A stretch of DNA of 64,000 nucleotides, taken from IMG/VR virus record IMGVR_UViG_3300040801_001224, positions 62,001 through 126,000 of that record. One strand, 5' to 3'. The notes under the pieces are model-generated. The model was given only the letters and a program-made list of their open reading frames with translations. It did no database searches and had not been told where the DNA came from. How positions within the stretch are numbered: position 1 is the stretch's first letter; each line of letters begins with the position of its first letter. A program made the translations under genes and the position numbers. This document shows positions 1-64,000 of this stretch, piece after piece.

Positions 1-420
1 TGATTTGCCTGCATTTGTGTGTGCTGTTCCAGATGCATTACCCGGTATCATTACATCACTAAATGCTTGTGGATAAGATCCTAACCAAAAACAATTGGTA
101 ATATCACCATTAATAAAGCCGACAATAACTTTTGTGCCGATATCTGGCGGTACCATCCACATGCCATATGAGGTTTGTGTTGCTTCAAATGTTTCTTTTT
201 TGTCTAGACCGTATATACTTGTAGCTCCCATAAATGGTGAGCAATATTGCGCCATAACCCAATTACGTGGATTCTTTCTTTCTGCCACTGAGCCACCTGA
301 AATGTCAGCAATGAAAACTTGTAGACGTCCTGCTCCTTGGCCATCAACGATGTCCATGATTTCTGCTACATACAGTCCATAATATTTCTTTGATGGATCT
401 TTAGTACGACCGTAACTCAT
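1..420 (-). CDS. Baseplate hub/spike protein, gp5-like N-terminal OB-fold region (partial, runs off the window; not in ORF track)
   Basis: Hand translation from ATG at 420: MSYGRTKDPSKKYYGLYVAEIMDIVDGQGAGRLQVFI...YGMWMVPPDIGTKVIVGFINGDITNCFWLG, a pattern typical of gp5/VgrG OB domains. The ATG overlaps the TAA of the upstream gene. Confidence 0.7.
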   Translation of the reverse strand, partial: MSYGRTKDPSKKYYGLYVAEIMDIVDGQGAGRLQVFIADISGGSVAERKNPRNWVMAQYCSPFMGATSIYGLDKKETFEATQTSYGMWMVPPDIGTKVIVGFINGDITNCFWLGSYPQAFSDVMIPGNASGTAHTNAGKS

Positions 421-2429
421 TAACTACTCCCCAAGTTTTCTTCAATTTGATCAGGAAATACTCTGACTTCCTTAACACAATTTAATAGCTGTACAAATTT
501 GCCACCTTGGAATTTACTTGTAAGGGACAATACGTAGTAAAGTCCATTTATAACATTACCTTTAGCATTTTCATTTACATTATAAAGACCCGTGTTTTCG
601 TCATAAAGACCAGGTGGCAGTAGTCTGAACGCAACCATTGGCGGACTGTCAACAAATTGTATTTCCCTTCCACTTGTATCGTCAGCAGTTGGGCCATTGT
701 CAGCAAGTCCTTGGAAAGCAAATGGGTTTGATAGTCTTTCTTTTGATTGCCCAGCAAGCTCTAGTCTATTGAAATCAACAGTGTCAGTTGAGAATCCCTT
801 GCCCAACCAATCTGGATCACCTTTAATGTCCAATTCAATTTTAATTAGGTCACCGCTTTGCATTGATTGTGACAGCAACGAGTTAAAGAATGATCTATCC
901 CCAGTTGATGTTGATTCTAAGTTATGCATCATACCATCTGGATTTTTTCCTGTTGATGCGAGTATTTCTGTTTCAGTCCCGCCATTTTCTAAACAACTAG
1001 CGATGAGTTTTTCTGTTCTCTTCTTATCCCTTTCCTGTTCGTCAGCAATGTTGATGTTTTCTGCCCCTTGTGCATTTTGGGCATCTTTATTCCTAAGTGT
1101 AGATGTAAATGGAATTAGGAATGCTGTATTAAAGTTTAAATCAAAGTCATTCACTTGATCGTTTCGTCCAGTGAAAATGTAATCATATCTTTTTCTGACT
1201 AGATCTTGTATTTCATCCATCCTTTCTTTTGATGTTTGCTTCGTCACAATGTTCTGGTTGTCGATATATAATTTTGGTGTATCGTGTTTCATAATATAAT
1301 ACACGATTAATTTGCTGTAGTCTCCCGATTCAGTATTTATGTCAACTGGGTCAGATAATTCTCCACTCTCAAGTATTTCAGGTTTTAGTACATTTAAATT
1401 TGATTGCGGTGGAAATCCATTTTCCGGATTTATAGGGACCACTTTAGTGAGTACCTTAAACATTGGCACCTTAGTGACCTTATCACATCCCTTTTTGTCG
1501 TTTATGCGAACTATTTCCCTAACTTCTTCAAATAATCCCGTAACTGACATGACATTGTTTATCACATCAATGACTGGTGTCCCTAATGCCCAAGATAAAG
1601 TCTTCTTACCACCGGCAGAACCGTCACTAAACCTATCGGTATTAGTGGGTGTGTTTGGTTCAATTTTTTTAGTATTGAAGTCTAAATTTTTTAAATTTGG
1701 ATCCACATGTATGTAGTATTTGTTTTTGTAAATCCTCTTGTTAGCGTTTGACTTATTTGTGTTTACGTTAGGATCAGCACCCACGTTCATCAACTTCTCT
1801 AACTCGTTGAACACAGCACCGGCACTGTCAATATCTCCTTCAGGTTGGAAGTCCTGCGGTAGTGTGCCGTGTGAATCCGAGTATCCAAGGTCGTCATAAA
1901 TCAATGCTTCAAAGTCATATGATGCACCACTTGAATTAACATTCAGTGAAACATTTTTAACAATGATTGGATAGATCCATCTGCGATCAAGCCTTGTTGG
2001 CAACGACTCGGGTTGTGATCTACCCAAGAAAGATAGGTCCATCAAATATGAACATTTAACAAAGGAATCATTCCCAAGTACCTGTGCCGCCAATTTCATT
2101 TCATCAAAAAAGGTAGCAGAGCTTGGTTCAATGATTGTGAAATTCAAAACTGTTGCCGTTCCGGTTTTTGTTTCTTCGGAATGTGAAGGATAATATTGTA
2201 ACTCAACATTGTCAATAGCAACTCGACTTGCTCCTGTTTCAGCAAGTAGGATTGGATCTGTTACTGAGTTAGGTTTTGAGTTAGGATCGATAGTTGAAAT
2301 ATCTGTATATCCACCATTAAACCCTGGAACTTGGACTCTACCCTTTTCACGAAACATAAAGAATCGGAAATGGTAAGTTGGACTATCCACTGAGTCAAGA
2401 ATATTATCGGTAATTTTGTCAAATGCCAT
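420..2429 (-). CDS. Large baseplate hub / tail-associated protein (gp27-like position)
   Basis: Long ORF between gp53-like and gp5-like genes; C-terminal IKIELDIKGDPDWLG and GLYYVLSLTSKFQGGKFVQ resemble hub proteins. Likely start MAFDKI at 2429, since the ORF-track start overlaps the upstream gene. Confidence 0.5.
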   Translation of the reverse strand: MAFDKITDNILDSVDSPTYHFRFFMFREKGRVQVPGFNGGYTDISTIDPNSKPNSVTDPILLAETGASRVAIDNVELQYYPSHSEETKTGTATVLNFTIIEPSSATFFDEMKLAAQVLGNDSFVKCSYLMDLSFLGRSQPESLPTRLDRRWIYPIIVKNVSLNVNSSGASYDFEALIYDDLGYSDSHGTLPQDFQPEGDIDSAGAVFNELEKLMNVGADPNVNTNKSNANKRIYKNKYYIHVDPNLKNLDFNTKKIEPNTPTNTDRFSDGSAGGKKTLSWALGTPVIDVINNVMSVTGLFEEVREIVRINDKKGCDKVTKVPMFKVLTKVVPINPENGFPPQSNLNVLKPEILESGELSDPVDINTESGDYSKLIVYYIMKHDTPKLYIDNQNIVTKQTSKERMDEIQDLVRKRYDYIFTGRNDQVNDFDLNFNTAFLIPFTSTLRNKDAQNAQGAENINIADEQERDKKRTEKLIASCLENGGTETEILASTGKNPDGMMHNLESTSTGDRSFFNSLLSQSMQSGDLIKIELDIKGDPDWLGKGFSTDTVDFNRLELAGQSKERLSNPFAFQGLADNGPTADDTSGREIQFVDSPPMVAFRLLPPGLYDENTGLYNVNENAKGNVINGLYYVLSLTSKFQGGKFVQLLNCVKEVRVFPDQIEENLGSS

Positions 2430-2433
2430 TGTG

Positions 2434-2730
2434 TTATGTTCTGTTTCCGCCTCTTGCAGGAACCCATATTTGTGTGCCAGCAAGGAAATCGTTTATTGGA
2501 TCAATTAATATATCTTTGTTACGCATAGCAAGTCTCCACCAAAGTGTGGAGTCACCAAAATGATCATACGCAAACAAGTCAGGACGTCTGTCATACTTTG
2601 ACTCAATAGTAACTTGCTCGTCATCATCAGTAGGCTCAATCTCTAAATTGTCAGCATTCCAAATATCTAAATAGAAGTCTGTAATTTCGGTATCTTTATA
2701 TCGACTGTTAGTTCCGTAAATATTTGCCAT
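2434..2730 (-). CDS. Baseplate wedge protein, gp53/LysM-like
   Basis: KYDRRPDLFAYDHFGDSTLWWRLAMRNKDILIDPINDFLAGTQIWVP matches the gp53/LysM-like pattern. Confidence 0.65.
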   Translation of the reverse strand: MANIYGTNSRYKDTEITDFYLDIWNADNLEIEPTDDDEQVTIESKYDRRPDLFAYDHFGDSTLWWRLAMRNKDILIDPINDFLAGTQIWVPARGGNRT

Positions 2731-3371
2731 TAGATAAATCCTCCTGAATTTTTATTCTTAAGAAAATCACCTTTTCTAAATCCGGATAGGGTAAAGTTAT
2801 CCCTAAGTGTCTTAACATTAAATTGCGGTTTTAATGTCACCGTTATTGACATATGGATTGGCACCCAAGTTTGATTTTCACCAAAGTTTACTGGAACGTA
2901 ATCAACATCCTTTGGGTATGAAAATGCCGCAGTAGTAAAAACGACAGGAACATTTCTAAATTGGTACGCACCTAGGTAGTTAAAGTTATAGACACCAGGC
3001 GGAACACCACGTTGCTCGTCTTTTATACCAAATCCACCTTTCATTGAACCACGTAAAAAATGGGTTACTGCCAACATATATTGTGCTTCTTCATGTGTGT
3101 TCGCAGTGAAGTCACCAGTGATTGTAATGTCACCCGGATCACTATATTGCCAACTATTGAACGCATAGTTTGAGTGTGCGAAGTTCTGCGGATCATATGC
3201 GGCATTCGGTATTATTTGGACATCTGGCGTGTAAGGAAATACCAATCCTTGCGACTTTTGTCGCAATGGATATAATACTGGGTTCTCTTCAGGGTTATCT
3301 GGACCCAATAGATCATCCCAGCCGCCTGGCTTGGGTCTAATCGATGCTCTTCTATCTGTTTGGTCTACCAT
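2730..3371 (-). CDS. Tail tube initiator / baseplate protein (gp48/gp54-like)
   Basis: LVFPYTP..., ITITGDFTA, PPGVYNFNYLG...VPVVFTTAAFSYPKDVDY; baseplate context; likely start MVDQTD at 3371. Confidence 0.5.
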   Translation of the reverse strand: MVDQTDRRASIRPKPGGWDDLLGPDNPEENPVLYPLRQKSQGLVFPYTPDVQIIPNAAYDPQNFAHSNYAFNSWQYSDPGDITITGDFTANTHEEAQYMLAVTHFLRGSMKGGFGIKDEQRGVPPGVYNFNYLGAYQFRNVPVVFTTAAFSYPKDVDYVPVNFGENQTWVPIHMSITVTLKPQFNVKTLRDNFTLSGFRKGDFLKNKNSGGFI

Positions 3372-3425
3372 AAAAGTATTTCCTTTTTTTATATTTATCA
3401 TAACAATTAACACACGTTATAAAGG

Positions 3426-3454
3426 TTGACAAACATAGTGAAAGATAGTATAAT
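3426..3454 (+). promoter_or_regulatory. sigma70-type early promoter for gp55
   Basis: TTGACA (3426-3431), 17 bp, TATAAT (3449-3454). Confidence 0.85.
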
Positions 3455-3475
3455 ATTGCTTATAACTGCATAACT

Positions 3476-4384
3476 ATGGATGGTATTATGGCAAGAGCAA
3501 AAAAGACAAATTATCTTAATAACAAGGATATGTTATTAGAGATACACAAGAGTAAAACGTCATTCTCAGAGTATGATGGCCCTGAGTATGAAACACCCAG
3601 CTACATACTTGAAAATAGAGAAATGGACGTAAAAAAAATTCGTTCAGGTATCTACGAAGTACGTAACCCACAGGAATTATATGACTTTATTACTTCAGAA
3701 GAAGTCATAACAGAAGCAAAAGCTAATCTAGCAAAACGTCTACAACAAGAAGCTTATCAAGCGGCATTAAAATCAAAGCCTGATGAGAAAATCAAGGCAA
3801 ATGAATTTGTTGTAGATCCAGACACGCTAACTAATGATGATCTTGTTTTCCGCGTATTGACATTCGCTCATATACCAGAAGATCTAGAACGTAAAAAGAC
3901 ACATAAAACTGTCGCCGACCGTCACGTTCAATTAAACTTTAATCCCTACAAACATTATGTTATTGATGGCGATAAGTTACGTGAAGTTGGACGTAGTCAT
4001 TATAAGAATGGTGAGTTCGATCCTGAATGCGGCCAGATCACAAATACGTTGGCAAAGATGTTTATGTTACTAGTTGAACGATATGCTGAGCGTTCTAACT
4101 GGCGTGGGTACACTTACATTGATGAAATGAAAGGCCAGGCACTCTTACAATTAAGTCATCGTGGCTTACAATTTGAAGAGATGAAGTCGAATAATCCGTT
4201 CGCATACTTTACCGCGGTTTTGACTAACAGCTTCACCAGGGTGCTAAATATAGAGAAGAATAATCAAAACTTGCGTGACAATCTGCTAGAATCATTTGGG
4301 CAGATGCCAAGCTTTTCACGTCAATTAAAGTATGAAGAAGACGCACGTAAACACCGCGAAGAAATAGACAAAGACAACTTTTAA
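3476..4384 (+). CDS. gp55: Late-transcription sigma factor, T4 gp55-like, with internal insertion
   Basis: NYLNNKDML; KMFMLLVERYAERSNWRGYTYIDEMKGQAL; KSNNPFAYFT; lies immediately upstream of gp47/gp46 as in T4-like phages. Confidence 0.85.
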   Translation: MDGIMARAKKTNYLNNKDMLLEIHKSKTSFSEYDGPEYETPSYILENREMDVKKIRSGIYEVRNPQELYDFITSEEVITEAKANLAKRLQQEAYQAALKSKPDEKIKANEFVVDPDTLTNDDLVFRVLTFAHIPEDLERKKTHKTVADRHVQLNFNPYKHYVIDGDKLREVGRSHYKNGEFDPECGQITNTLAKMFMLLVERYAERSNWRGYTYIDEMKGQALLQLSHRGLQFEEMKSNNPFAYFTAVLTNSFTRVLNIEKNNQNLRDNLLESFGQMPSFSRQLKYEEDARKHREEIDKDNF

Positions 4385-4420
4385 GGAAGACACATTGAGC
4401 AAATTGTTCAAGATTCATTA

Positions 4421-4473
4421 TATTATTGAAGCCGTAATGATAAATAATCATATACACTAAGGATTTAATAATG
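4421..4473 (+). promoter_or_regulatory. Late promoter motif inside an RBS/ATG-sequestering hairpin
   Basis: ATTATTGAA (4422-4430) pairs with TTTAATAAT (4464-4472); GATAAATA (4439-4446) lies in the loop. Confidence 0.55.
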
Positions 4474-5235
4474 TTTATATATCGAATCACGGCCGATGGG
4501 TTAAATTATATTGGAATGGACACTAATCCGTCGCATAAAGAAAAGAGATGGAGAGAGCATTGTCGTCTTGTTGAAAAAGGCGATACACGGTATCTCATAC
4601 ATAAAACTATGGCCGCCGTGGGTATTGAAAAGTGTGAGTTCTCAATAGTTGAAGACGGATTTAAAGACGTGCTGTCATTAGCATTGGCTGAAATATATTA
4701 TATTAAAAAATACGATTCAAAAAATAATGGACTAAATTCAACATATGGTGGGGACGGTTTAGGCTATCATCTTCACACTATGTCAGAAGAAGAAATTGAT
4801 AAGATTAAAAAAGCACTATCAAAATCAATGACAGAGTATAACTGCTCCACCAAATGGGCCAACACTACTGAAGAAGATAGAAAAAAGCTTACCAGGCATC
4901 TTCACAACGAAGAAGTATACACCAAAAAAAGCGAAACATTGAAAAAGTTTTATGACCTTAACCCCGACATTAAACAAGAAAAATATACAGCCATTAAAAA
5001 ATGGCGTGAGGAAAATCCAGAACAGTTAAAGGAACAGAATCGGAAAGCAGGCTTACTCGGAGCGGCAAAGGTTTCGAAAAAAGTCAAAGTAATTAATCCT
5101 GAAGGTGAGGAAAAGATATATCCAAGCAAATCTTCGTTTGTTCGAGAACATGGTCATATTATCAATTATATATTAATGAAAACTAAGGAAGGAAAATGTC
5201 ACAAAGGATGGAAAGGATGGGAGATAAATGAGTAG
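4471..5235 (+). CDS. Free-standing GIY-YIG homing endonuclease-like protein
   Basis: MFIYRITADGLNYIG, RWREH, EIYYIKKYDSKNNGLN; basic C-terminal DNA-binding region; inserted between gp55 and gp47. Confidence 0.75.
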   Translation: MFIYRITADGLNYIGMDTNPSHKEKRWREHCRLVEKGDTRYLIHKTMAAVGIEKCEFSIVEDGFKDVLSLALAEIYYIKKYDSKNNGLNSTYGGDGLGYHLHTMSEEEIDKIKKALSKSMTEYNCSTKWANTTEEDRKKLTRHLHNEEVYTKKSETLKKFYDLNPDIKQEKYTAIKKWREENPEQLKEQNRKAGLLGAAKVSKKVKVINPEGEEKIYPSKSSFVREHGHIINYILMKTKEGKCHKGWKGWEINE

Positions 5236-6250
5236 CAAAACTTTTTTCAAGAAAGCCGCTTGTTTTACTGATCTGCATTATGGCCTTAAAAATAACTCGA
5301 GGCAACACAATAACGATTGTGAAGAGTTTATCAAGTGGTTTATAGAGAAAGCGAAAGAAGAAGGATGCGAAACATGTATCTTCCTTGGTGATTTTCACCA
5401 CCATCGCGCTTCTGTGAACGTGTCTACACTCAACTATATGGTGAGTGGCCTTAAGATGCTCAGTGAAGGATTTGAAAATGTATATTTCATTACTGGTAAT
5501 CACGATTTGTTTTACAGAGAGAAACGTGAGATACACTCGGTTCCAATGGGTGAGCTCTTTGACAATATCCATATGATTGATGAAGTAATGGTTGAAGGCG
5601 ATGTTGCCATTGTCCCTTGGTTAGTTGGTGATGAGCATAAAGAAATTGTAAAGCTTAAAACCAAATACATGTTTGGACACTTTGAGATTCCTGGCTTTAA
5701 ACTTAACGCAATGATTGAGATGCCAGACCATGGTGGCTTAAAGCGCAATATGTTTAAGCACCAGGATTATGTTTTCTCAGGCCATTTCCATAAAAGACAG
5801 TGGGGTGACAATGTTCATTATATCGGCAACCCCTTTGGCCATAATTATTCTGATGTATGGGACTTCGATAGAGGTTGTATGATATTGGAATGGGGTAGTG
5901 AGCCACAATACATTAACTGGGAAGATGGTCCCAAGTATGTAAATGTTTTATTGTCAGACCTTGCAGAACATCCTGATGATTATTTACTTGAAAATGCCAA
6001 CGTTAAAGTTGTCATTGATTTACAATTATCATATGAAGAAGTAAATTATATGAAGGAACTTTTCTCTAGTCAGTATAATATACGTGAACTAAAAATGGTT
6101 CCACAAAAGAATGAAGACTTAACAAATGCCTCAGAGACAGATATTGCCTTTGAGACTGTTGATCAAATTGTTGTAGATCAGATCACTGCTATGGAATCTG
6201 AAAAGTACAGCACACAAACACTTTTAACAATTTATAGAAACTTGGACTAA
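5228..6250 (+). CDS. gp47: Recombination endonuclease subunit (Mre11/SbcD-like)
   Basis: Metallophosphoesterase motifs DLHYG, LGDFHH, ITGNHD, GHFE, SGHFH. Confidence 0.95.
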   Translation: MSSKTFFKKAACFTDLHYGLKNNSRQHNNDCEEFIKWFIEKAKEEGCETCIFLGDFHHHRASVNVSTLNYMVSGLKMLSEGFENVYFITGNHDLFYREKREIHSVPMGELFDNIHMIDEVMVEGDVAIVPWLVGDEHKEIVKLKTKYMFGHFEIPGFKLNAMIEMPDHGGLKRNMFKHQDYVFSGHFHKRQWGDNVHYIGNPFGHNYSDVWDFDRGCMILEWGSEPQYINWEDGPKYVNVLLSDLAEHPDDYLLENANVKVVIDLQLSYEEVNYMKELFSSQYNIRELKMVPQKNEDLTNASETDIAFETVDQIVVDQITAMESEKYSTQTLLTIYRNLD

Positions 6251-8007
6251 TGCTTAAATTTAAAACGTTAACTATTAAGAACTTTATGTCTGTTGGTAAT
6301 ATTACCCAGACTATACAGCTTGACACTGGCGAATTAAACCTTGTACTAGGTGAGAACTTAGACTTAGGTGGTGACGATAACCGGAACGGTGTTGGTAAGT
6401 CGAGTATCCTAAATGCTATTTCATATGTATTATATGATGGCGCATTAACAAAGATACGAAAAGACAACCTCGTCAATAAAACTAATTCTAAAGACATGTA
6501 TGTTACGCTTGACTTTGAAAAAGATGGCACGGAGTATCGATTAGAGCGTGGACGTAAGCCAAACACCTTAAAGTTTTTTATTGATGGAAATGAATTACAA
6601 GAAGATAAGAATGAGGCGCAGGGTGACATGCGTGTCACGCAGACTGTGGTTGAAGAGGTTATCGGAATCAGTCACACAATGTTTAAAAATATTGTTGGTC
6701 TTAATACTAACAGTGAACCGTTCTTGGGTATGCGAGCTAATGACCAGCGTGACGTTATTGAGCAGTTACTTGGCATTACAAAGTTGTCCGAGAAAGCTGA
6801 AAGCCTTAAAATACTATTAAAGAACACAAAGGATTTAATTAAAGACGAAGAGTATCACATTAAAGCTATTAGTGACGCCAACGAAACTATTGAAAAAAAC
6901 ATTAAATCGCTAGATATGAAGTCTAATGTGTGGGTTAAAAATAACGCTGATGACATTGAAAGCACAGAACTTGCTATTGATGAATTAAAGAAAGTAGACA
7001 TTGATGCTGAAATTGAAGCCCATAAACAAGCAGGTTTAGCACAAGAATACCAACGTAAACATAAAGGGTATGATAAAGAAATTAATAGTTTTAAGCGTGA
7101 AATAACCCTATTAGAAAAGGCTATATCACGTTCCGAAGGGCAATTACACACAACTAATGACAAGAAATGCCACACATGTGGACATGCTCTTGATGACGAC
7201 AAACATCAGGAATTACACGAAAAGATAGAAACAGAACATAAGAAAGACAAGGGCAAACTAACTGATGTTAGAGTCCATTTAAACGAAGTTATCAGTAAAC
7301 AGGATGCCCTGGAAGAAGTAGAAATGCCCGAAACTTTCTACGAAACAGTAGACGAAGCGTACTCACATAGAAGCAAAATAGAGTCTTTAACGGCTCATTT
7401 AACAGGCCTTAAGAACGCACAAAACCCTTATGTTGAGCAAATAGAATCACTAAAAGAAGACGGTCTTAAGACTATTGACTACAGTAGTTTAAATGATTTA
7501 GTCATGCTCAGGGACCACCAGGAGTTCTTATTAAGGCTATTGACAAATAAAGATAGCTTTGTGCGTAAGCGTATTATTGATCAAAATCTTAATTATTTAA
7601 ACGCCAGACTTGAACATTACCTAATAAAAGTAGGTTTGCCGCACGAAGTTACGTTTGTTAGTGATTTAAGTGTGGAAATATCAGAGCATGGTCGTAACCT
7701 AGACTTTGATAATTTATCACGCGGTGAAAAGACACGACTTATCCTTAGTTTAAGTTGGGCATTCCGTGATGTATTTGAAAGCTTAAATGGACGTATCAAT
7801 ATACTGTTTATTGACGAGTTAATGGACAACGGTTTAGATACAAGCGGTGTAGAAAATGCCCTACGTGTCCTAAAACATATTACACGTGATCTAAATAAGA
7901 GCATATTCCTAATCTCACATCGTGAAGAACTTATTGGTCGAGTTGATAACATTGTAAAAGTTATTAAGACTGGTGGCTTTACTACTATTGAAGATTATGA
8001 TGAATGA
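6250..8007 (+). CDS. gp46: Recombination ATPase subunit (Rad50/SbcC-like)
   Basis: KNFMS, Walker A NGVGKS, CHTC zinc hook, signature LSRGE, Walker B LFIDE, ISH. Confidence 0.95.
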   Translation: MLKFKTLTIKNFMSVGNITQTIQLDTGELNLVLGENLDLGGDDNRNGVGKSSILNAISYVLYDGALTKIRKDNLVNKTNSKDMYVTLDFEKDGTEYRLERGRKPNTLKFFIDGNELQEDKNEAQGDMRVTQTVVEEVIGISHTMFKNIVGLNTNSEPFLGMRANDQRDVIEQLLGITKLSEKAESLKILLKNTKDLIKDEEYHIKAISDANETIEKNIKSLDMKSNVWVKNNADDIESTELAIDELKKVDIDAEIEAHKQAGLAQEYQRKHKGYDKEINSFKREITLLEKAISRSEGQLHTTNDKKCHTCGHALDDDKHQELHEKIETEHKKDKGKLTDVRVHLNEVISKQDALEEVEMPETFYETVDEAYSHRSKIESLTAHLTGLKNAQNPYVEQIESLKEDGLKTIDYSSLNDLVMLRDHQEFLLRLLTNKDSFVRKRIIDQNLNYLNARLEHYLIKVGLPHEVTFVSDLSVEISEHGRNLDFDNLSRGEKTRLILSLSWAFRDVFESLNGRINILFIDELMDNGLDTSGVENALRVLKHITRDLNKSIFLISHREELIGRVDNIVKVIKTGGFTTIEDYDE

Positions 8008-8044
8008 TATAAATATAGTAGAGGACAATAAGGAAACCGATCTA

Positions 8045-8251
8045 ATGAGCATTAGACCAAATAACTGTGATAGCTGTGGTCGTGTGCCAAGCTTCGTTCA
8101 AGACAGAAATGGGCATTTTGTTATTTGTATTTGCGGAGAACGATCACAGCACATGAAGACAAGAAAAGAATCCATTCTAATGTGGAATCATGACCACACT
8201 GGCTTTAAACAGCCAGAATGGACTAAGGATGCCAATGACCATAACTGGTGA
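8045..8251 (+). CDS. Small Zn-ribbon protein, Lar (restriction alleviation)-like
   Basis: CDSCG...CICG...ESILMWN; likely start MSIRPN after AAGGA. Confidence 0.45.
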   Translation: MSIRPNNCDSCGRVPSFVQDRNGHFVICICGERSQHMKTRKESILMWNHDHTGFKQPEWTKDANDHNW

Positions 8252-8767
8252 TTAGAATTTATACTTAGATTCCCAACCTTCAGTAAGGGCTCTCTTGTTA
8301 GGGAGCCTTTTCTTTTGGATACGTGATATGCTGTACTTCTTTTCTAGTTCCGTTTCCGGCTTTAATTTGAACTTCATGTTAGCGATCATACCATTATAAT
8401 AAGCTGGTGTGCCATCCGGGAGAGTAGCTCTGAGTACGTCTTCAACAATCTGTAATTCTACTTCCCTATAATGTAGTGAAGCTTTGGATTCGTGAAGTGA
8501 TTCAATTAGGAATGTGAATTGTTCTTTTCCCCTCTTTTCAATCTCCTCCTTCAACCATTTGGACGAGCTACAATAAGACTTCCAATCAGATTCCTTGATT
8601 ACACGTTTGCGGTTCTTGCGACCTTTCACTATTTTACGGCGAGTACTGAAGAAGAATTTTTTTCCAATATACTGCATGCCAGTTTCATTATCAATTATTC
8701 GATAGATGAAACCAACCCAATCTTCTATATTAAATTCTCTGGGATATTCCCAATGACCCATATCCAT
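8252..8767 (-). CDS. GIY-YIG nuclease, T4 endonuclease II (DenA)-like
   Basis: GFIYRIIDNETGMQYIGKKFF, ESDWKSYCSSS, REVELQ..DVL, YYNGMI. Confidence 0.75.
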   Translation of the reverse strand: MDMGHWEYPREFNIEDWVGFIYRIIDNETGMQYIGKKFFFSTRRKIVKGRKNRKRVIKESDWKSYCSSSKWLKEEIEKRGKEQFTFLIESLHESKASLHYREVELQIVEDVLRATLPDGTPAYYNGMIANMKFKLKPETELEKKYSISRIQKKRLPNKRALTEGWESKYKF

Positions 8768-8861
8768 ATATTGTATTTATGTGACCAAGAAATAGTGGTG
8801 CTCTGTTCCTGGCACAGATATATACCGGTATAATTACTACAAAAATATTACTAAATAATAC

Positions 8862-8890
8862 TTGACAAAACACATTTTATACCGTATAAT
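8862..8890 (+). promoter_or_regulatory. sigma70-type promoter with no ORF downstream
   Basis: TTGACA (8862-8867), 17 bp, TATAAT (8885-8890). Confidence 0.85.
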
Positions 8891-8896
8891 AGATAT

Positions 8897-9775
8897 ATCA
8901 TAAAAGGAATTCCTGGTTTTATTGTTTCCAGGCCAAAAAAAATTACTCAACGCCCATTCAAAATATATAGACAATTTAAAACGCACTAACAAGTGGCATC
9001 GTGGCAGGAAGGTAAAAGTCCTGCACCTTACGAGGCCGGTACAGGGATGTATGCGGTCGGATGTGTTTGGTAGCCACCTACGTCAGGAACTACGTAGTAA
9101 ATATAAGGACCGACCAACACTACACAAGTAAACCGGCTGAGGAGCCGACAAGAATTGCCACACAGACACAGACAACTGATAACTTGTGTGAGTACTTGAG
9201 TAGATCGAGGTCAGAAAGATTATGCTCTGGCAGAAAAAGAGTTAGGTCCGGCCTAACGCCAACATAGGGCTATATAGCTTTTAGAACTCCAACACAGGGT
9301 TATATAGTTTGCGGCATTTTCCGTCACAACGGAATCGGAGTCACTAATGGGATGATGGTGCCCGCCCAGCGTAGTATTAGCGTTTGTACTGTAGTCGTGG
9401 TGTTATGGAGTGGCACACTGCATTGAAATGTGCTTTTTTTAAACTTCGCCGGCAACGGCGAAGCTATGGCTTCTACAATGAAATGAATAGGTCATTAGGT
9501 CATATGATAAAAATCTTCTTTCCCCTTTAAGTATAATCGAATCTTTAGAACAAAGCCGATAGGCGAAGTGATAAAGATGAAGATTAAGGCCTTTAGGCCT
9601 TTTCACTATTACCCATAATAATGTTAATGACTCTGAACTACTTCGTGTGTTATAGCGCACGATGATGTTCTGATTAAAAATATCAAGACCTTTCAGAGAT
9701 CTTTCCGACAAAAAAAATTGAGTTAAATGGGAATCGTCACCCGGCGATTAAGCCGGGATCAGATTGGCTGAGGAG
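8897..9775 (+). ncRNA. Candidate large structured non-coding RNA (alternatively a replication-origin region)
   Basis: About 0.88 kb with no credible CDS in an otherwise gene-dense genome; many nested inverted repeats, e.g. CTTCGCCG-GCAA-CGGCGAAG at 9444-9463; follows a consensus promoter. Confidence 0.45.
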
Positions 9776-10291
9776 CTATTTCCACTCACGACGTGAGTAT
9801 AATCTTTTGATGTTCTTAGCGAGGTCTTCGTCAGTAATTGCTTCTGCAAAGTCTTTGTTGATATGCATGTTTACAGCGACCACGTCATCACCGACGCTAT
9901 CGAATGAAACGATACCGCTGAATTTCTTGTAAACTGTGGTAATGAAAGCACCTATGCGTAGTTCTAAGCTACCACGGATTTCTTCTTCAAAGTCAAAGGT
10001 GTCTCTTGGCGCATGGGCGATCCATTTGATTTCGCCTTTATTGATTGCCACATATGTGGTTAGTTCATCACCCTTTAGTTGCTTAGTATATATCTTACCA
10101 GTATAGCCTTCAATGTTATAGGCATCATGCTTGACGTTAAATTTATCGTCTGCAAATGGTTGCCATTCAACATGTTGGAAGTCAAACAAGATTGAAGTCT
10201 GTTGTACCTTATTAAACTTTGGGTACTGTGTCCATGCTTCAACACTTGTTTGTGGACTTTTCTCTACTATAATGTCTGTTATGTCTGTCAT
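9776..10291 (-). CDS. Hypothetical protein
   Basis: 171-aa ORF continuing the minus-strand operon; no recognised motif. Confidence 0.6.
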   Translation of the reverse strand: MTDITDIIVEKSPQTSVEAWTQYPKFNKVQQTSILFDFQHVEWQPFADDKFNVKHDAYNIEGYTGKIYTKQLKGDELTTYVAINKGEIKWIAHAPRDTFDFEEEIRGSLELRIGAFITTVYKKFSGIVSFDSVGDDVVAVNMHINKDFAEAITDEDLAKNIKRLYSRREWK

Positions 10292-10294
10292 ATG

Positions 10295-10528
10295 TTAATC
10301 ACCCAATAGTTCAGGTGCTCCACTTTCTATTCGTCTGTATTTACTAACTCTTTTTGCAATTCTCTGCCGTTGCCTAAAACTCATCCCCCATGCATCCGAC
10401 CAACTAATCCTTGCAAAGTAGACTAAATCAATTATCTCATCTTCTAGAGCTAATTGCTCGTCTTTAAAACCATTAATAAACTTAACGATCTTTTCGGGGT
10501 CAGAGTTTACAAGGACTCTGTAAAAAAA
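10295..10528 (-). CDS. -1 frame extension of the gp26-like gene (gp51/GT-chaperone-like C-terminal module)
   Basis: Open frame FFYRVLVNSDPEKIVKF...ISWSDAWGMSFRQRQRIAKRV...LLGD* with no start codon in its first ~50 codons; begins at a T TTT TTT slippery heptamer (10522-10528). Confidence 0.6.
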   Translation of the reverse strand, partial: FFYRVLVNSDPEKIVKFINGFKDEQLALEDEIIDLVYFARISWSDAWGMSFRQRQRIAKRVSKYRRIESGAPELLGD

Positions 10529-11364
10529 GTTGCTGGATTAAAATCAATTGGAACACTCCAGCTATGTTCACAGTTACTACATGTGGCTTCGTAATCTTTC
10601 TTTATGCCAATGTTATTTATTCTATCTAGAACGTCTTGTATTTTTTTAATATCATTACGTCCAATGTTATTTATAAATTCTGCAATTTGTTTATGATTGG
10701 TAACGTCAATCGTCTCTTCTTCAGTAGCACCTTCTTTATAAACTCTCATTACACAATGTGAAACAAGTTCAAAGTTTAGTTTTGATAATGAACTAATTGA
10801 ATCGCCAATAATTTTGATCTTTTGCTCTTCACTAAAGCTAGGATTCTCAATATTACGTATAACATTGTTCTGTTCAAATGCTTTCTTAATAGCAACTAAA
10901 CTGTCGTCAAAGTTATAAGGGCGAATGAACGCTGTCAATCCATTATCCAAATTAACAGGATATTCTGCATCTAGTTTCTCTGCCGATGTTAATGTCATAT
11001 CCATAGATAATGCAAATGAATTATCTTCTCCACACTCTGGACATTTAGCGTTAATATCTAACTCATCACCATAACTAGCGTGGCGTATACCAACTACAAT
11101 TGCGTCAATGTCGTTTGTTAATAAATTGTCAACATTCTTAATTGCTGGCACACAAGATGCGATAACATCTTTAATTGCCTTGCCATTTAATAATGCGTCT
11201 GGATTACGGAATAAAACTTCGTCAGCGGCTGTCATTGGTAAGATACCAACTTCGTCATTACCTGTTAATTCTACAACGCTATCGTCATAAAACTTACCGC
11301 CTGAAGGCAATGAAACGTATAATTGCTCTTTTCTGTAAAACTGTTGTAATGGGTTGTTGCTCAT
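10507..11364 (-). CDS. Baseplate hub assembly protein, gp26-like
   Basis: LPSGGKFY, ILPMTAADE, DIDAIVVGIRHASYG, CPECG and CSNC; likely start MSNNPL at 11364. Confidence 0.75.
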   Translation of the reverse strand: MSNNPLQQFYRKEQLYVSLPSGGKFYDDSVVELTGNDEVGILPMTAADEVLFRNPDALLNGKAIKDVIASCVPAIKNVDNLLTNDIDAIVVGIRHASYGDELDINAKCPECGEDNSFALSMDMTLTSAEKLDAEYPVNLDNGLTAFIRPYNFDDSLVAIKKAFEQNNVIRNIENPSFSEEQKIKIIGDSISSLSKLNFELVSHCVMRVYKEGATEEETIDVTNHKQIAEFINNIGRNDIKKIQDVLDRINNIGIKKDYEATCSNCEHSWSVPIDFNPATFFTESL

Positions 11365-11388
11365 ATTAAATACCCTTTTAATCTGTGT

Positions 11389-11431
11389 GATAAATACAAT
11401 AAGCACTCATGCTAATGTATGAGTATTTATC
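11389..11431. promoter_or_regulatory. Face-to-face pair of late-promoter motifs serving the tape-measure (+) and gp26-like (-) genes
   Basis: GATAAATA at 11389-11396 (+) and TATTTATC at 11424-11431 (GATAAATA on -). Confidence 0.6.
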
Positions 11432-11458
11432 ACAGCATTTAACAGGTATCTGAAGATT

Positions 11459-13909
11459 ATGGCCGAACAATTTGACCAACGTACAGCAGAAGAGCTAGGC
11501 GATTTAAATAAAAACTTAAAAGAGTTAATAGACAAACTTGGATCTTCTTCTGGTGGAGCCACTAAATCCACGTCTTCTAGTGGTATGTCTGCCCTAGCTA
11601 AAGCCGCAGAAGAAGCGGCCAAGCATACTAATGAAGCTACTGAAGAAAAGAAGAAAGAAACAGAGCAAATCAAAGAGATTCATAGAGAAACAGCCAAGCG
11701 CATTGAAGTTACACGTGACTTAACTGATGAAACCAAGAAGTACTTGGAAGAGCATGGTACGATGACTCAGAAGCTTGCTATGATGAATAATAGTTTTGAT
11801 GAGCAAGCATTGGCTTCAGTCAATAAATCTTTTGCTTCAAACTTGGGTCCATTGGGAAAGGGGTTCGAAGATTTTGCTAAAAATAACGCAGTATTAGGCA
11901 CGTCCATAGCAGTTGCAGGCATTGCTGTTGGTGCTTTCGCTGGCAAGGTAATGAATGTCTTAGAATCATTTGATTCATTAGCCAAGAGTGGTGTAACAGT
12001 GGGTGGCGGTTTTGCAGGACTTATGACTGCGTCGGCAGGCCTAAACATGTCAATGGATCAGTTTGCTAGTTTAGCAACAGAACATGCTAGAACAATTAAT
12101 AAATTTGGCATACAAGAATTCCAAGCAGGAGCATTAGGTATACGTGATAGCATGATGGGGTTAGGTTTAACTACATCTGAAACAAGTGAATACTTAGCTG
12201 ATTACTTGGAAACTCAACGCTTAACAGGTGCGATGGCACAGATGTCTGGAAATCAACAAGCACAGGCGGCACAAAGATTAATGAGTCAGACAGATTCATT
12301 AGCAGTAGCATTCGGTGCGTCTAGGGAGGCGGTACTTGACGGTGTTGTGAAAGCGTATGACGATCCAATGATACAGGCAACACTAAGGGGGCTTCCACAA
12401 GGAGCCAAAGAAGCGTTTGACAAGTCGATGGCATTCTTCAGCGCATCTGTGCCGGCAATGGCTGATAGTATCCAGGAACTAATGGGTTCAGCTATTCCTC
12501 AAATGACCGACGCCTACCAGAACGCAATGCAGGCTGGCGTGCCTGGCGTAGCAACTGCTATGATGGAATTCACTAATAATATTAAAGCTGGCATGGATTC
12601 AGAAGAAGCAAGAAATAAATTGCTCAGCAAAATGGCAACGCAGGATACACATCGTTTAAGAATACTTGCTTCTGCAGGTGACGAAAATGCTAAGTCGATG
12701 TTAGCACAGGTGGAACAAGCAAAGCAGGCAATGGAAGCACGTAAACTTGAGACTGAGGCAGAAAAGAAAGCAAGACTTGAGAATCAGAAATCAGCATCCG
12801 GTGTAAGGCAGGCATTTGAACAATTGGGCACATTTGGTGATAAGGTAATGGCTGGATTGCTTGGGTCTTTAGGTGGATCAGGCGGTGTTGAAGCAGGCGT
12901 TAAGAAATTAAGTGGAGTAGTGTCTGATTTTGCCAACTGGCTAGGTGATACAGCAATCCCTTCAGCAATTAAGTTTGGAGAAGCCATGGGGCCTGTTGTA
13001 TCAGGGTTAGGATTAGTAGGTTCAGCGATTGGATCTGTTTTTGGCGTTTTCCGTGATATTGGTGTTGGTCTTGGTGAAGTTGCTGGCCATATTGTTATGA
13101 ATTTTGACGATATAGGGGAAAACTTTAAACACCTTATTAAGGGAATGGGTCTTGCCTTACTTGATATCTTGCCAACCGGTATGTCAGATGGAATTCTTAG
13201 TTTTTTCAATGGCGTTACTGAGATGTTTTCTGGTGTGTCTAGAGCAATTGATAATCTTATGGATGGCGGTAGTATCATAGGCTTCCTAGGTGAAATGTTT
13301 GATGGGTTGTTGCAGATGGTAACCTACCCAATAACAGCTCTAATTGATTATATTGGTGGCACTGATATTTCAGGTATGTTGTCTGAGTTTGGGTTCACTG
13401 GGATGATAATGGAAGGTATTGGTAATCTGTTTGACAAAATAGTTGACACTATTACTAGTATTGAGTTGCCGTCAGTATCAGACCTCATAGGTGGTGAATG
13501 GCTTGGGTTTGGTGGTAATGAAGAAGCAGACGATAATGCTCGATTAAGAATGTTAGCAAGTGCTGGTGACCTTGACGCAAGGGCACAATTAGAACAGCAA
13601 GATTCACCAGGACTGCTCAATAGAATAGGCAACTTCTTTGGCTCAGACGATCAAGCAGAAGTGTTAAGCCCTGCGGCATCGACAGAATTAGCCACAACAA
13701 GCGAAAAAATAAGCCAAATAACACAAGTGTCGGAAAAACAGGACACTGTTGTGACGGAGCAGATAAATACAAACAGAGAAGTAGTTCAATCATCTGGTGA
13801 ACAAATTGCTGTATTAAGAGAAGTAGCGGCTGGGATTAAATCCCTGGCTGACGGCAATAAGAAGATTACAACTGCTATTAAGGAGAACGGCACAACGTTC
13901 TTACGTTAA
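11459..13909 (+). CDS. Probable tape measure protein
   Basis: 816 aa, Ala/Gly-rich, helical with amphipathic repeats; divergent from the gp26-like chaperone gene and upstream of portal. Confidence 0.65.
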   Translation: MAEQFDQRTAEELGDLNKNLKELIDKLGSSSGGATKSTSSSGMSALAKAAEEAAKHTNEATEEKKKETEQIKEIHRETAKRIEVTRDLTDETKKYLEEHGTMTQKLAMMNNSFDEQALASVNKSFASNLGPLGKGFEDFAKNNAVLGTSIAVAGIAVGAFAGKVMNVLESFDSLAKSGVTVGGGFAGLMTASAGLNMSMDQFASLATEHARTINKFGIQEFQAGALGIRDSMMGLGLTTSETSEYLADYLETQRLTGAMAQMSGNQQAQAAQRLMSQTDSLAVAFGASREAVLDGVVKAYDDPMIQATLRGLPQGAKEAFDKSMAFFSASVPAMADSIQELMGSAIPQMTDAYQNAMQAGVPGVATAMMEFTNNIKAGMDSEEARNKLLSKMATQDTHRLRILASAGDENAKSMLAQVEQAKQAMEARKLETEAEKKARLENQKSASGVRQAFEQLGTFGDKVMAGLLGSLGGSGGVEAGVKKLSGVVSDFANWLGDTAIPSAIKFGEAMGPVVSGLGLVGSAIGSVFGVFRDIGVGLGEVAGHIVMNFDDIGENFKHLIKGMGLALLDILPTGMSDGILSFFNGVTEMFSGVSRAIDNLMDGGSIIGFLGEMFDGLLQMVTYPITALIDYIGGTDISGMLSEFGFTGMIMEGIGNLFDKIVDTITSIELPSVSDLIGGEWLGFGGNEEADDNARLRMLASAGDLDARAQLEQQDSPGLLNRIGNFFGSDDQAEVLSPAASTELATTSEKISQITQVSEKQDTVVTEQINTNREVVQSSGEQIAVLREVAAGIKSLADGNKKITTAIKENGTTFLR

Positions 13910-13920
13910 AGGATACTTAA

Positions 13921-15642
13921 ATGAGCTGGAAAAAATATTTCAAGCCTGTTGCAGGCGTACAATACAAAGCGAACTCTTCAACTGGAGGTAACGCTTCTGT
14001 AAGTAAGTTCAGTAACTGGCTACCAGAAGTATACCAAGGACCACCTAACAGACTACAGCGTTATGTTCAGTATGAGCAAATGGATTTAGACCATGAAGTT
14101 AATGCGTCACTGGACACCCTAGCTGAGTTCTCAACACAGATGGACGAGCGCACAGGCATTCCATTCCAAGTACGCTGGAAAGACGAACCAAGTCAATCAG
14201 AGATTAAAATCCTGGAAGAAGTCCTAAAGAAATGGTGTTACTTAAATGAGTTCCCTCAGCGTATATTTCGTATATTCCGTTCAACATTAATTTATGGTGA
14301 TCAGTTCTTTATACGTGATCCAGAAACATTCAAATTAGTTTGGATGGATCCTAACTCAGTTGAGTCTGTAATTGTAAACGAATCAAAAGCAAAAGACATT
14401 GAAATTTATTTCATGAACGATGTGTCACTTAATCTACAGACGTTGACTGGCACAGACATGTCCAAAAAGAATAGAGGCGGTTATGGTTCAGCTGATTCTG
14501 TATTCCCTAATGCTACACTGGGCGCACAAGCCAACTATAACACGGCTAACGCTACTCCAGCATTAAACAATGGTGGCACTTATTCAACAGGTGGCGAATC
14601 ATTCCCAGTTGATGCGAGTCACGTTGTACAAATTAGTTTAACAGAAGGTATGGATAGCGCATGGCCTTTTGGTATTAGTGTACTTGAACCAATATTTAAA
14701 GTATATAAGCAAAAAGAATTATTGGAAGACTCTGTGCTAATTTACAGAATACATAGAGCACCAGAACGTCGAGTATTTAAAATCGACGTAGGTACTATGC
14801 CTCCTCAGAAGGCACAGCAGTACCTAGAAAAAATTAAGTATGAAGTACAGCAGAAGCGTATTCCATCTAGAACAGGTGGTGGTGCGTCAATTATTGACAG
14901 CTCATACAACCCAATGAGTATGTTAGAAGATTATTACTTTGCCCAAACATCAGACGGTCGTGGTTCAGATGTAACTACGTTACCAGGCGGTGAGAACATG
15001 GGTGAGATTGATGACCTAAGATACTTTAATAACAAGATGATGCGAGCCCTAGGCGTACCTAGCTCGTACTTAGCTACTGGTCCAGAAGATGGAACAGATG
15101 GTTACAATGATGGTCGAGTAGGCACAGCATTCATCCAGGAATTCCGTTTCAGTAAAACGTGTCAGAGACACCAGGAAAAGATTATTGAACCACTTGATCA
15201 AGAGTTCAAGCTATACCTTAAGAAGAAAGGTTATGACGGCATTGACACATCAATGTTTGAACTTAAGTTTACTGAACCTCAGAACTTTAGTAAGTACCGC
15301 CAGATAGAACTAGACAGTTCAATGCTAGGTAATTTTGGTAATGTTATTGATATACCATTTATCAGTAAACAATTTGCTTTTAAGAAATACCTAGGATGGT
15401 CTAAAGAAGAGATTGCTGAAAATGAAAAGCTTTGGGAAAAAGAAAATCCTAAAGAAAACTTTGATAACATGTCAGATGCTGACTTAGGTGTTGGCGCAGG
15501 CATGGGTGAAGTAGGCCTTGGCATGGGTGGCGGTGATTTTGATATGGGTGAAGAAGGTGAATTCGATACAGATGACGCCGAAGCTGATATCGATATGGAA
15601 GGATCAGGTGATATTGAGCCGGGTCCAGACTTTGGAGAATAA
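13921..15642 (+). CDS. gp20: Portal protein
   Basis: LEDSVLIYRIHRAPERRVFKIDVG, LEDYYFAQ...GRGSDVTTLPGGENMGEIDDLRYF, RFSK. Confidence 0.95.
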   Translation: MSWKKYFKPVAGVQYKANSSTGGNASVSKFSNWLPEVYQGPPNRLQRYVQYEQMDLDHEVNASLDTLAEFSTQMDERTGIPFQVRWKDEPSQSEIKILEEVLKKWCYLNEFPQRIFRIFRSTLIYGDQFFIRDPETFKLVWMDPNSVESVIVNESKAKDIEIYFMNDVSLNLQTLTGTDMSKKNRGGYGSADSVFPNATLGAQANYNTANATPALNNGGTYSTGGESFPVDASHVVQISLTEGMDSAWPFGISVLEPIFKVYKQKELLEDSVLIYRIHRAPERRVFKIDVGTMPPQKAQQYLEKIKYEVQQKRIPSRTGGGASIIDSSYNPMSMLEDYYFAQTSDGRGSDVTTLPGGENMGEIDDLRYFNNKMMRALGVPSSYLATGPEDGTDGYNDGRVGTAFIQEFRFSKTCQRHQEKIIEPLDQEFKLYLKKKGYDGIDTSMFELKFTEPQNFSKYRQIELDSSMLGNFGNVIDIPFISKQFAFKKYLGWSKEEIAENEKLWEKENPKENFDNMSDADLGVGAGMGEVGLGMGGGDFDMGEEGEFDTDDAEADIDMEGSGDIEPGPDFGE

Positions 15643-15647
15643 TAAAA

Positions 15648-15893
15648 ATGAAAGCAAAAGACCTCTTAGTCGAGTTTTATGATGAGTCAGCTACTGACGA
15701 ATTCGGTTATATATCAAGTGCTGATGAGGACGAACTGGAGCCACTTAAGAAAGGTGATACTAGAAAGCGTCCTAAACTAACACTTAAGCACTTAAATAAG
15801 CTACGTAAGTTAAAGCAAGTTAAGCGTAAAGAGAAGATTAAACACTTAGATTTAGTTCAGAGAATGTACGGCAATAAGCCTGACATGGAATAA
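15648..15893 (+). CDS. Small head-morphogenesis-region protein
   Basis: Acidic N-half and basic C-half (RKRPKLTLKHLNKLRK); lies between portal and prohead genes. Confidence 0.6.
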   Translation: MKAKDLLVEFYDESATDEFGYISSADEDELEPLKKGDTRKRPKLTLKHLNKLRKLKQVKRKEKIKHLDLVQRMYGNKPDME

Positions 15894-15944
15894 ACTAGCA
15901 TAAAATTTCTGGGTCACCTCCGCTAAATACTATACAAACTTCCG

Positions 15945-15969
15945 AAAAGGCGCCTTTTGGGTGCTTTTT
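15945..15969 (+). terminator. Possible intrinsic terminator
   Basis: AAAAGGCGCC-TTTTG-GGTGCTTTTT. Confidence 0.45.
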
Positions 15970-16045
15970 CCCCCTTCATATTACAATTCCGTTAAATACG
16001 TATAGAATAAATATATTCTGACGAATTCAAGGAGATTTTACCATT

Positions 16046-16834
16046 ATGTCAAAGAAACTAGAGCAGGTATTAGAATGCCTGATTAACGAAGAATCTGATC
16101 GTGCTAGTGAGTTACTTCATGACGTTATCGTTGAGAAGGCTCGTGGTCTATACCAAGAACTAGTGAACGAAGAAGATGATATGGAGTTAGAAGAAGAAGT
16201 CGTAGAGGAAGAAGAAGCAGTTGAAGAAGGTGAAGACTGTGATTCAGACGACGAAGAAGAGCTAAAAGAGTTTGCTGGAGACGAAGAAGACTTCGGTGGC
16301 GATATGGCTGACGACTTCGATAGCGAAATTGAAGCAGACATGACTGACGACGAAGGCGAATTCGACGCTGAAGAAAGCGACGAAGAAGAAGTTGAAGATC
16401 GTGTTGAGGACTTAGAAGCGGCATTAGCTGACTTACGTGCTGAGTTCGACGCTTTAATGGACGAAGAATTAGAAGAACCACACCACGACGCAGAAGACTT
16501 TGAAGTTGATGCTGACGACATGGACATGGAAGATGACATGGACGAAAGCATGATGGAAGCTACTAAGTTACAGGACAAAGTTGCTGAACCAAGCAATGTT
16601 GAAGGTGCTGATAACAAAGAAGCTCCATACACTAAAGCTCCAAGCAAGCGTTTAGACGGTGCGGATCCAGTTGATTTTGCTGGCGACGCAGAAGAGCAAG
16701 GTATGAAAGCTGAAAAAGGTTCAGACCACACTCCATCAGATAACATTGATGAAGAGCCAAGTGCTACACCAGCGGCTAAGCAAAGCGACAAAGCAGACGA
16801 AAAACACTCTTTATTCACTAAGGAGCCTAAGTAA
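16046..16834 (+). CDS. Highly acidic prohead core / internal head protein
   Basis: Very D/E-rich; directly upstream of the prohead protease (gp67/68 position). Confidence 0.6.
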   Translation: MSKKLEQVLECLINEESDRASELLHDVIVEKARGLYQELVNEEDDMELEEEVVEEEEAVEEGEDCDSDDEEELKEFAGDEEDFGGDMADDFDSEIEADMTDDEGEFDAEESDEEEVEDRVEDLEAALADLRAEFDALMDEELEEPHHDAEDFEVDADDMDMEDDMDESMMEATKLQDKVAEPSNVEGADNKEAPYTKAPSKRLDGADPVDFAGDAEEQGMKAEKGSDHTPSDNIDEEPSATPAAKQSDKADEKHSLFTKEPK

Positions 16835-16836
16835 TA

Positions 16837-17466
16837 ATGCGTCAGCTTTACGAGTACATGTCGTTTGATAAGGCACACGCCTTAGTTGAATCTGTTGAAG
16901 AGAATGGTGAAAAGCATACTTATATGAACGGTATCTTTATCCAAGCTGAGCAAAAGAATCAAAACGAACGTGTTTACCCGTTAAATGAAATTAGAACGGC
17001 CGTTACTTCTATTAACGAGAAGATTAAAAACGGCTTTTCAGTATTAGGTGAGTTAGATCACCCAGAAGAATTAACAATTAACCTAGACAGAGCATCACAC
17101 ATCATCACAGAAATGTGGATGGATGGCAACGACGGTTACGGAAAGCTAAAACTACTTGAAACACCAATGGGTAAGATAGCTGAAAGTATGCTTAAGTCAG
17201 GTGTTAAGTTAGGTGTTAGTTCGAGAGGTTCTGGAAACGTAGATGAGTCAGGTCACGTTAGCGATTTTGATATCGTTACTGTTGATATTGTAGCACAACC
17301 AAGTGCGCCAAATGCGTATCCTAGAGCCATTTATGAAAGTTTGTTTAATATGCGTGGCGGATCTGTCATTCACGAAACTGCGAAAGCGGCTAGTGAAGGA
17401 GATGTCATAGCATCTAAGCATTTACCAAACGAGATCGTTAAGTTCATTAACGATCTGAAACTTTAG
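16837..17466 (+). CDS. gp21: Prohead protease
   Basis: GIFIQAEQKNQNERVYP, GELDHP, GVSSRGSG, DIVAQPSAPNAY. Confidence 0.95.
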   Translation: MRQLYEYMSFDKAHALVESVEENGEKHTYMNGIFIQAEQKNQNERVYPLNEIRTAVTSINEKIKNGFSVLGELDHPEELTINLDRASHIITEMWMDGNDGYGKLKLLETPMGKIAESMLKSGVKLGVSSRGSGNVDESGHVSDFDIVTVDIVAQPSAPNAYPRAIYESLFNMRGGSVIHETAKAASEGDVIASKHLPNEIVKFINDLKL

Positions 17467-17477
17467 GAGAACTTGCA

Positions 17478-18590
17478 ATGACTAAAAAGTTTGAACAAAT
17501 CTTGAGTGAGAGTGGCTTTGATAAAGAAGCTAAAGCTCAGATTCAAGAAGCTTGGGATAGCAAATTAGCAGAAGCAAAAGAAGTTCAAGCTTCAGAGCTA
17601 CGTGAAGAATTTGCACAACGCTTTGAGCATGACAAATCAGTTCTTGTTGAATCTATTGATAGCTTTCTATCAAACAAGATTAAAGAAGAAATGAAAGAAT
17701 TTGCCGCTGACCGTGAAAAGTTAATTGCTGAACGTATCCAATACAAGAACAACGTTAAGAAACATGCAGAAATGCTAAATAAATTCGTTACAGAAACTGT
17801 TGCCAAAGAAGTTAAAGAACTTCACGGTGATAAGGTTGCAATGAAGGAAAATGTTACTAAGCTGGAAAACTTTGTATTACAACAACTAGCTGAAGAAATC
17901 AAAGACTTCCATTCTGATAAGAAGGAATTGGTTGAACAGCGTGTTAAGTTAGTACGTGAAGGCAAAGCCCAACTTCAAGAAGCAAAGAAAGCGTTTATTG
18001 AACGTGCCTCTAAATTAGTAGAGACTACAATTAATAACACTTTACGCTCAGAAATTACACAGTTAAAAGAAGACATTACAGCCGCTCGTGAAAATGAGTT
18101 CGGTCGTAAGTTATTCGAAACATTCCGCAAAGAGTTCCTATCATCACACTTAAACGAAGGTACGGAAGTATCTAAGTTCAAGAAACAACTTGATGAGCAG
18201 AAAGCTCTTAACGAATCTCTAAAGTCTAAGTTAGCTGAAGGTAGAAAGCTACTTGAGTCTGCCCAGATTCAAGCTAAAGCCTCAAAAGACTTAGCCAATA
18301 GAAAAGAAATTATGTCTGAAATGTTACGTCCGCTAAACGCAAGTCAGCGCACTATCATGAAGGACTTATTAGAGTCAACTCAAACATCAAAACTTGAAGC
18401 GACTTTCAACAAGTATTTGCCAACTGTTCTAAACGAAACAGCTGAAACCAAAGCACAAGCTTCGAAAGAAACTTTAACTGAAGGTCAGCGTACTGTTAAG
18501 ACAGGCGACAAAGTAGAAAAGGGCACAGCCCATGACAACTCAGATGTTGTCGAACTTGACCAGATCCGTAAATTGGCTGGTTTAAATTAA
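17478..18590 (+). CDS. gp22: Prohead scaffolding protein
   Basis: Coiled-coil, charged 370-aa protein between protease and major capsid genes. Confidence 0.85.
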   Translation: MTKKFEQILSESGFDKEAKAQIQEAWDSKLAEAKEVQASELREEFAQRFEHDKSVLVESIDSFLSNKIKEEMKEFAADREKLIAERIQYKNNVKKHAEMLNKFVTETVAKEVKELHGDKVAMKENVTKLENFVLQQLAEEIKDFHSDKKELVEQRVKLVREGKAQLQEAKKAFIERASKLVETTINNTLRSEITQLKEDITAARENEFGRKLFETFRKEFLSSHLNEGTEVSKFKKQLDEQKALNESLKSKLAEGRKLLESAQIQAKASKDLANRKEIMSEMLRPLNASQRTIMKDLLESTQTSKLEATFNKYLPTVLNETAETKAQASKETLTEGQRTVKTGDKVEKGTAHDNSDVVELDQIRKLAGLN

Positions 18591-18605
18591 TAAATTAAGG
18601 AGTTC

Positions 18606-19784
18606 ATGAAAATGACTAAATTATTTGAATCTAACTGGGCAAAAACTAAAGAAGCACTTTTAGAAGGCGTTTCTGGTGCCCGTCGTCAATCTCTTGACGT
18701 TGTGTTTGAAAACACTAAATCACAAATGTTACGTGAATCTGCAAGTGCTGGTGCTACAGCGGCAGGTAACATTGCTACAATTAACAAGGTTATGCTACCA
18801 CTTATTCGTCGTGTAATGCCAACGGTTATTGCTAACGAAATCATGGGTGTACAGCCAATGACTGGTCCAGTAGGCCAGATCCACACATTACGTACTCGTT
18901 ACGCTGACACAGCTGACGGTGTTACTGCTGGTACTGAAGCACTATCTCCATTCGATATTGCTCGTGCTTACTCTGGTAACAACGTTGACGCTGATCCAGC
19001 GGCGGCAGGTACAGCGGCTCTAGAAGGTCGTCCAGGTAAGCGTATGTCTATCCAGATTCTAAAGGAAACTGTAGAAGCTAAGACACGTAAGCTATCTGCA
19101 CGTTGGACTTTCGAAGCGGCACAAGATGCTAATGCTGTTCACGGTATTGACATCGAAGCAGAAATTATGCAAGCTCTAGCTCAAGAAATTACTGTTGAAA
19201 TCGACCAAGAAATGTTAAACAACCTACGTTCACTTTCTGGTGCGGCTCCAGTAACTTATGACCAGGCGGCAGTTTCTGGTACAGCAACTTACGTTGGTGA
19301 CGAACACGCGGCACTAGCTATCATGATTAACGAGCAGGCTAACTTAGTAGCGGCACGTACACGTCGTGGTGCGGCTAACTGGGCTGTTGTTTCTCCAACT
19401 GCTTTAACTATCCTACAGTCAGCGACTACTTCTAGCTTCGCACGTACTACTGAAGGTCAGTTCGAAGCTCCAACTAACACTAAGTTAGCTGGTACATTAA
19501 ACAGCACTATGAAGATCTTCGTAGACCAGTACGCGGCTTCAGACGAAGCAGTACTATTAGGTTACAAAGGTACTACAGAAACAGACGCGGCGGCATTCTA
19601 CTGCCCATACATTCCATTAATGAGCACAGGCCCAGTAATGGATCCACAGACATTCGAGCCAGTTGTTAGCTTCATGACACGTTATGGATACGTAGAGCTT
19701 ACAAACAGCGCGAACTCTCTTGGTAACGCGGCTGATTACTTAAGCAAAGTCGGCATCGACGGCACAACTCTTACATTCTTCTAA
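18606..19784 (+). CDS. gp23: Major capsid protein
   Basis: IMGVQPMTGPVGQI, TVEAKTRKLSARWTFEAAQD, EIDQE, AFYCPYIPL, FMTRYG. Confidence 0.97.
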   Translation: MKMTKLFESNWAKTKEALLEGVSGARRQSLDVVFENTKSQMLRESASAGATAAGNIATINKVMLPLIRRVMPTVIANEIMGVQPMTGPVGQIHTLRTRYADTADGVTAGTEALSPFDIARAYSGNNVDADPAAAGTAALEGRPGKRMSIQILKETVEAKTRKLSARWTFEAAQDANAVHGIDIEAEIMQALAQEITVEIDQEMLNNLRSLSGAAPVTYDQAAVSGTATYVGDEHAALAIMINEQANLVAARTRRGAANWAVVSPTALTILQSATTSSFARTTEGQFEAPTNTKLAGTLNSTMKIFVDQYAASDEAVLLGYKGTTETDAAAFYCPYIPLMSTGPVMDPQTFEPVVSFMTRYGYVELTNSANSLGNAADYLSKVGIDGTTLTFF

Positions 19785-19808
19785 GAACTGTTTAAGTTTA
19801 TTGCTATT

Positions 19809-19839
19809 AAAAAGACTCGCTTTATGCGGGTCTTTTTTT
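19809..19839 (+). terminator. Intrinsic terminator after gp23
   Basis: AAAAAGACTCGC-TTTAT-GCGGGTC followed by T7. Confidence 0.85.
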
Positions 19840-19880
19840 GTGTCTATGATAAATACGTATAACACAGGTGCGAAGGTAAT

Positions 19881-21548
19881 ATGAACGAACGAGAACAAAT
19901 TATAGAACTTATCAAACAAAAACCAAAACATGTAACACAAATTATTAAAAGAGATGATCGGTTATCGATGTATGTATCGGATAATAAAAGAGTTAGTTCG
20001 GCTATATACGCAGAAGAAGTGTATTCGGCTATATACCCAGAAACAACGAACATATGTCCTAATAATAACTTAAAAAAGTTTAAATCGATTAAAGCCGGTT
20101 ATGCTTTTTGTGGCAGGGCAAACTCGTGCGAATGCGCTCGAAAGTCTGTGTCAGATAGTGTGTCGGCGAGTAAATCGAAATTTACAGATAACGATATATT
20201 AAATATTAACCGCAAACGAGAAGCAACCAATATAAAAAAATACGGAGTAAGCAATGTTGGACAGACAGCAAAAGCCAAAGCCAATCACCAAGCATATTAC
20301 GCAGACGACAATAATGTGTCTAAAACTGTTAAACAAATCGAACAAACAAAATTAGATAATTGGGGCAATAAGCATTATAATAATAGTCAGCAAATATCCT
20401 CTACCTGGCGGCAAAAGTCAGATAACGAAAAACAAAGAATAACCAAACAACGATTAAAAACGTATGCTGATAAGTATGGAGATAAGTCACTTCACCTTCT
20501 TCAGTCTTGGTATGATAAATTATGTGATTTTTTCGAAACTCACTACGATGTCAGTATGCTAACAAGCAAAGAAGAATACGTGGGTGTAAGTAACCAACAA
20601 TATTACGAGTTTAAGTGTAATAAATGCGAAGCAGAATTTACTACATACATAGATAATGGCCATCCGCCAATTTGTAAAAAATGTAATCCATCTCCTAAGT
20701 CTCAACCAGAACAAGATATACATGATTGGCTTGTAATGCATGGCATAGATCACGAGATGAACAACAAAACTATTTTAGATGGCAAAGAACTTGACATATA
20801 CATACCGGAAAAAAATATAGCAATTGAATATTGCGGTCTATATTGGCATTCGGATTTTCATAGTAGGATTGACAAATGGTATCACTACGACAAATGGAAA
20901 CAATGCCGAGACAAGAACATCCATCTTATAACTATATTCTCAGACCAATGGGTTCATAAGCGTGATATTGTACTTAAACGTCTTGAAACTAAATTAAAGA
21001 TAAATGTTAAATCTATCGGGGCTCGGAAAACACGTATACGCGAACTAACGAACACAGAAGAAAAAGAATTCTTCTTATTTAATCACATACAAGGCTACAA
21101 TCCAAGTAGAGTGGCTTATGGTTTAATAGAAAATGGCGAAATTGTAGCGGCCATGAGTTTTAAAAAGGTAAGATACCATAGCAAAGATTTATCAAAGGAC
21201 GACTGGGAATTACTAAGGTTTGCTTCATGTAAAAATGTGCAAGGCGGTGCAAGTAAACTTTTTAGGCATTTTATTAAAACAGTCGCCCCTTCGAAAATAG
21301 TTAGTTATAGTGATAATGACTGGAATACAGGGGGATTATATGAACAACTAGGGTTTACGTTGTCGAGGATTAGTGGACCATCATACTGGTACGCCAATGT
21401 CAACGATGATATTAGGTATCATCGGTTTAATTTTAGGAAGAAGGACACCGACCCTGACATGCCAGAAAATCAACGTGTATTTGAATCGCATAAATATCTA
21501 AGGTTTTGGGATACAGGCAATACTCGTTGGATATGGCAAGCCAGTTAA
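19881..21548 (+). CDS. Hef-like homing endonuclease (PD-(D/E)xK/Vsr-like nuclease plus GNAT/Mom-like C-terminal domain)
   Basis: CNKC...CKKC Zn ribbon; ELDIYIPEKNIAIEYCGLYWHS; NHIQG, WELLRFAS, GGASKLF, SYSD...GGLYEQLGF; own GATAAATA at 19848-19855. Confidence 0.75.
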   Translation: MNEREQIIELIKQKPKHVTQIIKRDDRLSMYVSDNKRVSSAIYAEEVYSAIYPETTNICPNNNLKKFKSIKAGYAFCGRANSCECARKSVSDSVSASKSKFTDNDILNINRKREATNIKKYGVSNVGQTAKAKANHQAYYADDNNVSKTVKQIEQTKLDNWGNKHYNNSQQISSTWRQKSDNEKQRITKQRLKTYADKYGDKSLHLLQSWYDKLCDFFETHYDVSMLTSKEEYVGVSNQQYYEFKCNKCEAEFTTYIDNGHPPICKKCNPSPKSQPEQDIHDWLVMHGIDHEMNNKTILDGKELDIYIPEKNIAIEYCGLYWHSDFHSRIDKWYHYDKWKQCRDKNIHLITIFSDQWVHKRDIVLKRLETKLKINVKSIGARKTRIRELTNTEEKEFFLFNHIQGYNPSRVAYGLIENGEIVAAMSFKKVRYHSKDLSKDDWELLRFASCKNVQGGASKLFRHFIKTVAPSKIVSYSDNDWNTGGLYEQLGFTLSRISGPSYWYANVNDDIRYHRFNFRKKDTDPDMPENQRVFESHKYLRFWDTGNTRWIWQAS

Positions 21549-21564
21549 ATCTAACAAATTGTGA

Positions 21565-21765
21565 TTAGTGTTTTCGAAACACTTCAGAGCTTAAGAAGTA
21601 AAATAATATGAAGCAGATCATGTATGAAAGGTATGGTGTGTGGAAGGCAGGCGCACATTCAACGCTTATTATCACATAAACGAAAGCGAGTAAGCCGCCT
21701 GATACTATGTTATCAGTGGAGCTTGCGATTAGGCCAGCTAACAGTATTAAAAGTATAATTTCCAT
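21565..21765 (-). CDS. Small membrane protein
   Basis: 66 aa, mostly hydrophobic; TATAAATA on the - strand at 21771-21778. Confidence 0.5.
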   Translation of the reverse strand: MEIILLILLAGLIASSTDNIVSGGLLAFVYVIISVECAPAFHTPYLSYMICFILFYFLSSEVFRKH

Positions 21766-21873
21766 ACTATTATTTATATAAAAGTGGTCCTTCTAAAATG
21801 TCGACTAGTTCACAAATTTAAAAAATGTTATTGAATTGATAAATACGATATAATACGTTTAGGATTTCATTCT

Positions 21874-23826
21874 ATGTCAAAAATAATAAAATTACAAGGC
21901 GCAACACCAACATATGAGATTAAATCATCTACTCCGGGTGGTGTTGTGGGATTCCAAGTTGGTGGCGACGCAGTCATTGACGGAAATCTAACAGTTCAAG
22001 GAACAACTACAACTATTGAATCAGAAACACTTTCTGTTGCTGACAATAGCATTCTTCTTAATAGCAACTTTTTAAGTGGCGCACCAACAGAAGATTCAGG
22101 TATTGAGGTTTCACGTGGTGATGAACCGAATGTTTTCTTACAGTGGAACGAGACTACTGATGCCTGGCAACTAACTGATAACACGGGTACATTCTATGAT
22201 ATTATACATCAGGGAGTCACTGGATCAGGCTCAGGATTAGATGCTGATACACTTGATGGTGTAGATAGTACTGAATTTGCGATTAAAGACATTAATGAAA
22301 TAGTTTCTGGACGATGGACGTTTGATGCGTCACAAGGCTCAACACCATTGAATAGTACTTACATAGAACTAAATGGTATTGATAACTCAAATATTAACTT
22401 TGAAAATGCCGGGACATTGCGTATGCAGGCCAGCGCATCGGCAACTAATTTTGCGTTAAGAAGACATGATGTTACGGGAACATTTATAGAGTCAAATCTT
22501 GTTGTAAATCTTGACTCAGGTGTAATGACATTGGCGTCTGATGATACAATTATATTGGACACGCCAAGATTATTAGGAATAGCAGACCAAGATTTAACTA
22601 TTATAGCAGGGTCTAACACTGTATTAAATGGCGACGGCTATGATCTAGTACTGAGACCAGGCGTAGCAAACGGAACAGGTAATGAAGGTAAAGTAGTTGT
22701 AGGTGGCTCAACACCTGAATTAACATCACTATCTAGCCTTGCGCTAACGGCTACAGGTGATTTAAGTATACAGGGTTTAGTGTACCCAAGCGCAGATGGA
22801 ACATCGGGCCAAGCAATACTTACTGATGGTGCTGGCAACTTAACGTTTGGTTCTATTGATCTAGATGGTGTGTTAGCATCAGATCTACAAGGCCCTAACG
22901 AAATTATTAGAATGAATGCCGCTGGAACGGCATGGGAATATGTTGTAGATTTCCAGGAACTATCTCAAGATACAACACCACAACTAGGTGGCAACTTAGA
23001 TGTTAACGGCAATAGTATTGTGGGTGATATTGTTCTTGACCCAACGACTAACATTGTTGTTGATGGTGGAATTAAAGCTACTGACGATACAGCACTCACA
23101 ATTGGTGCGGGTAATTCGACAGGGACAGGTGCCGATTTAATCCTAGAGCCGGGTACAGGCACAACGGCTGACGGAAACGTAGTCATTGGCACACCATCTT
23201 CAGATACAGTAATTGAGGCGCCTTCAGGCAACTTAATATTTGATATACAGGACGGCTCAAGTGTTATTATTGGTGATAGCTCATCAGCTAGTCCACAACT
23301 AAGTCCAGACACAGGCGTTGATCTAACTGTTTCAGGTGGAGATAGCATAGCGCCTGATACTGCCGATGGCGGTGATTTAATACTTCGTGGTGGCATTTCA
23401 GACTTAGGCACACCAGGTAGAGTTGTTATTGACAGCGACGTAGTGTTTAATGGAAACGCACCCACTGGCACACCATACCCAATTAACTTTTTTATACATG
23501 ACTTGTTCACAACTGGCGCCAACGCAAATGCGGTTATGTCAGGACACGGTGTTACTGATGATGCGACATTGTCAGCAACAGGCCATGTAGGCCAAGCGTT
23601 TATTGCTTCGGCCACAACATTTAGCTATATTATTAGACGTTTACGTGGGGCGACCTCAACTGACATAGGTACTATTGAATTCTCGGCTGGTAACGGAATA
23701 GCTACAAACTTTACTATCACGGATAGTACATTATTAGCAGGTGATGTGTTGTTGATTGTCAATCCACCAACCCCGGATTCTAACATAGATCACATCACTA
23801 TCACGCTTAAATCTACTACATCGTGA
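21874..23826 (+). CDS. Virion structural / fibre-like protein
   Basis: GNLTVQGTTTTIESETLSVADN, GSGSGLDADTLDG and DTTPQLGGNLDVNG motifs typical of T4-like fibres; GATAAATA at 21838. Confidence 0.7.
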   Translation: MSKIIKLQGATPTYEIKSSTPGGVVGFQVGGDAVIDGNLTVQGTTTTIESETLSVADNSILLNSNFLSGAPTEDSGIEVSRGDEPNVFLQWNETTDAWQLTDNTGTFYDIIHQGVTGSGSGLDADTLDGVDSTEFAIKDINEIVSGRWTFDASQGSTPLNSTYIELNGIDNSNINFENAGTLRMQASASATNFALRRHDVTGTFIESNLVVNLDSGVMTLASDDTIILDTPRLLGIADQDLTIIAGSNTVLNGDGYDLVLRPGVANGTGNEGKVVVGGSTPELTSLSSLALTATGDLSIQGLVYPSADGTSGQAILTDGAGNLTFGSIDLDGVLASDLQGPNEIIRMNAAGTAWEYVVDFQELSQDTTPQLGGNLDVNGNSIVGDIVLDPTTNIVVDGGIKATDDTALTIGAGNSTGTGADLILEPGTGTTADGNVVIGTPSSDTVIEAPSGNLIFDIQDGSSVIIGDSSSASPQLSPDTGVDLTVSGGDSIAPDTADGGDLILRGGISDLGTPGRVVIDSDVVFNGNAPTGTPYPINFFIHDLFTTGANANAVMSGHGVTDDATLSATGHVGQAFIASATTFSYIIRRLRGATSTDIGTIEFSAGNGIATNFTITDSTLLAGDVLLIVNPPTPDSNIDHITITLKSTTS

Positions 23827-23877
23827 TAAATACATAGAACATTATATTTAATTAATTTTTTATAGGAGAATATTAAA

Positions 23878-24285
23878 ATGGCATTAGTAGTACCAAATTC
23901 AGCAGAAGGCTTTATCTTAGGCTACATTGTTGGAACTGATACACCAGAAGCATTAACTATTCGTTTATTTGGAAACGATTACACACCAACTGAAATTGAC
24001 ACAGTAGCGGCTTACACTGAAGTTACTGGCGGTGGTTATGCGGGAATTAGCTTAAGTTCACTTAACTGGACTATTACTGACGGCGATCCTTCACTAGCAG
24101 AGCATACTCAGGTTTCATGGACATTTGACGCAACTGCGGCATCTGTAGGTAACGTTTACGGTTACTATGTAACTCGTGATACTTCTAGTGATTTAGTATG
24201 GGCTGAGCGTTTCACAAACGGTCCTTACAACATCCAGACTGAAAACGATCAAATCAGAATTACACCACGTCTAACTGCTAACTAA
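23878..24285 (+). CDS. Small virion structural protein
   Basis: YTEVTGGGYAGISL...VYGYYV...LVWAERF pattern; RBS AGGAG; GATAAATA at 23825. Confidence 0.6.
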   Translation: MALVVPNSAEGFILGYIVGTDTPEALTIRLFGNDYTPTEIDTVAAYTEVTGGGYAGISLSSLNWTITDGDPSLAEHTQVSWTFDATAASVGNVYGYYVTRDTSSDLVWAERFTNGPYNIQTENDQIRITPRLTAN

Positions 24286-24295
24286 GGAGTAGATT

Positions 24296-24802
24296 ATGTC
24301 TAAGGACTTTAAATCTACCGTAGATCAGACCGTGGCACGTAAGGTTGCAGAAAAATCTGCAATCGTAGAAGCTGAAAAGAAAGCTGTTCGAGAACAAGAG
24401 CAAATGGCTCAAATTACCGAACAGTTTTCTAACACCTTCATGGTCGAGAAAGTTGTTCACAAGATTAAAGAGCAAATGGCAGAAGATTTTCGTCAAGAGC
24501 TTGAAGAGGGACTTGCTGTTCAGATTGCAGAGTCAGTTCGTGAAGAAGTGACTGAGCAAGTTCGAGGTGAACTAAAGCAACAGTTAGACGAAAGAGTTCT
24601 TGAGTCTAACTTATTACTCATTAAAGCTATAAAAGCATTATCGGATAAAATTGAGAGTGTTAACGAAAGCTTAAATGTCGAAGTACCAACGCCAGTGGTT
24701 CATATGAACATGCCAACGATTACACGTAAAGTTAATCGTGGTGACAACGGTTTAGTTGAAAGTATTACGGAAGAATTTGACAATAACAATAGCGAGGAGT
24801 AA
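24296..24802 (+). CDS. Coiled-coil virion-associated protein
   Basis: E/Q-rich helical body with a VEVPTPVVHMNMP C-terminal segment. Confidence 0.55.
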   Translation: MSKDFKSTVDQTVARKVAEKSAIVEAEKKAVREQEQMAQITEQFSNTFMVEKVVHKIKEQMAEDFRQELEEGLAVQIAESVREEVTEQVRGELKQQLDERVLESNLLLIKAIKALSDKIESVNESLNVEVPTPVVHMNMPTITRKVNRGDNGLVESITEEFDNNNSEE

Positions 24803-24805
24803 TAA

Positions 24806-25759
24806 ATGGCTGACAATACTCAGTTAAATGAAAACTCAACGCCAGGGGATATTATCGCTACCGATGACATCGGTGGGGTTAAACACCAGCGTGTAAAAGT
24901 ACAGTATGGTCCAGACGGCAGTGCGACTGACGTTACAGAGACTACTCCCCTTCCAGTTACAGTAACTAACCAAGATGACGGTCCAATCGAAATTACAATT
25001 GTTGAGACACCAAACCCAACAACTGTACCAGTTGATGTATACGGTGAGATCATTGGAAATGCGTATACAACTGCGAATGTCGACGGTTTTGACGTTTGGC
25101 GTGGTGGTGAATTAACACCTGCACCGTCTATTGCTAATATTCAAAGAATTCCATTGCCAGCAAGTGCTGGTGAGCAGATGGAAATTGTTTCTGAAAGCGG
25201 ATCAAACTCAGCGGCCGGCACAGGCATAAGAACACTGCGTATCGTATACCTGGATCCAGCGGGAAATGAGTTATTTGAAGATATTACTTTAAACGGAACT
25301 ACACCAGTAACATCTACGGCCACTGATATCGCTTTTGTTCAGAACTTATTCGCATTAACAGTTGGCACGAACGGGTCAGCAACCGGCCATATTAAAGTGC
25401 GTAGAGTTGGCACAACCAACTTAGTATTTAATATGATTGCCGCAGGTGATAACAGCTCAGGCATTTCACAATATAAAGTTCCAGCGGGCAAGACACTTGT
25501 CCTAAAAAGCTGGAATGCGTCGGAAGCATTTAGTCGACGAGTAACTTATCGTGTACGTTCAACTGATGAGAGCGGAATATTAGTTCCAGATGTATTCATT
25601 TCAAAAGGATCTGTAGCATTGGACAATATTACATCAGGGTCACTTGTACTTAACGCAAGAATCCCACCACTGTCTGTTGTTAAAGTTACCGGATTTGGTG
25701 ACCAGATTGACTGGGGTGGCTCAGTTTCGTGGTATGGCGAACTCATAGATAACCCATAG
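24806..25759 (+). CDS. Virion structural protein (beta-rich)
   Basis: IATDDIGGVKHQRVKVQYG N-terminus; QYKVPAGKT; late operon context. Confidence 0.6.
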   Translation: MADNTQLNENSTPGDIIATDDIGGVKHQRVKVQYGPDGSATDVTETTPLPVTVTNQDDGPIEITIVETPNPTTVPVDVYGEIIGNAYTTANVDGFDVWRGGELTPAPSIANIQRIPLPASAGEQMEIVSESGSNSAAGTGIRTLRIVYLDPAGNELFEDITLNGTTPVTSTATDIAFVQNLFALTVGTNGSATGHIKVRRVGTTNLVFNMIAAGDNSSGISQYKVPAGKTLVLKSWNASEAFSRRVTYRVRSTDESGILVPDVFISKGSVALDNITSGSLVLNARIPPLSVVKVTGFGDQIDWGGSVSWYGELIDNP

Positions 25760-25770
25760 TGAGGTAAGAC

Positions 25771-28700
25771 ATGCCATTGCTCTTACCCTTACGCCTTAAC
25801 ATTGATGGAGAAGCGCCGGATATTGTATTTGGCGGACATTCTAACGACTATCAAATATTTGCAGGCGAAGAAATAGTATTTGGCGGTGAAGCTGAAACGG
25901 GCTTCTCTCAAGGCTACATTCCAAATCCAAACGGCACAGACGAAGACATAGTCTTCGGAGTGTGTATAGAACCATCAGTTGCTTTTGAGAACATAGCAAC
26001 AGCGACTGGTATATCTGTTACGGCAAATATAGGCACTCCAAAGACTAAAAGATTAGTCGTAATCGCTCTTAGCGATGAAGGGGCATATCCTGAAGAGTTC
26101 CAAGGCGATGTATTTGTGGACGGCAAACTTGCTACGCGAATCGCGGTAGCACAAAACACTGCCGGTTTACAAAACCACCAAGAAATGTTTGCTATTCACG
26201 AGGATCAACTTGGCACATCATCAGGGACAGTTAATGTAACATATACGGGTGGCAATGCAGGCTGGGGCATAAGAGCAATGCTATACACTGGTATTAAGAG
26301 TGTTATTCCTTTTGATGTTGGGATTGATAATACAAACATAGGACCGGATTTAGTAACAACAACACTTGATACTCCACCCGGCGGTTTATTAGTTTACGGT
26401 GTTAGTAATGGTTGGGAATTTGAAACTATTGAGTATCCTGCGCCAATAAATAAGAGAAATATTGGCCTTAACGATCCACCAGATTCAGTAAAATTTACGA
26501 TAGGTGACGTAATTGGAACACCTGACGAAACAGACGCAGTGTATACGGCCGATCCAGGACCTCAATTACGCAGTACAGGCATTGCCGCGTCTTGGGAAAG
26601 AGCTAATTGTGATGCTACGGGCTCACCCTCGTTTACAGTCAATATTAATACTCCACCATCAGCCGCAGATCTTTTTGTACGCTTTACTAGAACAGATAAC
26701 TCAACAACAGGAACGGCTGACCGTGTACCTAACAACGGTGGCGTTCACATATTAAAGCTAGACCCATCTGACAATTACGGTCGATATACAGCCTCAGCGC
26801 AAGGTCTTATCACAGCAACCGAATCAGACATGGTTCTTGACACAACTATTGAGCAAGATCCTGGTATTACACGAGTAGGAAATTCAGTAACATTAGCCAA
26901 CACAGGACGTTACTTAGTTCATTATGAAATGGACTTACAGCATTCTTCAGCAAATGATAGAACAGATGCCACAGCGTTTATTGAAGCAAACGGTACAAGA
27001 ATAGATGGCACTAGATCTTATGCGTATATGCGTGGCCTTGATGGCACTAATGACGGCGCATTAACATGGACAGGCATAATTGATATAAATGCTGGAGATT
27101 CAATTACAGTACGACATCAAAAAACTGATGGGCAAGATTCAACAATTAACCCATCTACCACATTCTTGCAGATTTGGGAAATACCTGCCAACGGTGACGA
27201 AGTAATAATGGAAGCCACTACCGGCGATTTCAATGCTAATGGCATATTTACATACGACACGTTACCGCATATAGACACTGACTCATTTACAGCTACCGCC
27301 GGTGGCAATAGCATTACAGTTGATCAGCAAGATCACGTACTATCGTTCGCTACAATGGGTAGATCTACTCAAACAGCACCACGAGCATATCCAGAAGTAC
27401 GTTTTGTTCTTGATGGAACAACACTTGACTACATGTCGGCCGGTGTATACGAACGTGATTCTGGCGGCCAAGCTCTTGCTAATAATGTTGCCGGTATTAT
27501 TCCTTCAGTTGACGCTAATGGTGTTATACAGGTAGAAACTACACAAGCATCAGGACAAGGTGGTACAGTAACTAATACTGAAGGACAGTTTGCGTTACTA
27601 TCGTTAGAGTCTGTATTTGGACCTTATACATATCCACCAACAGCAACATCAAATAGTAGTATTGGTGACTTTTTAATACTTAGTAATAATGGGTTGTCAG
27701 ACGCACTAGGTACTGCCGGAACACTAGATCCGAATTGGGATACAGTGGTAGCACAACAAGGTTCGGTAGGATCATACAACAACGGAAAATTTTCTCTAAG
27801 ACCAGGCAAATATTTAATAATGTATTCAGAGAAGTTTGCGACTCTAAATACGACAAACAATGAACGTTTTGAAATACAAGGTGAGATAGTTCAAGACGGT
27901 GTTGGTGTCATAGGTGGACGTGGATCAGACTATATACGCAAATCTTCTGGACAACAATCATGTATAGTGTCTGGTGCGATGATTGTGGATATTCCTGGTG
28001 AAGATCTACCTGACGACATAATATTTAATGGCGAAGCGGAAACTTCTAATGCTGAAATATTTGATTACGACCCAGTGACAGACAGCATAATATTTAACGG
28101 CGATTCCGGTAACGATACAGAGATTTCTATAGGCTATGATCCAGTAACTGATCCAAATGATAATTTAATTTTCAACGGCTCGGCAGAAACAGGGTTCGAC
28201 CAGATCTATGTACCAAATCCAAATGGCACTGACATAGATATTGTATTTAATGGCACAGCAGTCGTTACATTTGTTGATACATTTGAATATGAACCACATC
28301 CAGGTGATGTAAACATTGTGTTTGGTGGCGATGCTGATGACACAGGCGTGTCATTCGACTTTAATCCTAATCCAAATGGTACTGATGTTGACATTGTGTT
28401 TGATGGAAACGCAGGTGATGATGTAGAAGTAACGTTTATTTACAATACAAATCCAGATGGAACAGATGAAGACTTAATATTTAACGGCAGTGCTGGTGAT
28501 GATGTGGAAGTAACATTCACATATAACCCAAATCCAGATGGAACAGATGAAGACTTAATATTTAACGGCAATGCTGGTGATGATGTTAGCGTATCATTTG
28601 GATATTTGCCTAATCCGAGTGATAATGTTGTAGATATAGTATTTGATGGCAACGCAGGTGATGACGTTGGTATTACTGTTAATATTAATCCAGAAACAGA

Positions 28701-31700
28701 TGCTGGCGGCGATTTAATATTTAATGGCAATGCTGGTGATGATGTAGAAGTAACCTTTACCTATAATCCAAACGAAGATGGAACAGATGAAGATGTTGTG
28801 TTTAACGGCAACTCAGGTGATGATGTTGGTCGTGACTTTGCTTACATTCCAAACCCACAAGGCTTTGACACTGACATTGTATTTGATGGCGGTAGTTCAG
28901 AAACAGGATTCACACAAAATTATAACCCAGAATTCATACTTGGTAGAGATGATGACATTGAATTTGGTGGTGAAGCAGTAGTAGTTGTCGCAGAAGCATT
29001 TGAATGGATACCAAACCCAGTAGACAATAATATTATATTTGATGGTAACTCTGGTGATGATGTTGGCATTGAGTTAGGATTTGATTCTAATCCAGATGGG
29101 ACAATTGTTGATCTAGTATTTAATGGAACAGCGATAACAGAATTTACAGTTAATGTTGATGTTAACCCAGACGGTACAGATGAAGACCTAATATTCAACG
29201 GTAACTCAGGTGATGATGTTGGAGTAACATTCACTGTACTGCCTAATGATGGCGATACAAACGTTACTGACATCGTATTCAATAGCGACACTGACGATAC
29301 AGGTATAACATTTAACTATATTCCAAATCCATTTGATGCAGATATTGATATATTATTTGCAGGTGCTGGCATCCAAGTAGTTACACGAGTCTATGATACG
29401 AATCCAAATGGCACAGACGAAAACATCGTTTTTGATGGCAACTCCGGTGACGACGTTAATATTGAATTAGGGTACATTCCAAATCCAGATTCTACAGATG
29501 AAGACATTGTATTCAATAGTAATACTGACGATACAGGAATTACGTTTAACTATATTCCAAACCCAACTGACAATGATGTTAATATCGTGTTTGCAGGTAA
29601 TGCGAGTCTCGATACAGAAGTAAGTTTGGGATATACACCAAACCCAACTGGAAGCGATCTTGATATAGTATTCAACGGAGAGGCGATAGTCTCGAATTCA
29701 GAAGTTAATGAATGGATACCACATCCGGGTGACATAAACATCGTGTTTAATGATCACGCCATAACAGGATTTGACCAGAACTATATTCCAAATCCAAATG
29801 GCACAGATGAAGATTTAATATTCAATGGTAATGCAGGTGATGATGTTGAAGTAACATTCACATATAATCCAAACGAAGATGGCACAGATGTTGACATCAT
29901 ATTTGATGGAAATGCCGGCGATGACACTGGAATTACAATAAATATTGACCCAGAAACAGGTGCTGGCGGTGACCTAATATTTAACGGTAATGCATCTGAT
30001 GACGTAGAGATAAGCTTAGGATACTTGCCAAACAATGGCAATACTAACGTTGTTGATCTATTATTTAACGATCACGCCGTAACAGGATTTGACCAGAACT
30101 ATATTCCAAATCCAGACGGCACAGATGAAGATCTAATATTTAACGGCAATACTGACGATACAAACGTTATAATTAATATTGATCCTGAAAACGACAACAA
30201 CGGTGACTTAGTATTTAACGGCAACGCAGGTGATGATGTAGGCGTAGAGCTCGGATACATCCCTAATCCAGATGGTACAGATGTAGATGTTGTCTTTAAC
30301 AGTAATACTGACGATACAGGAATTACGTTTAACTATATTCCGAATGCTGATGGTACCGATGAAGACCTAGTATTCAACGGTGAAGCAATTGTCACATTTG
30401 TTAATGTGTACATTTACGAATCACATCCAGGCGTTAACAGTATTCTGTTTAACGGCAATGCTGGAGATGATGTTGGTATTGAATTAGGGTATAACCCTAA
30501 TCCAAATGGTACAGATGAAGACCTAATCTTTAACGGACATGCTGATACACCATTTGTTGTTAACGTTGATCCGGATACTGACGCTAACGGTGATTTGATA
30601 TTTAATGGCAACGCTAGTGATGACGTCGAAGTAACATACAATGTATTGCCTAATGATGGTGACACAAATATCACTGACCTTGTCTTTAATAGTAACACTG
30701 ACGATACAGGAATTACGTTTAATTATGTTCCAAATGCAGATGGCACAACTACTGACATCTTATTTGATGGCAGTACATCGGACATTAGTTTCGATTTCGG
30801 ATGGACACCAGACCCATTTGATGAAAACATAATATTCGACGGTGACCCTACGTTTGGGTTTACACAAAATTATATTCCAAACCCATCGCTTGGACAGACT
30901 GACATTAGGTTCCTTGGCACTGCTATTGTGGAAGTTGACATCGCTGAGAATAACATATTCGAGTACATCCCTAATCCTACTGGAAATGATGTTGATATAA
31001 TATTTAACGGTGAAGCGCAAGTATACACTAACTACTTGCCTAACCCTGACTTAGATATTATTGACATTGAATTTGATGGTGATGCAGAAGTCACAGTATG
31101 CTGGACGGTGGAACCAGAAAACGACAACAACGGTGATTTAGTATTTAACGGTAACGCTGATACTGATTTCGATGACACATTTGAATATATTCCAAATCCA
31201 GATGGCACTACTGTTGACATAGTATTTGATGGTGATGGAACTGCCTCATTCTGCATTAATGTCGATCCTAACCCAGATGGAACAGATGTAGATATAATAT
31301 TTAACGGCCATGCGGATGTGGTTGCTGATATCACATATGTTCCGAATCCAGACGGTACGGATGAAGACATAATATTTAACGGTCATGCTGACACTTCATT
31401 TGGCGATGAGAAAGGCGGACGTGGTGTTAACAAGACAGGTGCAACTAAGTCACCAGCACGTAGAGCAAGAACTCAAAGAATACTTGTACAGCACGAACCA
31501 TCATTAATGAGAGCAGACGCAAAGGTTGGTTTTGCTGGACACGCCGATGCCCAGTTCTACTCAGCGACATGGTCACCATTAGCTCACCCAGATATGGTGG
31601 AGAGCAAATTCTCACTGATCAATACATTAGACGCTCCAAAGAAATCTCTACAGCTTACGGAATCAACTGAAGAGAAGAAGAAACCAAAAGTTGAACTACT

Positions 31701-31887
31701 GCCGGCAGTATATGATTATGAAGGCAACGCAAAAATTGAAATAGATTTAGATGGTGAGTCAGACGTAGAACACTATGACCACCATAAATATTTGGAAAAT
31801 GAAGATGAAAAGATTATTGAATCACTGTTGAATGAACAAACAAGGATGTTTAGCTATATAATATTCAATAAACCAGAAGTCAAATAA
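25771..31887 (+). CDS. Giant acidic repeat protein (probable virion fibre/appendage) with C1q/BclA-like inserted domains
   Basis: 2038 aa; ~44 repeats of YxPNPDGTDEDLIFNGxAGDD; GRYLVHYE...ANGTRIDG...IDINAGDSITV jelly-roll-like segments. Confidence 0.7.
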   Translation: MPLLLPLRLNIDGEAPDIVFGGHSNDYQIFAGEEIVFGGEAETGFSQGYIPNPNGTDEDIVFGVCIEPSVAFENIATATGISVTANIGTPKTKRLVVIALSDEGAYPEEFQGDVFVDGKLATRIAVAQNTAGLQNHQEMFAIHEDQLGTSSGTVNVTYTGGNAGWGIRAMLYTGIKSVIPFDVGIDNTNIGPDLVTTTLDTPPGGLLVYGVSNGWEFETIEYPAPINKRNIGLNDPPDSVKFTIGDVIGTPDETDAVYTADPGPQLRSTGIAASWERANCDATGSPSFTVNINTPPSAADLFVRFTRTDNSTTGTADRVPNNGGVHILKLDPSDNYGRYTASAQGLITATESDMVLDTTIEQDPGITRVGNSVTLANTGRYLVHYEMDLQHSSANDRTDATAFIEANGTRIDGTRSYAYMRGLDGTNDGALTWTGIIDINAGDSITVRHQKTDGQDSTINPSTTFLQIWEIPANGDEVIMEATTGDFNANGIFTYDTLPHIDTDSFTATAGGNSITVDQQDHVLSFATMGRSTQTAPRAYPEVRFVLDGTTLDYMSAGVYERDSGGQALANNVAGIIPSVDANGVIQVETTQASGQGGTVTNTEGQFALLSLESVFGPYTYPPTATSNSSIGDFLILSNNGLSDALGTAGTLDPNWDTVVAQQGSVGSYNNGKFSLRPGKYLIMYSEKFATLNTTNNERFEIQGEIVQDGVGVIGGRGSDYIRKSSGQQSCIVSGAMIVDIPGEDLPDDIIFNGEAETSNAEIFDYDPVTDSIIFNGDSGNDTEISIGYDPVTDPNDNLIFNGSAETGFDQIYVPNPNGTDIDIVFNGTAVVTFVDTFEYEPHPGDVNIVFGGDADDTGVSFDFNPNPNGTDVDIVFDGNAGDDVEVTFIYNTNPDGTDEDLIFNGSAGDDVEVTFTYNPNPDGTDEDLIFNGNAGDDVSVSFGYLPNPSDNVVDIVFDGNAGDDVGITVNINPETDAGGDLIFNGNAGDDVEVTFTYNPNEDGTDEDVVFNGNSGDDVGRDFAYIPNPQGFDTDIVFDGGSSETGFTQNYNPEFILGRDDDIEFGGEAVVVVAEAFEWIPNPVDNNIIFDGNSGDDVGIELGFDSNPDGTIVDLVFNGTAITEFTVNVDVNPDGTDEDLIFNGNSGDDVGVTFTVLPNDGDTNVTDIVFNSDTDDTGITFNYIPNPFDADIDILFAGAGIQVVTRVYDTNPNGTDENIVFDGNSGDDVNIELGYIPNPDSTDEDIVFNSNTDDTGITFNYIPNPTDNDVNIVFAGNASLDTEVSLGYTPNPTGSDLDIVFNGEAIVSNSEVNEWIPHPGDINIVFNDHAITGFDQNYIPNPNGTDEDLIFNGNAGDDVEVTFTYNPNEDGTDVDIIFDGNAGDDTGITINIDPETGAGGDLIFNGNASDDVEISLGYLPNNGNTNVVDLLFNDHAVTGFDQNYIPNPDGTDEDLIFNGNTDDTNVIINIDPENDNNGDLVFNGNAGDDVGVELGYIPNPDGTDVDVVFNSNTDDTGITFNYIPNADGTDEDLVFNGEAIVTFVNVYIYESHPGVNSILFNGNAGDDVGIELGYNPNPNGTDEDLIFNGHADTPFVVNVDPDTDANGDLIFNGNASDDVEVTYNVLPNDGDTNITDLVFNSNTDDTGITFNYVPNADGTTTDILFDGSTSDISFDFGWTPDPFDENIIFDGDPTFGFTQNYIPNPSLGQTDIRFLGTAIVEVDIAENNIFEYIPNPTGNDVDIIFNGEAQVYTNYLPNPDLDIIDIEFDGDAEVTVCWTVEPENDNNGDLVFNGNADTDFDDTFEYIPNPDGTTVDIVFDGDGTASFCINVDPNPDGTDVDIIFNGHADVVADITYVPNPDGTDEDIIFNGHADTSFGDEKGGRGVNKTGATKSPARRARTQRILVQHEPSLMRADAKVGFAGHADAQFYSATWSPLAHPDMVESKFSLINTLDAPKKSLQLTESTEEKKKPKVELLPAVYDYEGNAKIEIDLDGESDVEHYDHHKYLENEDEKIIESLLNEQTRMFSYIIFNKPEVK
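28012..31401 (+). repeat. Coding tandem repeat array, ~26-aa (75-84 nt) unit, ~44 copies
   Basis: Counted 44 (I/L/V)(I/V/L)F(N/D/G/A) cores by eye; near-identical DNA copies, e.g. 28451 and 28532 (81-nt period). Confidence 0.9.
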
Positions 31888-31933
31888 CAGTGCTAATAAG
31901 ACTGATAAATAGATAAAACAATAAGGACGAAAC

Positions 31934-32170
31934 ATGGCAACCCAACAAGGAACGGTATTATTTAAAAACAAAAGTATTGAAATGCTTGAATGTAAAATTC
32001 AGGCTGTCAACACTGCGACTGCCGTCCTATCTTGGGATGGAGTTGGGTCAAACAACGATGGCGATGGGTTTTATAGCGCAACCTGTGTATTAGTTGACAG
32101 CACAACGATCCAGGTTTTTCGTAGAGCAGATTCCGAGCAAGTGTTAGTACATTGGGAGATAACTGACTAA
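31934..32170 (+). CDS. Small fibre-accessory protein (paralog of 43222-43506)
   Basis: KSIE..VNTA..ATCVLVDSTTI..VHWEITD aligns by eye with KSVQ..VNTA..CTAELTSSTNV..IFVVEFN. Confidence 0.55.
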   Translation: MATQQGTVLFKNKSIEMLECKIQAVNTATAVLSWDGVGSNNDGDGFYSATCVLVDSTTIQVFRRADSEQVLVHWEITD

Positions 32171-33000
32171 TGAGCAATTTTTATGTAAAAGTGAACTCTA
32201 ACAGAATTGTTGTCGCAGTGATGGACCTGGGTGCTGAGTACACGAAAAATAATTATTACCCGATTGATGAGTACAACACAGACTTGTTAGGAACTCAACT
32301 TGCACCAGGAATCTTACCTGGAACTCCAGTGACTATAGGTGATTTTGAAGAAAACCCCGATATTGCTGATGTCGATAATGATGGCATTTCTGTACTTAGT
32401 TCAGGCACAAGCTCATGCTGTTTATGGTTTCCTGAAACAATAGTTAAAACATACAACGTCAATCTTAAGGGCAACAGGATGACGGTCTATAATACTGACA
32501 GTAGCTCATTTTGGTCTTATTTTGCTTATGGCGGAACATATGAATATTGGGACGCTACTACGAGGTATTTCACAAATAATACCTCAAATCAAACTATCGT
32601 TGATATTGAAGGTCAAGGAGTTTTGACAAACGTTATTTGTCCAGTGCCCAATTCATGGAACAGTACCGTTACGGTGATTGTAACTGTTGATGGGGTAGAG
32701 AACGTATTTGTGTCTAGATCTAACGATACAGTAAGTAGATACTGTTTGGGATTCTTAGCACCAGAGTATGACAGTAGTGACGATGATGACGATCACATAC
32801 AATATCCGTCAGCAAACTGGAGAGAAGAAGACAGGGAAATGTTTGTGTTAATACCACCGACTGCTTTGTCACGAGGGCGTTCAGGAATTAAATTCAATTC
32901 AAGCTTAAAAGTTGACGTAAAAAGTAGCAGTGGTTGGCAATATGGTAATGATAGCATCGGCGGTGTATCATACCTAACATACATTCCGTTTGGATTATAG
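32170..33000 (+). CDS. Fibre-associated protein, paralog family A
   Basis: FPETIV..NLKGN, QTIVDIEGQGVLTNVICP, C-terminal SYLTYIPFG shared with 33010 and 43506. Confidence 0.65.
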   Translation: MSNFYVKVNSNRIVVAVMDLGAEYTKNNYYPIDEYNTDLLGTQLAPGILPGTPVTIGDFEENPDIADVDNDGISVLSSGTSSCCLWFPETIVKTYNVNLKGNRMTVYNTDSSSFWSYFAYGGTYEYWDATTRYFTNNTSNQTIVDIEGQGVLTNVICPVPNSWNSTVTVIVTVDGVENVFVSRSNDTVSRYCLGFLAPEYDSSDDDDDHIQYPSANWREEDREMFVLIPPTALSRGRSGIKFNSSLKVDVKSSSGWQYGNDSIGGVSYLTYIPFGL

Positions 33001-33009
33001 GATTAAAAT

Positions 33010-33849
33010 ATGACATTTTATGTACAACTAGACGCAGATGATACAGTTAATGCGGTTTTGGACTTAGACGGCACTGTCAGTGATCCTAGTCTTTATCCAA
33101 TTGCTTCTTTTAATTTGAGTTACTTAGGATTAAAATACACTGGCAGTGGAGATAACACTCAACAAGTAAATTTAGATGATTTTGAAAGTGCGCCCGGCAC
33201 CCCGTTTGATCCCACTGATCCAGACAATCCAAATTCACCAGTTTCCACTGGAAAATGCTTGAAATTTCCTGAAACAATCGTTAATAACGAAAATTTGAAT
33301 CTTAAAGGCAATAAGATGGCTAGTTATAATACTGACGATAATAGCTTCTGGTCTTATTTTGGTGCAGGCGGGACTTACGAATACTGGGATTCCACAGTGT
33401 ATTATGCGTATGATAACTACGAAGATCAGACGATTGTGGAACTCGAAGGCTCTGGTATTTTAACTAATGTGATCTGCCCATCGCCGAAGTCAAACAATAG
33501 CACGGTGACAGTAACGATAACGCTTGATGGGGTGGAGTATATGTTTACGTCACGAGAAAATGATGCTAATCGTAGATATTGTCTGGGATACTTAGCGCCA
33601 GATTACGATGGTAACGAAAACAACGATGATGATGATACGAGGATAGAATACCCGGCTTCGAATTGGAAAGAAGTTGATAGGGAAATGTTTGTATTGATTC
33701 CGCCAACAGCATTACAGCGTGGCCAATCAGGATTAAAATTTAAAGAGAGTATGAAAGTTCAGATAAGGAGCAGTTCAGGCTGGTCGAGATCGGGACGTGA
33801 TGAATTTTCCGGCGCATCCTATCTAACATACATACCATTTGGAGTATAA
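33010..33849 (+). CDS. Fibre-associated protein, paralog family A (tandem duplicate)
   Basis: Closely similar to 32170-33000 along the whole C-terminal two-thirds. Confidence 0.65.
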   Translation: MTFYVQLDADDTVNAVLDLDGTVSDPSLYPIASFNLSYLGLKYTGSGDNTQQVNLDDFESAPGTPFDPTDPDNPNSPVSTGKCLKFPETIVNNENLNLKGNKMASYNTDDNSFWSYFGAGGTYEYWDSTVYYAYDNYEDQTIVELEGSGILTNVICPSPKSNNSTVTVTITLDGVEYMFTSRENDANRRYCLGYLAPDYDGNENNDDDDTRIEYPASNWKEVDREMFVLIPPTALQRGQSGLKFKESMKVQIRSSSGWSRSGRDEFSGASYLTYIPFGV

Positions 33850-33852
33850 ATT

Positions 33853-34293
33853 ATGACAATAATAGTATTAAACCCAGCAACGAAGGAACCATTGGACCCT
33901 CAACGTACGCCAGTGAATGGTGATCTAGTTGAAGAAATCATGCCTGGCGGTATGAAAAAACGATATACATTTTTAGATTTAGTAGAGCCAGAGCCGATTC
34001 CAATTAGAATTATTTCAGTGAGATCTTTTCTAAATAGATTTACTTTACCAGAAAGAATTGCCTTACGAACAGCGGTGGGTGTAGATCCAATTGTAGAAGA
34101 CTTAATGGAAAGTTTAAAACTTGCGGCATTCATTGATTTGGATGATCCAATTATCCCGCCAGGCTTAGGCTACATTGCTGGTATGTCACAAGCACCAGAT
34201 CCAGTAATCGCCCAACCCATAATTTCGCCAACACGCATACCAGAATTATTAGTGGACGGTGAAGAATACGAAGAATATACAGGCTTCCGTTAA
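33853..34293 (+). CDS. Tail-fibre assembly/chaperone-like protein, paralog family B
   Basis: IRIISVRSFLNRFTLPERIALR...AAFIDLDDP domain shared with 39218, 44323 and 44821. Confidence 0.6.
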   Translation: MTIIVLNPATKEPLDPQRTPVNGDLVEEIMPGGMKKRYTFLDLVEPEPIPIRIISVRSFLNRFTLPERIALRTAVGVDPIVEDLMESLKLAAFIDLDDPIIPPGLGYIAGMSQAPDPVIAQPIISPTRIPELLVDGEEYEEYTGFR

Positions 34294-34296
34294 AAT

Positions 34297-34899
34297 TTAT
34301 TTTAAGTAACGGTCTGTTGTTTCAGTCATTAATAAGAAAACCTCTTTGTAGTGAAGTAGGTTTTCTTTTACGTTATTGAGTACTGATAGTTCTCTTTCGA
34401 TGTGTTTATTTGAAACTTGGTGAAGGTGCCTTTGTTGGAAACGACTGATTGAAGCGTAGTCATAATCAATGGCTTTGATTAAGGCATTAAACCAATCTGA
34501 ATCTTTGAATAATTTCAGTATCCAGCGGTGGGTAGCATTGCTTTTGTTGAAGTAAAATAATGTTTTCTGTAATTCGTTATATAATGCTGTGACTGGATTG
34601 ATCCCTTTTCTATATTTTGACATGACTGTTGGGAACATAAATAATGATGATTGTGTTTGGAACCCTGATGTTAGGAGTTCTAAGTCTTGATTAAAGTCAT
34701 TGATGAGATTTGTCTTTCTATTTTTCTTTTCTTCTCTAAGACCATTTAGTGTTGCCTGATAACCAACATATTTTTTTGAATAGGAAGGGAGATTGCCCTC
34801 AATGACTAACGGCAAATTCTTGTGTATGTGGCCGTGCGTCTCTGTATAACGCAAATAAGCCGCAATACGTGCTTTGTTGAAATTTATTATCTTGCTCAT
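34297..34899 (-). CDS. Hypothetical protein
   Basis: 200-aa ORF overlapping the NUDIX stop codon by 4 nt. Confidence 0.6.
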   Translation of the reverse strand: MSKIINFNKARIAAYLRYTETHGHIHKNLPLVIEGNLPSYSKKYVGYQATLNGLREEKKNRKTNLINDFNQDLELLTSGFQTQSSLFMFPTVMSKYRKGINPVTALYNELQKTLFYFNKSNATHRWILKLFKDSDWFNALIKAIDYDYASISRFQQRHLHQVSNKHIERELSVLNNVKENLLHYKEVFLLMTETTDRYLK

Positions 34900-35327
34900 T
34901 TATGTTGTTCAATTATTAATTGTAGTTTTTCATAAGCTTTGGCAGTACAAAAACTTTTCCTCGCACCAACGTGCATCGGCTTAGGCCACAACCCTAATTT
35001 AATCCATGCGTATCCTATATTTTCAGAATTTAAAATTGGTGTAAATTCTTCGTCGACAATACATATAAAGGTATAATACTTAAACATTTTGTCTCGACTT
35101 TCATAGATATCGAATGGATAAAACCTTTCTATATCTGGCACATTGCCCATCTCTTCAGACATTTCACGTAGCAGACAATCCTTGGGATTCTCGCCATTTT
35201 CGTGCATCCCGCCCCATATGCTCCAGTGCATACTGTGTGTTTTGTGTGGGGCTCTTAGAGAAAGCATTACCCTTTCTGTCTTAGGACATAAGATCAATGC
35301 CCCCGAGCCAGTCTTTTGTGCCTTCAT
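34896..35327 (-). CDS. NUDIX hydrolase
   Basis: Nudix box WGGMHENGENPKDCLLREMSEEMG. Confidence 0.85.
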   Translation of the reverse strand: MKAQKTGSGALILCPKTERVMLSLRAPHKTHSMHWSIWGGMHENGENPKDCLLREMSEEMGNVPDIERFYPFDIYESRDKMFKYYTFICIVDEEFTPILNSENIGYAWIKLGLWPKPMHVGARKSFCTAKAYEKLQLIIEQHK

Positions 35328-35381
35328 AATAATATTTACCGGAGGTTAAAGTGGTTTGTTAGGTAATGCGAAGAAAAGCGT

Positions 35382-36761
35382 TTATTTTGAACTGTATAGA
35401 CGCCAATAACCCGGATTAAATTCACCTAAATAAGTGAATATCCATTCACCGTTCACATATTTATAGTGTTGCATGTTGAATGAATTAACTGTATAAGCGA
35501 TGTCATTCTGGGTAGCGGCTTCAAATACAACTTGCCATTGGGCACCGTTATATTGGATGATATCATTAGGATAAGCTCGCAACGCACCCCAAGCGCCTGA
35601 TGTGACATCAATAGCAGGTTCTTCACCGTTACTTGTATCTGATGTTATTAAATAACGCTGACCAGTAATCGCCCCTGGAAGTTCATTACCTGGTGAGCGT
35701 TTAACTGGATTGACAATTCTGTTGATAGGACTAATGCCAGCAGTAGTGCCAGGCACAGTGTCTTGGTCAATGGCAACTTTAACAACATCTGGTTCATTAG
35801 TTAGATCAATTTGACCAATAATGTCTCCATCTTCAGATTCAATATCATTATCAGTTTTAATATATAAATCGGTAAACTCGATGTCTAGGCCATATGTTTC
35901 AGTTAATAGTGAATTCCAATCAGGAGTTTCATCAGGATCATTACTTATAAGTTTAGCAACAACATCCTGCCCTTCATATCCAACTTCTAACTTATAATCG
36001 CCTGGCGTAACAATTAATCGATCTAATTCGTTGAAACAGCCCAGTGGATCTTCTAATGTTAAATCAATCTCACGATCACTTAAATCATTAATTTCAACTA
36101 TGTTGGTTACAACTTGTTCAATCCATTGCTTACTCTTTAACTTGGCCGGTGGATTTAGCCATATAGGTGCTTCGAATGTTAGTGATGTAATTTCACGATC
36201 AGTAACAGAGCCTTGCGGAATACTTCTAGAAGACCACTGTGTGTTTGTTAGTTGTAACTCAAATATATTTGTCCAATCATAAGCGTTATCATTTTGTTGT
36301 AACGTTAGTGCATCATTGAACCAGACTAAAATTTGTTCCAATAATTGTAGCTTAGTCGTTGTTGACGTAGTCCAAATGTCTAATTGGAATGTTAACTTAT
36401 ATGGCACTGGCATGTAACGCTGTAGGGTATACATGTTGCCTGCTTCAGTTCCGTAACCAGTGTCTTTATCGTAGTTTCTTTCAACAATATTTTTTGTATC
36501 GTTAAACATTGGGTCACGTCTGCGACCAGGATCCATTTCAATATCTCTAATCCATGCGCTCATCATAGGCGATGGCATAACAACGTTTTCACTATTTTCA
36601 CGTAAAATACTTGCTACCATACGGTTTGGATCACCGTACATAATTGGCACACGTTCAGTAACAAGAGCACCGCCACGAGTTTCCTGGTAGCTTAGGTCAG
36701 CAAATACACGAATGAACTGTAGTAAGTAACGTCTAATCTGTTGGTCGTAGAAAAAATCCAT
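35382..36761 (-). CDS. gp15: Tail sheath stabiliser / tail terminator
   Basis: FFYDQQIRRYLLQF, VPIMYG, MPVPYKLTFQLDIWT, LLEQILVWF; likely start MDFFYD at 36761. Confidence 0.8.
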   Translation of the reverse strand: MDFFYDQQIRRYLLQFIRVFADLSYQETRGGALVTERVPIMYGDPNRMVASILRENSENVVMPSPMMSAWIRDIEMDPGRRRDPMFNDTKNIVERNYDKDTGYGTEAGNMYTLQRYMPVPYKLTFQLDIWTTSTTTKLQLLEQILVWFNDALTLQQNDNAYDWTNIFELQLTNTQWSSRSIPQGSVTDREITSLTFEAPIWLNPPAKLKSKQWIEQVVTNIVEINDLSDREIDLTLEDPLGCFNELDRLIVTPGDYKLEVGYEGQDVVAKLISNDPDETPDWNSLLTETYGLDIEFTDLYIKTDNDIESEDGDIIGQIDLTNEPDVVKVAIDQDTVPGTTAGISPINRIVNPVKRSPGNELPGAITGQRYLITSDTSNGEEPAIDVTSGAWGALRAYPNDIIQYNGAQWQVVFEAATQNDIAYTVNSFNMQHYKYVNGEWIFTYLGEFNPGYWRLYSSK

Positions 36762-36814
36762 GATATCCTTTTTCGATAAATATAACAATACTATTTATCA
36801 CAAAGAGAGACTAT

Positions 36815-37252
36815 ATGGATCAAGACCACGAATACTGGCAGAATTTGGAATACCCAAAGAAGCCAAATCCTACTGAAGTGGAATTATTTACGGAATATTC
36901 TTTTGGTAGTGTGTTATTACTTGGGGAAACCAAGGCCCTTCAACCCCATTGTACTGAAGCTGTGGATATGTTTCCATCAGGTTTTGCTTATCAGGGTGAT
37001 TGGTTTAGATTAGACAAACACTACAACACAATCATAGGCGACGGTGTCATTAATATTACCGGGATGGATCTAGTAGATGCTCTAAAATCAAAATGTGATA
37101 GACTAATCGTTAGAGTGTTTGGCCCAGAGCTTGAGCACAAGTATCCCTGGAAATATGCCAAATATTTTCCTGATACTTTTCCAGGAGCGTTAGATGTGTT
37201 CGAAACGCAACTGGGCTGTAGATTCGTTATCTGGGATTTTACTCGTCCTTAG
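36815..37252 (+). CDS. Possible SAM-dependent methyltransferase-like protein
   Basis: VLLLGET, AVD, GDWF, IIGDGVIN resemble class I MTase motifs; opposite strand to both neighbours. Confidence 0.35.
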   Translation: MDQDHEYWQNLEYPKKPNPTEVELFTEYSFGSVLLLGETKALQPHCTEAVDMFPSGFAYQGDWFRLDKHYNTIIGDGVINITGMDLVDALKSKCDRLIVRVFGPELEHKYPWKYAKYFPDTFPGALDVFETQLGCRFVIWDFTRP

Positions 37253-38270
37253 GACGTACAACTTTACTTAGTGCGACTTTTTCATCAGTTAACGTGCCAT
37301 CAGTATTCTTGGTGATGTTGTCGTTATTGATGAATGTATCAATTGATTTGTTAGTGCCAGTCCATTCCACACGTCTGTCTTTTTCAACATTACGGAAACA
37401 AGATCCTTCCTTACGGAATAAACGGTAAGGGTCAAAGTCAGTGCGTAGGAAATACTCGCCATCCTGTAAATCTTCAGGGAACGCATCACCTTCACCAGCT
37501 AATGGGCAACCATTGTCTGGTATAACATCATCACCCTTCCAGAATACACCAGGAGACCCATCTTCCATTACACCGATGTAGTAATGTTCTGCTTGGAAAT
37601 ACACAGGATCATAAGGAACATTCTCAGCGGCTTCTTCAATAATACCATCTGTGATTTCCTGTTGCTTACACCACGTGCTTAGTTCGTTACGAATGTCGCC
37701 TTCTTCACTGCCATCACCAATAATGTCACGGAACTCTGTGCTATCTGAAATAAGTTTTAAACGAACACGCCAGAAATGCGACCACCAACGTGGACCATAT
37801 CCCTGTCCATAGTTAGCGGCATCTTCAACGACATAGTAACGATTTACAGCACCGCGTTCTTCGTCTAGAGGGTAAAGCTCACGTAAGTGTGGCAGTTCAA
37901 TAACATCGCCTGACATAATCTTACGTCCTAAGCGATCAACCATATTGGATAGATGGAAAACAAGTTGAAGTGTATCATCAGAAAACATCAAGCCAAATTG
38001 CGTAAGATCAAAATCTCTATCACTTGGATCATAGTGGCCACGTAGCTCGTAAATTTCATCATCATAGTTACGTTCACGATTTTCTAAAAACAGTACGTCT
38101 TGTATTGTCGTTTCAGTAACATCACGTGTATCACCATCTTCTAACTTTGGTCCTACATATTTATGGACATAGCATCCAGTAGCACCGAGGTCAGTAACCT
38201 CACCTGCGATTTGGTCTATGAATTTATAATCGTTAGTCTTGTATGGTGACCATAAACTGATCTTTGGCAT
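37239..38270 (-). CDS. gp14: Neck / head-completion protein
   Basis: IQDVLFLENRERNYD, DLTQFGL, RLGRKIMSGDVIELPHL. Confidence 0.75.
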   Translation of the reverse strand: MPKISLWSPYKTNDYKFIDQIAGEVTDLGATGCYVHKYVGPKLEDGDTRDVTETTIQDVLFLENRERNYDDEIYELRGHYDPSDRDFDLTQFGLMFSDDTLQLVFHLSNMVDRLGRKIMSGDVIELPHLRELYPLDEERGAVNRYYVVEDAANYGQGYGPRWWSHFWRVRLKLISDSTEFRDIIGDGSEEGDIRNELSTWCKQQEITDGIIEEAAENVPYDPVYFQAEHYYIGVMEDGSPGVFWKGDDVIPDNGCPLAGEGDAFPEDLQDGEYFLRTDFDPYRLFRKEGSCFRNVEKDRRVEWTGTNKSIDTFINNDNITKNTDGTLTDEKVALSKVVRPKDE

Positions 38271-38427
38271 AGCGTTTTCCTTTAAAATATAACAGTATTT
38301 ATCACGGCCATAAACTTTCCTATAATACAGTTATCCTGATAAATAAGAATAAAGTACGTAACCATAGACTAGTAGCGTTCGTTGCTAGACGGGTCTCAAA
38401 GGCTCGAACGTTGGAGAAAAAAATTAA

Positions 38428-39216
38428 ATGGCTGTAACATTAAACGCAAAGGCAACTTCGTTTCCTAGTTTCACGATAGGTAAGAAGGGCGTCACTTTAT
38501 TTCAGGGAGATTCTACTCCTGCTTCACCAAACGCTGGTGACTTTTGGTTCCAACCGACCGCAGGAAGAATTCAAACATACACTGGAACTGAATGGGCAAG
38601 TCTAGCAAGCGAATCGTTTACACTAATCACATCAGCACATACAGCCACATCAGGTGAGCGATTAGCAGTTGACACTTCTGGTGGCGCATTTACTATTACT
38701 CTCCCAGCATCACCAAGTGCTGGTGACATTGTTGAGTTCGTTGACAACGGCAATTTTGCTTCCAACAATCTTACTATAGATCGCAATGGCAGTAACATCG
38801 ATGGCACGGCAGATGACCTCGTGGTGTCAGACAACAATACCCATTTTTGGTTACAGTATAAAGACGGCACGACAGGATGGGAAGTATTTGGTGTAGTAGG
38901 CGTAGTAACGTCTGGCGGCGATTCGTCAACAACGTCCACTACGTCATACTCAGGTGGTGGAACGTTGGCATTAGGCCCAGTGATATTGTTGACCGATAGC
39001 TTAACATACACTCTACCATCAGCTGATAGTGTGTCAAATGGAGAATCAATGTTAATTGAACTGCCTTCAACATATAGTAGTTCAACACCTACGGTACAAC
39101 GTGCGGGAACAGATTTAATACGATATAGCGGTGGTACAGATACATCATACCAGTATACAAATGGCGCCCAATCAGTAAGATTTATATCGAATGGAACAGA
39201 TGAGTGGATGATATAA
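38428..39216 (+). CDS. Virion fibre/baseplate-associated protein
   Basis: VDTSGGAFTITLPASPSAGD...NNLTIDRNGSNIDG...GW domain typical of T4-like fibres; GATAAATA at 38338. Confidence 0.65.
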   Translation: MAVTLNAKATSFPSFTIGKKGVTLFQGDSTPASPNAGDFWFQPTAGRIQTYTGTEWASLASESFTLITSAHTATSGERLAVDTSGGAFTITLPASPSAGDIVEFVDNGNFASNNLTIDRNGSNIDGTADDLVVSDNNTHFWLQYKDGTTGWEVFGVVGVVTSGGDSSTTSTTSYSGGGTLALGPVILLTDSLTYTLPSADSVSNGESMLIELPSTYSSSTPTVQRAGTDLIRYSGGTDTSYQYTNGAQSVRFISNGTDEWMI

Positions 39217-39217
39217 G

Positions 39218-39706
39218 ATGAAAAGTTTAAGGGATACATTAAATATTACAGTAGGCGGTGGAACAGCACAATTCAATATGCTTAGAACAATGGCGTTAAT
39301 TGAAGATGGTGTTGTGACCAATAAAATTAAAGCTGACCCCATTCAACTTCCAGATTGGGTTGACGTAACAGACATTGAGTGTGGTATAGGATGGATAGCT
39401 AATGAAGATGGAAGCTTTACCAAGCCTCCAATCAGAGTACTAGCAGTACAATCATTCTTACAGAGATTTACTCAAGCAGAACGTATCGCTATTCGTAACT
39501 CTACAGATGATATAGTTGTTGATTTATATGAATTAATTAAAGTGTCTACATACATTAATTTGGATGATCCGAATATTGGACCGGGTCTTTTATATATTTC
39601 AGGACAAACAGATCCTGCGATAACATCGCCAATAATTGATCCATTAAGAATACCAGATTTAATGGCAGATGGAACTGACGAGGAAGCTCACAACGGTATA
39701 CTGTAA
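39218..39706 (+). CDS. Tail-fibre assembly-like protein, family B
   Basis: ALIEDGVVTN N-terminal motif plus family B C-terminal domain. Confidence 0.6.
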   Translation: MKSLRDTLNITVGGGTAQFNMLRTMALIEDGVVTNKIKADPIQLPDWVDVTDIECGIGWIANEDGSFTKPPIRVLAVQSFLQRFTQAERIAIRNSTDDIVVDLYELIKVSTYINLDDPNIGPGLLYISGQTDPAITSPIIDPLRIPDLMADGTDEEAHNGIL

Positions 39707-39742
39707 TGCTAAATATAACTATAAAAATGGAGAATACTTTTA

Positions 39743-42700
39743 ATGCCAATTAATTCTTTTGACGCATTTCCAATTAATGCTTCTCAGTTAACCGGTACTG
39801 ACAAATGGCAAGACGGTGATAACTGGGATATCATTCCACTGGTCGATTCTTCAGGCACAGCGCACATTGGATTAAGACTAGACTTCCATAACGAAGATTC
39901 AAAAACCATTGCTACTGATGCTTATGACTGGAGAATTACTGCTGGCATTGATAATGCTCCCCTAAAATTCATTAATGACGCTGGCACTGAAGTATTTGAA
40001 TTTGGTAACGACGGCAATCTAACGATGTCAGGCGACACCATTTCTATTAATGGTGGCACAACTGATATACAACTTACTGCCAATAAAACTATTGATTGGA
40101 CACTAGCAAGCCAGGGCACTATTGATGCTACTAACCTACCGGCCATCGCTATAAGTGAAGTGTTTACTGTGGCCAGTGAAGCGGCACAAATAGCACTAAC
40201 AGCCCAATCAGGTGATGTAGCAATACGTACTGATTTAAATAAATCTTATGTTCACAATGGCGGCTCTGCTGGCACAATTGCTGACTGGTCAGAACTATTA
40301 ACTCCGACTGATGCCGTATTAAGTGTTGATGGACAAACAGGCGCAGTTAGTCTGTCAGGCACATATGCGCCACTAAGCCACACTCACGTTATTGGTGACA
40401 TAACAAATTTACAAACAACATTAGATAGCAAATATGACTCAAGTAACTTTGTGGCAGGTACAGATTACCAGACGCCACTAAGTAATGTTGCTTTCACTAA
40501 CGTAGCAAATACATTTGTGTCCGATCAGTTAATACAAGGCACAATAAGAACACCACTGACGTTAGAAAGAACAAGTTCACAAGAAAATATTAATATTGAA
40601 TATAAAGGCCCAACTAATTCTTATTACGCAGGTTTCACAACAGGTGGTGTATTTAAAGTTGGCGATACAGACTTGTTGGCTACTGGTGGCGACACAGTAT
40701 TAACTGATGCGAACTTTGTTGCCGGTACTGATTATCAAGCACCATTAAGTAATGTGGCTTTTACGAATGTAGATAATAACTTTACTACTACACAAACTTT
40801 ACCACAAACACCAACAACTTCTGGATTAAATGTAGGCTCGTTTAATGTCCAAAGTGTAGGAAACACTAACGGTTTTGTTGGTAATAATGGTTATTGGGAT
40901 GGCACTGACTGGATTCTTAAAGAAAATGGTTCGAGCGCATTGCTCCAATTTATTAATGACAGAATATCATTAAGGTCTACTCCATCTGGTACATCAGGTG
41001 GTTCTGTATCTATTACTACATTGATGGATTTAAGTATTACTGACGGAGTTAAAGTTTATGATAATTTTACTCCAGATACAGATTCTTCGTATGACATAGG
41101 TACGTCTACTCTTAAATTTAAAGATTTATATGTAGATAATATTGATAATCCAATATTAAGTGCGTATCGAGTAGCACAGACAGCTGACCCAGATGAAGGG
41201 TCAGTTCTTAAATACCCAGCCGCAACAACTGTAAGCACAGGAAGTTCTTCAAACGACATTGTTATTGATTTGCCAGTATCAGGAAATAATGTTTTTATTA
41301 GTTTAGTTCTGGTTATACAAGATAGTTATGGCCCAAGAACTAAAGTTGAATTGGGGGGCTATTATAGAGGTGCAACCTCAGACTGGATTAATACTTTCAT
41401 TACTTCATATGAATCAAGTGTTAACAATATAATTTCTTCTGTTACTTTTGGGTTATCTGCAACAAATACAAGTCACATCATTCTTACTTCAAAATCGGGA
41501 ACGTGGCAAAGTTATCCTCGAATATACATTGAAGAAGTTAGTATGGGGTGGACTGGGGCAGATGATGTTGTATGGAATACACCTTCAAATTATTCGATTT
41601 CATTGCCAACTACTAATCCGACACTTTCTGTATTTAGTATCACCCGTCCTGAAAGCGCAATAGTGAAATCAATATATCAAAACACTGGTGCGGCAGTTCT
41701 TGGTGTAGAAGACAGCGTAGCAGGGACTTTAACAGTTCATGGTGGTAATGCTGGAGTAGGAGCCAAGGTAAGACTCCATAATGGTGCTAATGATGATACA
41801 GATATAGACTTTTTCGATATCGAAGCAGATGCTGGTTATCTTGATATACGAAAAGATGCCATAAACCTTCTTAGACTTGGCGGCACACTAACAACAGATG
41901 CTCAGATATTAGCAGGATCGCAGGGTGCAAACAGAGCATTATTTTACTTGTATGGTGGTGCTACTACCAATGGCTCACAATTGCGTTTATATGCTGGTAA
42001 CACAGTTCCCGTAGGTGCTAACTATTATTATCGTAATTTCATAAGTACTTCAGGCGATTGGATATTTGATGTTCAGGGTGGAACATCAGGGCATACAGGT
42101 AATTTGATTACTGTTGATGCTAGTGCATCAGGGCTTATTAATGTCAATCCTCCTATTAATCTTAATTCGTCTGTCACTATCCCTAACGGAAGTCTGACTG
42201 TTGGTACAGCAGATACAACATTTGGTGCTTTGCGTCTTGAATCTAGTAGTACGTCTCAGGGCGGTTTAATTAGTTTAGTAAACGGTCCAAACCAAGATAC
42301 AGACGTTGATGTCTGGCGTCTTGAAGCAGATGCCGCAGGACGTTTTAGGGTCTTTGTTGATGGCGGTACACACTCAGGCGCTAGTCCGTTTATCATTAAT
42401 GATGACATGACTCAGATATTCATGCCAGGTACATCGACGGCGGCAACGACTGGGGTTGCGTTATCACTGGGTACTGACCAAGAACGCTACGGACAGATAA
42501 ACATGTATGGTAACAACGGCAACCAAGGCCCAGTGCTTAACATGTTCAATGCGGCCAACGAAGACACTGACATTGACTATTTCCAGATACAACCAAACGG
42601 TGCTTCTCTGCTATTTAGAGCAGTAGGCCAAGAGTCAGGCAACGACACCCTAGTATCAATGAATTGGATAGGCGACAGCGGCTCTCCAGAAGATATTTTA

Positions 42701-43225
42701 CGTGTTCAAACTAACATAGGCGTTAACGGATTTTATCCGGGTTACTTGTATCTGGAAGGTAATGATGATACTACATCGGGACGATTGTACATAAGGAACG
42801 GTGCTAACTCTGATACAGAAACTGACGCTTGGTTAATCTATTCAAATACGGCTGGTGATTTTAAAATTAATGGACAATCAGGCACAGCAAATCTCGGTGA
42901 TGTGTTGACAATCAATAGGTCAACAGGACATATAATAGTTGAAGGTGGCATCACAGACAGGAATGTGTCTACATCAGCCACTTCTAAGACAGCAACACCT
43001 GGAGAAACGGTATATATTAGTGCTAGTGGTCAGACAGTGACACTGCCGGCGAACCCGATATCAGGCACGATGGTAAGAGTACACGTAGGAAACTTTACGA
43101 ATACAGTGGTAGCAAGAAACGGACAAAGAATTATGAGTTTATTAGAAAATATGACAATTGATATTCCAGATGTAACGGTAACATTTGAATTTATTGATTC
43201 AACAAGAGGATGGGCGGCATCATGA
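39743..43225 (+). CDS. Long tail fibre protein
   Basis: 1160 aa, G/T/N-rich; duplicated NFVAGTDYQxPLSNVAFTNV; four repeats ending NG(A/P)NxDTD; C-terminal VTLPANP domain. Confidence 0.75.
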   Translation: MPINSFDAFPINASQLTGTDKWQDGDNWDIIPLVDSSGTAHIGLRLDFHNEDSKTIATDAYDWRITAGIDNAPLKFINDAGTEVFEFGNDGNLTMSGDTISINGGTTDIQLTANKTIDWTLASQGTIDATNLPAIAISEVFTVASEAAQIALTAQSGDVAIRTDLNKSYVHNGGSAGTIADWSELLTPTDAVLSVDGQTGAVSLSGTYAPLSHTHVIGDITNLQTTLDSKYDSSNFVAGTDYQTPLSNVAFTNVANTFVSDQLIQGTIRTPLTLERTSSQENINIEYKGPTNSYYAGFTTGGVFKVGDTDLLATGGDTVLTDANFVAGTDYQAPLSNVAFTNVDNNFTTTQTLPQTPTTSGLNVGSFNVQSVGNTNGFVGNNGYWDGTDWILKENGSSALLQFINDRISLRSTPSGTSGGSVSITTLMDLSITDGVKVYDNFTPDTDSSYDIGTSTLKFKDLYVDNIDNPILSAYRVAQTADPDEGSVLKYPAATTVSTGSSSNDIVIDLPVSGNNVFISLVLVIQDSYGPRTKVELGGYYRGATSDWINTFITSYESSVNNIISSVTFGLSATNTSHIILTSKSGTWQSYPRIYIEEVSMGWTGADDVVWNTPSNYSISLPTTNPTLSVFSITRPESAIVKSIYQNTGAAVLGVEDSVAGTLTVHGGNAGVGAKVRLHNGANDDTDIDFFDIEADAGYLDIRKDAINLLRLGGTLTTDAQILAGSQGANRALFYLYGGATTNGSQLRLYAGNTVPVGANYYYRNFISTSGDWIFDVQGGTSGHTGNLITVDASASGLINVNPPINLNSSVTIPNGSLTVGTADTTFGALRLESSSTSQGGLISLVNGPNQDTDVDVWRLEADAAGRFRVFVDGGTHSGASPFIINDDMTQIFMPGTSTAATTGVALSLGTDQERYGQINMYGNNGNQGPVLNMFNAANEDTDIDYFQIQPNGASLLFRAVGQESGNDTLVSMNWIGDSGSPEDILRVQTNIGVNGFYPGYLYLEGNDDTTSGRLYIRNGANSDTETDAWLIYSNTAGDFKINGQSGTANLGDVLTINRSTGHIIVEGGITDRNVSTSATSKTATPGETVYISASGQTVTLPANPISGTMVRVHVGNFTNTVVARNGQRIMSLLENMTIDIPDVTVTFEFIDSTRGWAAS

Positions 43226-43506
43226 GTTTATTGACAGATTTTTACGGTGGTGGTTCTAGTGGCGGTGGCGGCATCAAGTCGGTACAGACAGTTAATGGTT
43301 TTTTAAATAATGTAAATACTGCGGATGTTACTATTACTGCGGTTGACTTAACAAAAACATTTATAACAATGAGTGATCGGCCAAGCGGTACTAGCTTAAG
43401 AGACCTGTGTACTGCTGAATTGACATCCTCAACTAATGTTAGGATACAAAAAAGCCAGACGTCAGGTGTAGCTACGTATAGAATTTTTGTCGTGGAGTTC
43501 AACTAA
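43222..43506 (+). CDS. Small fibre-accessory protein
   Basis: ATGA overlap with the fibre stop codon; paralog of 31934. Confidence 0.6.
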   Translation: MSLLTDFYGGGSSGGGGIKSVQTVNGFLNNVNTADVTITAVDLTKTFITMSDRPSGTSLRDLCTAELTSSTNVRIQKSQTSGVATYRIFVVEFN

Positions 43507-44321
43507 TGATTAAAGTAATTGGGATAGATGAGAACAACATAGTTATTAGCATTAAAGAGGTTAAGGATGGATACGTTTTCCAGCCTAACGAACATGATGT
43601 GACAGGATTAACAGAGTATTTTGAGTTACTTGGTGAATATGACCCAGCAGGCCCAACATATACGCCACCCGAAAGTGTTGATCCATTGGTGTTATCTAGT
43701 TCAGGAATGGTCGATGAACCAGACATGTATTCACAAGGAAAACTAACATTTCCTGAATCAGTTATTGGTGACACTGAACTAAACATTGAAGGCAGTAATG
43801 CTAATGTTTATGACAGTGATGAGAGTAATTTCTGGACGACAGTGGAAGCAAAAACAAGTGAACGTTGGACTGGTGCGTATATTACGTCAATGGCCAATAG
43901 TAACGAGCAGACGATCATCAATGTACAGGGTCAGGGAATCTTAACGAATGTGGTCGGCGCATGTCCAAAAAATAATAATTCTACCGTAACTATTAGGATC
44001 ATTATTGATGGTTATGAAAAAGTATTCACTGCTGAAGATGTAGATAAAAATAATCGTTATGTGTTGGGATATTTGAGTAATAATCGCCAAACAGAGTCTA
44101 ACCGCTGGGGCTGGACAAGCAAGTGGTTTGGCAACGGCTGGGCATTGAACAACAACAAACTGTTAACGACACCAGAAGATTCTGTGTATGATCACAGGGC
44201 TGGTTTAAAATTTGAAGAATCACTTAAAGTTACGATACAATGTGACGGAGATATGACGAGCTCCAACTTTGAAAATAGAGCTGGCGTGACATATTTAACA
44301 TATATTCCAAAGGGCTATTAA
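43506..44321 (+). CDS. Fibre-associated protein, family A
   Basis: EQTIINVQGQGILTNV, GLKFEESLKV, TYLTYIPKGY. Confidence 0.65.
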   Translation: MIKVIGIDENNIVISIKEVKDGYVFQPNEHDVTGLTEYFELLGEYDPAGPTYTPPESVDPLVLSSSGMVDEPDMYSQGKLTFPESVIGDTELNIEGSNANVYDSDESNFWTTVEAKTSERWTGAYITSMANSNEQTIINVQGQGILTNVVGACPKNNNSTVTIRIIIDGYEKVFTAEDVDKNNRYVLGYLSNNRQTESNRWGWTSKWFGNGWALNNNKLLTTPEDSVYDHRAGLKFEESLKVTIQCDGDMTSSNFENRAGVTYLTYIPKGY

Positions 44322-44322
44322 T

Positions 44323-44745
44323 ATGACAATTGAAATATTAAATAAAGAGACAGGGGAATTAATTGATCCGCAAAGAGCACCAGTTGAAGGCGACTGGGTA
44401 CGTGAAACCGTTGGTGGTGTAGTAACTGAATATGAATACCATGAGCCAGTAGTCACTACAGAACCTGCCATTCGAATCATTACTGTGAGACAGTTCTTAA
44501 AACGTTTTACACAGGCAGAACGTATTGCTATGCGTAATTCAACTGACGATATTGTTATTGACTTATACACGGATTTAACACTAGCATCATATGTGGATTT
44601 AGATGATCCAGAGCTAATTCCAGGTTTGATGTATATTTCAGGACAAACTGATCCTGCTATATCATCGCCAATTATATTACCAAGTCGTATCGCTGACTTA
44701 ACAGTAGACGGTACGCAACAGGAAGCATACAACGGTATCCTATAA
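44323..44745 (+). CDS. Tail-fibre assembly-like protein, family B
   Basis: N-terminus matches 33853 (DPQRxPVxGD); C-terminus nearly identical to 39218. Confidence 0.65.
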   Translation: MTIEILNKETGELIDPQRAPVEGDWVRETVGGVVTEYEYHEPVVTTEPAIRIITVRQFLKRFTQAERIAMRNSTDDIVIDLYTDLTLASYVDLDDPELIPGLMYISGQTDPAISSPIILPSRIADLTVDGTQQEAYNGIL

Positions 44746-44820
44746 GATGCCGTTTTAACATAGAGTATTTATATTTACTTTTAAATATAAATGCTCCTTT
44801 ACAAACAAAGGAGATTTATC

Positions 44821-45600
44821 ATGGCTAATGAGCTATACCCACTAGAAGATCTTGAGTTCAAAAAATATGGACCTCAAGTTACAATCGGCGGCAATCCATA
44901 CGTTGTGTGGTTTTGGATGACTGATGATTTTGGCACAGGCGCAGGCTATACACCAGCCCCAAAGACGGCCTCAGGATGGTCTTACGATGACGACGATACT
45001 GAAGCAGACGCATATCAGATGGGACTATCACCAATTAAACTAGGCAGTACTGGTTACACTAATGGCACATTTGTTAAGTCAAAAGACAAGACATACGCAG
45101 TAGCAAGTGCTAACCCACTTACATTAAAAAGAAACGGCAAAGAGCCAAGCTTCGTAATGGAGCAGTTCATTGAACGAGTTCAGAAATATATTGATGATCA
45201 TCGTTTAGATGGTGAATTAACATCTTTTGAATTCAGTGAAGAAGGCGTGAAATTACCACTTAACCCTACATTAACAGAAACACTGTTAGCATATATGAAT
45301 CAAGGATTGAAGCCAGTTGAGCCACCGAAGCCAATCCGTAAGATTACAGTAAGACATTTTATGCGTAGATTCCCACAGGAAGTACGTATAGTAATTAGAT
45401 CTTCAGATAATCCTTACGTTATTGATATGTACGAGGACTTAAAGTTAGCGACATTTGTTGATTTAGATGATCCTGAACTACTCAAAGGTTTAGAAGAACT
45501 GAAGAAGCACGTTGATATTTCTGATGAAGTCATGGAGCTATTGTTAGCTGACGGCACTGAAGAAGAAGAGATGGCAGAGAAAAAGGGCGTTTTCCTCTAA
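44821..45600 (+). CDS. Two-domain protein: family C N-terminus plus family B C-terminus
   Basis: GGNPYVVWFWMTDD domain (shared with 45652) and IRKITVRHFMRRF...ATFVDLDDP; RBS AAGGAG before ATG 44821. Confidence 0.65.
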   Translation: MANELYPLEDLEFKKYGPQVTIGGNPYVVWFWMTDDFGTGAGYTPAPKTASGWSYDDDDTEADAYQMGLSPIKLGSTGYTNGTFVKSKDKTYAVASANPLTLKRNGKEPSFVMEQFIERVQKYIDDHRLDGELTSFEFSEEGVKLPLNPTLTETLLAYMNQGLKPVEPPKPIRKITVRHFMRRFPQEVRIVIRSSDNPYVIDMYEDLKLATFVDLDDPELLKGLEELKKHVDISDEVMELLLADGTEEEEMAEKKGVFL

Positions 45601-45651
45601 TTAAGAGGCTAACAAAAAACACAAATCCATTAATACCATAAGGAGGATATA

Positions 45652-46110
45652 ATGGCAAATGAAATACATTTTATGAGAGACTCTGAGGACAAGAAGTTTG
45701 GAGTTCAATTTAGAGTTGGCGGTCAACCATATGTAATATGGATGTGGATGACTGATGACACCGCAGACGATGCAGATAGAGATGCGGACGCATACCAAGT
45801 ACAGGTTTCACCAATCGTATTGAAAGGTAATGTGTACACAAACGGTAGTGCGGTTAAAACTGAAGACGGAACATTGGTCTTACAAGCAATTAATAAATGG
45901 CGAGTCGATAATCAGTTCGACGGCAGTGTAATTAAACTATACGAATCTTTCTTAGAGAAAGTTAACAAATTTATTAAAGAAAACACAAAGGAGGATGACG
46001 TGCCAGCAGACGTAGCCGGGTTTCCCGTGGATGGTACGATTACTGAACAACTTATTTGGTTGGTTCAGAAAGGTACTAAGATAGAGAACGGCGAAGTTAA
46101 GCGCAAGTAA
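45652..46110 (+). CDS. Family C protein (paralog of the 44821 N-terminal domain)
   Basis: GGQPYVIWMWMTDD...DADAYQ..SPI..YTNG; RBS AGGAGG. Confidence 0.65.
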   Translation: MANEIHFMRDSEDKKFGVQFRVGGQPYVIWMWMTDDTADDADRDADAYQVQVSPIVLKGNVYTNGSAVKTEDGTLVLQAINKWRVDNQFDGSVIKLYESFLEKVNKFIKENTKEDDVPADVAGFPVDGTITEQLIWLVQKGTKIENGEVKRK

Positions 46111-46140
46111 GCCGTAATCTCTAACTCTCTAATGAAAATT

Positions 46141-46168
46141 AGGCGACTATCTATGAGTCGCCTTTTTT
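46141..46168 (+). terminator. Intrinsic terminator
   Basis: AGGCGACT-ATCTATG-AGTCGCCT followed by a T-run. Confidence 0.8.
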
Positions 46169-46216
46169 ATGTCAGAAATGTGATAAATAAAGTAAATATT
46201 GGAGATACTAAAAACA

Positions 46217-49087
46217 ATGGCTGTACAGTATATTAATGTAGAAGGCATAAGCAACGCTACAAATACATTCCAGATTGGTGAGAATGGTGTTAAAATATTC
46301 CAGGGTAACGCTACGCCAACAGGCATGAATGCCAATGACGTTTGGATTAACACTAACGATGGTTCGATTAAATCATACAGTGGTTCATCATGGGATAACT
46401 TATCATTCGACAACCTTCGTATATCTGGAAATACTATTTCATCAGTGTCAGGCAGTATAGAAATAACGCCTGCTCTGGGTCAAGACGTTACAGTCAATGG
46501 GACACCAGTTTTAACGTCAGGCGCATCAAGCACAGACGACCTAACCGAAGGATCTAATTTATTCTTTACAGATGCCAGAGCAAGAAACGCAATCAGTTTA
46601 ACCACAAGTAATACAGGTGGTCTAAGCTCATTATCATTATCATATAACCCAACAACTGGACAATTTGATTTCGTAGGCCCAACGACAATTAACTTAGGTA
46701 CTGAAACAACTGGTGATTACCTATCATTTGTGACACAAGGTGATGGAATCACTGTTACTGGTACTCCTGGCGAAGGCGCATCACCAACTGTGGCAGTTAA
46801 TAATACAGTAGTCAGAACAACTGGTGCTCAGAGCATCGCAGGCACAAAAACATTTACTGATACAATTGATGGTGATATTACAGGTAACGCAGTCACGTCG
46901 GATGCGTGGTCAACAGCAAGAACGATAACCCTAACAGGCGCCGTGTCAGGTAGCACGTCAATAGATGGTTCAGGCAACGCGACAATCGCTACTACAGCGG
47001 GCGCATCAACAACACCTGCGATACTTTCAAATGGAACAGCACCGTCACTGAATGCTGGAATCACTGACGTAGAGATTCGCACTTTAATAGACGCACAACA
47101 GGCTGGCACGTACAACACAGTGATTGGTACTGATGTTGATTTAGATTTCACCGGCGCCAACATACTAGGGTCGATTGAACTGACTGACGGTGTGGTAACA
47201 GCATACTCAACCCGCACGTTATCTCCAGCAGATATTGGCGCACAGCCGGCAGGAACGTATAATACTATAATCGGTACTGATGTTGATTTAGATTTCACAG
47301 GTGCTAATGTGTTAGGATCGATTGATTTAACTGATGGCGTCGTAACAGCATATTCGAATCGCACATTAACGCCAAGCGATATTGGCGCACCACAGACTGA
47401 TGGTACAGGAGCAACAGGCACGTGGCCAATCAGCATAACGGGTAATGCGGCAACTGCTTCGGCTACGGCGCAAGCAACAGTGGCAGATCGTTGGACAACT
47501 GCCAGAACAATTACACTAACAGGTGATGTATTAGGTTCTGTGTCAATTGATGGTTCAGGAAACGTATCGTTAGCAACGACATTTTCAGGCGGTGGCAACT
47601 ATATCCACCCAACGTTTGATGGCGATGACATTAATATTGATACTACGCCGTTAACTGGCGCTACAGTCATTAGTGATTTAGACATTAATATTACAACAAA
47701 TAATGAAGGCCACGTAACCGACGCCAATGGCACTGTCTCAACACGTAACCTAACACCGGCAGATATTGGCGCACCAAGCACGACGGGTACTGGCGCAACA
47801 GGCACATGGCCTATTAGCATAACAGGTAATGCGGCAACAGCAACTACCGCATCGTCTGCGACAACTGCCACAAGCGCAACCACCGCAAATACAGCAACTA
47901 CCGCCAACAGATGGACTACAAGCAGAACATTAACTCTTGCTGGTGACATAACTGGTAGTGTGTCATTTGATGGGTCAAGCAATGTTACACTTAACACCAA
48001 CTTAGCAACTGTTGGTTATACCCACCCAACATTCACTGGCGATGATATTGACATCGACACTGGTGTCTTAGCTGGCGCCACTGTTATTAGTGATTTAGAC
48101 TTCAACATTACAACAAACACTGAAGGCCATGTTGTTGACGCAAACGGAACAGTATCTACGAGAAACTTAGTGCCATCAGACATAGGCGCACCGAGTACAA
48201 CAGGTGTTGGCGCTACAGGCACGTGGGGTATTAATGTCACAGGTACTGCGGCTTCAGCTACTACTGCGAGTCAACTAAGTAACGCAAGGACAATTAGTTT
48301 AACTGGTGATGTAACTGGTTCAACATCATTTAACGGTACTGCTAATGTTAGTATTGCGGCAACGGTAGCAAATGATAGTCACACTCATACATTTGATAAC
48401 TTAACTAGTAAAACTTTAGGAACAGGAAACTATTCTACAAATGGCTATTTCCAGGCCGGCAGAGGCTCTGGCAGTGTAGCAATGACGGTTAATGATGGTT
48501 CTGGCAATGCCAATGTTACCTTCAATCATATAGCTGGCACACCAGATGCCACTGGTAGCGCAGGCAGAATAGTATGTAACGTAGATTCACCAACTGCCGG
48601 AATGTTATTCCAGTTGGCCAACAATGCTACATCGGGCGTTGGTGTTGCTACACCTAACTCGTTTGGAATGACAACTTCCACCGTTACGTCGTATGTTGAC
48701 TTTGCCGTACAGGGAAGTGCTACAGTCACAGGCACAATGACGGCCAGTTCATATAATACTAGCTCGGATATGACCAAGAAAGAAAACGTGGAAGAATTCA
48801 TGTCATCAGATAATGAAATACAAGCATACACGTATAATTTCATAGATGATAAAGAAAAGCGAATTCATGTTGGTTATATTGCTCAGGATGTACAGAATAG
48901 TAGTTTAGACTTCACCGTGTCCACTGACACTGAAGGGAAGTTAGCATTAGACTACACTAGTATTCACACTGCTAAAATAGCAAAATTAGAGCAAGAAGTA
49001 GAAGACTTAAAACAAATTTCTAAAAACCAAGCAGAACAAATAGAAAGACTGTTTGATATAATCGATAGGTACATGGATGGCCTATAA
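46217..49087 (+). CDS. Tail fibre with C-terminal intramolecular chaperone (peptidase S74-like)
   Basis: Four ARTITLTGDVxGSxSxDGSxN repeats; C-terminal SSDMTKKENV...GYIAQDV...LDY...LEQEVEDLK; likely start MAVQY at 46217. Confidence 0.85.
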   Translation: MAVQYINVEGISNATNTFQIGENGVKIFQGNATPTGMNANDVWINTNDGSIKSYSGSSWDNLSFDNLRISGNTISSVSGSIEITPALGQDVTVNGTPVLTSGASSTDDLTEGSNLFFTDARARNAISLTTSNTGGLSSLSLSYNPTTGQFDFVGPTTINLGTETTGDYLSFVTQGDGITVTGTPGEGASPTVAVNNTVVRTTGAQSIAGTKTFTDTIDGDITGNAVTSDAWSTARTITLTGAVSGSTSIDGSGNATIATTAGASTTPAILSNGTAPSLNAGITDVEIRTLIDAQQAGTYNTVIGTDVDLDFTGANILGSIELTDGVVTAYSTRTLSPADIGAQPAGTYNTIIGTDVDLDFTGANVLGSIDLTDGVVTAYSNRTLTPSDIGAPQTDGTGATGTWPISITGNAATASATAQATVADRWTTARTITLTGDVLGSVSIDGSGNVSLATTFSGGGNYIHPTFDGDDINIDTTPLTGATVISDLDINITTNNEGHVTDANGTVSTRNLTPADIGAPSTTGTGATGTWPISITGNAATATTASSATTATSATTANTATTANRWTTSRTLTLAGDITGSVSFDGSSNVTLNTNLATVGYTHPTFTGDDIDIDTGVLAGATVISDLDFNITTNTEGHVVDANGTVSTRNLVPSDIGAPSTTGVGATGTWGINVTGTAASATTASQLSNARTISLTGDVTGSTSFNGTANVSIAATVANDSHTHTFDNLTSKTLGTGNYSTNGYFQAGRGSGSVAMTVNDGSGNANVTFNHIAGTPDATGSAGRIVCNVDSPTAGMLFQLANNATSGVGVATPNSFGMTTSTVTSYVDFAVQGSATVTGTMTASSYNTSSDMTKKENVEEFMSSDNEIQAYTYNFIDDKEKRIHVGYIAQDVQNSSLDFTVSTDTEGKLALDYTSIHTAKIAKLEQEVEDLKQISKNQAEQIERLFDIIDRYMDGL
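47105..48430 (+). repeat. Internal coding duplications in the tail fibre: 147-nt unit x2 and ~417-nt unit x2
   Basis: GTYNT(V/I)IGTDVDLDFTGAN at 47105 and 47252; Y(I/T)HPTFxGDD...STRNLxPxDIGAP at 47600 and 48017. Confidence 0.85.
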
Positions 49088-49824
49088 TGTCAGATTTTAA
49101 AAACAATGGTGTTGATTTAGATAGCCTATTTGAGTTGGGAGACACAGGAGCTCCTGCGACAGGATACTTGAATAATGGCCAAAACCTAGCGGATCGTTAC
49201 CAGGCCCTCGCTCGCGATCAGCAAATCCCAGATATTGATTATGAAAATAACGGCACAAATTTGTCACAAATTTTCATGGGCAATGCTGGGCAATACACGC
49301 TAACAAATAATAGACTTAATATTACAAGAACTATACCGTGGAACGGAAATATTGATGCGAGATTTACGGTGACGTTTTCTAATGTCACCGCCCGAACTAA
49401 CTTTTTTACGTTTGGTGGTAGAATTAAGATAAGTGGTTCACGAACAGGTGGCTCAAGCACACCTAAAAATACAGATTGGTCAAATATTTTGGCCGCAATG
49501 GGTACAATAGAATTAGGAAAAACGGCAACATACACTGGAACAAGTCAGACCAGCACTGTCGGATCTGATGACCTAACGGGTACTGATCAGGTGATCTATA
49601 ATGGATCAAATACTGGATCAGGTGTGTACGCTGAGAATGATCTAATAGTGTATGCCAGATCAACAAGTTCAAACGTAGTTGATTTCCGCATATTGTTGAG
49701 AGACCAAGACATAGGCGATCCAACAGTTGATGAAAATGTTGACGGAACATTAACGTTTGATGTAGACGAAAGACGCCATCCCACACAGAGCGCACCGACA
49801 TACACACTGACGAACGCATTATAA
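49087..49824 (+). CDS. Virion structural protein (fibre-associated)
   Basis: Overlaps the fibre stop (TAATG); T/G/N-rich beta composition. Confidence 0.6.
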   Translation: MSDFKNNGVDLDSLFELGDTGAPATGYLNNGQNLADRYQALARDQQIPDIDYENNGTNLSQIFMGNAGQYTLTNNRLNITRTIPWNGNIDARFTVTFSNVTARTNFFTFGGRIKISGSRTGGSSTPKNTDWSNILAAMGTIELGKTATYTGTSQTSTVGSDDLTGTDQVIYNGSNTGSGVYAENDLIVYARSTSSNVVDFRILLRDQDIGDPTVDENVDGTLTFDVDERRHPTQSAPTYTLTNAL

Positions 49825-49831
49825 ATAAAGG

Positions 49832-49860
49832 TTGACAATGCCACTATTATATAGTATACT
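49832..49860 (+). promoter_or_regulatory. sigma70-type promoter for the GGDEF-EAL operon
   Basis: TTGACA (49832-49837), 17 bp, TATACT (49855-49860); a TATAAATA lies just upstream at 49820-49827. Confidence 0.8.
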
Positions 49861-49920
49861 GAGTAGGATTGTGTGGTTCTAAGCCAGATAGTCCTATGCT
49901 TGTCTTAAGGAGGACAGTTG

Positions 49921-50055
49921 ATGTTGTATAAGAGTGATTATGTTTCTGAAGAAGAACGTAAAGATATTGAAAAAGCGTACAGTAGCAAAAAACAGAAACG
50001 TAAGTTACAAAATACAATACCTGTAAAAGGAAATGACAGAAGAAGTCAGAATTAA
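49921..50055 (+). CDS. 44-aa basic upstream ORF overlapping the GGDEF-EAL start (not in ORF track)
   Basis: AAGGAGG (49907-49913), 7 nt, ATG; MLYKSDYVSEEERKDIEKAYSSKKQKRKLQNTIPVKGNDRRSQN*. Confidence 0.55.
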   Translation: MLYKSDYVSEEERKDIEKAYSSKKQKRKLQNTIPVKGNDRRSQN

Positions 50056-52009
50056 TTTTTATAAGATTGCTCTTGTATACTGGGTAGTGTTTGCTCTATT
50101 TGAGCTTCTGATGCACAGCATTTATATGAGTGGAGCAGGCGCTTATAGCAAAGTTGCCATCGTCGAAGCGATTTTATTTATATCTGGCATTGTGCTAACA
50201 ATACTTGCCAAAAATTCTCTCAAAGACGAAAGCAAAAAGATATATGATGAGCAGTATGAGAGAAAGATCAGGGATCTAGCATCACGTTCACCAACAATGG
50301 GAAGTGACGAATATTTCTCAGTCCTAACAAAAAACATTATTGATGCTGTTGGCTGTGATTATGTTGTTATTGGACAAATAAATTATACTGATAATACTAG
50401 TAAACCATACATAACAACTAAGTCAGCTCGTGGTAGAAATAGAGAGTATCTCCAAACTGAAGTATTATTAAAGACGAGCAACTGTCAAGTAACTGTTCAG
50501 GACATTGAAGATGCTGACCTATCTAGAATATTTAAGGGCAAAAAAGGCAGACACATAAACATGCCACTAGTGTCTAGTGATAACGATATCCATGGTATCC
50601 TGTCTTGTATTTGGATCGGCCCTGATCATCCGCCCAAAACTGCCAAAAACGTACTCAAAATATTTTCGACACAGTGTCAGTCAGAACTTGAGCGATTACT
50701 TACTGAAGAAAAACTTAAATATCAGGCAACTCACGATGAGTTAACTGGCCTACCAAATCGAAACTTTGTAATGGAAAAGTTAAAAGGTATAGTTACTAAA
50801 TACAATTCGGGTGTCATAACTAATAAAACATATAACGTTTATTTTATTGACCTGGATGATTTTAAAGAAGTTAATGACGAATTTGGGCATGACGCTGGCG
50901 ACCAGTTATTAGTGGAGATATCAAGAAGATTGGAGTCATGTGTGAGGGAAGAAGACACGGTGGCAAGACTAGGAGGCGATGAGTTTGTTATTGTTGAAGC
51001 AGGATCAACGAATGTTTCTTCAATTTCGCTATCAGATAGAATTATCAATAAATTACAGCAAGCCGTAAATCTTCATGACAACGTTTCTGTTACCGTGACT
51101 GCTTCAGTCGGGCATTTATGTATTCCTGAAGATTCACAAGATGTGACTGAAATATTCAAGTATGCTGACTTTGCCATGTATTACGCTAAATCACTGGGTA
51201 AGAATGTTGGTGTTAAATTTACTCAAGAACTATTCCGTGATTGTCAGCAAGAAAAAGTTATTGAAGGAAAGCTCATTAGTGCCATTGAGAATAAAGAAAT
51301 TGACATGGCCATCCAGCCAATTGTTGATCATAATCAAAAGATAGTGAAAGGTGAGGTACTGGCAAGATGGTTCTCAGATGACATTAGTCTAACAATTGAA
51401 GATGTGATTAACATTGCTGAGAGACGTGGCCTTATCGTTGCGTTCAGTAAACACATATTTGAAAAGTCAGCTGAATACTGCTCAGAACTTAAATTCGAAC
51501 ATGGCATTTATGCTAGACTCGCTGTTAACTGCTCGCCACTACTGTTTAAGGATCCAGAGTTTGTGCCATATATTTCCAGTGTGTTTGATAAGTATAACAT
51601 AAGTCCTAAACAAATTACTCTTGAAATTACAGAGTCAGTAGCAAGTAAGCACAAGGAAATATTGCCTACTATTGTCGACTTAAAGAGTAGGGGATTTGAA
51701 CTGGCACTTGACGATTTCGGCAAGGGATATTCATCATTGAGTTTTCTAGAAACCTTGCCAATTGATGTAGTGAAACTTGATAGGGCATTGGTTACAGACG
51801 CAATTGGCAACAAGAAGAAGTCTACATTATTGAAAGCCGTAGCTGAGATTTGTAAGGTGTATGAATACAAGTTGGTTGCCGAGGGAATTGAAACTAAAAA
51901 AGACTTTGAGTTTTTGAAAAAATTGGGGTATGACTGGCTACAAGGATATTACTTTTCTAGACCGGTACCATCAGAAGAATACACAAAGTTATTGACACAG
52001 GAGAAATAA
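50033..52009 (+). CDS. Membrane-anchored GAF-GGDEF-EAL diguanylate cyclase / phosphodiesterase
   Basis: Two N-terminal hydrophobic helices; HDELTGLPNR, FIDLDDFKEVNDEFGHDAGD, REED I-site, RLGGDEF; EVLARW, VNCS, LEITES, DDFGKGYSS, VKLDR, AEGIE, LQGYYFSRP. Confidence 0.95.
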   Translation: MTEEVRINFYKIALVYWVVFALFELLMHSIYMSGAGAYSKVAIVEAILFISGIVLTILAKNSLKDESKKIYDEQYERKIRDLASRSPTMGSDEYFSVLTKNIIDAVGCDYVVIGQINYTDNTSKPYITTKSARGRNREYLQTEVLLKTSNCQVTVQDIEDADLSRIFKGKKGRHINMPLVSSDNDIHGILSCIWIGPDHPPKTAKNVLKIFSTQCQSELERLLTEEKLKYQATHDELTGLPNRNFVMEKLKGIVTKYNSGVITNKTYNVYFIDLDDFKEVNDEFGHDAGDQLLVEISRRLESCVREEDTVARLGGDEFVIVEAGSTNVSSISLSDRIINKLQQAVNLHDNVSVTVTASVGHLCIPEDSQDVTEIFKYADFAMYYAKSLGKNVGVKFTQELFRDCQQEKVIEGKLISAIENKEIDMAIQPIVDHNQKIVKGEVLARWFSDDISLTIEDVINIAERRGLIVAFSKHIFEKSAEYCSELKFEHGIYARLAVNCSPLLFKDPEFVPYISSVFDKYNISPKQITLEITESVASKHKEILPTIVDLKSRGFELALDDFGKGYSSLSFLETLPIDVVKLDRALVTDAIGNKKKSTLLKAVAEICKVYEYKLVAEGIETKKDFEFLKKLGYDWLQGYYFSRPVPSEEYTKLLTQEK

Positions 52010-52012
52010 AAA

Positions 52013-52378
52013 ATGGAATTTGAAAAGCCGAGTTATACTTATAACGCAACACTTTTGAAAGTTATTGATGGTGATACGATTGATGTAATGATTGATTTGG
52101 GTTGCTACACAAGCGTAAGAAAGCGTCTACGCTTCTTAGAGATTGACACTGAAGAATTGCGTGATCGTGATATTGAACGTAGAGAAGATGCGGCAGAAGC
52201 TAAAGAAAGAGTTACTAACTTATTGGAAAATGCTGATAAAATATATGTTCAAACCGTTATGGATTCAACAGGAAAATATGGGCGTCTATTAGCTTATGTT
52301 TGGTATGAAGATGAGTACGGTGTACAGAATTTAAATACTCAATTGTTGAGGGAAGGCTTCCAGAAGAAACCTAGATAA
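52013..52378 (+). CDS. Staphylococcal-nuclease (SNase/thermonuclease)-like protein
   Basis: VIDGDTI, RLRFLEIDTEE, GKYGRLLAYVW. Confidence 0.85.
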   Translation: MEFEKPSYTYNATLLKVIDGDTIDVMIDLGCYTSVRKRLRFLEIDTEELRDRDIERREDAAEAKERVTNLLENADKIYVQTVMDSTGKYGRLLAYVWYEDEYGVQNLNTQLLREGFQKKPR

Positions 52379-52404
52379 AAAAAGCGGCTAAAGCCGCTTT
52401 TTTC
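52377..52404. terminator. Bidirectional intrinsic terminator between convergent genes
   Basis: A8-GCGGC-TAAA-GCCGC-T6. Confidence 0.85.
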
Positions 52405-52427
52405 ATGTTTCAAAGTTTGATCACTTA

Positions 52428-52817
52428 TTAAGCGTCAACGTCAGTGTCATCACCTAAATCTGCATCTACTGAATCAGTAGCTGAATCAGCTTCTTTTGTA
52501 ATGTCACTCCATACGTAAAAACCACCAGCGAAACCGTATACACGGTGTGCCGTAATTTTACGTGCGTAGTCTGCTCCACCGTTAATTGCAATGCTCATTT
52601 CGCCTGGTGCCGCCGGAGCGCCATCAACTAATTTGCATACCAATGTAGTTAAGCCGGTAGCCGCATCAGCCACCTCAAACTTGCGGTTCGAACGTTGACG
52701 AACAATGTAACATGCTTCAGCCGCAATCCCGCCTTCAAACCATGCGGAACCAGTGATCTGAAATCCATCGCCACCTGCGTCAGGTCCGAAATACTTAGAA
52801 TCAATCGGTCTACCCAT
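52428..52817 (-). CDS. Conserved-looking late (probably virion) protein
   Basis: MGRPIDSKYFG start; RBS AGGAG; GATAAATA on the - strand at 52851-52858. Confidence 0.6.
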   Translation of the reverse strand: MGRPIDSKYFGPDAGGDGFQITGSAWFEGGIAAEACYIVRQRSNRKFEVADAATGLTTLVCKLVDGAPAAPGEMSIAINGGADYARKITAHRVYGFAGGFYVWSDITKEADSATDSVDADLGDDTDVDA

Positions 52818-52893
52818 TTTTAAATTCTCCTATATAAATGGTTGTACCGATATTTATCACAATCATACAGAAAAAATAGATAAATATAGGACT

Positions 52894-53190
52894 ATGGAAA
52901 AAATAAATTATACACCGGATATTAACGCAATTGTGTCTATCCCTGAGATAGCAGAAGCTTTAGGTACCGCAGTATCAGTATTAGATGTTTGGTTCCCTCA
53001 CGTATCAAAGAATATAGTCTTACGATGGGGCAAGCCAGAATTCGCTGAATACTATGGCACCCTTGTTCAGACAACACGCCCTCACAGGCAAGGATTCCCT
53101 TTTGATGCCCTAAATGAAATAAGCATCATAGCAGACGTCCATAATGAACTATTCCCACAATACAAATCAGACCTAAGAATATTCATGTAG
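52894..53190 (+). CDS. Hypothetical protein
   Basis: 98-aa ORF after GATAAATA (52879-52886) and AGGA. Confidence 0.55.
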   Translation: MEKINYTPDINAIVSIPEIAEALGTAVSVLDVWFPHVSKNIVLRWGKPEFAEYYGTLVQTTRPHRQGFPFDALNEISIIADVHNELFPQYKSDLRIFM

Positions 53191-53294
53191 GTGTTATAGT
53201 CAGGTATAACACCCTGTTACATTTTCTTCACTTTTCGTTACACTCTATTAATATTTTAATCTATAAATATTAGTATAGAACAAGGAGAAGTGTG

Positions 53295-53438
53295 ATGTCT
53301 ATTCTATTAATTATATTTGTTTCAATGCTGTTAGCTTGGAACTATTTTGAGCAACCAGAATGGTGTAGATCGTTTTGGGAGTGGATTTCTAACGTCTGGA
53401 ATAGTCCGGAAAAAGAAAAAGAAGTGGAGGAAAAATAA
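53295..53438 (+). CDS. 47-aa single-pass membrane protein (not in ORF track)
   Basis: AAGGAG RBS; MSILLIIFVSMLLAWNYF...EKEKEVEEK*. Confidence 0.55.
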   Translation: MSILLIIFVSMLLAWNYFEQPEWCRSFWEWISNVWNSPEKEKEVEEK

Positions 53439-53602
53439 TGGGTATTGTAATAGCAACAGGTCTAAGCATAGCGGCAATTATTGCGGCACGTAGACATAAA
53501 AATAGTGATCCGGGCACCGGTAAAGTGGTAGCAGGATTTGGTATATTTTTACTATTAGTTGCCATAGGCAACGCAGGCCATCAAACATGGCACATTTGTT
53601 AA
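53438..53602 (+). CDS. 54-aa two-helix membrane protein (not in ORF track)
   Basis: TAATG overlap with the preceding ORF, GGAGG upstream; two hydrophobic segments. Confidence 0.55.
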   Translation: MGIVIATGLSIAAIIAARRHKNSDPGTGKVVAGFGIFLLLVAIGNAGHQTWHIC

Positions 53603-53631
53603 CTAAATAGTTCTGTTAACCCATATACTGG

Positions 53632-53660
53632 TTGACAGGACCACTTTCTTCCTGTATAAT
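53632..53660 (+). promoter_or_regulatory. sigma70-type promoter for rIIA
   Basis: TTGACA, 17 bp, TATAAT. Confidence 0.85.
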
Positions 53661-53696
53661 GATGTTATTAAGTTAACAAATGCAGGAAGGAAGTTT

Positions 53697-55823
53697 ATGA
53701 AAAAGATACAAGAAAATGGCTTAGACATTGGTTTAGAGTCACATCAATTTCAAATGAAAGCGTCAGCTAAGGCGTTCTCAATTCTTTCAAGTGGTTTGTA
53801 TTCAAATAAAGTACAAGCTGTAATCCGTGAATTATCATGTAATGCGTATGATGCTCAAGTTGAAGCTGGTAACGCAGACCTCCCGTTCGACGTAAAACTT
53901 CCAGACAATAACTATGGCAAGGACACTTTTTATGTTCGTGACTATGGCACTGGTTTAACTGAAGAGCAGATCTACAATGTGTACACAACTTACTTTGAGT
54001 CTACTAAAACAGAATCAAACGATTATGTCGGTGCGTTAGGCTTAGGTTCCAAATCACCATTCTGTTTAACAGATTCTTTTACTGTTGAATCATTTGTTGA
54101 CGGCAAACTATTAACATTCCTGGCTTTCATTGGTAAAGAAGGTATGCCGGAAATATCTAAAGTTGGTGAAGCAGAGACTACTGAATCAAATGGTTTGAAG
54201 GTGTCTTTTGAAACTGACGCGGGTCCTGGAAAGTTTCGTCGAGAAGCCAGGAACCTTTTCAAATGGTTCCCGGTTGTGCCAAATTTCATAACAAATGAAG
54301 AATTGGCCGTTGAAACTGTTGAGCCATTGCGTACATTGAGTGACACTGTTAAGGTTTACCCGGGTAACGTATTCGGTTACGATGAGCGTATCCTTGTGAA
54401 GCAGGGCACAGTGGTTTATCCGATTCCGGAAAGCATTATGCGACAGCATTTTGCGGAATTTGAATATCTATCATCAATGAGATTGGTCATTGAAGTTGAC
54501 CTCGGTCAAGTGGATATCACTGCCAGCCGTGAGTCATTAAGTTTTGTTGAAATGACAGTCACTAACATGAAAGCTAAGTTTCAGGAAATTGACACTTTAG
54601 TTAGAGGTGCAATTACTGAAGAGCTAGATGTGCAGGAGGGTAATATCTGGAAGCTTACTGAAGCGACGGAAAGACTTGGTCATATCTACCCAAGTAGTTT
54701 AATTTGGGAACATGAAATTGTGCGTAGCCATCCACAGTATGATTCTAATGACTTTAGGTTGCCTGAAACCGAGTACCTTAATAAGAAATCTGAAACTGTT
54801 ACTATTAAAAAGTACAGCACATGGAGTAACCGCATTAAGGGCGGATCCGGCAAGGAGTATCCTTTCCATAGTACGTTTGGTAAAGAGGTGACTGTTAAGG
54901 CCAAAACAAATACTGTGTTTATGGTCAACGACACAACTCGTGGACCATTAAATGTTGCTCGAGAGTACTTGAAAAAGAACACTGTTTCACAGCTTATTGT
55001 AATTGATTACGTTAATCGTAGGAATTATTCTAAGCGTGTTGTTAACCGTATTCTGAAGGAGTTCGAGAATCCAACTAACGTAGTGTTTGTTAGTGATTTG
55101 CCTAAACCGACTCGTATGACGACTAAAATTGATCCTAAAGAGATTCGTATCCGCCAAGCAAATAATATGGACGTTCAGTATTGGGATGCAGATTGGACTA
55201 CACGTAGTTACAATGAAGAACGTGACGGTGATGCTTACTTTGTAAACCTGGAACGTTCTACTATTGTGGATGGCGACTTCGATGGAAAGATTGATGAGAT
55301 GAAGCGCATTGTGGAAAACGTATTCCCTAATTTTTACAATAAGGTTAAGGTGTGTGGTATTCCAAAAGCACAAAAGCACAAGTTGGCTAAGGCTGGCATC
55401 GAGCTTAATTCATTCATTGACTTATTGAAAGAAAAAGTTGCTGAGATTACAGTCAACGACATCCGAATTAAGTCATTCATTGACTTGCCAGATTGGGCTG
55501 ACACAGGTGAGTTTAAGAAGGCTTTTGAAAACGGTGACATCACTGAGCCTAGAGTGGTTGAGATGATGACCCGGTACACCCTTTCTTCAGCAAAGTCTAA
55601 GAATGGTGTTAGCAAGCGATACCTGAAGAACTTAGCATTAAGGTTTGGTATCGAGCTTGCTCCGGAAGTCAAAAACTTCCTGGACAAGGATCCTGAAGCT
55701 ACTGAGGATTACCGAGCCAATGTTACTGCTATTGAAGAGTCATTCCCAATGGTTAAGTTCCACAGGGCAGGTTGGAATACAGACGATGCAACAAAAGCGT
55801 TGGTGGATTACTTAAACGGATAA
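53697..55823 (+). CDS. rIIA: rIIA-like protein (GHKL/Hsp90-type ATPase N-terminus)
   Basis: KAFSILSSGLYSNKVQAVIRELSCNAYDA, VRDYGTGL, YFESTK, GALGLGSKSPF, SRESL. Confidence 0.85.
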   Translation: MKKIQENGLDIGLESHQFQMKASAKAFSILSSGLYSNKVQAVIRELSCNAYDAQVEAGNADLPFDVKLPDNNYGKDTFYVRDYGTGLTEEQIYNVYTTYFESTKTESNDYVGALGLGSKSPFCLTDSFTVESFVDGKLLTFLAFIGKEGMPEISKVGEAETTESNGLKVSFETDAGPGKFRREARNLFKWFPVVPNFITNEELAVETVEPLRTLSDTVKVYPGNVFGYDERILVKQGTVVYPIPESIMRQHFAEFEYLSSMRLVIEVDLGQVDITASRESLSFVEMTVTNMKAKFQEIDTLVRGAITEELDVQEGNIWKLTEATERLGHIYPSSLIWEHEIVRSHPQYDSNDFRLPETEYLNKKSETVTIKKYSTWSNRIKGGSGKEYPFHSTFGKEVTVKAKTNTVFMVNDTTRGPLNVAREYLKKNTVSQLIVIDYVNRRNYSKRVVNRILKEFENPTNVVFVSDLPKPTRMTTKIDPKEIRIRQANNMDVQYWDADWTTRSYNEERDGDAYFVNLERSTIVDGDFDGKIDEMKRIVENVFPNFYNKVKVCGIPKAQKHKLAKAGIELNSFIDLLKEKVAEITVNDIRIKSFIDLPDWADTGEFKKAFENGDITEPRVVEMMTRYTLSSAKSKNGVSKRYLKNLALRFGIELAPEVKNFLDKDPEATEDYRANVTAIEESFPMVKFHRAGWNTDDATKALVDYLNG

Positions 55824-55840
55824 TCATAGCGCAAAAACTT

Positions 55841-55891
55841 AACTCCTATTTGATAAATATTGTATAATAACAATATATACAGATAGGAGTT
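55841..55891 (+). promoter_or_regulatory. RBS-sequestering hairpin with a late promoter in the loop (may also terminate rIIA transcripts)
   Basis: AACTCCTAT (55841-55849) pairs with ATAGGAGTT (55883-55891); GATAAATA at 55852-55859. Confidence 0.7.
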
Positions 55892-55898
55892 TTTTTTC

Positions 55899-56693
55899 AT
55901 GTCCAGTTTTCTTGAAATCCGCAATGTTGTGGCTAAAGAAATCGACTTAAACAATTGTGATAAAAAATATGATCACAAATATTTCTTAGCATCAATGTAC
56001 TTTGCCCAGCTAGTCTATTTTCGATGGGAGTTTGTCATCTGTTCATTGAAGTCTTTACCTGGTTATGTTTCTCATGAAATATATGATATAGATGGCGTCC
56101 AAGCATTCATGGTAGAATTTGAGAAAACAGCGTGGGTGTCATTCCGTGGCACTGAAATGAAGATCAACGACTGGAAAACAATCCTTAAATTTTGGCAAAA
56201 CGACTACAATAATACTGAAGCTCATGATGGCTTTGCCAGTGCGTTGAGTAAGATCAAAGATCCCGTACTTCGAAAAATTACACAAATGCGAGTAGCTGGC
56301 AAGAGAATACATTTCGTTGGCCATTCAATGGGTGGCGCTCTAGCTACCCTGTTGGCAATTACCCATAAGCCGGAATCCTTAATTACTTTTGGTTGCCCTA
56401 GAGTACTTAAAGGTGATTACTATAAAGAATACTTTCTTTCATTCCCATTTTTTAGAATGGAAAAGCAATGGGATCCTATCACACACATTCCGTGGGCAAT
56501 GCCATTCATCACAACATATAGACATGTTGGCAAGGCGATTGAAATGCCGGGTGAATTTGCCTTCATAAAAAATCATTTCATCAAATCATATTTAAGAACA
56601 GCATTGAACGAATACTATGCTGAATCAACTGGTATCCCAACATCTTTCGCCAGAGTATCAGCAAGAGATCTAAAGCGTATAAAATCATCTTGA
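55899..56693 (+). CDS. Class 3 lipase (alpha/beta hydrolase)
   Basis: VSFRGT, HDGF, VGHSMGGALA nucleophile motif, TFGCPRV, DPITHIP. Confidence 0.9.
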   Translation: MSSFLEIRNVVAKEIDLNNCDKKYDHKYFLASMYFAQLVYFRWEFVICSLKSLPGYVSHEIYDIDGVQAFMVEFEKTAWVSFRGTEMKINDWKTILKFWQNDYNNTEAHDGFASALSKIKDPVLRKITQMRVAGKRIHFVGHSMGGALATLLAITHKPESLITFGCPRVLKGDYYKEYFLSFPFFRMEKQWDPITHIPWAMPFITTYRHVGKAIEMPGEFAFIKNHFIKSYLRTALNEYYAESTGIPTSFARVSARDLKRIKSS

Positions 56694-56718
56694 CAAAACC
56701 ACTACACTATGTTATAAT
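56690..56718 (+). promoter_or_regulatory. sigma70-type promoter with extended -10
   Basis: TTGACA (56690-56695), 17 bp, TG-N-TATAAT (56713-56718). Confidence 0.85.
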
Positions 56719-56724
56719 GTTAGT

Positions 56725-56889
56725 GTATAGAGGTAAAACTCGTGTGGACGTTCGCGGTGTAAGGGGCTCGTCGGCTGATCTCAATATGAATAACTCAACA
56801 CACCACATACATAGAAGTGTTGACGTTTCTTATAGTAGGCAAAAAACCGCATAATACATGTAAATGACCCTGAGGGTGGTTCTCTATAC
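56725..56889 (+). ncRNA. Candidate ~165-nt rod-like small RNA or structured leader
   Basis: The predicted +1 region GTATAGAG (56725-56732) pairs with CTCTATAC (56882-56889); internal helices GCGGT/ACCGC and TAAGGGGC/GTTTCTTA. Confidence 0.4.
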
Positions 56890-56939
56890 TTGACATCAGA
56901 AATGATGAGTGATCCGCCCACATATATAAAGGAACTAAT

Positions 56940-57413
56940 ATGAGTAAAGAAATCGAACGAAAGTTTTTAGTAAATCAGAAACAATTGCCAGCATTATTTG
57001 ATCCAGACTATATCATCCAGGGATATTTACATTCTGATGAAAACAAATCAATCCGAGTGCGTGTCAACAGTGATGGATATAATGCTAAAGGCACACTGAC
57101 AGTTAAGAGTCGTCGTGTAGGCTTAACCTGTGACGAATATGAATATGAAATCCACCCAGACGATGCTCAAGAAATGCTTGATAATATGTGTGACAAAACA
57201 ATGTGTAAAGAACGCTATTACATCAAGCACGATGATCATATGTGGGAGATTGACGTGTTCCAGGGTGATAGTGAAGGGCTTGTTATTGCTGAAATAGAAC
57301 TGTCTACTGAAGGTGAGAAGTTTCCATTTCCAGACTGGGTTGATGCCGAGATATCAGATGATCCCAAGTATTTGAATGTCAATTTATTGGAAAATCCTTA
57401 TAAAAATTGGTAA
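56940..57413 (+). CDS. CYTH-domain (triphosphate tunnel) enzyme, CyaB-like
   Basis: EIERKFL (ExExK), IQGYL, IRVR, EYEYEI, KERY, WEIDVF, AEIEL, PDW..EISDDPKY. Confidence 0.92.
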   Translation: MSKEIERKFLVNQKQLPALFDPDYIIQGYLHSDENKSIRVRVNSDGYNAKGTLTVKSRRVGLTCDEYEYEIHPDDAQEMLDNMCDKTMCKERYYIKHDDHMWEIDVFQGDSEGLVIAEIELSTEGEKFPFPDWVDAEISDDPKYLNVNLLENPYKNW

Positions 57414-57423
57414 TTTACATTCT

Positions 57424-57450
57424 GTAACATTCGTAACATTCGTAACACTT
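57424..57450. repeat. Three tandem 9-bp repeats upstream of flagellin
   Basis: GTAACATTC GTAACATTC GTAACACTT. Confidence 0.8.
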
Positions 57451-57498
57451 AACAGGCTCAAAATACCCGTAACCGACCCAAAACCAGGGTACTCAAAG

Positions 57499-57506
57499 CA
57501 TAAATA
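57499..57506 (+). promoter_or_regulatory. Late-promoter-like motif upstream of flagellin
   Basis: CATAAATA, one mismatch to the local GATAAATA consensus, 36 nt before the ATG. Confidence 0.5.
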
Positions 57507-57542
57507 AAAGTGTAGAGCATATATAATCGAGGAGAAAGGAAT

Positions 57543-58358
57543 ATGATTACTATTAATTCAAACACATTGGCTTCATCTATTAGTAATAACTTTAATAGTA
57601 TTAGCAAGCGCATCGATGATGTTTCACGTTCAATTGCGTCAGGCAAGAGAATTAACTCAGCTAAGGATGACCCTGCTGGCTTATTCCAAGCAAACGCATT
57701 ACGCACACAGACGAGCTCATACAACGTAGTTCGCAATAACTTAACATTTGGTACTTCACTATTGGAAACAGCAAGTTCAGCATTAAGCACAGTCGTAAAT
57801 GACTTGGGCAAGATGCGTGACCTAGCTGTCCAGGCGGCAAGTGGCACACTTTCAACAGAAGGTCGTGCGGCACTACAGGCAACATTTGCAGAATACCAGT
57901 CACAGATTGATGATACGGTATCTAACGCATCAGTATTCGGCCAGAACTTAGTTTCGGCGGCCGCGGCAGATGTTGATATCCAGTCAGGCATCAACGCAGG
58001 TCAGACAACTACCGTTACAGCGGCGGCTTCAGATGCTACGACATTGGGTGTTAATGCGTTAGACTTAACTTCAGAAGCAAATGCGTCAGCGGCTATCACA
58101 GCCATTGATACTGCTATTGCTACGGCCGGTACTAACCAGTCTACGTTTGGTGCCCAGTTAAATCGCATTGAATCAATTGACGCAAATGTGGCTAACATTG
58201 TTGAAAATTTAGAATCAGCACGTTCACGTATTGAGGATGCTGATGTAGCACAGCTAACAACAGACCTAGCACAGTTGCAGGTTCAACAGCAGTTAGCGTC
58301 AGCAATGTTAGGAATTGCTAACCAGTTACCACAGAGCTTCTTAACACTATTACGTTAA
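57543..58358 (+). CDS. fliC: Flagellin (minimal, D0/D1 only)
   Basis: SGKRINSAKDDPAG, MRDLAVQAASGT, FGAQLNR, NLESARSRIEDAD, ANQLPQSFLTLLR. Confidence 0.95.
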   Translation: MITINSNTLASSISNNFNSISKRIDDVSRSIASGKRINSAKDDPAGLFQANALRTQTSSYNVVRNNLTFGTSLLETASSALSTVVNDLGKMRDLAVQAASGTLSTEGRAALQATFAEYQSQIDDTVSNASVFGQNLVSAAAADVDIQSGINAGQTTTVTAAASDATTLGVNALDLTSEANASAAITAIDTAIATAGTNQSTFGAQLNRIESIDANVANIVENLESARSRIEDADVAQLTTDLAQLQVQQQLASAMLGIANQLPQSFLTLLR

Positions 58359-58371
58359 AGGGTGAATAACA

Positions 58372-58722
58372 ATGGACGTTGGCCAAGTTAAATCACAGTA
58401 TAGCTTAGTAGCAGGGAATAAAGGAGACATCAAACCTCCCGAGCCTCCTAAAGGAACTGCTACTGAACCGCTCGTTCGTGATTACAGCATTGAAGAGATG
58501 CAGGATTTGGCTCGGGCGGCAAATGCTTCTATGCCCAATAGTAGTATTCGTTTTAAGATTGATGAACAAGGCGAGCCGCCTATCATTGTCATTATTGATC
58601 CAGAAACAGATGAAATAGTAAGACAGATACCTCCAGAAGAGATTCAAAATATCAGAGATATGGTTGAGTCTCTTCAAAATGGAGAAAGTTACATAACTAA
58701 TTTTATAGATAGGTACGCATAA
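58372..58722 (+). CDS. flaG: FlaG-like flagellar protein
   Basis: IRFKIDE...IVIIDPETDEIVRQIPPEE; directly after flagellin. Confidence 0.88.
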   Translation: MDVGQVKSQYSLVAGNKGDIKPPEPPKGTATEPLVRDYSIEEMQDLARAANASMPNSSIRFKIDEQGEPPIIVIIDPETDEIVRQIPPEEIQNIRDMVESLQNGESYITNFIDRYA

Positions 58723-59072
58723 TGAATACAGGCATAGATGCTTATAAAAAAGTTTCAGTAGAAACATCCACTCCGGAAGATCTTTCAATGAAGGTCATTA
58801 ACAGTATCCTTTCATACATTAAGGAAGCACAACTCCTGCCATTGGAGACACCAAAGTACAAAGAGTGTTTACTTAATGCTCAGATGCTTTGTGTGGGCGC
58901 CATATTTAGTCTATCAGGCAATGAGCGCACAAAGGCTAATGTTGTACTGACTAACGTATTTGACAGTGTTCAAAGTGAACTATTGCTTGTTTTAAAAGAT
59001 GGTACCGGTGACCTAAACCAATGTAAGCGTCTACTAAGCCTATTAACTGAAAAGCCAGAATACATAGGATAG
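58722..59072 (+). CDS. fliS: FliS-like flagellin export chaperone (divergent)
   Basis: N-terminal AYKKVSVETSTPEDL motif; helical; position after fliC-flaG; TAATG coupling. Confidence 0.72.
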   Translation: MNTGIDAYKKVSVETSTPEDLSMKVINSILSYIKEAQLLPLETPKYKECLLNAQMLCVGAIFSLSGNERTKANVVLTNVFDSVQSELLLVLKDGTGDLNQCKRLLSLLTEKPEYIG

Positions 59073-59113
59073 TGATAAATAAGTGTACTAATAACCATTT
59101 AATGGAGTACACA

Positions 59114-59755
59114 ATGAAATATATATTACTTGCGATTACACTTGCCTTCACACTTATCACACAAGCAAGTGATGAAAAATCCGTTAATCAAATACCACAA
59201 GCGGCGACTAAGTCACTTGATAGGCTACTTAAATCACAAGACAACAGCGCCGAAGCTCGCTTAAAGAGACAAGTCATCCAGCTACAGAATGAACTTCGCT
59301 CAGCCAATCGAGCTTATTACGCATTGTCTAAAGAAAACGAAGATCTTAGAATTCAACTTGAAGCATCACAGCAATCTGAAGCATATGCCGAACCTGAAGA
59401 AGAATTATATACAGCTGAGCAAGTTGAAGAACTAGTCCAGAACGCACAGAACGAAGTGTGGTCAGACAGCATGATCTACAGAATTGCTGAGCGTGAATAC
59501 TTACTGGCTCAAGACAATATCGTTCATGGAAAATTTATAGTAGAAGATATGTTAGCTTCAGATTATGCTAACCTACGCTCAGTATATGGCGAAGATTTTG
59601 ATTTTAGCTCTTATGTAGGTAAAGCAGTTGAAGAGTACAGAACTTACTTTGAAGCCAGATTCCCGCGTGGTGAAGAGTTACATAAAGCAACCACTGAAAT
59701 ATTATCAGCAATGTGTACAGTGGGTCCACAAGAACCAGAATTAGGAATTGAATAA
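59114..59755 (+). CDS. Secreted/periplasmic coiled-coil protein
   Basis: MKYILLAITLAFTLITQA signal peptide; GGAG RBS; GATAAATA at 59074-59081. Confidence 0.65.
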   Translation: MKYILLAITLAFTLITQASDEKSVNQIPQAATKSLDRLLKSQDNSAEARLKRQVIQLQNELRSANRAYYALSKENEDLRIQLEASQQSEAYAEPEEELYTAEQVEELVQNAQNEVWSDSMIYRIAEREYLLAQDNIVHGKFIVEDMLASDYANLRSVYGEDFDFSSYVGKAVEEYRTYFEARFPRGEELHKATTEILSAMCTVGPQEPELGIE

Positions 59756-59758
59756 AAA

Positions 59759-60214
59759 ATGCCACCAGAAGATAACAGAGAAGGTATTCTATTAGAAATA
59801 TCACCAATACAGTTTGTGAGTGTAGTTGGAACAATAGCATCTGCTATCGTTGGCGTTACTATATATGTTGTTTTAAACTACACACCACTCAACTCGCACA
59901 CGACTCTATCACAGAAACATGATGCTCTATCAGGAAAGACTACTACGATTATCGAAGAGAACGCAAAGGTGCCAGTGGCACTGGACGTTATGTCCAGTAA
60001 AATCGTTGATCTAACCCAAGACATTGACAGCAAAATAGCAGAAGTTGAAGAAAGAAATCTAACCCTACGTAGGAATGTGTTGATACGTATCAAGGACGAC
60101 GTTGGCGGTGTTGCCAACATGAAAAAAGAACATCGTGCTGAACTACGTGACATTGAAGACATTATGCTACAGCAAGGATACTTATCCCCAGCCTCGAGGA
60201 CACAGGGCCTGTAA
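59759..60214 (+). CDS. Single-pass membrane protein with coiled coil
   Basis: IQFVSVVGTIASAIVGVTIYVVL hydrophobic helix, then a heptad-like region. Confidence 0.6.
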   Translation: MPPEDNREGILLEISPIQFVSVVGTIASAIVGVTIYVVLNYTPLNSHTTLSQKHDALSGKTTTIIEENAKVPVALDVMSSKIVDLTQDIDSKIAEVEERNLTLRRNVLIRIKDDVGGVANMKKEHRAELRDIEDIMLQQGYLSPASRTQGL

Positions 60215-60220
60215 AATAGG

Positions 60221-60249
60221 TTGACAGCACCACTTATTTGTAGTATAAT
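60221..60249 (+). promoter_or_regulatory. sigma70-type promoter
   Basis: TTGACA, 17 bp, TATAAT. Confidence 0.85.
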
Positions 60250-60366
60250 ATATACATAAATAAGGAGACTGTGTGAGACAGGTTTTCAAATACCGCCACC
60301 ACAAGATACGTAGTATACAAAAGTGGGGCAAAAATTCACCAACTAGGAAACACAAGGAGCCTAGTA

Positions 60367-60774
60367 ATGATGAAGCACAACTACATAGCAGTACTACAGG
60401 AAAGACTAAGTCGGTTTAACGGTGACATAGAAGTAACAGTTAAAGATGACTGTTTAATACTGGATGGAGTTACTCAAAAAGTACACTCAATGTTACAGCT
60501 TCAGTTTAGAGCACCGCATTATATGGATGATGTAGGAAGAACAGTTGTGCCATTTGAAGATCCTTTGGCACGTATCTTGACGAGCAACGAACACGCTCTT
60601 CTCGACGAGCTTATTGATGGCCTCTCTCTTCCCTTATTGTTAGTAAACTTTGGTATCAGAGAATATGATCCTAAAATGGGTTATATAAAATTTGTATCCG
60701 AGGAAGATATTTTCGCAATGGAGTTCCGCATGATTGAGAACGCCATTGATCATGAAGATACCTTAATGGTTTGA
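60367..60774 (+). CDS. Hypothetical protein
   Basis: 135-aa ORF with an AAGGAG RBS. Confidence 0.6.
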   Translation: MMKHNYIAVLQERLSRFNGDIEVTVKDDCLILDGVTQKVHSMLQLQFRAPHYMDDVGRTVVPFEDPLARILTSNEHALLDELIDGLSLPLLLVNFGIREYDPKMGYIKFVSEEDIFAMEFRMIENAIDHEDTLMV

Positions 60775-60880
60775 TAAATATTCGTATACACCTGCCTTAG
60801 GACCGGTGTGTGCGACACCTGCAAGGAATACTGATTCGCTACCAGGAAAACAGAGTGGTGTGACAGAGGGAGAGACCCAT

Positions 60881-61084
60881 ATGATAGAAAGAATAAATTT
60901 CAAAGAGTTGAACGACTGGTTCGACATCCCCCTCAAAAAAGATATCACTAAAAAAGAATTTGAAGAAATATACAATTGGGTAGAGGAAAACGCAGAATAC
61001 GATTATATTGTTGGTTTCGCGTATGTGAGTTTTCAAGATGAACAAGACGCCTTTACCTTTAGTATGAATTTTGGAGTAGGATAA
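60881..61084 (+). CDS. Small hypothetical protein
   Basis: GGGAG RBS, start MIERIN; SFQDEQDAFTFSMNF C-terminus. Confidence 0.6.
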   Translation: MIERINFKELNDWFDIPLKKDITKKEFEEIYNWVEENAEYDYIVGFAYVSFQDEQDAFTFSMNFGVG

Positions 61085-61482
61085 TGGAACAACTACTTAT
61101 TGATTATCTTTCGTTTTATAAGCCTTTACTAGAAGGATCTGGCGAAGCAGGCCCATTTTTTCTACTCGCCATAGGATTATGGCACGTTGGTCTGTTACAC
61201 ATTCTATTGAAGGTGATAGAAAAAACACCTGGCTTTTACCGCAAGTTTATCAGGAAAGATGAGTTTGCTTTAGGCTGGGATTACGATGTCGCTATACAGC
61301 GTGATCGGGATGATCCATATGATAAAATATATTACAAGGATGGTCAATTATTTAGACGATCCAAAGACATAGTGCGTAGCAAATCATACGCAAGGCAAGC
61401 GAATGCCGCAAAGAAAATAATGCTTAAACAAGGACGTAGAAAATATGGCAAATCTAAATATAGCTTCAAATCCAAACCCTAA
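61084..61482 (+). CDS. Hypothetical membrane protein
   Basis: TAATG coupling; PFFLLAIGLWHVGLLHILL hydrophobic stretch. Confidence 0.55.
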   Translation: MEQLLIDYLSFYKPLLEGSGEAGPFFLLAIGLWHVGLLHILLKVIEKTPGFYRKFIRKDEFALGWDYDVAIQRDRDDPYDKIYYKDGQLFRRSKDIVRSKSYARQANAAKKIMLKQGRRKYGKSKYSFKSKP

Positions 61483-61732
61483 TCCACTGCTTTCGGTCAG
61501 TAGTGTTGGCGGCATGAAATCGGGACAACTTGTTATGGCCAATGGGTCAGGAGGATTTTCCACGACAGATGGCCTTGAAACTACGTATCTTACATTAAAG
61601 CAGGGTGATGAAGAGCTAATACTTTCATTTGATGACTTAAAGAATATTAAGGAACTGTTGGACTTCATTAACAATTCAAGCCTCAAAGAAGAATACGAAG
61701 AGTTTAAATTATTTAAAAGGTTAAAAGAATGA
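61445..61732 (+). CDS. Small protein, SSL-EE family member 1
   Basis: C-terminal DFINNSSLKEEYEEFKLFKRLKE. Confidence 0.6.
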   Translation: MANLNIASNPNPNPLLSVSSVGGMKSGQLVMANGSGGFSTTDGLETTYLTLKQGDEELILSFDDLKNIKELLDFINNSSLKEEYEEFKLFKRLKE

Positions 61733-61905
61733 CACCTGATATAGAATATAATGGCGAAGGACTCTATGTTAATGATGGTAAGGGTAACAAACATAATCTA
61801 GTTGAATTGCTTGAAGACGTAATGTTAATTAAGGAGTTTTTGGAAGAGTCTTCACTCACTGAAGAGTTTAACGAATATAAATCGTTTTGGAAATTAAAGA
61901 AATGA
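61729..61905 (+). CDS. Small protein, SSL-EE family member 2 (not in ORF track)
   Basis: ATGA overlap; MTPDIEYNGEG...EFLEESSLTEEFNEYKSFWKLKK*. Confidence 0.6.
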   Translation: MTPDIEYNGEGLYVNDGKGNKHNLVELLEDVMLIKEFLEESSLTEEFNEYKSFWKLKK

Positions 61906-62078
61906 GTGCAATTGAGCAACCTAAACAATTTGTAAAGATGCAGGATGTTGTCCAGACACTAATCGATTCTGTCAATGAGTTGAACGGTGAACTGGAGGAC
62001 ATGAGAGAATTTATAGAAGAAAGTAGCCTTTCGGAAGAATACCGAAAGCATAAGATGGTAAATACCTTAAAGAAATAA
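61902..62078 (+). CDS. Small protein, SSL-EE family member 3
   Basis: ATGA overlap at 61902; EFIEESSLSEEYRKHK. Confidence 0.6.
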   Translation: MSAIEQPKQFVKMQDVVQTLIDSVNELNGELEDMREFIEESSLSEEYRKHKMVNTLKK

Positions 62079-62453
62079 GGCGTTCGGATAAGGGCTGGTA
62101 TCCCGGAGAACTCACTGGCTGAAGAAGCTATAGACCTCCTTAAGTGCCATTGCGTAAAGCATAAATCAGTTCGCCGTTTTAATTCGATGAAGTAATTTAA
62201 TGATACTGTGGACGCCAGTTCGAATCTGGCCATCTCCACCAAATCTATGGGGATGAATTAGGTTTCGACAGGGTATACTGAGAATTATGGAGAATCAGTC
62301 AATGCTAAAGGCTGTGAGGATTGGGAGTAACACCTTTAATGGTGCTCGGTCGAAGAAGCAAAAAAATAATTGAAAATGATGAAATTTTCGCATTAGCGGC
62401 ATAGACCGTTAACGGGGTTTTACACCGTCTTCCTTGTTATCAAAAGACGGTGT
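62079..62453 (+). ncRNA. ssrA: Circularly permuted (two-piece) tmRNA; outer boundaries approximate
   Basis: T-arm GCCAG-TTCGAAT-CTGGC plus CATCTCC-A-CCA ends at 62241; 7-nt spacer; GGGGATG starts at 62249 (G3.U pair); tag ORF ENDEIFALAA* at 62372-62404. Confidence 0.9.
62422..62453. terminator. Hairpin at the tmRNA 3' end, overlapping the convergent gene stop
   Basis: ACACCGTCTT (62422-62431) / AAGACGGTGT (62444-62453). Confidence 0.6.
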
Positions 62454-63096
62454 CTTTATGTATGCTATAGTGTTGGCGTAACCCGTTCACTGACTTTTCT
62501 TCTCCGCAAATAATACAAGAACATTTTATTCTGCTACTATTATTTTTAGAAATTTTTTCTCTGGTAGTTTTGGATAATTTTCTTCCCTTCCCTTGCCCAG
62601 TGCGATCTATGTTTCTTATCTTCGGGTCATGCATTGGGTTGTTGTTTTTTAATCGTTCCGAAGCTTGCCGGCGTTGTTCGTTAGTCCATTCGTACCCTCC
62701 ACCACCTGGTCTAGATACTCCTTTATTTGACTCAGATATTTTTCTTTTGTGTTCTTCAGAAAAAGATCGTCCAGTATTGGCCTGACTTATTGTTTTTTTG
62801 TGTTCGTCAGATATTACCCTCGGTCCACCATCTGTTCCGTTTTCTATAGCAAGATTTGCCCATTCTTTTGATTCTACGATTTGGTTTAGCTTTGAAAAAA
62901 GTGTAGAAAATCTTTTTAGCTTTTCTAAGCTTTTGAATTCCTTATACCACAAGGTATCGATAAATTTGCCGTGTTTCTTGATGTGACGTAACCAGTATTT
63001 GCCCGATCCGGCATATTTAGTCGGCTCATTTTTTGTCTTGCCGAAATATTTGAGCCCGGTTTTCTGGTGCTGTTTTATATATAGATAAATACTCAT
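62440..63096 (-). CDS. GIY-YIG (Seg-like) homing endonuclease with NUMOD3-like repeats
   Basis: IYLYIKQHQKTGLKYFGKT, YAGSG, WANL..ENG..GG, SDEHKKTIS / SEEHKRKIS; likely start MSIYLY at 63096 after AGGAG. Confidence 0.8.
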   Translation of the reverse strand: MSIYLYIKQHQKTGLKYFGKTKNEPTKYAGSGKYWLRHIKKHGKFIDTLWYKEFKSLEKLKRFSTLFSKLNQIVESKEWANLAIENGTDGGPRVISDEHKKTISQANTGRSFSEEHKRKISESNKGVSRPGGGGYEWTNEQRRQASERLKNNNPMHDPKIRNIDRTGQGKGRKLSKTTREKISKNNSSRIKCSCIICGEEKSVNGLRQHYSIHKDTVF

Positions 63097-63100
63097 GCTG

Positions 63101-63164
63101 ATACTCCTATTCAGTATTAGAGTAGTCGGATACGCCAATATCGCGGACTACATTTTTATTTATC
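63101..63164 (-). promoter_or_regulatory. Late promoter plus structured leader of the homing endonuclease
   Basis: GATAAATA (- strand, 63157-63164); GTAGTC/GACTAC stem with inner GATA/TATC; competing TACTC/GAGTA stem over the RBS. Confidence 0.5.
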
Positions 63165-63171
63165 ATTTTAC

Positions 63172-63200
63172 TTGACATTTAACGATTTCATTGCTATAAT
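63172..63200 (+). promoter_or_regulatory. sigma70-type promoter with extended -10
   Basis: TTGACA, 17 bp, TG-N-TATAAT. Confidence 0.85.
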
Positions 63201-63206
63201 AGATCT

Positions 63207-63470
63207 ATGACTGATAAAATTTTTTATATGACCGAAATAGAGCCCCATGGATGGATAGTTACTTCTACAAAAGATGACCTCTTAGAAATAGACTACGAAA
63301 TGTCTAAAGATGGCAGAGGCTTTAGTAACACCCCAGCAGTTGAAGTTCGTCGTAGACCAGGGCATAGCATACCGGATAAATACAAACGGGCATTCTTTGA
63401 ATTAGATATTCTTTATTCTAGGTTTATTTATATTGCAGAAAACTGTGTTCCGTGGTTGGAAAAAGTTTAA
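63207..63470 (+). CDS. Hypothetical early protein
   Basis: 87-aa ORF starting almost at the predicted +1 (possibly leaderless). Confidence 0.55.
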   Translation: MTDKIFYMTEIEPHGWIVTSTKDDLLEIDYEMSKDGRGFSNTPAVEVRRRPGHSIPDKYKRAFFELDILYSRFIYIAENCVPWLEKV

Positions 63471-63555
63471 CATGCTTTAGCGGGGTTTCAAGGGCACCTG
63501 GCAACAGAAGCCCTTTCTTTTATAAAGGAAGATAAATACTATTAACGTTTATTTT

Positions 63556-63581
63556 AATAGGGCGTTACGCCCTATTTTTTT
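63556..63581 (+). terminator. Hairpin followed by a T-run
   Basis: AATAGGGCG-TTA-CGCCCTATT followed by Ts. Confidence 0.55.
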
Positions 63582-63592
63582 AAGGAAACATT

Positions 63593-64000
63593 ATGAGACT
63601 CAATGAATTAAAGGGCCAAACAATTCACCAAAAAGTAGACAATTTTATAACATCTGTTAGTGAACAGTATGGCACATCATGGTTATTTGACACACACGTA
63701 TCTAATAGAATGTGGACACGTGGTGATGGCAAACGTTATAAAGAATTATCGAGAATTACGTCATTTTTCAATACTGACCAAATAAAGACCAGAGCGCCTA
63801 AAGATTTAAAGGATCTACCAGATGAAATACAAGATACGCCGGGTGTTATAGACTTACTTTGGAAAGAAATCGAATCTAAAGGCAAGCACGTAGGTCAGTT
63901 GTCAGACGAGTTTCCAAGTATCCCACGTGGTGATTGCTATGTATTAGATAAGGTGTTATATGTACGTAGAGGTGGTATAGACATCATACAGTATGGTTCA
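63593..64000 (+). CDS. Hypothetical late protein (partial, runs off the window)
   Basis: AAGGA RBS, MRLNELKGQ..., open to the window end; GATAAATA at 63531-63538. Confidence 0.6.
   Translation, partial: MRLNELKGQTIHQKVDNFITSVSEQYGTSWLFDTHVSNRMWTRGDGKRYKELSRITSFFNTDQIKTRAPKDLKDLPDEIQDTPGVIDLLWKEIESKGKHVGQLSDEFPSIPRGDCYVLDKVLYVRRGGIDIIQYGS

What the first reader, a model, noticed from the sequence alone, without database searches (positions are those of the whole stretch)
8862..9775. Promoter-driven, ORF-free 0.9 kb island packed with nested helices: candidate large ncRNA or origin
Seen: a perfect sigma70 promoter points into ~880 bp lacking a credible CDS. Pairings found by eye: TACTCAA 8944/TTGAGTA 9196; GTGGCA 8993/TGCCAC 9156; GCAGGA 9004/TCCTGC 9019; GCCGGT 9035/ACCGGC 9132; GGTCGG 9055/CCGACC 9110; CTACGT 9078/ACGTAG 9092; GTTAGG 9241/CCTAAC 9252; TTCCGT 9319/ACGGAA 9329; an 8-bp GCAA-tetraloop hairpin at 9444-9463; AAGGCC/GGCCTT at 9586; CCCGGC/GCCGGG at 9740. 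The 8944-9202 helices nest into a multibranch domain. Known: phages carry large structured RNAs of unknown function (GOLLD, ROOL classes), and T4 origins are primed by promoter transcripts. Inference: either a large ncRNA or a transcription-primed origin; GCGAAGC at 9459-9465 is a known stable DNA mini-hairpin sequence.
Basis: partly seen in the sequence, partly recalled or inferred. Interest (0 to 1): 0.65.

Follow-up and report, generated by a model that had tools for sequence, protein, structure and literature searches.

The report
Large structured phage RNA gene
The ORF-free island is a gene for a roughly 710-base, intricately folded non-coding RNA driven by a phage early promoter; it belongs to a widespread, almost undescribed RNA family of giant T4-like phages whose function is unknown.

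Summary
The promoter and the ORF-free stretch are real. The window comes from a 328 kb T4-like jumbo phage. Positions ~8897-9605 (+) encode a structured RNA, and 9606-9775 is not shown to belong to it.

Stability alone is weak evidence (MFE z -1.5 to -2.2). The comparative evidence is strong:
- Homologues sit at the same place, downstream of gp47/gp46 and beside a small SegE-like GIY-YIG gene, in dozens of fetched loci.
- A core pattern matches more than 120 IMG/VR contigs.
- Six core helices, including an H-type pseudoknot, pair in 90-93% of cells against 35-46% in slid controls.
- G-U outnumbers A-C 68 to 13, so the + strand is the RNA.

The window RNA matches nothing in Rfam. In one sister clade the 5' domain of the family is Rfam Polynucleobacter-1 (RF01718, function unknown). 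Pseudomonas phage PA5oct carries three paralogues, one annotated from RNA-seq as 'putative lncRNA' ncRNA004.

The transcription-primed origin idea gets no support, because most family members have no promoter of their own.

Function is unknown. My best guess is a trans-acting, tertiary-folded, partner-binding RNA. A working partnership with the adjacent GIY-YIG nuclease is possible but not obligatory.

The parts
8862..8890 (+). Sigma-70 early-class promoter: -35 TTGACA at 8862-8867 and -10 TATAAT at 8885-8890. The start site inferred from it is about 8897.
   Evidence: 12 of 12 matches, 17-nt spacer. It is conserved in L075, L081, L003 and L076. It is one of about 77 identical-type promoters in the genome. 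The start site is inferred, not measured.
8897..9605 (+). Predicted ncRNA gene of about 710 nt. Both ends are inferred from the promoter and from the last conserved hairpin.
   Evidence: nhmmer and CM homologues. RNAalifold gives 125 pairs, 55 of them with compensatory change, in 5 clade-1 sequences. No conserved ORF. G-U:A-C is 68:13.
8912..8932 (+). 5' hairpin, CCUGG/CCAGG, with an 11-nt loop UUUUAUUGUUU that is invariant in clade 1. It is followed by an A-run and AUUACUC (8942-8948).
   Evidence: The stem covaries (CCUGG, CCAG, CCGG, GCGG) while the loop stays invariant, and the hairpin is duplicated in L075.
8993..9097 (+). Clade-1 5' domain. Helix 8993-8997/9073-9077 encloses hairpin 9004-9024. 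Hairpin 9078-9097 follows.
   Evidence: GUGGC/GCCAC, GUAGC/GCUAC, GCAGC/GCUGC and GUAGU/ACUAC give 25/25 paired cells.
9220..9267 (+). Core element A. Helix A1 is 9220-9224/9263-9267 and helix A2 is 9228-9229/9260-9261. The near-invariant GCUCUG...GAAA.AGA...CAAC lies here, with an inserted hairpin at 9241-9257.
   Evidence: The A1 pairs show UA/GC/CG/AU types across clades.
9268..9309 (+). Core hairpin B, 9268-9278/9299-9309. By eye it looks like a 26-nt direct repeat.
   Evidence: repeat D1; 8-9 of 10 pairs carry compensatory changes.
9312..9368 (+). Pseudoknotted core. Helix X is 9312-9317/9358-9364, with an inserted hairpin at 9319-9334. Pseudoknot helix Y is 9348-9351/9365-9368. The invariant CCGCC is at 9362-9366.
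   Evidence: Helix X is 95-100% paired, with GC/AU/UA/CG types. Helix Y was not in model R2 and is 98.5% paired in 33 sequences, with GC/CG/UA and AU/GC/GU types.
9444..9463 (+). Terminal 8-bp hairpin with a GCAA tetraloop, followed by CUAUGG.
   Evidence: The loop is GCAA, GUAA, UUCG, GAAA or GCAA in the homologues, and the stem covaries.
9534..9605 (+). 3' tail module. It holds a small GNRA-capped hairpin (GCC-GAUA-GGC, 9555-9564) inside a longer stem, then the last hairpin AAGGCC-UUUA-GGCCUU (9586-9601) followed by UUC.
   Evidence: The same module occurs in clades 2-5 (GC-GCAA/GAUA/GUAA-GC, then a strong hairpin). The last hairpin covaries as AGGCC/GGCCU, AGUCC/GGACU and AGUUC/GAACU.
9606..9775 (.). 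Spacer with a hairpin at 9740-9760. It is not shown to belong to the RNA and probably holds 3'-end signals of the converging ORF171.
   Evidence: No sequence conservation beyond the last RNA hairpin in A1/A2.
8252..8767 (-). Neighbour: a small SegE-like GIY-YIG nuclease gene (171 aa), transcribed divergently from the RNA.
   Evidence: Pfam PF19835, E 7e-36. Orthologues lie next to the RNA's 5' end in clades 1-4.
6250..8007 (+). Synteny anchor: gp46 (SbcC-like recombination endonuclease subunit).
   Evidence: 54% identity to PA5oct gp46.
9776..10291 (-). Neighbour: ORF171, a conserved hypothetical protein found only in the window's clade. It converges on the RNA.
   Evidence: 7 relatives among 5.8 billion proteins.

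Best explanation
Positions ~8897-9605 (+) are a stand-alone gene for a large (~710 nt), tertiary-structured non-coding RNA. Host sigma-70 RNA polymerase transcribes it early in infection from the promoter at 8862-8890.

It is a divergent member of a big family of phage RNAs (about 430-720 nt; the syntenic PA5oct copy appears longer). In PA5oct-related jumbo T4-like phages these lie downstream of gp47/gp46, at the 5' side next to a small SegE-like GIY-YIG nuclease gene.

Shown: the family shares two hairpins (A and B), an H-type pseudoknot around an invariant CCGCC, a terminal tetraloop hairpin, and a 3' tail with a GNRA-capped hairpin and a closing hairpin.

Inferred: the RNA acts in trans as a folded molecule that binds a partner, most likely a protein of the DNA-end-processing or nuclease module it travels with. 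It does not act as an mRNA, a cis-regulator or a replication primer. I put about 0.3 on this partner-binding mode. The overall confidence figure refers to 'structured ncRNA gene of this family'.
For: - Promoter.
- Homologues at the syntenic place.
- Covariation on a MAFFT-only alignment of 19 sequences: 90.5% of cells paired against 36-44% when the partner is slid; score 0.636 against 0.06-0.16; 0 of 500 shuffles reach it.
- On 33 sequences: 92.7% against 35-46%. The pseudoknot helix, which was not in the model, is 98.5% paired with three pair types.
- Clade-1 full length: 125 pairs, 55 compensated.
- G-U 68 against A-C 13.
- GNRA/UUCG loop swaps.
- No conserved ORF.
- G+C is raised over the RNA.
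- Model R1, built only from the window's clade, finds three PA5oct loci (E 4e-14, 2e-5, 6e-5). One lies inside ncRNA004, annotated from RNA-seq as a putative lncRNA.
- In the window, downstream genes converge on the RNA, so it cannot be a 5' leader.
Against: - No transcript data exist for this phage.
- PA5oct ncRNA004 was a low-abundance transcript, 0.02-0.08% of phage reads.
- MFE z is only -1.5 to -2.2.
- Both RNA ends are inferred.
- Nothing identifies the partner or the activity.
- In clades 3 and 4 the RNA directly follows the GIY-YIG ORF, so there it could be a 3' UTR element rather than a separate gene.
Confidence: 0.85

Rival explanations
1. The RNA is a functional partner of the adjacent GIY-YIG nuclease, which lacks a DNA-binding domain. 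It would be a targeting, scaffolding or inhibitory subunit, by analogy with HEARO/omega RNA and IscB.
For: - The GIY-YIG gene sits at the RNA's 5' side in clades 1-4. Among the 79 pattern-found loci, nearly all with enough upstream DNA have it ending 171-265 nt before the core. The gp46-GIY distance and the genes downstream of the RNA vary.
- The link survives an inversion of the GIY-YIG gene in clades 1 and 2.
- The protein is 142-185 aa, and the GIY-YIG domain covers nearly all of it.
- Weinberg 2010 already noted that the motif lies downstream of one gene family.
Against: - PA5oct has three RNA copies and no such protein.
- The protein family is widespread in T4-like phages (530 phage records). 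In Methylophilales phage Melnitz no RNA follows it.
- The adjacency may be plain inherited synteny: identity between GIY-YIG orthologues (about 35% between clades) falls with phage divergence, as gp46 identity does.
- The conservation profile of 68 clade-4 RNAs shows no constant-length hypervariable guide-like segment; this was read by eye and not tested.
Confidence: 0.1
2. The RNA is a catalytic RNA, or an RNA-only assembly of the GOLLD/ROOL/OLE kind. It would work through its own fold, with the invariant junction and pseudoknot nucleotides forming an active site or multimer contacts.
For: Size of 430-720 nt, a pseudoknotted core with invariant unpaired and paired nucleotides, GNRA-capped hairpins kept as GNRA across clades, and phage origin.
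Against: No similarity to any Rfam ribozyme or large RNA. The terminal hairpin loop swaps GNRA for UUCG in some members, so that loop is not a conserved tertiary contact. No activity or assembly data exist.
Confidence: 0.15
3. It is a transcription-primed replication origin, like T4 oriF/oriG or ColE1 RNA II. The promoter transcript would form a persistent R-loop that primes leading-strand synthesis.
For: A strong promoter points into non-coding DNA. The site lies beside recombination and replication nuclease genes (gp46/47). There is an AT-rich stretch 3' of the core at 9470-9580. PA5oct has three dispersed copies, as T4 has several origins.
Against: - Most family members have no promoter of their own and directly follow an ORF.
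- The conserved features are RNA-fold features: G-U pairs on one strand, tetraloops and a pseudoknot.
- The promoter is of the early sigma-70 type, not a MotA-type middle promoter.
- The genome's cumulative GC skew shows no special turning point beyond the local change in gene orientation.
Confidence: 0.04
4. It is a cis-acting part of the GIY-YIG or operon transcript (3' UTR stabiliser, processing or terminator element) that acquired its own promoter in this clade. Alternatively, it is the conserved homing target of the GIY-YIG endonuclease and has no function with it.
For: In clades 3 and 4 the RNA starts within a few nt of the GIY-YIG stop codon and ends in a strong hairpin. From my knowledge of T4 SegB, which is not a tool result, free-standing homing endonucleases are known to sit next to conserved RNA genes, for example in the T4 tRNA cluster.
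Against: A 430-720 nt pseudoknotted RNA is far more than a 3' end needs. In the window, clade 2 and PA5oct it stands alone behind its own promoter-like site or promoter. The endonuclease is nearly universal here rather than sporadic.
Confidence: 0.1

Closest known systems
Polynucleobacter-1 RNA motif (Rfam RF01718; Weinberg et al. 2010, PMC2864571)
   Same: It is the 5' domain of the clade-4 members of this family. L053 8238-8374 scores 111 bits, immediately upstream of the pseudoknot core at 8397-8505. Its authors noted that it lies downstream of one gene family, GOS11034, with possible homology to P-SSM2 locus PSSM2_218. I take that family to be the small GIY-YIG, but I did not check this. 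Its function is unknown.
   Different: The motif is only 141 nt and was built from 16 examples. It was rated a likely cis-regulatory candidate (lower-case 'y' in the paper's table), and no purified phage was known to carry it. The window RNA does not match it, even at E <= 10, nor do clades 2, 3 and 5 or the PA5oct copies at the gathering score. The pseudoknot core, the terminal hairpin and the 3' tail are not part of any Rfam model.
PA5oct ncRNA004 'putative lncRNA' (Lood et al. 2020, PMC7318152)
   Same: A model built only from the window's clade hits inside it, at 246391-246505. It shares element A, hairpin B and the CCGCC pseudoknot region, and it has a promoter-like site (TTGACA-17-TAAACT). 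It was seen by RNA-seq.
   Different: It was described only as a transcribed region without an ORF. No structure, family or function was given. It is not at the syntenic position. The syntenic PA5oct copy (76.3 kb) is annotated as tiny CDSs, and the best-scoring copy (13.1 kb) is unannotated.
GOLLD, ROOL, OLE and raiA: large ornate bacterial or phage ncRNAs
   Same: These are large, multi-helix, covariation-supported RNAs of unknown biochemical function. GOLLD and ROOL are often phage-borne.
   Different: There is no sequence or structure homology (no Rfam hit). No tRNA genes lie nearby in the window. Here the linkage is to gp46/47 and a GIY-YIG gene.
HEARO / omega RNA with IscB
   Same: A structured RNA persistently adjacent to a small nuclease gene. 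This resemblance is a lead only.
   Different: The nuclease family differs (GIY-YIG, not HNH/RuvC). No guide segment was identified. The RNA and the protein each occur without the other.
T4 oriF/oriG and ColE1 RNA II
   Same: A promoter transcript running into non-coding DNA. RNA II is also a structured RNA of about 550 nt.
   Different: The promoter is not conserved across the family. The conserved features are tertiary-fold features. There is no evidence of initiation.

Membership tests
Rfam RF01718 Polynucleobacter-1 | Scores at or above the family's gathering score (37 bits) against the covariance model | tested here: not met
   There is no hit in window 8700-9900, even at E <= 10, and none in the whole window at the gathering score. 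Clade-4 relatives score 90-120 bits.
Rfam RF01718 Polynucleobacter-1 | Lies downstream of a GOS11034-family gene (Weinberg 2010 supplement) | tested here: inconclusive
   The window RNA is adjacent to a small SegE-like GIY-YIG gene, but that gene is divergent, not upstream on the same strand. The same-strand arrangement holds in clades 3 and 4. I infer that GOS11034 is this GIY-YIG family; I did not check it.
gp46-linked, GIY-YIG-adjacent large phage RNA family (defined here) | Core helices A1, A2, B and X, pseudoknot Y around an invariant CCGCC, and the terminal hairpin | tested here: met
   All are present at 9220-9368 and 9444-9463. CM R2 scores the window at 94 bits, though the window was in its seed. 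R1, built from the window's clade, finds clades 2 and 3 at E 1e-11 to 1e-3.
gp46-linked, GIY-YIG-adjacent large phage RNA family (defined here) | Synteny: same strand as gp46, downstream of it, with the 5' side next to the small GIY-YIG gene | tested here: met
gp46-linked, GIY-YIG-adjacent large phage RNA family (defined here) | 3' tail module: a GNRA-capped mini-hairpin inside a stem, then a closing hairpin | tested here: met
   Window 9555-9564 and 9586-9601. Equivalents occur in clades 2-5.
GOLLD / ROOL / HEARO / OLE / raiA / group I and II introns / RNase P / tmRNA / 6S | Match to the family's Rfam covariance model | tested here: not met
   The best hits in the region have E 1.8-8 and score 9-20 bits, far below their gathering scores. 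The only real hit in the window is a permuted tmRNA at 62181-62404.
T4-type transcription-primed origin (oriF/oriG) | A promoter (MotA-dependent middle type in T4) directly upstream, as an obligatory part of the element | tested here: not met
   The window promoter is a -35/-10 early type. Clade 3 and 4 members have no room for a promoter, because the RNA begins at the stop codon of the upstream ORF.
T4-type transcription-primed origin (oriF/oriG) | A persistent R-loop at a DNA-unwinding element, with initiation of DNA synthesis | not testable with these tools
   This needs replication mapping.
Expressed RNA (any ncRNA gene) | A discrete transcript detected | not testable with these tools
The only indirect support is PA5oct paralogue ncRNA004, seen by RNA-seq.

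The most novel reading that the evidence does not exclude
The RNA is the RNA subunit of a ribonucleoprotein with the neighbouring GIY-YIG nuclease, which consists of a catalytic domain only. It would supply target recognition, tethering or control. This would be a GIY-YIG counterpart of RNA-dependent nucleases such as IscB with omega RNA, used by jumbo phages beside their gp46/47 recombination nuclease.
Probability: 0.08. Interest if true: 0.92.

Novelty: new variant of a known kind. Interest (0 to 1): 0.72.

Why it matters
New large, pseudoknotted RNA classes are rare, and they have repeatedly led to new biochemistry; HEARO, for example, became the omega RNA of IscB.

This work ties together three loose ends:
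- an orphan Rfam motif from 2010 (Polynucleobacter-1);
- an unexplained 'lncRNA' of the model jumbo phage PA5oct;
- an ORF-free island in an uncultured 328 kb phage.

Together they form one family of 430-720 nt phage RNAs that matches more than 120 IMG/VR contigs. The family has a defined core fold and a fixed genomic address next to DNA-end-processing nucleases.

PA5oct is cultivable and already has RNA-seq data, so the function is directly testable. The result also shows that several small 'hypothetical proteins' annotated in PA5oct (gp338-gp341) overlap an RNA gene and may not be real.

Tried and rejected
- DNA similarity to 50,697 phage records found nothing, in both near and distant modes.
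- An 18-mer core scan of viral contigs gave only chance hits in GC-rich coding DNA (L070, L072).
- A gapped pattern scan of JGI metagenomes gave only the already known contig and one chance hit, L084.
- A word-based scan with ORF171 in viral contigs found nothing.
- Small-protein reading: no ORF is conserved among the five clade-1 sequences.
- Alternative genetic code: not pursued, because the neighbouring genes read normally in table 11 and indels between homologues are not multiples of three.
- CsrA/RsmA sponge idea: GGA, AGGA and A.GGA motifs are not enriched against shuffles in 12 family members.
- Origin idea: cumulative GC skew follows gene orientation only.
- Extra copies in the window's genome: nhmmer and CM find only one.
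- The genome-contig scan hit only MAG contigs of mixed taxa. The three I checked with the model that scored well or moderately look like binned phage DNA. This gives no host clue.
- Complex prediction, structure prediction and the large protein searches were not used, because no claim here rests on them.

Full report
**Where the window comes from.** The window is bases 62001-126000 of a 328,096 bp IMG/VR virus record with direct terminal repeats.

The flagged interval lies between these genes:
- gp46, an SbcC-like recombination endonuclease subunit (6250-8007, +);
- a small SegE-like GIY-YIG gene (8252-8767, -);
- a conserved hypothetical ORF171 (9776-10291, -);
- the gp26 baseplate hub (10507-11406, -).

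The nearest cultured relative by gp46 is Pseudomonas jumbo phage PA5oct, at 54% identity.

**Checking the observation.** A perfect TTGACA-17-TATAAT sits at 8862-8890. It is not a lone oddity. The genome holds about 77 such perfect promoters, nearly all on the + strand, and many share ACCACTT in the spacer. This is therefore the phage's early promoter class, read by host sigma-70 polymerase.

The interval has only short mechanical ORFs. None has a family hit, and none is conserved among homologues. G+C rises to 0.45-0.50 over 8950-9470, against about 0.35 around it.

Folding energy alone is unimpressive. The z-score is -1.5 for the + strand and -0.9 for the - strand of 8897-9480, and -2.2 for 8897-9605. 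The case rests on comparison.

**Homologues.**
- Collecting gp46 loci from IMG/VR and searching them with the interval gave one hit, L003. It has the same order: gp46, GIY-YIG (72% aa identity), the element, ORF171 (60%) and gp26.
- ORF171 has only seven relatives among 5.8 billion proteins. Their contigs supplied further copies: L073, L075, L081 and L076-L079.
- A covariance model of the 3' half, built from this clade alone (R1), then found weaker but significant matches. All were on the gp46 strand and downstream of gp46, in 15 more loci (clades 2 and 3), plus three places in PA5oct.
- A second model of the core (R2) extended this to clade 4 and to about 45 of the loci searched.
- A still more divergent clade 5 (L055, L016, L027) shares the 3' tail module.

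**Structure.** In the five distinct clade-1 sequences RNAalifold predicts 125 pairs, 55 of them with compensatory changes.

Across clades I tested a core of six helices on a MAFFT-only alignment of 19 sequences:
- 90.5% of cells pair, against 36-44% when the 3' partner is slid by 1-3 columns;
- the covariation score is 0.636, against 0.06-0.16 for the slid controls;
- none of 500 shuffles reaches the observed score.

On 33 sequences aligned to R2 the figures are 92.7% against 35-46%. In that alignment the pseudoknot helix (window 9348-9351 with 9365-9368) was not part of the model. It still pairs in 98.5% of cells, with GC/CG/UA and AU/GC/GU types.

G-U pairs outnumber A-C combinations 68 to 13 in the core and 16 to 4 in the other clade-1 helices. 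This identifies the + strand as the RNA and argues against a DNA-level structure.

Hairpin loops are RNA-typical. The terminal hairpin (9444-9463) carries GCAA, GUAA, UUCG or GAAA in different members. The mini-hairpin in the 3' tail stays GNRA (GAUA, GGAA, GCAA, GUAA).

Anatomy in the window:
- start at about 8897;
- a 5' hairpin with an invariant 11-nt loop (8912-8932);
- a clade-specific 5' domain (8993-9097);
- element A (9220-9267);
- hairpin B (9268-9309);
- the pseudoknot (9312-9368);
- the terminal hairpin (9444-9463);
- the 3' tail, ending in the hairpin at 9586-9601.

Both ends are inferred.

Six are supported: 9004/9019, 9078/9092, 9241/9252, 9319/9329, 9444-9463 and 9586/9596. Four are not:
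- 8944/9196;
- 8993/9156, whose covarying partner is 9073-9077;
- 9035/9132;
- 9055/9110, which lies in a lineage-specific insertion.

The 9740 hairpin is outside the conserved RNA.

**What is already known.** The window RNA matches no Rfam family, even at E <= 10, and clades 1-3 match none at the gathering score.

In clade 4 the 5' domain of the RNA is Rfam RF01718, Polynucleobacter-1, at 90-120 bits. This is a 141-nt orphan motif from Weinberg et al. 2010, built on 16 examples. The authors noted that it lies downstream of one gene family and that they had not found it in any purified phage.

In PA5oct, one of the three copies lies inside ncRNA004, annotated from RNA-seq as a 'putative lncRNA'. 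The syntenic copy lies under tiny hypothetical CDSs, and the best-scoring copy lies in an unannotated gap of the terminal repeat. Two of the copies have a perfect TTGACA-17-TATAAT promoter and ncRNA004 has a weaker one, TTGACA-17-TAAACT.

I found no paper that describes the family, its core or its function.

**Genomic association.** The small GIY-YIG gene is at the RNA's 5' side in clades 1 and 2 (divergent) and in clades 3 and 4 (same strand). Among 79 pattern-found loci, nearly all with enough upstream DNA have it ending 171-265 nt before the core, which is essentially at the RNA's start. By contrast the gp46-GIY spacing (0.7-4.4 kb) and the genes downstream vary.

The protein is 142-185 aa, almost all of it GIY-YIG domain. 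The partnership is not obligatory:
- PA5oct has the RNA but no such protein.
- The protein family is common in T4-like phages (530 records).
- In Methylophilales phage Melnitz no RNA follows the protein gene.

**Mechanism.**
- Shown: this is a promoter-driven gene for a conserved, pseudoknotted RNA with no coding potential, standing alone in this phage because the downstream genes converge on it.
- Inferred: it acts in trans through its fold, most plausibly by binding a partner from the nuclease or recombination module it travels with (about 0.3).
- Alternatives: a ribozyme or RNA-only assembly (about 0.15), a subunit or regulator of the GIY-YIG nuclease (about 0.1), a cis 3' element or homing target (about 0.1), and a replication primer (about 0.04).

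The origin idea fails on the family-wide view. Most members have no promoter of their own, and what is conserved is RNA tertiary-fold detail. A CsrA-sponge idea was tested and dropped.

**Limits.**
- The E-values of my models are rough.
- R2's seed included the window and two PA5oct copies, so only the R1 results, the MAFFT-only counts and the out-of-model pseudoknot are independent.
- The 5' domain of the window RNA could not be shown to be homologous to Polynucleobacter-1.

**Verdict.** This is a real structured ncRNA gene. It is a new, divergent variant of a large phage RNA family that was previously glimpsed only as a 141-nt orphan motif and as one RNA-seq 'lncRNA'. Its function is open and is testable in PA5oct.

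Noticed in passing
window 62149-62495 (Rfam match 62181-62404, +): The phage carries a permuted (two-piece type) tmRNA. Rfam RF04321 scores 95.6 bits, and ARAGORN reads the tag peptide as ENDEIFALAA.
   Followed up: no
whole genome G000 (for example window 8862; genome 2542-321535): There are about 77 perfect TTGACA-N16-18-TATAAT promoters, all but two on the + strand. Many have a conserved ACCACTT in the spacer. This looks like a distinct phage early-promoter class.
   Followed up: partly
L085 11055-11867 (NC_071039.1 75704-76516): The tiny PA5oct CDSs gp338-gp341 (38-50 aa) overlap the syntenic RNA copy and its promoter. The start of gp339, ATGATTTTGGGTGC, recurs in the two other RNA copies, including ncRNA004. 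These CDSs are therefore probably not genes.
   Followed up: partly
L090 1210-2120 (NC_071039.1 12809-13721): An unannotated 0.9 kb gap in the PA5oct terminal repeat holds the best-scoring RNA paralogue (55 bits with R1), behind a perfect sigma-70 promoter.
   Followed up: partly
L091 about 1880-1930 and L085 about 12300-12360: Long AT-rich hairpins follow the PA5oct RNA copies. Two of them share a conserved loop, GAGTTGTAGTTTACGAAAACGA. They may be terminators or a repeated element of their own.
   Followed up: no
L075, about 1440-1500 (- strand): The 5' hairpin with the invariant loop UUUUAUUGUUU is duplicated in tandem, and the second copy has a different stem (GCGG/CCGC).
   Followed up: no
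window 8252-8767 (-) and relatives: PHROG 447, and many phage records, label this small SegE-like GIY-YIG family 'NAD synthetase'. Pfam and the conserved GIY/YIG, Glu and Asn positions indicate a nuclease.
   Followed up: partly
L214 and L216 (Haliscomenobacter sp. MAG, contigs of 148 and 183 kb): Two large contigs of one bacterial MAG each carry a strong copy of the RNA core (84-94 bits). They are probably jumbo-phage DNA binned with the MAG.
   Followed up: no
L055 7770-8260; L016 and L027 downstream of the GIY-YIG gene: A fifth, more divergent form of the RNA has a different core but the same 3' tail module. Neither model detected it.
   Followed up: no
window 7973-8251 (+): A 92-aa ORF between gp46 and the GIY-YIG gene has a weak, sub-threshold match to the Lar restriction-alleviation family (E 0.003). 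L003 has a 392-aa ORF of unknown function at this position.
   Followed up: no

What the first reader, a model, noticed from the sequence alone, without database searches (positions are those of the whole stretch)
10295..10530. Probable programmed -1 frameshift fusing the gp26-like protein to a hidden gp51/GT-like module
Seen: the gp26-like ORF ends ...ACT TTT TTT ACA GAG TCC TTG TAA. The -1 frame opens only three codons before the T TTT TTT heptamer (10522-10528) and stays open for 75 more codons to TAA at 10295. It has no ATG/GTG/TTG in its first ~50 codons, so it cannot easily start independently, yet it exactly fills the gap to the next gene. It encodes ISWSDAWGMSFRQRQRI, reminiscent of gp51 and tail-chaperone GT C-termini. 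Known: lambda G/GT, P2 E/E' and many other tailed phages make two tail chaperones by a -1 frameshift next to the tape-measure gene, whereas T4 gp26 and gp51 are separate genes. Inference: this T4-like lineage uses the frameshift strategy; the probable tape measure is the adjacent divergent gene. A 6-bp hairpin (10501-10520) follows, though closer than classical stimulators.
Basis: partly seen in the sequence, partly recalled or inferred. Interest (0 to 1): 0.7.

Follow-up and report, generated by a model that had tools for sequence, protein, structure and literature searches.

The report
Conserved -1 frameshift in jumbo-phage hub gene
A giant T4-like phage, and every sampled relative that has only one copy of this baseplate-hub assembly gene, carries a slippery T-rich site near its end that very probably lets some ribosomes slip back one base and add a conserved 75-residue tail; this two-proteins-from-one-gene trick appears to be unannotated and unreported for this gene family.

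Summary
The gp26-like gene (Pfam T4_baseplate) ends ACT TTT TTT ACA GAG TCC TTG TAA. The heptamer T_TTT_TTT lies at 10528-10522. The -1 frame opens three codons upstream and runs 75 codons to TAA at 10297-10295, with no start codon before codon 47.

This is not chance. All 143 non-redundant homologous loci in which the tail lies in the -1 frame have a canonical X_XXY_YYZ heptamer in register, 0-10 codons before the hub stop (T_TTT_TTC in 133). These loci include PA5oct, XacN1, Atu_ph07, CBB and 121Q-like coliphages. In 142 of them a homologous 71-81-residue -1 ORF under purifying selection follows.

In the seven distinct loci where the tail is in frame, the genome always carries two tandem hub paralogs, one short and one long. 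This state arose at least twice. Both isoforms therefore seem to be needed, as with lambda G/GT.

The best reading is programmed -1 ribosomal frameshifting in a hub-assembly chaperone gene (confidence 0.85; no product was detected). The tape-measure identity of the neighbouring gene is plausible but unproven. No database record or paper found describes this. It is a new member of a known kind.

The parts
10507..11364 (-). Zero-frame gene for the short isoform (285 aa): a gp26-like baseplate-hub protein with two CxxC pairs (C108/C111, C262/C265).
   Evidence: Pfam PF12322 T4_baseplate, E 2.4e-23, above the cut-off; phrog_150 'baseplate hub', E 4.9e-28. It is 44% identical to the PA5oct 'baseplate hub'. 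It is the only PF12322 match in the complete genome.
10522..10528 (-). Slippery heptamer T_TTT_TTT (zero frame AC-T TTT TTT-ACA), four codons before the zero-frame stop.
   Evidence: Read directly. An X_XXY_YYZ heptamer sits in the same register in 143 of 143 non-redundant frameshift-type loci: T_TTT_TTC 133, T_TTT_TTT 4, T_TTT_TTA 3, A_AAT_TTT 3. Heptamers of the form H_HH.U_UU.Y are among the most efficient in E. coli (PMC4066793).
10295..10522 (-). The -1 frame extension: 75 codons (YRVLVNSDPEK...ISWSDAWGMSFRQRQRI...ELLGD) plus TAA. The long isoform would be hub residues 1-281 plus 75, that is 356 aa.
   Evidence: The frame is open and has no canonical start before codon 47. The profile of 65 homologs finds it in the own genome at E 2e-19. 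That profile has 837 cluster representatives in the 1.84-billion-protein library. Substitutions by codon position are 417:240:986.
10501..10520 (-). 6-bp hairpin (CAGAGT / ACTCTG, 8-nt loop) starting 1 nt after the heptamer and enclosing the zero-frame stop.
   Evidence: MFE and centroid folds. The spacer is shorter than the usual 5-9 nt, and the hairpin is not conserved in relatives.
10466..10492 (-). Second, 11-bp A/U-rich hairpin, 29 nt downstream of the heptamer; a possible stimulator.
   Evidence: MFE and centroid folds. Its role is inferred only.
11459..13909 (+). Divergently transcribed 816-aa gene: a candidate tape-measure or virion structural protein.
   Evidence: It matches no Pfam or PHROG family. 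It is 21-22% identical (E 2e-11) to the syntenic PA5oct 797-aa virion protein and to the L088 782-aa protein. The CBB counterpart CBB_251 was detected in virions with 29 peptides. Similarity to T4 gp29 is not significant.
9776..10291 (-). Next gene downstream (171 aa, unknown function). Its ATG lies 3 nt after the extension's stop.
   Evidence: the ORF listing; no Pfam or PHROG family.

Best explanation
The single gp26-family (T4_baseplate) gene of this 328-kb jumbo myovirus makes two proteins. Most ribosomes terminate at TAA 10509-10507 and give a 285-aa short form. A fraction slip back one base, with the tRNA-Phe pair on T_TTT_TTT (10528-10522). They then read TAC AGA GTC... in the -1 frame and give a 356-aa long form that carries a conserved, mostly helical 75-residue C-terminal domain. 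By analogy with T4 gp26, which is listed as a hub assembly chaperone, and with lambda G/GT, the two isoforms probably act together, in a set ratio, in assembly of the central hub and tape-measure part of the tail. What is shown: the sequence signal, its conservation at nucleotide level, protein-level selection on the -1 ORF, collinearity with natural in-frame fusions, and the strict alternative of one frameshift gene or two paralogous genes. What is inferred: that ribosomes actually shift, at what rate, and what the extension binds.
For: (1) The site and the ORF are exactly as described.
(2) 168 loci were classified with HMMs: 159 have one hub gene with the extension in the -1 frame, 8 (7 distinct) have the extension in frame, and 1 is unclear.
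(3) All 143 non-redundant frameshift-type loci carry an X_XXY_YYZ heptamer in register, 0-10 codons before the stop, and 142 have a 71-81-codon -1 ORF.
(4) There is nucleotide-level constraint beyond the conserved Phe-Phe. The preceding codon ends in T in all 140 T-type loci whatever its amino acid (AAT, AGT, GAT, ACT, CAT, TCT, GCT, GTT, GGT), against 34% T at third positions elsewhere. The first Phe codon is TTT in 140 of 140, against 74% elsewhere. The second is TTC in 133 of 140, against 26% elsewhere.
(5) Three loci use A_AAT_TTT instead, with the frame relation kept.
(6) U_UU.U_UU.Y and A_AA.U_UU.U belong to the most efficient class of heptamers in E. coli (PMC4066793).
(7) Conservation in the -1 frame starts at the first post-slip codon (R 81%, L 83% at +4, I 83% at +12), while there are 66 different zero-frame tails. 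Substitutions by codon position are 417:240:986.
(8) There is no conserved start. The -1 frame is usually closed 3 codons upstream, and annotated starts in named phages fall at inconsistent points inside the conserved RxxLLxxxPEE stretch.
(9) Natural in-frame long forms of 319-351 aa join at ...F-R-x-K/R-L-I..., exactly where the heptamer sits, and have no heptamer.
(10) All in-frame loci carry a second, short hub paralog. No frameshift locus does. The two-gene state arose at least twice.
(11) The 50 nt downstream of the site fold more stably than other windows of the same gene (-10.5 against -6.3 kcal/mol, Wilcoxon p 1e-14; 52% fall in the lowest decile).
(12) The own genome has one hub gene and one extension, abutting at the heptamer.
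(13) An AF2 model of a natural long form is confident (pLDDT 92, pTM 0.89), with the extension as a folded helical domain.
Against: There is no direct evidence of the trans-frame protein: no MS, ribosome profiling or reporter data. No single conserved downstream stimulatory structure was found. In the window the nearest hairpin starts only 1 nt after the heptamer. T_TTT_TTT, the window's variant, is also a run on which RNA polymerase can slip. One locus (L022) has only an 11-codon -1 ORF. T4 itself, the type member of the family, has neither the heptamer nor the extension. The chaperone role and any G/GT-like ratio control are inferred from T4 and lambda literature, not tested.
Confidence: 0.85

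Rival explanations
1. Transcriptional slippage: RNA polymerase inserts an extra U on the T run, so a fraction of mRNAs carry the extension in frame. The protein product would be the same (..FF-YR..).
For: The window has seven T's in a row. UUUUUUU is noted as prone to transcriptional slippage (PMC4066793). Protein sequence alone cannot separate the two routes.
Against: 133 of 143 loci have only six T's followed by C, and three have A_AAT_TTT with five T's. From general knowledge, these are short for efficient polymerase slippage. The run is always in the tandem-tRNA register X_XXY_YYZ, which polymerase slippage does not require. The TTC preference at the A-site codon (133 of 140, against 26% elsewhere) fits the measured U_UUC > U_UUU ribosomal hierarchy and shortens the homopolymer. 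Downstream RNA stability is enriched.
Confidence: 0.07
2. The extension is a separate small gene, translated on its own by a non-canonical start or by reinitiation after the hub stop. It is not fused to the hub protein.
For: Gene callers and GenBank records annotate it as a separate 58-70-aa 'hypothetical protein' (XacN1 ORF316, CBB gp249, BF17, Kaldavass, Turkey5, Vibrio 2.275.O). Most library hits are 55-98-aa ORF calls. In some lineages the -1 frame is open 9-50 codons upstream.
Against: The window has no ATG/GTG/TTG before codon 47. Annotated starts fall at different positions inside the conserved N-terminal motif. Conservation begins at the first codon after the heptamer, upstream of the hub stop. 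The heptamer itself is conserved at synonymous sites. In the two-gene lineages the domain is covalently fused at exactly this junction.
Confidence: 0.05
3. Artefact or decay: a sequencing or assembly indel in the homopolymer, or a pseudogenised C-terminus.
For: Homopolymers are error-prone, and the window comes from a metagenome.
Against: The same frame relation holds in 143 non-redundant loci and in at least ten named, independently sequenced phage genomes. Independent per-run contigs agree at the T7 run. The -1 ORF is under purifying selection.
Confidence: 0.01

Closest known systems
Lambda G/GT and the conserved -1 frameshift of tail assembly chaperone genes (Levin 1993; Xu, Hendrix, Duda 2004, 2013; as summarised in PMC5009743)
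   Same: A canonical heptamer lies a few codons before the stop of a tail-assembly gene. The long product shares the N-terminus and gains a domain of about 75 aa that has no start of its own. Both forms seem to be required: here this is shown by the strict alternative of one frameshift gene or a short plus a long paralog. The gene sits next to a large candidate tape-measure gene.
   Different: The gene family is different: T4_baseplate/gp26, about 285 aa with a four-Cys site, not a Pfam TAC family. The gene is divergent from the candidate tape-measure gene, not immediately upstream on the same strand. The heptamer is T_TTT_TTY. The TAC fold was not reproducibly detected. Binding partners are unknown.
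T4 gp26 / gp26' (baseplate hub assembly chaperone, PF12322)
   Same: The zero-frame protein is homologous (Pfam E 2.4e-23), and both share the two CxxC pairs and a C-terminal Phe-Phe. T4 also makes two products from gene 26: the record annotates 26 and an internal 26'.
   Different: T4 gene 26 ends GAG TTC TTT GAG TTA CTA TAA with no slippery heptamer. Gene 25 starts on its stop, so there is no extension. T4's second product is a C-terminal fragment that shares the C-terminus, not an extended form that shares the N-terminus.
T7 gene 10A/10B
   Same: A -1 shift on a ..U_UUC-type site (G_GU.U_UU.C; X_XX given in PMC5009743) close to the zero-frame stop yields a minor C-terminally extended structural-gene product.
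   Different: That is a capsid protein, the family is unrelated, and the first triplet of the T7 site is non-canonical.
T4 gp51 (hub assembly protein)
   Same: Both are linked to hub assembly, and gene 51 lies beside gene 26 in T4.
   Different: No detectable sequence relation to the extension (hhalign probability 2.4%).

Membership tests
Programmed -1 ribosomal frameshift cassette (X_XXY_YYZ type) | Canonical slippery heptamer in zero-frame register | tested here: met
   T_TTT_TTT at 10528-10522. In register in 143 of 143 non-redundant frameshift-type loci.
Programmed -1 ribosomal frameshift cassette (X_XXY_YYZ type) | Long -1 ORF from the site, without a conserved initiation codon of its own | tested here: met
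   75 codons, with the first canonical start at codon 47. 71-81 codons in 142 of 143 loci. The first ATG falls anywhere from codon 1 to none at all.
Programmed -1 ribosomal frameshift cassette (X_XXY_YYZ type) | Heptamer conserved at synonymous positions across divergent homologs | tested here: met
   The preceding codon ends in T in 140 of 140 loci (34% expected). The first Phe codon is TTT in 140 of 140 (74% elsewhere). The second is TTC in 133 of 140 (26% elsewhere).
Programmed -1 ribosomal frameshift cassette (X_XXY_YYZ type) | Downstream stimulatory RNA structure at a suitable spacing | tested here: inconclusive
   Downstream windows are more stable than own-gene controls (p 1e-14) and than shuffles (mean z -1.4 against -0.18). 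No common structure was found. The window's first hairpin has a 1-nt spacer.
Programmed -1 ribosomal frameshift cassette (X_XXY_YYZ type) | Trans-frame protein actually made | not testable with these tools
   No proteomic or ribosome-profiling data were reachable. RNA runs were held only as contigs with low shares.
Tail assembly chaperone pair (lambda G/GT type) | Two products with a common N-terminus, both required | tested here: met
   Met at sequence level only. The choice is one frameshift gene (159 loci) or a short plus a long paralog (8 loci), never a long form alone. The two-gene state arose at least twice.
Tail assembly chaperone pair (lambda G/GT type) | Gene lies immediately upstream of the tape-measure gene on the same strand | tested here: not met
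   The 816-aa candidate is adjacent but divergent, and its tape-measure identity is unproven.
Tail assembly chaperone pair (lambda G/GT type) | TAC fold or TAC sequence family | tested here: inconclusive
Tail assembly chaperone pair (lambda G/GT type) | Binds the tape measure (common part) and the tail tube (extension); absent from virions | not tested
   No gp19-family tube gene was recognised in the own genome, so no complex prediction was sent. T4 gp26 is tabulated as a chaperone (PMC3004832).
T4 gp26 baseplate hub family (PF12322) | Profile match above Pfam's gathering score over most of the model | tested here: met
   83.4 bits against a cut-off of 24.5; model positions 15-218 of 219.
T4 gp51 | Sequence or profile similarity of the extension to gp51 | tested here: not met
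   hhalign probability 2.4%, over 26 columns.

The most novel reading that the evidence does not exclude
The gp26/T4_baseplate family is the long-sought tail-assembly-chaperone equivalent of T4-like and jumbo myoviruses. On this reading the short form coats the tape measure or hub core. The rare frameshift form uses its 75-residue helical domain to recruit the next assembly partner (tube-initiator or hub proteins), as the T part of lambda gpGT does. Lineages can swap recoding for gene duplication and back. This would extend the 'conserved frameshift in tail assembly genes' rule to a group thought to lack it, and would assign a mechanism to the poorly understood T4 gp26.
Probability: 0.35. Interest if true: 0.78.

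Novelty: new member of a known kind. Interest (0 to 1): 0.64.

Why it matters
Programmed -1 frameshifting in tail-assembly genes is a hallmark of lambda-, P2- and Mu-like phages. It had not been tied to the T4-type hub gene 26 family.

Here it appears as a deeply conserved recoding signal across a very large radiation of jumbo myoviruses. The extension profile finds 837 protein clusters (50% identity level) in the 1.84-billion-protein library. The named phages checked (PA5oct, PAC2, XacN1, Atu_ph07, CBB, Kaldavass, the coliphages BF17 and Turkey5, Vibrio phage 2.275.O) all show it. Public records either leave the extension unannotated or call it a separate hypothetical protein truncated at an arbitrary start.

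Recognising the frameshift would correct those annotations and define a new conserved domain. It also offers a natural comparison of recoding against duplication, which argues that both isoforms are needed. And it gives a testable handle on what gp26-type hub chaperones do in tail assembly.

Tried and rejected
- Near-identical DNA search of phage records: no match.
- gp51 likeness: hhalign probability 2.4%; rejected.
- Extension against Pfam, PHROGs and PDB sequences: nothing.
- Hub protein against PDB sequences: nothing.
- Foldseek of the long-form model against the PDB: no hit at E 0.001 or better.
- Tape-measure identity of the 816-aa gene: no family hit. The word-based homolog search returned only the protein itself. 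BLASTP against T4 gp29 gave only short weak segments. Only synteny, size and virion detection of the syntenic PA5oct and CBB proteins support it.
- A single conserved stimulatory hairpin: not found; only a general excess of stability.
- RNA-level test of polymerase slippage: only low-share Logan contigs of unrelated RNA runs were available; not pursued.
- Tail tube (PF06841) in the own genome, as a partner for a complex prediction: not found.
- tRNAs and Rfam families in the 8.8-9.8 kb gap: none.
- Literature: nine full-text searches found no description of a frameshift in gp26-family or jumbo-phage hub genes. The genome papers of PA5oct, MIJ3, XacN1, Atu_ph07, CBB and phAPEC6 contain no occurrence of 'frameshift'. 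The held part of the 2016 recoding review has no 'baseplate'.

Full report
**What is in the window.**
On the minus strand a 285-codon gene runs from ATG 11364 to TAA 10509-10507. It is a clear member of the T4 gp26 family: Pfam T4_baseplate PF12322 at E 2.4e-23, 83 bits against a cut-off of 24.5; phrog_150 'baseplate hub' at E 4.9e-28.

Its last codons are CCA GCA ACT TTT TTT ACA GAG TCC TTG TAA. The seven T's (10528-10522) form T_TTT_TTT in zero-frame register. The -1 frame carries a TAA at 10540-10538 and is then open from 10537 to TAA 10297-10295. A -1 slip on the heptamer continues with TAC (10522-10520) and 75 codons in all. This gives ...PATFF-YRVLVNSDPEK...ISWSDAWGMSFRQRQRI...ELLGD, a long form of 356 aa.

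The first ATG/GTG/TTG in this stretch is codon 47. The next gene starts 3 nt after the extension's stop. A second, 11-bp A/U-rich hairpin lies at 10492-10466.

**Source.**
The window is positions 62001-126000 of a complete 328,096-bp virus record with direct terminal repeats. It comes from a microbial-mat metagenome. Contigs assembled separately from two runs of that sample cross the T run without an indel. The whole genome has one T4_baseplate match (window 10522-11253) and one match to the extension profile (window 10313-10519). They abut at the heptamer.

**Relatives.**
tblastn places the gene among jumbo myoviruses. These include PA5oct-like Pseudomonas phages (44% identity), Atu_ph07, Phosso, XacN1, Vibrio phage 2.275.O, CBB, GAP32, Serratia phage BF and 121Q-like (Asteriusvirus) coliphages.

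Read by eye, PA5oct ends AGT TTT TTC AGA.., Atu_ph07 ends CAT TTT TTC GCA TGA and XacN1 ends GCT TTT TTT ATT... Each is in the same register and is followed by an open, recognisably homologous -1 ORF of 73-79 codons. The same holds for CBB, BF17, Turkey5, Kaldavass and Vibrio 2.275.O.

None of these records annotates a join. The extension is either unannotated (PA5oct) or called as a separate 58-70-aa hypothetical protein. The chosen starts fall at different places inside the conserved RxxLLxxxPEE stretch.

**Wide comparison.**
Two scans of IMG/VR gave 160 loci. With the annotated phage loci and the window, 168 loci were classified with HMMs of the hub and of the extension:
- 159 have a single hub gene with the extension in the -1 frame.
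- 8 (7 distinct) have it in frame.
- 1 is unclear.

Among 143 non-redundant frameshift-type loci, every one has a canonical X_XXY_YYZ heptamer in register, 0-10 codons before the hub stop: T_TTT_TTC 133, T_TTT_TTT 4, T_TTT_TTA 3, A_AAT_TTT 3. In 142 of them the -1 ORF is 71-81 codons long.

The Phe-Phe dipeptide is conserved even in T4. The nucleotides are constrained beyond that:
- The preceding codon ends in T in all 140 T-type loci whatever its amino acid, against 34% T at third positions elsewhere in these genes.
- The first Phe codon is TTT in 140 of 140 (74% elsewhere).
- The second is TTC in 133 of 140 (26% elsewhere).

In E. coli, H_HH.U_UU.Y heptamers are among the most efficient. The tetramer order is A_AAG >> U_UUC > U_UUU (PMC4066793). 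The preferred sequence is thus the efficient one.

**The -1 ORF codes for protein and is read from the heptamer.**
A profile of 65 extensions finds 837 representatives (E 0.001 or better) among 1.84 billion cluster representatives. Differences between close pairs fall 417:240:986 on codon positions 1:2:3 of the -1 frame.

Conservation starts at the very first post-slip codon: R 81%, L 83% at +4, I 83% at +12. This stretch lies upstream of the zero-frame stop in most loci. The zero-frame tails, in contrast, come in 66 different versions. The -1 frame is typically closed three codons upstream of the heptamer, and there is no conserved start. Independent initiation therefore cannot explain the conserved N-terminal part.

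**Natural fusions and the two-gene alternative.**
About two dozen of the best 150 library hits are 319-351-aa proteins with the extension at their very C-terminus. In these the join reads ...F-R-x-K/R-L-I..., collinear with the predicted trans-frame product ...F-F-R-x-x-L-L... There is no heptamer in the DNA.

Every locus with such an in-frame long form also carries a second, short hub paralog next to it, without an extension. Most of these short paralogs lack a heptamer. No frameshift-type locus has two hub genes. One such contig (L088, 327 kb) is syntenic with the window: portal, a 782-aa gene, short hub, long hub, SegE-type endonuclease, gp46-like.

A maximum-likelihood tree nests the paralogs among frameshift lineages and needs at least two origins of the two-gene state. 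These phages make a short and a long form either by recoding or by duplication, which is what is expected if both are needed.

**RNA context.**
The 60 nt after the heptamer fold better than shuffles (mean z -1.40 against -0.18 for a control window; 41% below -2). A 50-nt window starting 4 nt after the site is more stable than other windows of the same gene (-10.5 against -6.3 kcal/mol; p 1e-14). No shared structure emerged, so a stimulator is likely but lineage-specific. In four non-redundant loci the zero-frame stop directly follows the heptamer.

**What the proteins are.**
T4 gp26 is tabulated as a hub assembly chaperone, with conflicting data on whether it is in the hub (PMC3004832). T4 gene 26 itself ends GAG TTC TTT GAG TTA CTA TAA and is overlapped by the start of gene 25, so it has neither signal nor extension.

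AF2 models are confident: a natural long form at pLDDT 92, pTM 0.89, and the window's short form at pLDDT 89, pTM 0.83. The extension forms four helices (255-265, 268-296, 302-306 and 310-330). No solved structure matches by Foldseek.

The extension has no Pfam, PHROG or PDB relative and is unrelated to T4 gp51 (hhalign 2.4%).

The divergent 816-aa neighbour is weakly homologous to the syntenic proteins of PA5oct and L088 (E 2e-11). The PA5oct protein carries an ESI-MS/MS note, and the CBB counterpart was found in virions with 29 peptides. PA5oct's 136-nm tail (PMC3936114 abstract) over 797 aa gives about 0.17 nm per residue. From my own knowledge, T4 gp29 gives a similar figure. This fits a tape measure but does not prove it, and similarity to gp29 is not significant.

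**Verdict.**
The best explanation is a programmed -1 ribosomal frameshift that produces a minor, C-terminally extended isoform of a gp26-type hub assembly protein (confidence 0.85).

Polymerase slippage on the T run is the main rival (0.07). The six-T and A_AAT_TTT variants, the strict tRNA register and the TTC preference speak against it.

Separate translation of the extension (0.05) and artefact (0.01) are poorly compatible with the data.

It works like lambda G/GT. Membership in the TAC family is not established.

I found no record or paper describing it. It is a new member of a known kind, of moderate to high interest to people who work on recoding and phage assembly.

Noticed in passing
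window 62181-62404 (+): A permuted tmRNA gene (Rfam RF04321, 95.6 bits against a gathering score of 47) encoded by this jumbo phage genome.
   Followed up: no
window ~8830-9775: About 950 nt with no ORF above 90 aa, no tRNA and no Rfam family. It lies between a SegE-type GIY-YIG endonuclease gene (8252-8767, minus; PF19835, E 7e-36) and the 171-aa gene downstream of the extension. Its nature is unknown (a decayed gene, an uncatalogued RNA or a regulatory region).
   Followed up: partly
window 19881-21548 (+): A 555-aa HNH/homing-endonuclease-like ORF (phrog_3339, E 1e-92) directly after the major head protein gene (18606-19784). Together with the SegE gene, this shows mobile endonucleases inserted in the structural module.
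   Followed up: no
L087:793-2744: In this two-gene locus the short hub paralog still ends TCT TTT TTC AAT GAC TAA, an intact T_TTT_TTC heptamer, and the long paralog lies in its -1 frame. A slip there would fuse the two paralogs. This may be a relic of the ancestral signal or a third way of making a long product.
   Followed up: partly
L022 (IMGVR_UViG_3300010885_020795), heptamer at ~2825: The only frameshift-type locus whose -1 ORF stops after 11 codons. It may be an assembly error or a lineage that lost the extension.
   Followed up: no
window 25771-31887 (+): A 2038-aa ORF downstream of the head module; not examined.
   Followed up: no
L084 (T4) 7803-8429 minus: T4 keeps the C-terminal Phe-Phe of the family (..KEFFELL*) but encodes it as TTC TTT, which is non-slippery. 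T4 makes its second gene-26 product (26') from an internal part of the gene instead (the record annotates 26' over the last 288 nt of gene 26).
   Followed up: partly

What the first reader, a model, noticed from the sequence alone, without database searches (positions are those of the whole stretch)
25771..31887. 2038-aa protein with ~44 copies of an acidic ~26-aa repeat that I do not recognise, interrupted by C1q/BclA-like domains
Seen: unit consensus F/Y-x-Y-x-PNPDGTDEDLIFNG-N-AGDD-V. Two to three copies are at the very N-terminus, then a ~680-aa non-repeat insert, then the long array and a basic linker (RRARTQR). The array is nearly devoid of K/R and rich in D/N/G/P, with sub-variants recurring in mixed order (e.g. 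NSNTDDTGITFNY four times, NDHAxTGFDQNY twice), implying repeated recombinational shuffling. The insert has GxYLVxY...NG..I.G...AGD segments like C1q/BclA jelly rolls. Inference: a long Ca2+-binding beta-solenoid or beaded fibre displaying lectin-like heads; length is probably variable between isolates.
Basis: partly seen in the sequence, partly recalled or inferred. Interest (0 to 1): 0.6.

Follow-up and report, generated by a model that had tools for sequence, protein, structure and literature searches.

The report
Giant acidic-repeat fibre protein, jumbo phage
A 2038-residue protein of an uncultured jumbo phage from a microbial mat carries 44 copies of a very acidic ~26-residue repeat that matches no described family; it is most likely a long surface fibre of the virus particle, but that is inferred from context, not shown.

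Summary
ORF 25771-31887 (+) encodes 2038 aa with 44 units of 23-31 aa, plus 3 degenerate N-terminal units. A unit HMM gives 44 hits against 0.03 in shuffles. The array has 21% D+E, four R and no K.

The window lies in a 328-kb jumbo myophage related to Pseudomonas phage PA5oct. The gene sits between the head genes and a NUDIX / T4-gp15-like tail block.

The repeat matches nothing above threshold in Pfam, NCBIfam, PHROGs or PDB. A repeat profile run against 1.84 billion proteins found two real relatives besides a fragment of this gene. One is a 1745-aa orthologue with the same 44 colinear units. The other is a ~335-aa short form with about six units, in the same genomic slot; a profile word search added a second, 316-aa short form.

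The units show a 9/18-unit higher-order period. The insert's first conserved domain gives sub-threshold BclA_C hits in both long proteins; C1q gives none.

Both structure predictions failed and the trimer test gave no verdict. Fold, Ca2+ binding, oligomeric state and virion location all remain inferred.

The equal unit count in a diverged orthologue argues against free length variation.

The parts
25771..31887 (+). Whole gene, 2038 aa (P0001), including the stop codon. The Shine-Dalgarno GAGG is at 25761-25764.
   Evidence: dN/dS against the orthologue P0002 is 0.12-0.14 in the insert and the array.
25771..25965 (+). N-terminal cap, aa 1-65: three degenerate repeat units. Their ends read DIVFGG, EIVFGG and DIVFGV.
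   Evidence: The unit HMM hits aa 40-63.
25966..26655 (+). Domain X, aa 66-295. It is beta-rich, specific to this protein and absent from the orthologue P0002. No family match.
26656..27198 (+). Domain a, aa 296-476: candidate BclA_C-like (TNF/C1q-type) jelly roll. It is 76% identical to the same domain of P0002.
   Evidence: BclA_C E 1.4e-3 (P0001) and 5.8e-6 (P0002), both below the cut-off. It is the only BclA_C ring in the 328-kb genome, E 3e-4. phrog_28263 tail-fibre C-terminus E 1.3e-4 for P0002. Identity.
27199..27654 (+). Domain b, aa 477-628. It is conserved (78% identical to P0002) and beta-rich, and may be the same fold as domain a.
   Evidence: hhalign a against b, E 0.14, in the equivalent register
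27655..27972 (+). Domain c, aa 629-734. It is conserved (81% identical to P0002) and may be the same fold as domain a.
   Evidence: hhalign a against c, E 0.0046
27973..31383 (+). Main array, aa 735-1871: 44 acidic units of 23-31 aa. Landmark 'EAIV..EW/Y.PHPGD.NIVF' units fall at positions 5, 14, 23, 32 and (41), giving a 9/18-unit super-repeat.
31384..31485 (+). Basic linker, aa 1872-1905, containing RRARTQR.
31486..31884 (+). Conserved C-terminal module, aa 1906-2038: an HEPS motif, one more degenerate unit (KVGFAG), Y-D-H..L..ED..II, and a terminal helix. It is shared with the ~320-aa short forms and is the family's common core.
   Evidence: AlphaFold predicts a helix at aa 2004-2021, but at low confidence.
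31934..34293 (+). Downstream cassette that accompanies only the long form: ORFs of 78 aa, 276 aa, 279 aa (a paralogue of the 276-aa ORF) and 146 aa. None has a family match.
   Evidence: The cassette is absent next to the short forms.

Best explanation
P0001 is most likely a very long surface fibre ('hair' or accessory adhesin) of an uncultured PA5oct-related jumbo myophage from a microbial mat.

Proposed layout:
- The conserved C-terminal module (basic linker, HEPS motif, terminal helix), which the ~320-aa short forms share, fixes the protein to the particle or drives its assembly.
- The 44 acidic units form a beta-rich rod. Each unit has one 7-residue strand and one 3-4-residue strand, and the most probable form is a beta-solenoid with one unit per coil. 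With 47 coils at 4.8 Å each, the rod would be about 22 nm long, and the number of units would set its length.
- Near the free N-terminal end, three strongly conserved beta domains form the ligand-binding head. The first is BclA_C-like. This phage adds a fourth, lineage-specific domain.

Shown: the anatomy, the purifying selection, the rarity of the family, the shared slot with the short forms, the equal unit count in the orthologue, and the 9/18-unit period.

Inferred: virion location, the solenoid fold, the C-terminal anchor, ligand binding, and any role for cations in neutralising the -238 charge.
For: Genomic context:
- The order is portal, protease, MCP (78.6% identical to PA5oct), homing endonuclease, a variable block, then NUDIX(-) and a T4-gp15-like gene(-). 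This is syntenic with PA5oct, whose variable block holds gp324, a 1008-aa 'tail fiber protein H' detected in virions by mass spectrometry.
- A neighbouring 650-aa ORF shares its N-terminus with gp324.

Family:
- The short forms P0007 and P0008 align with the last units plus the C-terminus (E 3e-27).
- They lie directly beside the same (-)200-aa / NUDIX / gp15-like block. The 200-aa gene is 73% identical to ours.

Rod:
- AlphaFold places a 7-residue strand and a 3-residue strand in each unit.
- Every top Foldseek row is a right-handed beta-helix protein, although none is significant.
- Length differences between units fall in the two loops.
- The unit count is 44 in both long proteins, although the array is only 52% identical and dS is saturated.

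Head:
- BclA_C hits appear in both long proteins.
- A match to the C-terminal part of a tail-fibre PHROG appears for P0002.
- One ESM Atlas neighbour cluster has C1q in 26% of its members.
- Domains a-c are 76-81% identical between the two proteins, with dN/dS about 0.12.

Composition and literature:
- Low K+R and pI near 4.1 are shared with the other fibre-like ORFs of the window.
- Related 121Q/phAPEC6-type jumbo phages carry hair-like fibres on capsid and tail whose proteins are not identified (PMC7247149).
Against: - There is no proteomic or imaging evidence for this phage.
- No family member occurs in any of 50,697 deposited phage genomes, nor in PA5oct, Phosso or Vibrio phage 2.275.O. 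No experimentally studied virion therefore bears on it.
- The AlphaFold models are poor, with mean pLDDT 42.5 for the repeats and 30 for the insert.
- All Foldseek matches have E above 0.29 and TM about 0.2.
- BclA_C stays below its cut-off, and sub-threshold rings occur in 7 of 14 control genomes at E up to 1.
- The most conserved part is the putative head, whereas phage receptor-binding tips are usually the most variable part.
- A C-terminal anchor is the reverse of most tail fibres.
Confidence: 0.5

Rival explanations
1. Monomeric capsid-decoration fibre of the Hoc type. The C-terminal module would bind the capsid lattice, the chain would project outward as a single beta-solenoid, and the three tandem jelly-roll-like domains a, b and c would pack into one intrachain pseudo-trimeric head.
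For: - The gene lies just downstream of the head genes.
- By established knowledge, T4 Hoc is anchored by its C-terminal domain.
- There are three tandem domains of possibly one fold.
- phAPEC6 has fibres at the centres of its hexamers (PMC7247149).
- A net charge of -238 per chain would make side-by-side trimers costly.
Against: - The similarity among a, b and c is weak (E 0.14 and 0.0046).
- No fold model is usable.
- No Ig-like or Hoc-like match was found.
- The gene is equally close to the neck / tail-completion genes.
Confidence: 0.2
2. Not a surface fibre. It would be an acidic protein that acts inside the capsid or the infected cell (for example a packaged or ejected polyanion, or a DNA mimic), or one released to bind mat exopolymers.
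For: - The charge density is extreme, and other very acidic ORFs lie in the head module: ORF 16046-16834 has 38.9% D+E.
- There is no direct evidence of virion exposure.
Against: - It combines a beta-strand repeat architecture with a BclA_C-like domain.
- Its neighbours are fibre genes.
- No signal peptide is visible in the N-terminal sequence (by eye only; no predictor was run).
- The unit number is strictly conserved, which fits a structural ruler better than a polyanion.
Confidence: 0.12
3. A tailspike-like enzyme. The array would be a right-handed parallel beta-helix with polysaccharide-degrading activity.
For: - The top Foldseek rows are polygalacturonase, tailspikes, chondroitinase B and fucoidan lyase.
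- The coil length of 23-28 aa fits such helices (established knowledge).
Against: - All of those rows are insignificant (E above 0.29).
- There is no Pfam beta-helix or lyase hit.
- The units are too uniform and carry no catalytic insertion.
- Forty-four coils is about three times the length of known tailspikes.
Confidence: 0.05

Closest known systems
BclA C-terminal domain (Pfam PF18573), C1q/TNF-like jelly roll of the Bacillus exosporium hair protein
   Same: Domain a (aa 296-476) matches the profile over positions 11-107 of 128 in both long proteins. BclA is likewise the distal knob of a surface hair.
   Different: The scores of 18.9 and 26.6 bits fall below the 38-bit cut-off. There is no collagen-like GXY stalk. 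The domain is internal and near the N-terminus rather than C-terminal. Trimer formation is untested.
PA5oct gp324 'tail fiber protein H', and the fibre slot between the MCP and the NUDIX/gp15-like genes of PA5oct-type jumbo phages
   Same: It occupies the same genomic slot and orientation, and gp324 is a large protein detected in virions.
   Different: There is no sequence similarity to P0001 (best E 0.024). The profile A2 finds nothing in PA5oct.
Cation-stabilised beta-solenoid rods of giant adhesins, such as RTX beta-rolls and region IV of the Marinomonas ice-binding adhesin (from established knowledge)
   Same: Both have short tandem units rich in D, N and G, almost no K or R, and an alternating-strand pattern.
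   Different: The GGxGxD nonapeptide occurs only once, in the insert (aa 715), and not in the array; no DxDxDG motif occurs. The unit is 26 aa rather than 9 or 19. Several orthologue units lack the acidic loop. Cation binding is untested.
Hair-like fibres of phAPEC6, 121Q and CBB jumbo phages (PMC7247149)
   Same: These phages belong to the same broad MCP lineage (about 67% MCP identity) and carry long flexible appendages whose proteins are not assigned.
   Different: tblastn of P0001 and P0007 found no homologue in any of the 50,697 deposited phage records. The link is by analogy only.
T4 Hoc
   Same: Hoc is a head-proximal gene whose product is anchored by its C-terminus with distal N-terminal domains (established knowledge).
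   Different: No Ig-like domains were found, and P0001 is about five times larger.

Membership tests
Pfam BclA_C (PF18573) / C1q-TNF superfamily | Profile score at or above the curated cut-off (38 bits) | tested here: not met
   18.9 bits for P0001 and 26.6 bits for P0002 domain a. The six-frame genome scan gives 18.7 bits. C1q PF00386 gives no hit.
Pfam BclA_C (PF18573) / C1q-TNF superfamily | Ten-strand jelly-roll fold | tested here: inconclusive
   The AlphaFold model of aa 60-760 has mean pLDDT 30. It is beta-rich, but the topology cannot be trusted.
Pfam BclA_C (PF18573) / C1q-TNF superfamily | Homotrimer preceded by a collagen-like GXY stalk | tested here: not met
   No run of five or more GXY triplets occurs. 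Trimerisation of the domain itself was not tested.
RTX / beta-roll Ca2+-binding repeats | Tandem GGxGxDxUx nonapeptides | tested here: not met
   One chance GGxGxD occurs in the whole protein (aa 715, in the insert), and none in the array.
DxDxDG / thrombospondin type-3 Ca2+ loops | DxDxDG motif in each unit | tested here: not met
   Zero occurrences in P0001 and in P0002.
Right-handed parallel beta-helix (pectate-lyase/tailspike type) | Significant sequence or structure match to a beta-helix family | tested here: inconclusive
   No Pfam hit was found. The top Foldseek rows are all beta-helices, but with E 0.29 or more and TM about 0.2, from a model with pLDDT 42.5.
CBM56 (PF22184) | Score at or above 27 bits, and recurrence in relatives | tested here: not met
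   26.2 bits, a single stretch at aa 856-922. It is absent from P0002.
Trimeric phage fibre (generic) | Homotrimer | tested here: inconclusive
   Three copies of a 9-unit block gave ipSAE 0.00, reported as 'no answer'. This is not evidence either way.
Virion structural protein | Detected in purified particles | not testable with these tools
   The phage is uncultured. No holder of the sequence is on record as an RNA run, and no proteome exists.
New family defined here (P0001, P0002, P0007, P0008) | Terminal IxFxG units, a basic linker and an HEPS...Y-D-H..L..ED..II C-terminus, in the slot beside the (-)200-aa / NUDIX / gp15-like genes | tested here: met

The most novel reading that the evidence does not exclude
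The 44-unit array is a new kind of cation-neutralised beta-solenoid whose coil number is held fixed as a molecular ruler. It would carry an intrachain pseudo-trimeric TNF-like head on a monomeric hair. That would give a first molecular identity to the unassigned 'hairy' appendages of jumbo phages, here adapted to stick to the Ca2+/Mg2+-rich exopolymer matrix of microbial mats.
Probability: 0.12. Interest if true: 0.75.

Novelty: new variant of a known kind. Interest (0 to 1): 0.5.

Why it matters
Large repetitive fibre proteins are expected in jumbo phages, but this repeat belongs to no described family. Collections of about 15 billion proteins hold only four distinct members. The family shows a clear evolutionary path: a ~320-aa protein with about six units grew, by duplication of 9-unit blocks and the insertion of globular domains, into a 1750-2040-aa giant whose unit count then stayed fixed. 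If the fibre reading is right, the protein offers three things: a tractable model of how a phage builds and meters a long rod, a new repeat scaffold, and a candidate for the unassigned hair-like appendages of jumbo phages.

Tried and rejected
- tblastn of P0001, P0007 and P0002 domain a against 50,697 phage genomes found nothing or nothing significant.
- Megablast of the region against the phage collection found no match.
- Word-based searches gave only the orthologue for the repeat array and nothing for domain a.
- PDB sequence searches with the whole protein, the repeat profile and domains a, b and c gave no meaningful hit.
- NCBIfam gave nothing.
- The ESM Atlas gave no usable hit for the repeats.
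- AlphaFold2 on aa 1538-2038, with an alignment of shifted super-repeats, reached mean pLDDT 42.5. On aa 60-760 it reached pLDDT 30. Neither model is fit for fold assignment.
- Complex prediction with three copies of a 9-unit block returned no verdict, ipSAE 0.00. I do not count this for or against a trimer.
- The upstream 317-aa ORF is not a short-form paralogue.
- The profile A2 found no second copy in the phage's own genome, and none in PA5oct, Phosso or Vibrio phage 2.275.O.
- Promoter and terminator scans were no better than shuffles.
- Contigs of four runs of one microbial-mat study, laid on 5930 bases (within the operators' limit), were identical to the window. At 2-5x depth they showed no joints or indels, so they cannot test length variation.
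- P0004-P0006 from the profile search are spurious. They are cysteine-rich, Fn3-type and eukaryotic repeat proteins.
Full report
**1. What is there**

The ORF at 25771-31887 (+) is open for 2038 codons. It starts 12 nt after the stop of the upstream ORF and has a GAGG ribosome-binding site at 25761-25764.

The protein (P0001) has seven parts:
- aa 1-65: three degenerate repeat units.
- aa 66-734: a non-repeat insert.
- aa 735-1871: the main array of 44 units.
- aa 1872-1905: a basic linker containing RRARTQR.
- aa 1906-2038: a C-terminal module.

**2. The repeat**

The units are 23-31 aa long, with modes of 25 and 27. The consensus of 86 units from this protein and its orthologue is N-A-G/T-D-D-V/T-G-I/V-T-F-N-Y-I-P-N-P-D-G-T-D-E-D-I-I-F-N/D-G. 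The F is invariant, the final G is 91% conserved, the I two residues before the F is 79%, and the P is 80%.

A unit HMM gives 44 hits in P0001. Shuffles of the protein average 0.03 hits.

The array has 21.3% D+E, four R, no K and a net charge of -238.

At the DNA level the copies are old. Only five register as a tandem repeat, and the others are 60-88% alike.

**3. Whose gene it is**

The window is bases 62001-126000 of a 328,096-bp virus record with direct terminal repeats. Its major capsid protein is 78.6% identical to that of Pseudomonas jumbo phage PA5oct, and about 67-70% identical to those of the Phosso, CBB, GAP32 and 121Q-type phages.

The gene order is portal, protease, scaffold-like gene, MCP, homing endonuclease, a variable block, then on the other strand a 200-aa gene, NUDIX, a T4-gp15-like gene and a virion protein. 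This matches PA5oct.

In PA5oct the variable block holds gp324, a 1008-aa 'tail fiber protein H' found in virions by mass spectrometry. P0001 is not similar to gp324. A neighbouring 650-aa ORF does share gp324's N-terminus.

The sequence occurs in runs from one microbial-mat metagenome study.

**4. Is the repeat a known family? No**

Pfam gives only two sub-threshold hits:
- CBM_56 at 26.2 bits against a cut-off of 27. It is a single stretch and is absent from the orthologue.
- BclA_C, which lies in the insert, not in the repeat.

PHROGs, NCBIfam and PDB sequences give nothing.

I ran a two-unit profile (A1, 84 rows) against 1.84 billion representative proteins. It returned six proteins:
- The orthologue P0002.
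- P0003, a 361-aa fragment identical to the C-terminus of this gene.
- P0007, a 335-aa relative.
- Three spurious repeat proteins.

A profile word search added P0008, 316 aa. The family is therefore extremely rare.

**5. What the relatives teach**

P0002 (1745 aa, locus L003, from another metagenome) lacks aa 66-295 but keeps everything else.

Identity to P0001 varies by region:
- Insert domains a, b and c: 76-81%.
- Array: 52%.
- C-terminus: 47%.

dN/dS is about 0.12-0.14 in the insert and the array and about 0.30 in the C-terminus, and dS is saturated or nearly so.

P0002 also has exactly 44 array units. Landmark units are colinear one to one: positions 2, 3, 5, 12-14, 18, 19, 23, 24, 29-32, 34 and 36-42. 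At other positions the unit type differs, which indicates local conversion.

A distinctive unit, EAIV..EW/Y.PHPGD.NIVF, recurs at positions 5, 14, 23, 32 and (41) in both proteins. Unit-to-unit similarity peaks at lags 9 and 18 in both.

The array is therefore about five copies of an old 9-unit block that predates the split of the two phages, and its unit number has since been kept. This also argues against mis-assembly of the repeat.

P0007 and P0008 are short forms. Each has a ~45-aa N-terminus, about six degenerate IxFxG units, the basic linker and the same C-terminal module. Pairwise E is 3e-27 to P0002 and 3e-14 to P0001.

Both short forms lie directly beside the (-)200-aa / NUDIX / gp15-like block. 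The 200-aa gene is 73% identical to ours. The long forms are thus expanded versions of a small protein in a fixed slot.

A cassette of 78-, 276-, 279- and 146-aa ORFs accompanies only the long forms.

**6. The insert**

Domain a (aa 296-476) hits BclA_C in both long proteins, in the same register, but below the cut-off. It is the only such ring in the whole phage genome.

P0002's domain a also touches the C-terminal end of a tail-fibre PHROG, E 1.3e-4. One ESM Atlas neighbour cluster carries C1q in 26% of its members. The C1q profile itself gives nothing.

Domains b and c resemble domain a weakly, in the same register.

The AlphaFold model is useless, with mean pLDDT 30. I therefore regard 'one BclA_C-like jelly roll, possibly three' as a lead and not a finding.

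**7. The fold of the repeat**

AlphaFold (mean pLDDT 42.5) places a 7-residue strand on V-x-V-x-F-x-Y and a 3-residue strand on L-I-F in every unit. Foldseek's best rows are all right-handed beta-helix proteins, but none is significant.

Length differences between units fall in the two loops. Several P0002 units do without the PNPxGTD loop altogether. This fits a solenoid with one unit per coil and weakens the idea that this loop is an essential Ca2+ site.

The RTX motif occurs only once, in the insert and not in the array; no DxDxDG or collagen motif occurs. The trimer test gave no verdict.

**8. Most likely mechanism**

Confidence is about 0.5. I read the protein as a virion surface fibre with three functional parts:
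- The conserved C-terminal module anchors or assembles it.
- The 44 coils form a rod of roughly 22 nm whose length is set by the unit number.
- The conserved N-proximal domains bind a ligand.

The extreme negative charge must be screened by cations or must keep the fibres apart. Which of these applies is unknown.

Hair-like fibres of unknown protein identity are documented on the capsid and tail of related jumbo phages (PMC7247149). No homologue of P0001 exists in any deposited phage, so that link is analogy only.

The rivals are a monomeric Hoc-like capsid hair with a pseudo-trimeric head, a non-virion acidic protein, and a tailspike-like enzyme.

**9. Verdict**

- The prediction of variable length is not supported.
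- The repeat is a new family within a known kind of protein.

Noticed in passing
window 62181-62404 (+): A permuted (two-piece) tmRNA gene lies inside the phage genome. Rfam RF04321 scores 95.6 bits against a gathering score of 47. ARAGORN calls 62149-62495 with the tag peptide ENDEIFALAA. Permuted tmRNAs are typical of alphaproteobacteria and some cyanobacteria (established knowledge), so this may hint at the host.
   Followed up: partly
window 31934-34293 (+): A four-gene cassette lies after the giant gene: ORFs of 78 aa, 276 aa, 279 aa and 146 aa. The 276- and 279-aa ORFs are 53% identical paralogues with a D-rich patch. The 78- and 276-aa ORFs were checked and are conserved beside the orthologue in L003, which has ORFs of matching size (277 and 113 aa) at the other two places. 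The cassette is absent beside the short forms. None of the four has a family match. They could be partners or assembly factors of the fibre.
   Followed up: partly
window 19881-21548 (+): A 555-aa homing/HNH endonuclease lies directly after the major capsid gene, as in PA5oct (gp328).
   Followed up: no
window 16046-16834 (+): A 262-aa ORF with 38.9% D+E lies between the portal and the prohead protease. It is probably a prohead core or scaffold-type acidic protein.
   Followed up: no
window 21874-23826 (+): A 650-aa acidic ORF (pI 4.05, 3.1% K+R) has an N-terminal ~90 aa resembling PA5oct gp324 'tail fiber protein H' (E 1e-5). It is probably the true counterpart of gp324.
   Followed up: partly
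window 35382-36788 (-): The best PHROG match for this ORF is 'tail sheath' (phrog_11196), but it also hits the sheath-stabiliser phrog_227, and its orthologues in related contigs carry Pfam T4-gp15_tss. At 468 aa it looks more like a gp15-type tail completion protein than a sheath.
   Followed up: no
window 25966-26655 (+), aa 66-295 of P0001: This 230-aa beta-rich domain is present in this phage and absent from the orthologue. It has no match anywhere and appears to be a recent domain insertion or loss at the distal end of the protein.
   Followed up: partly
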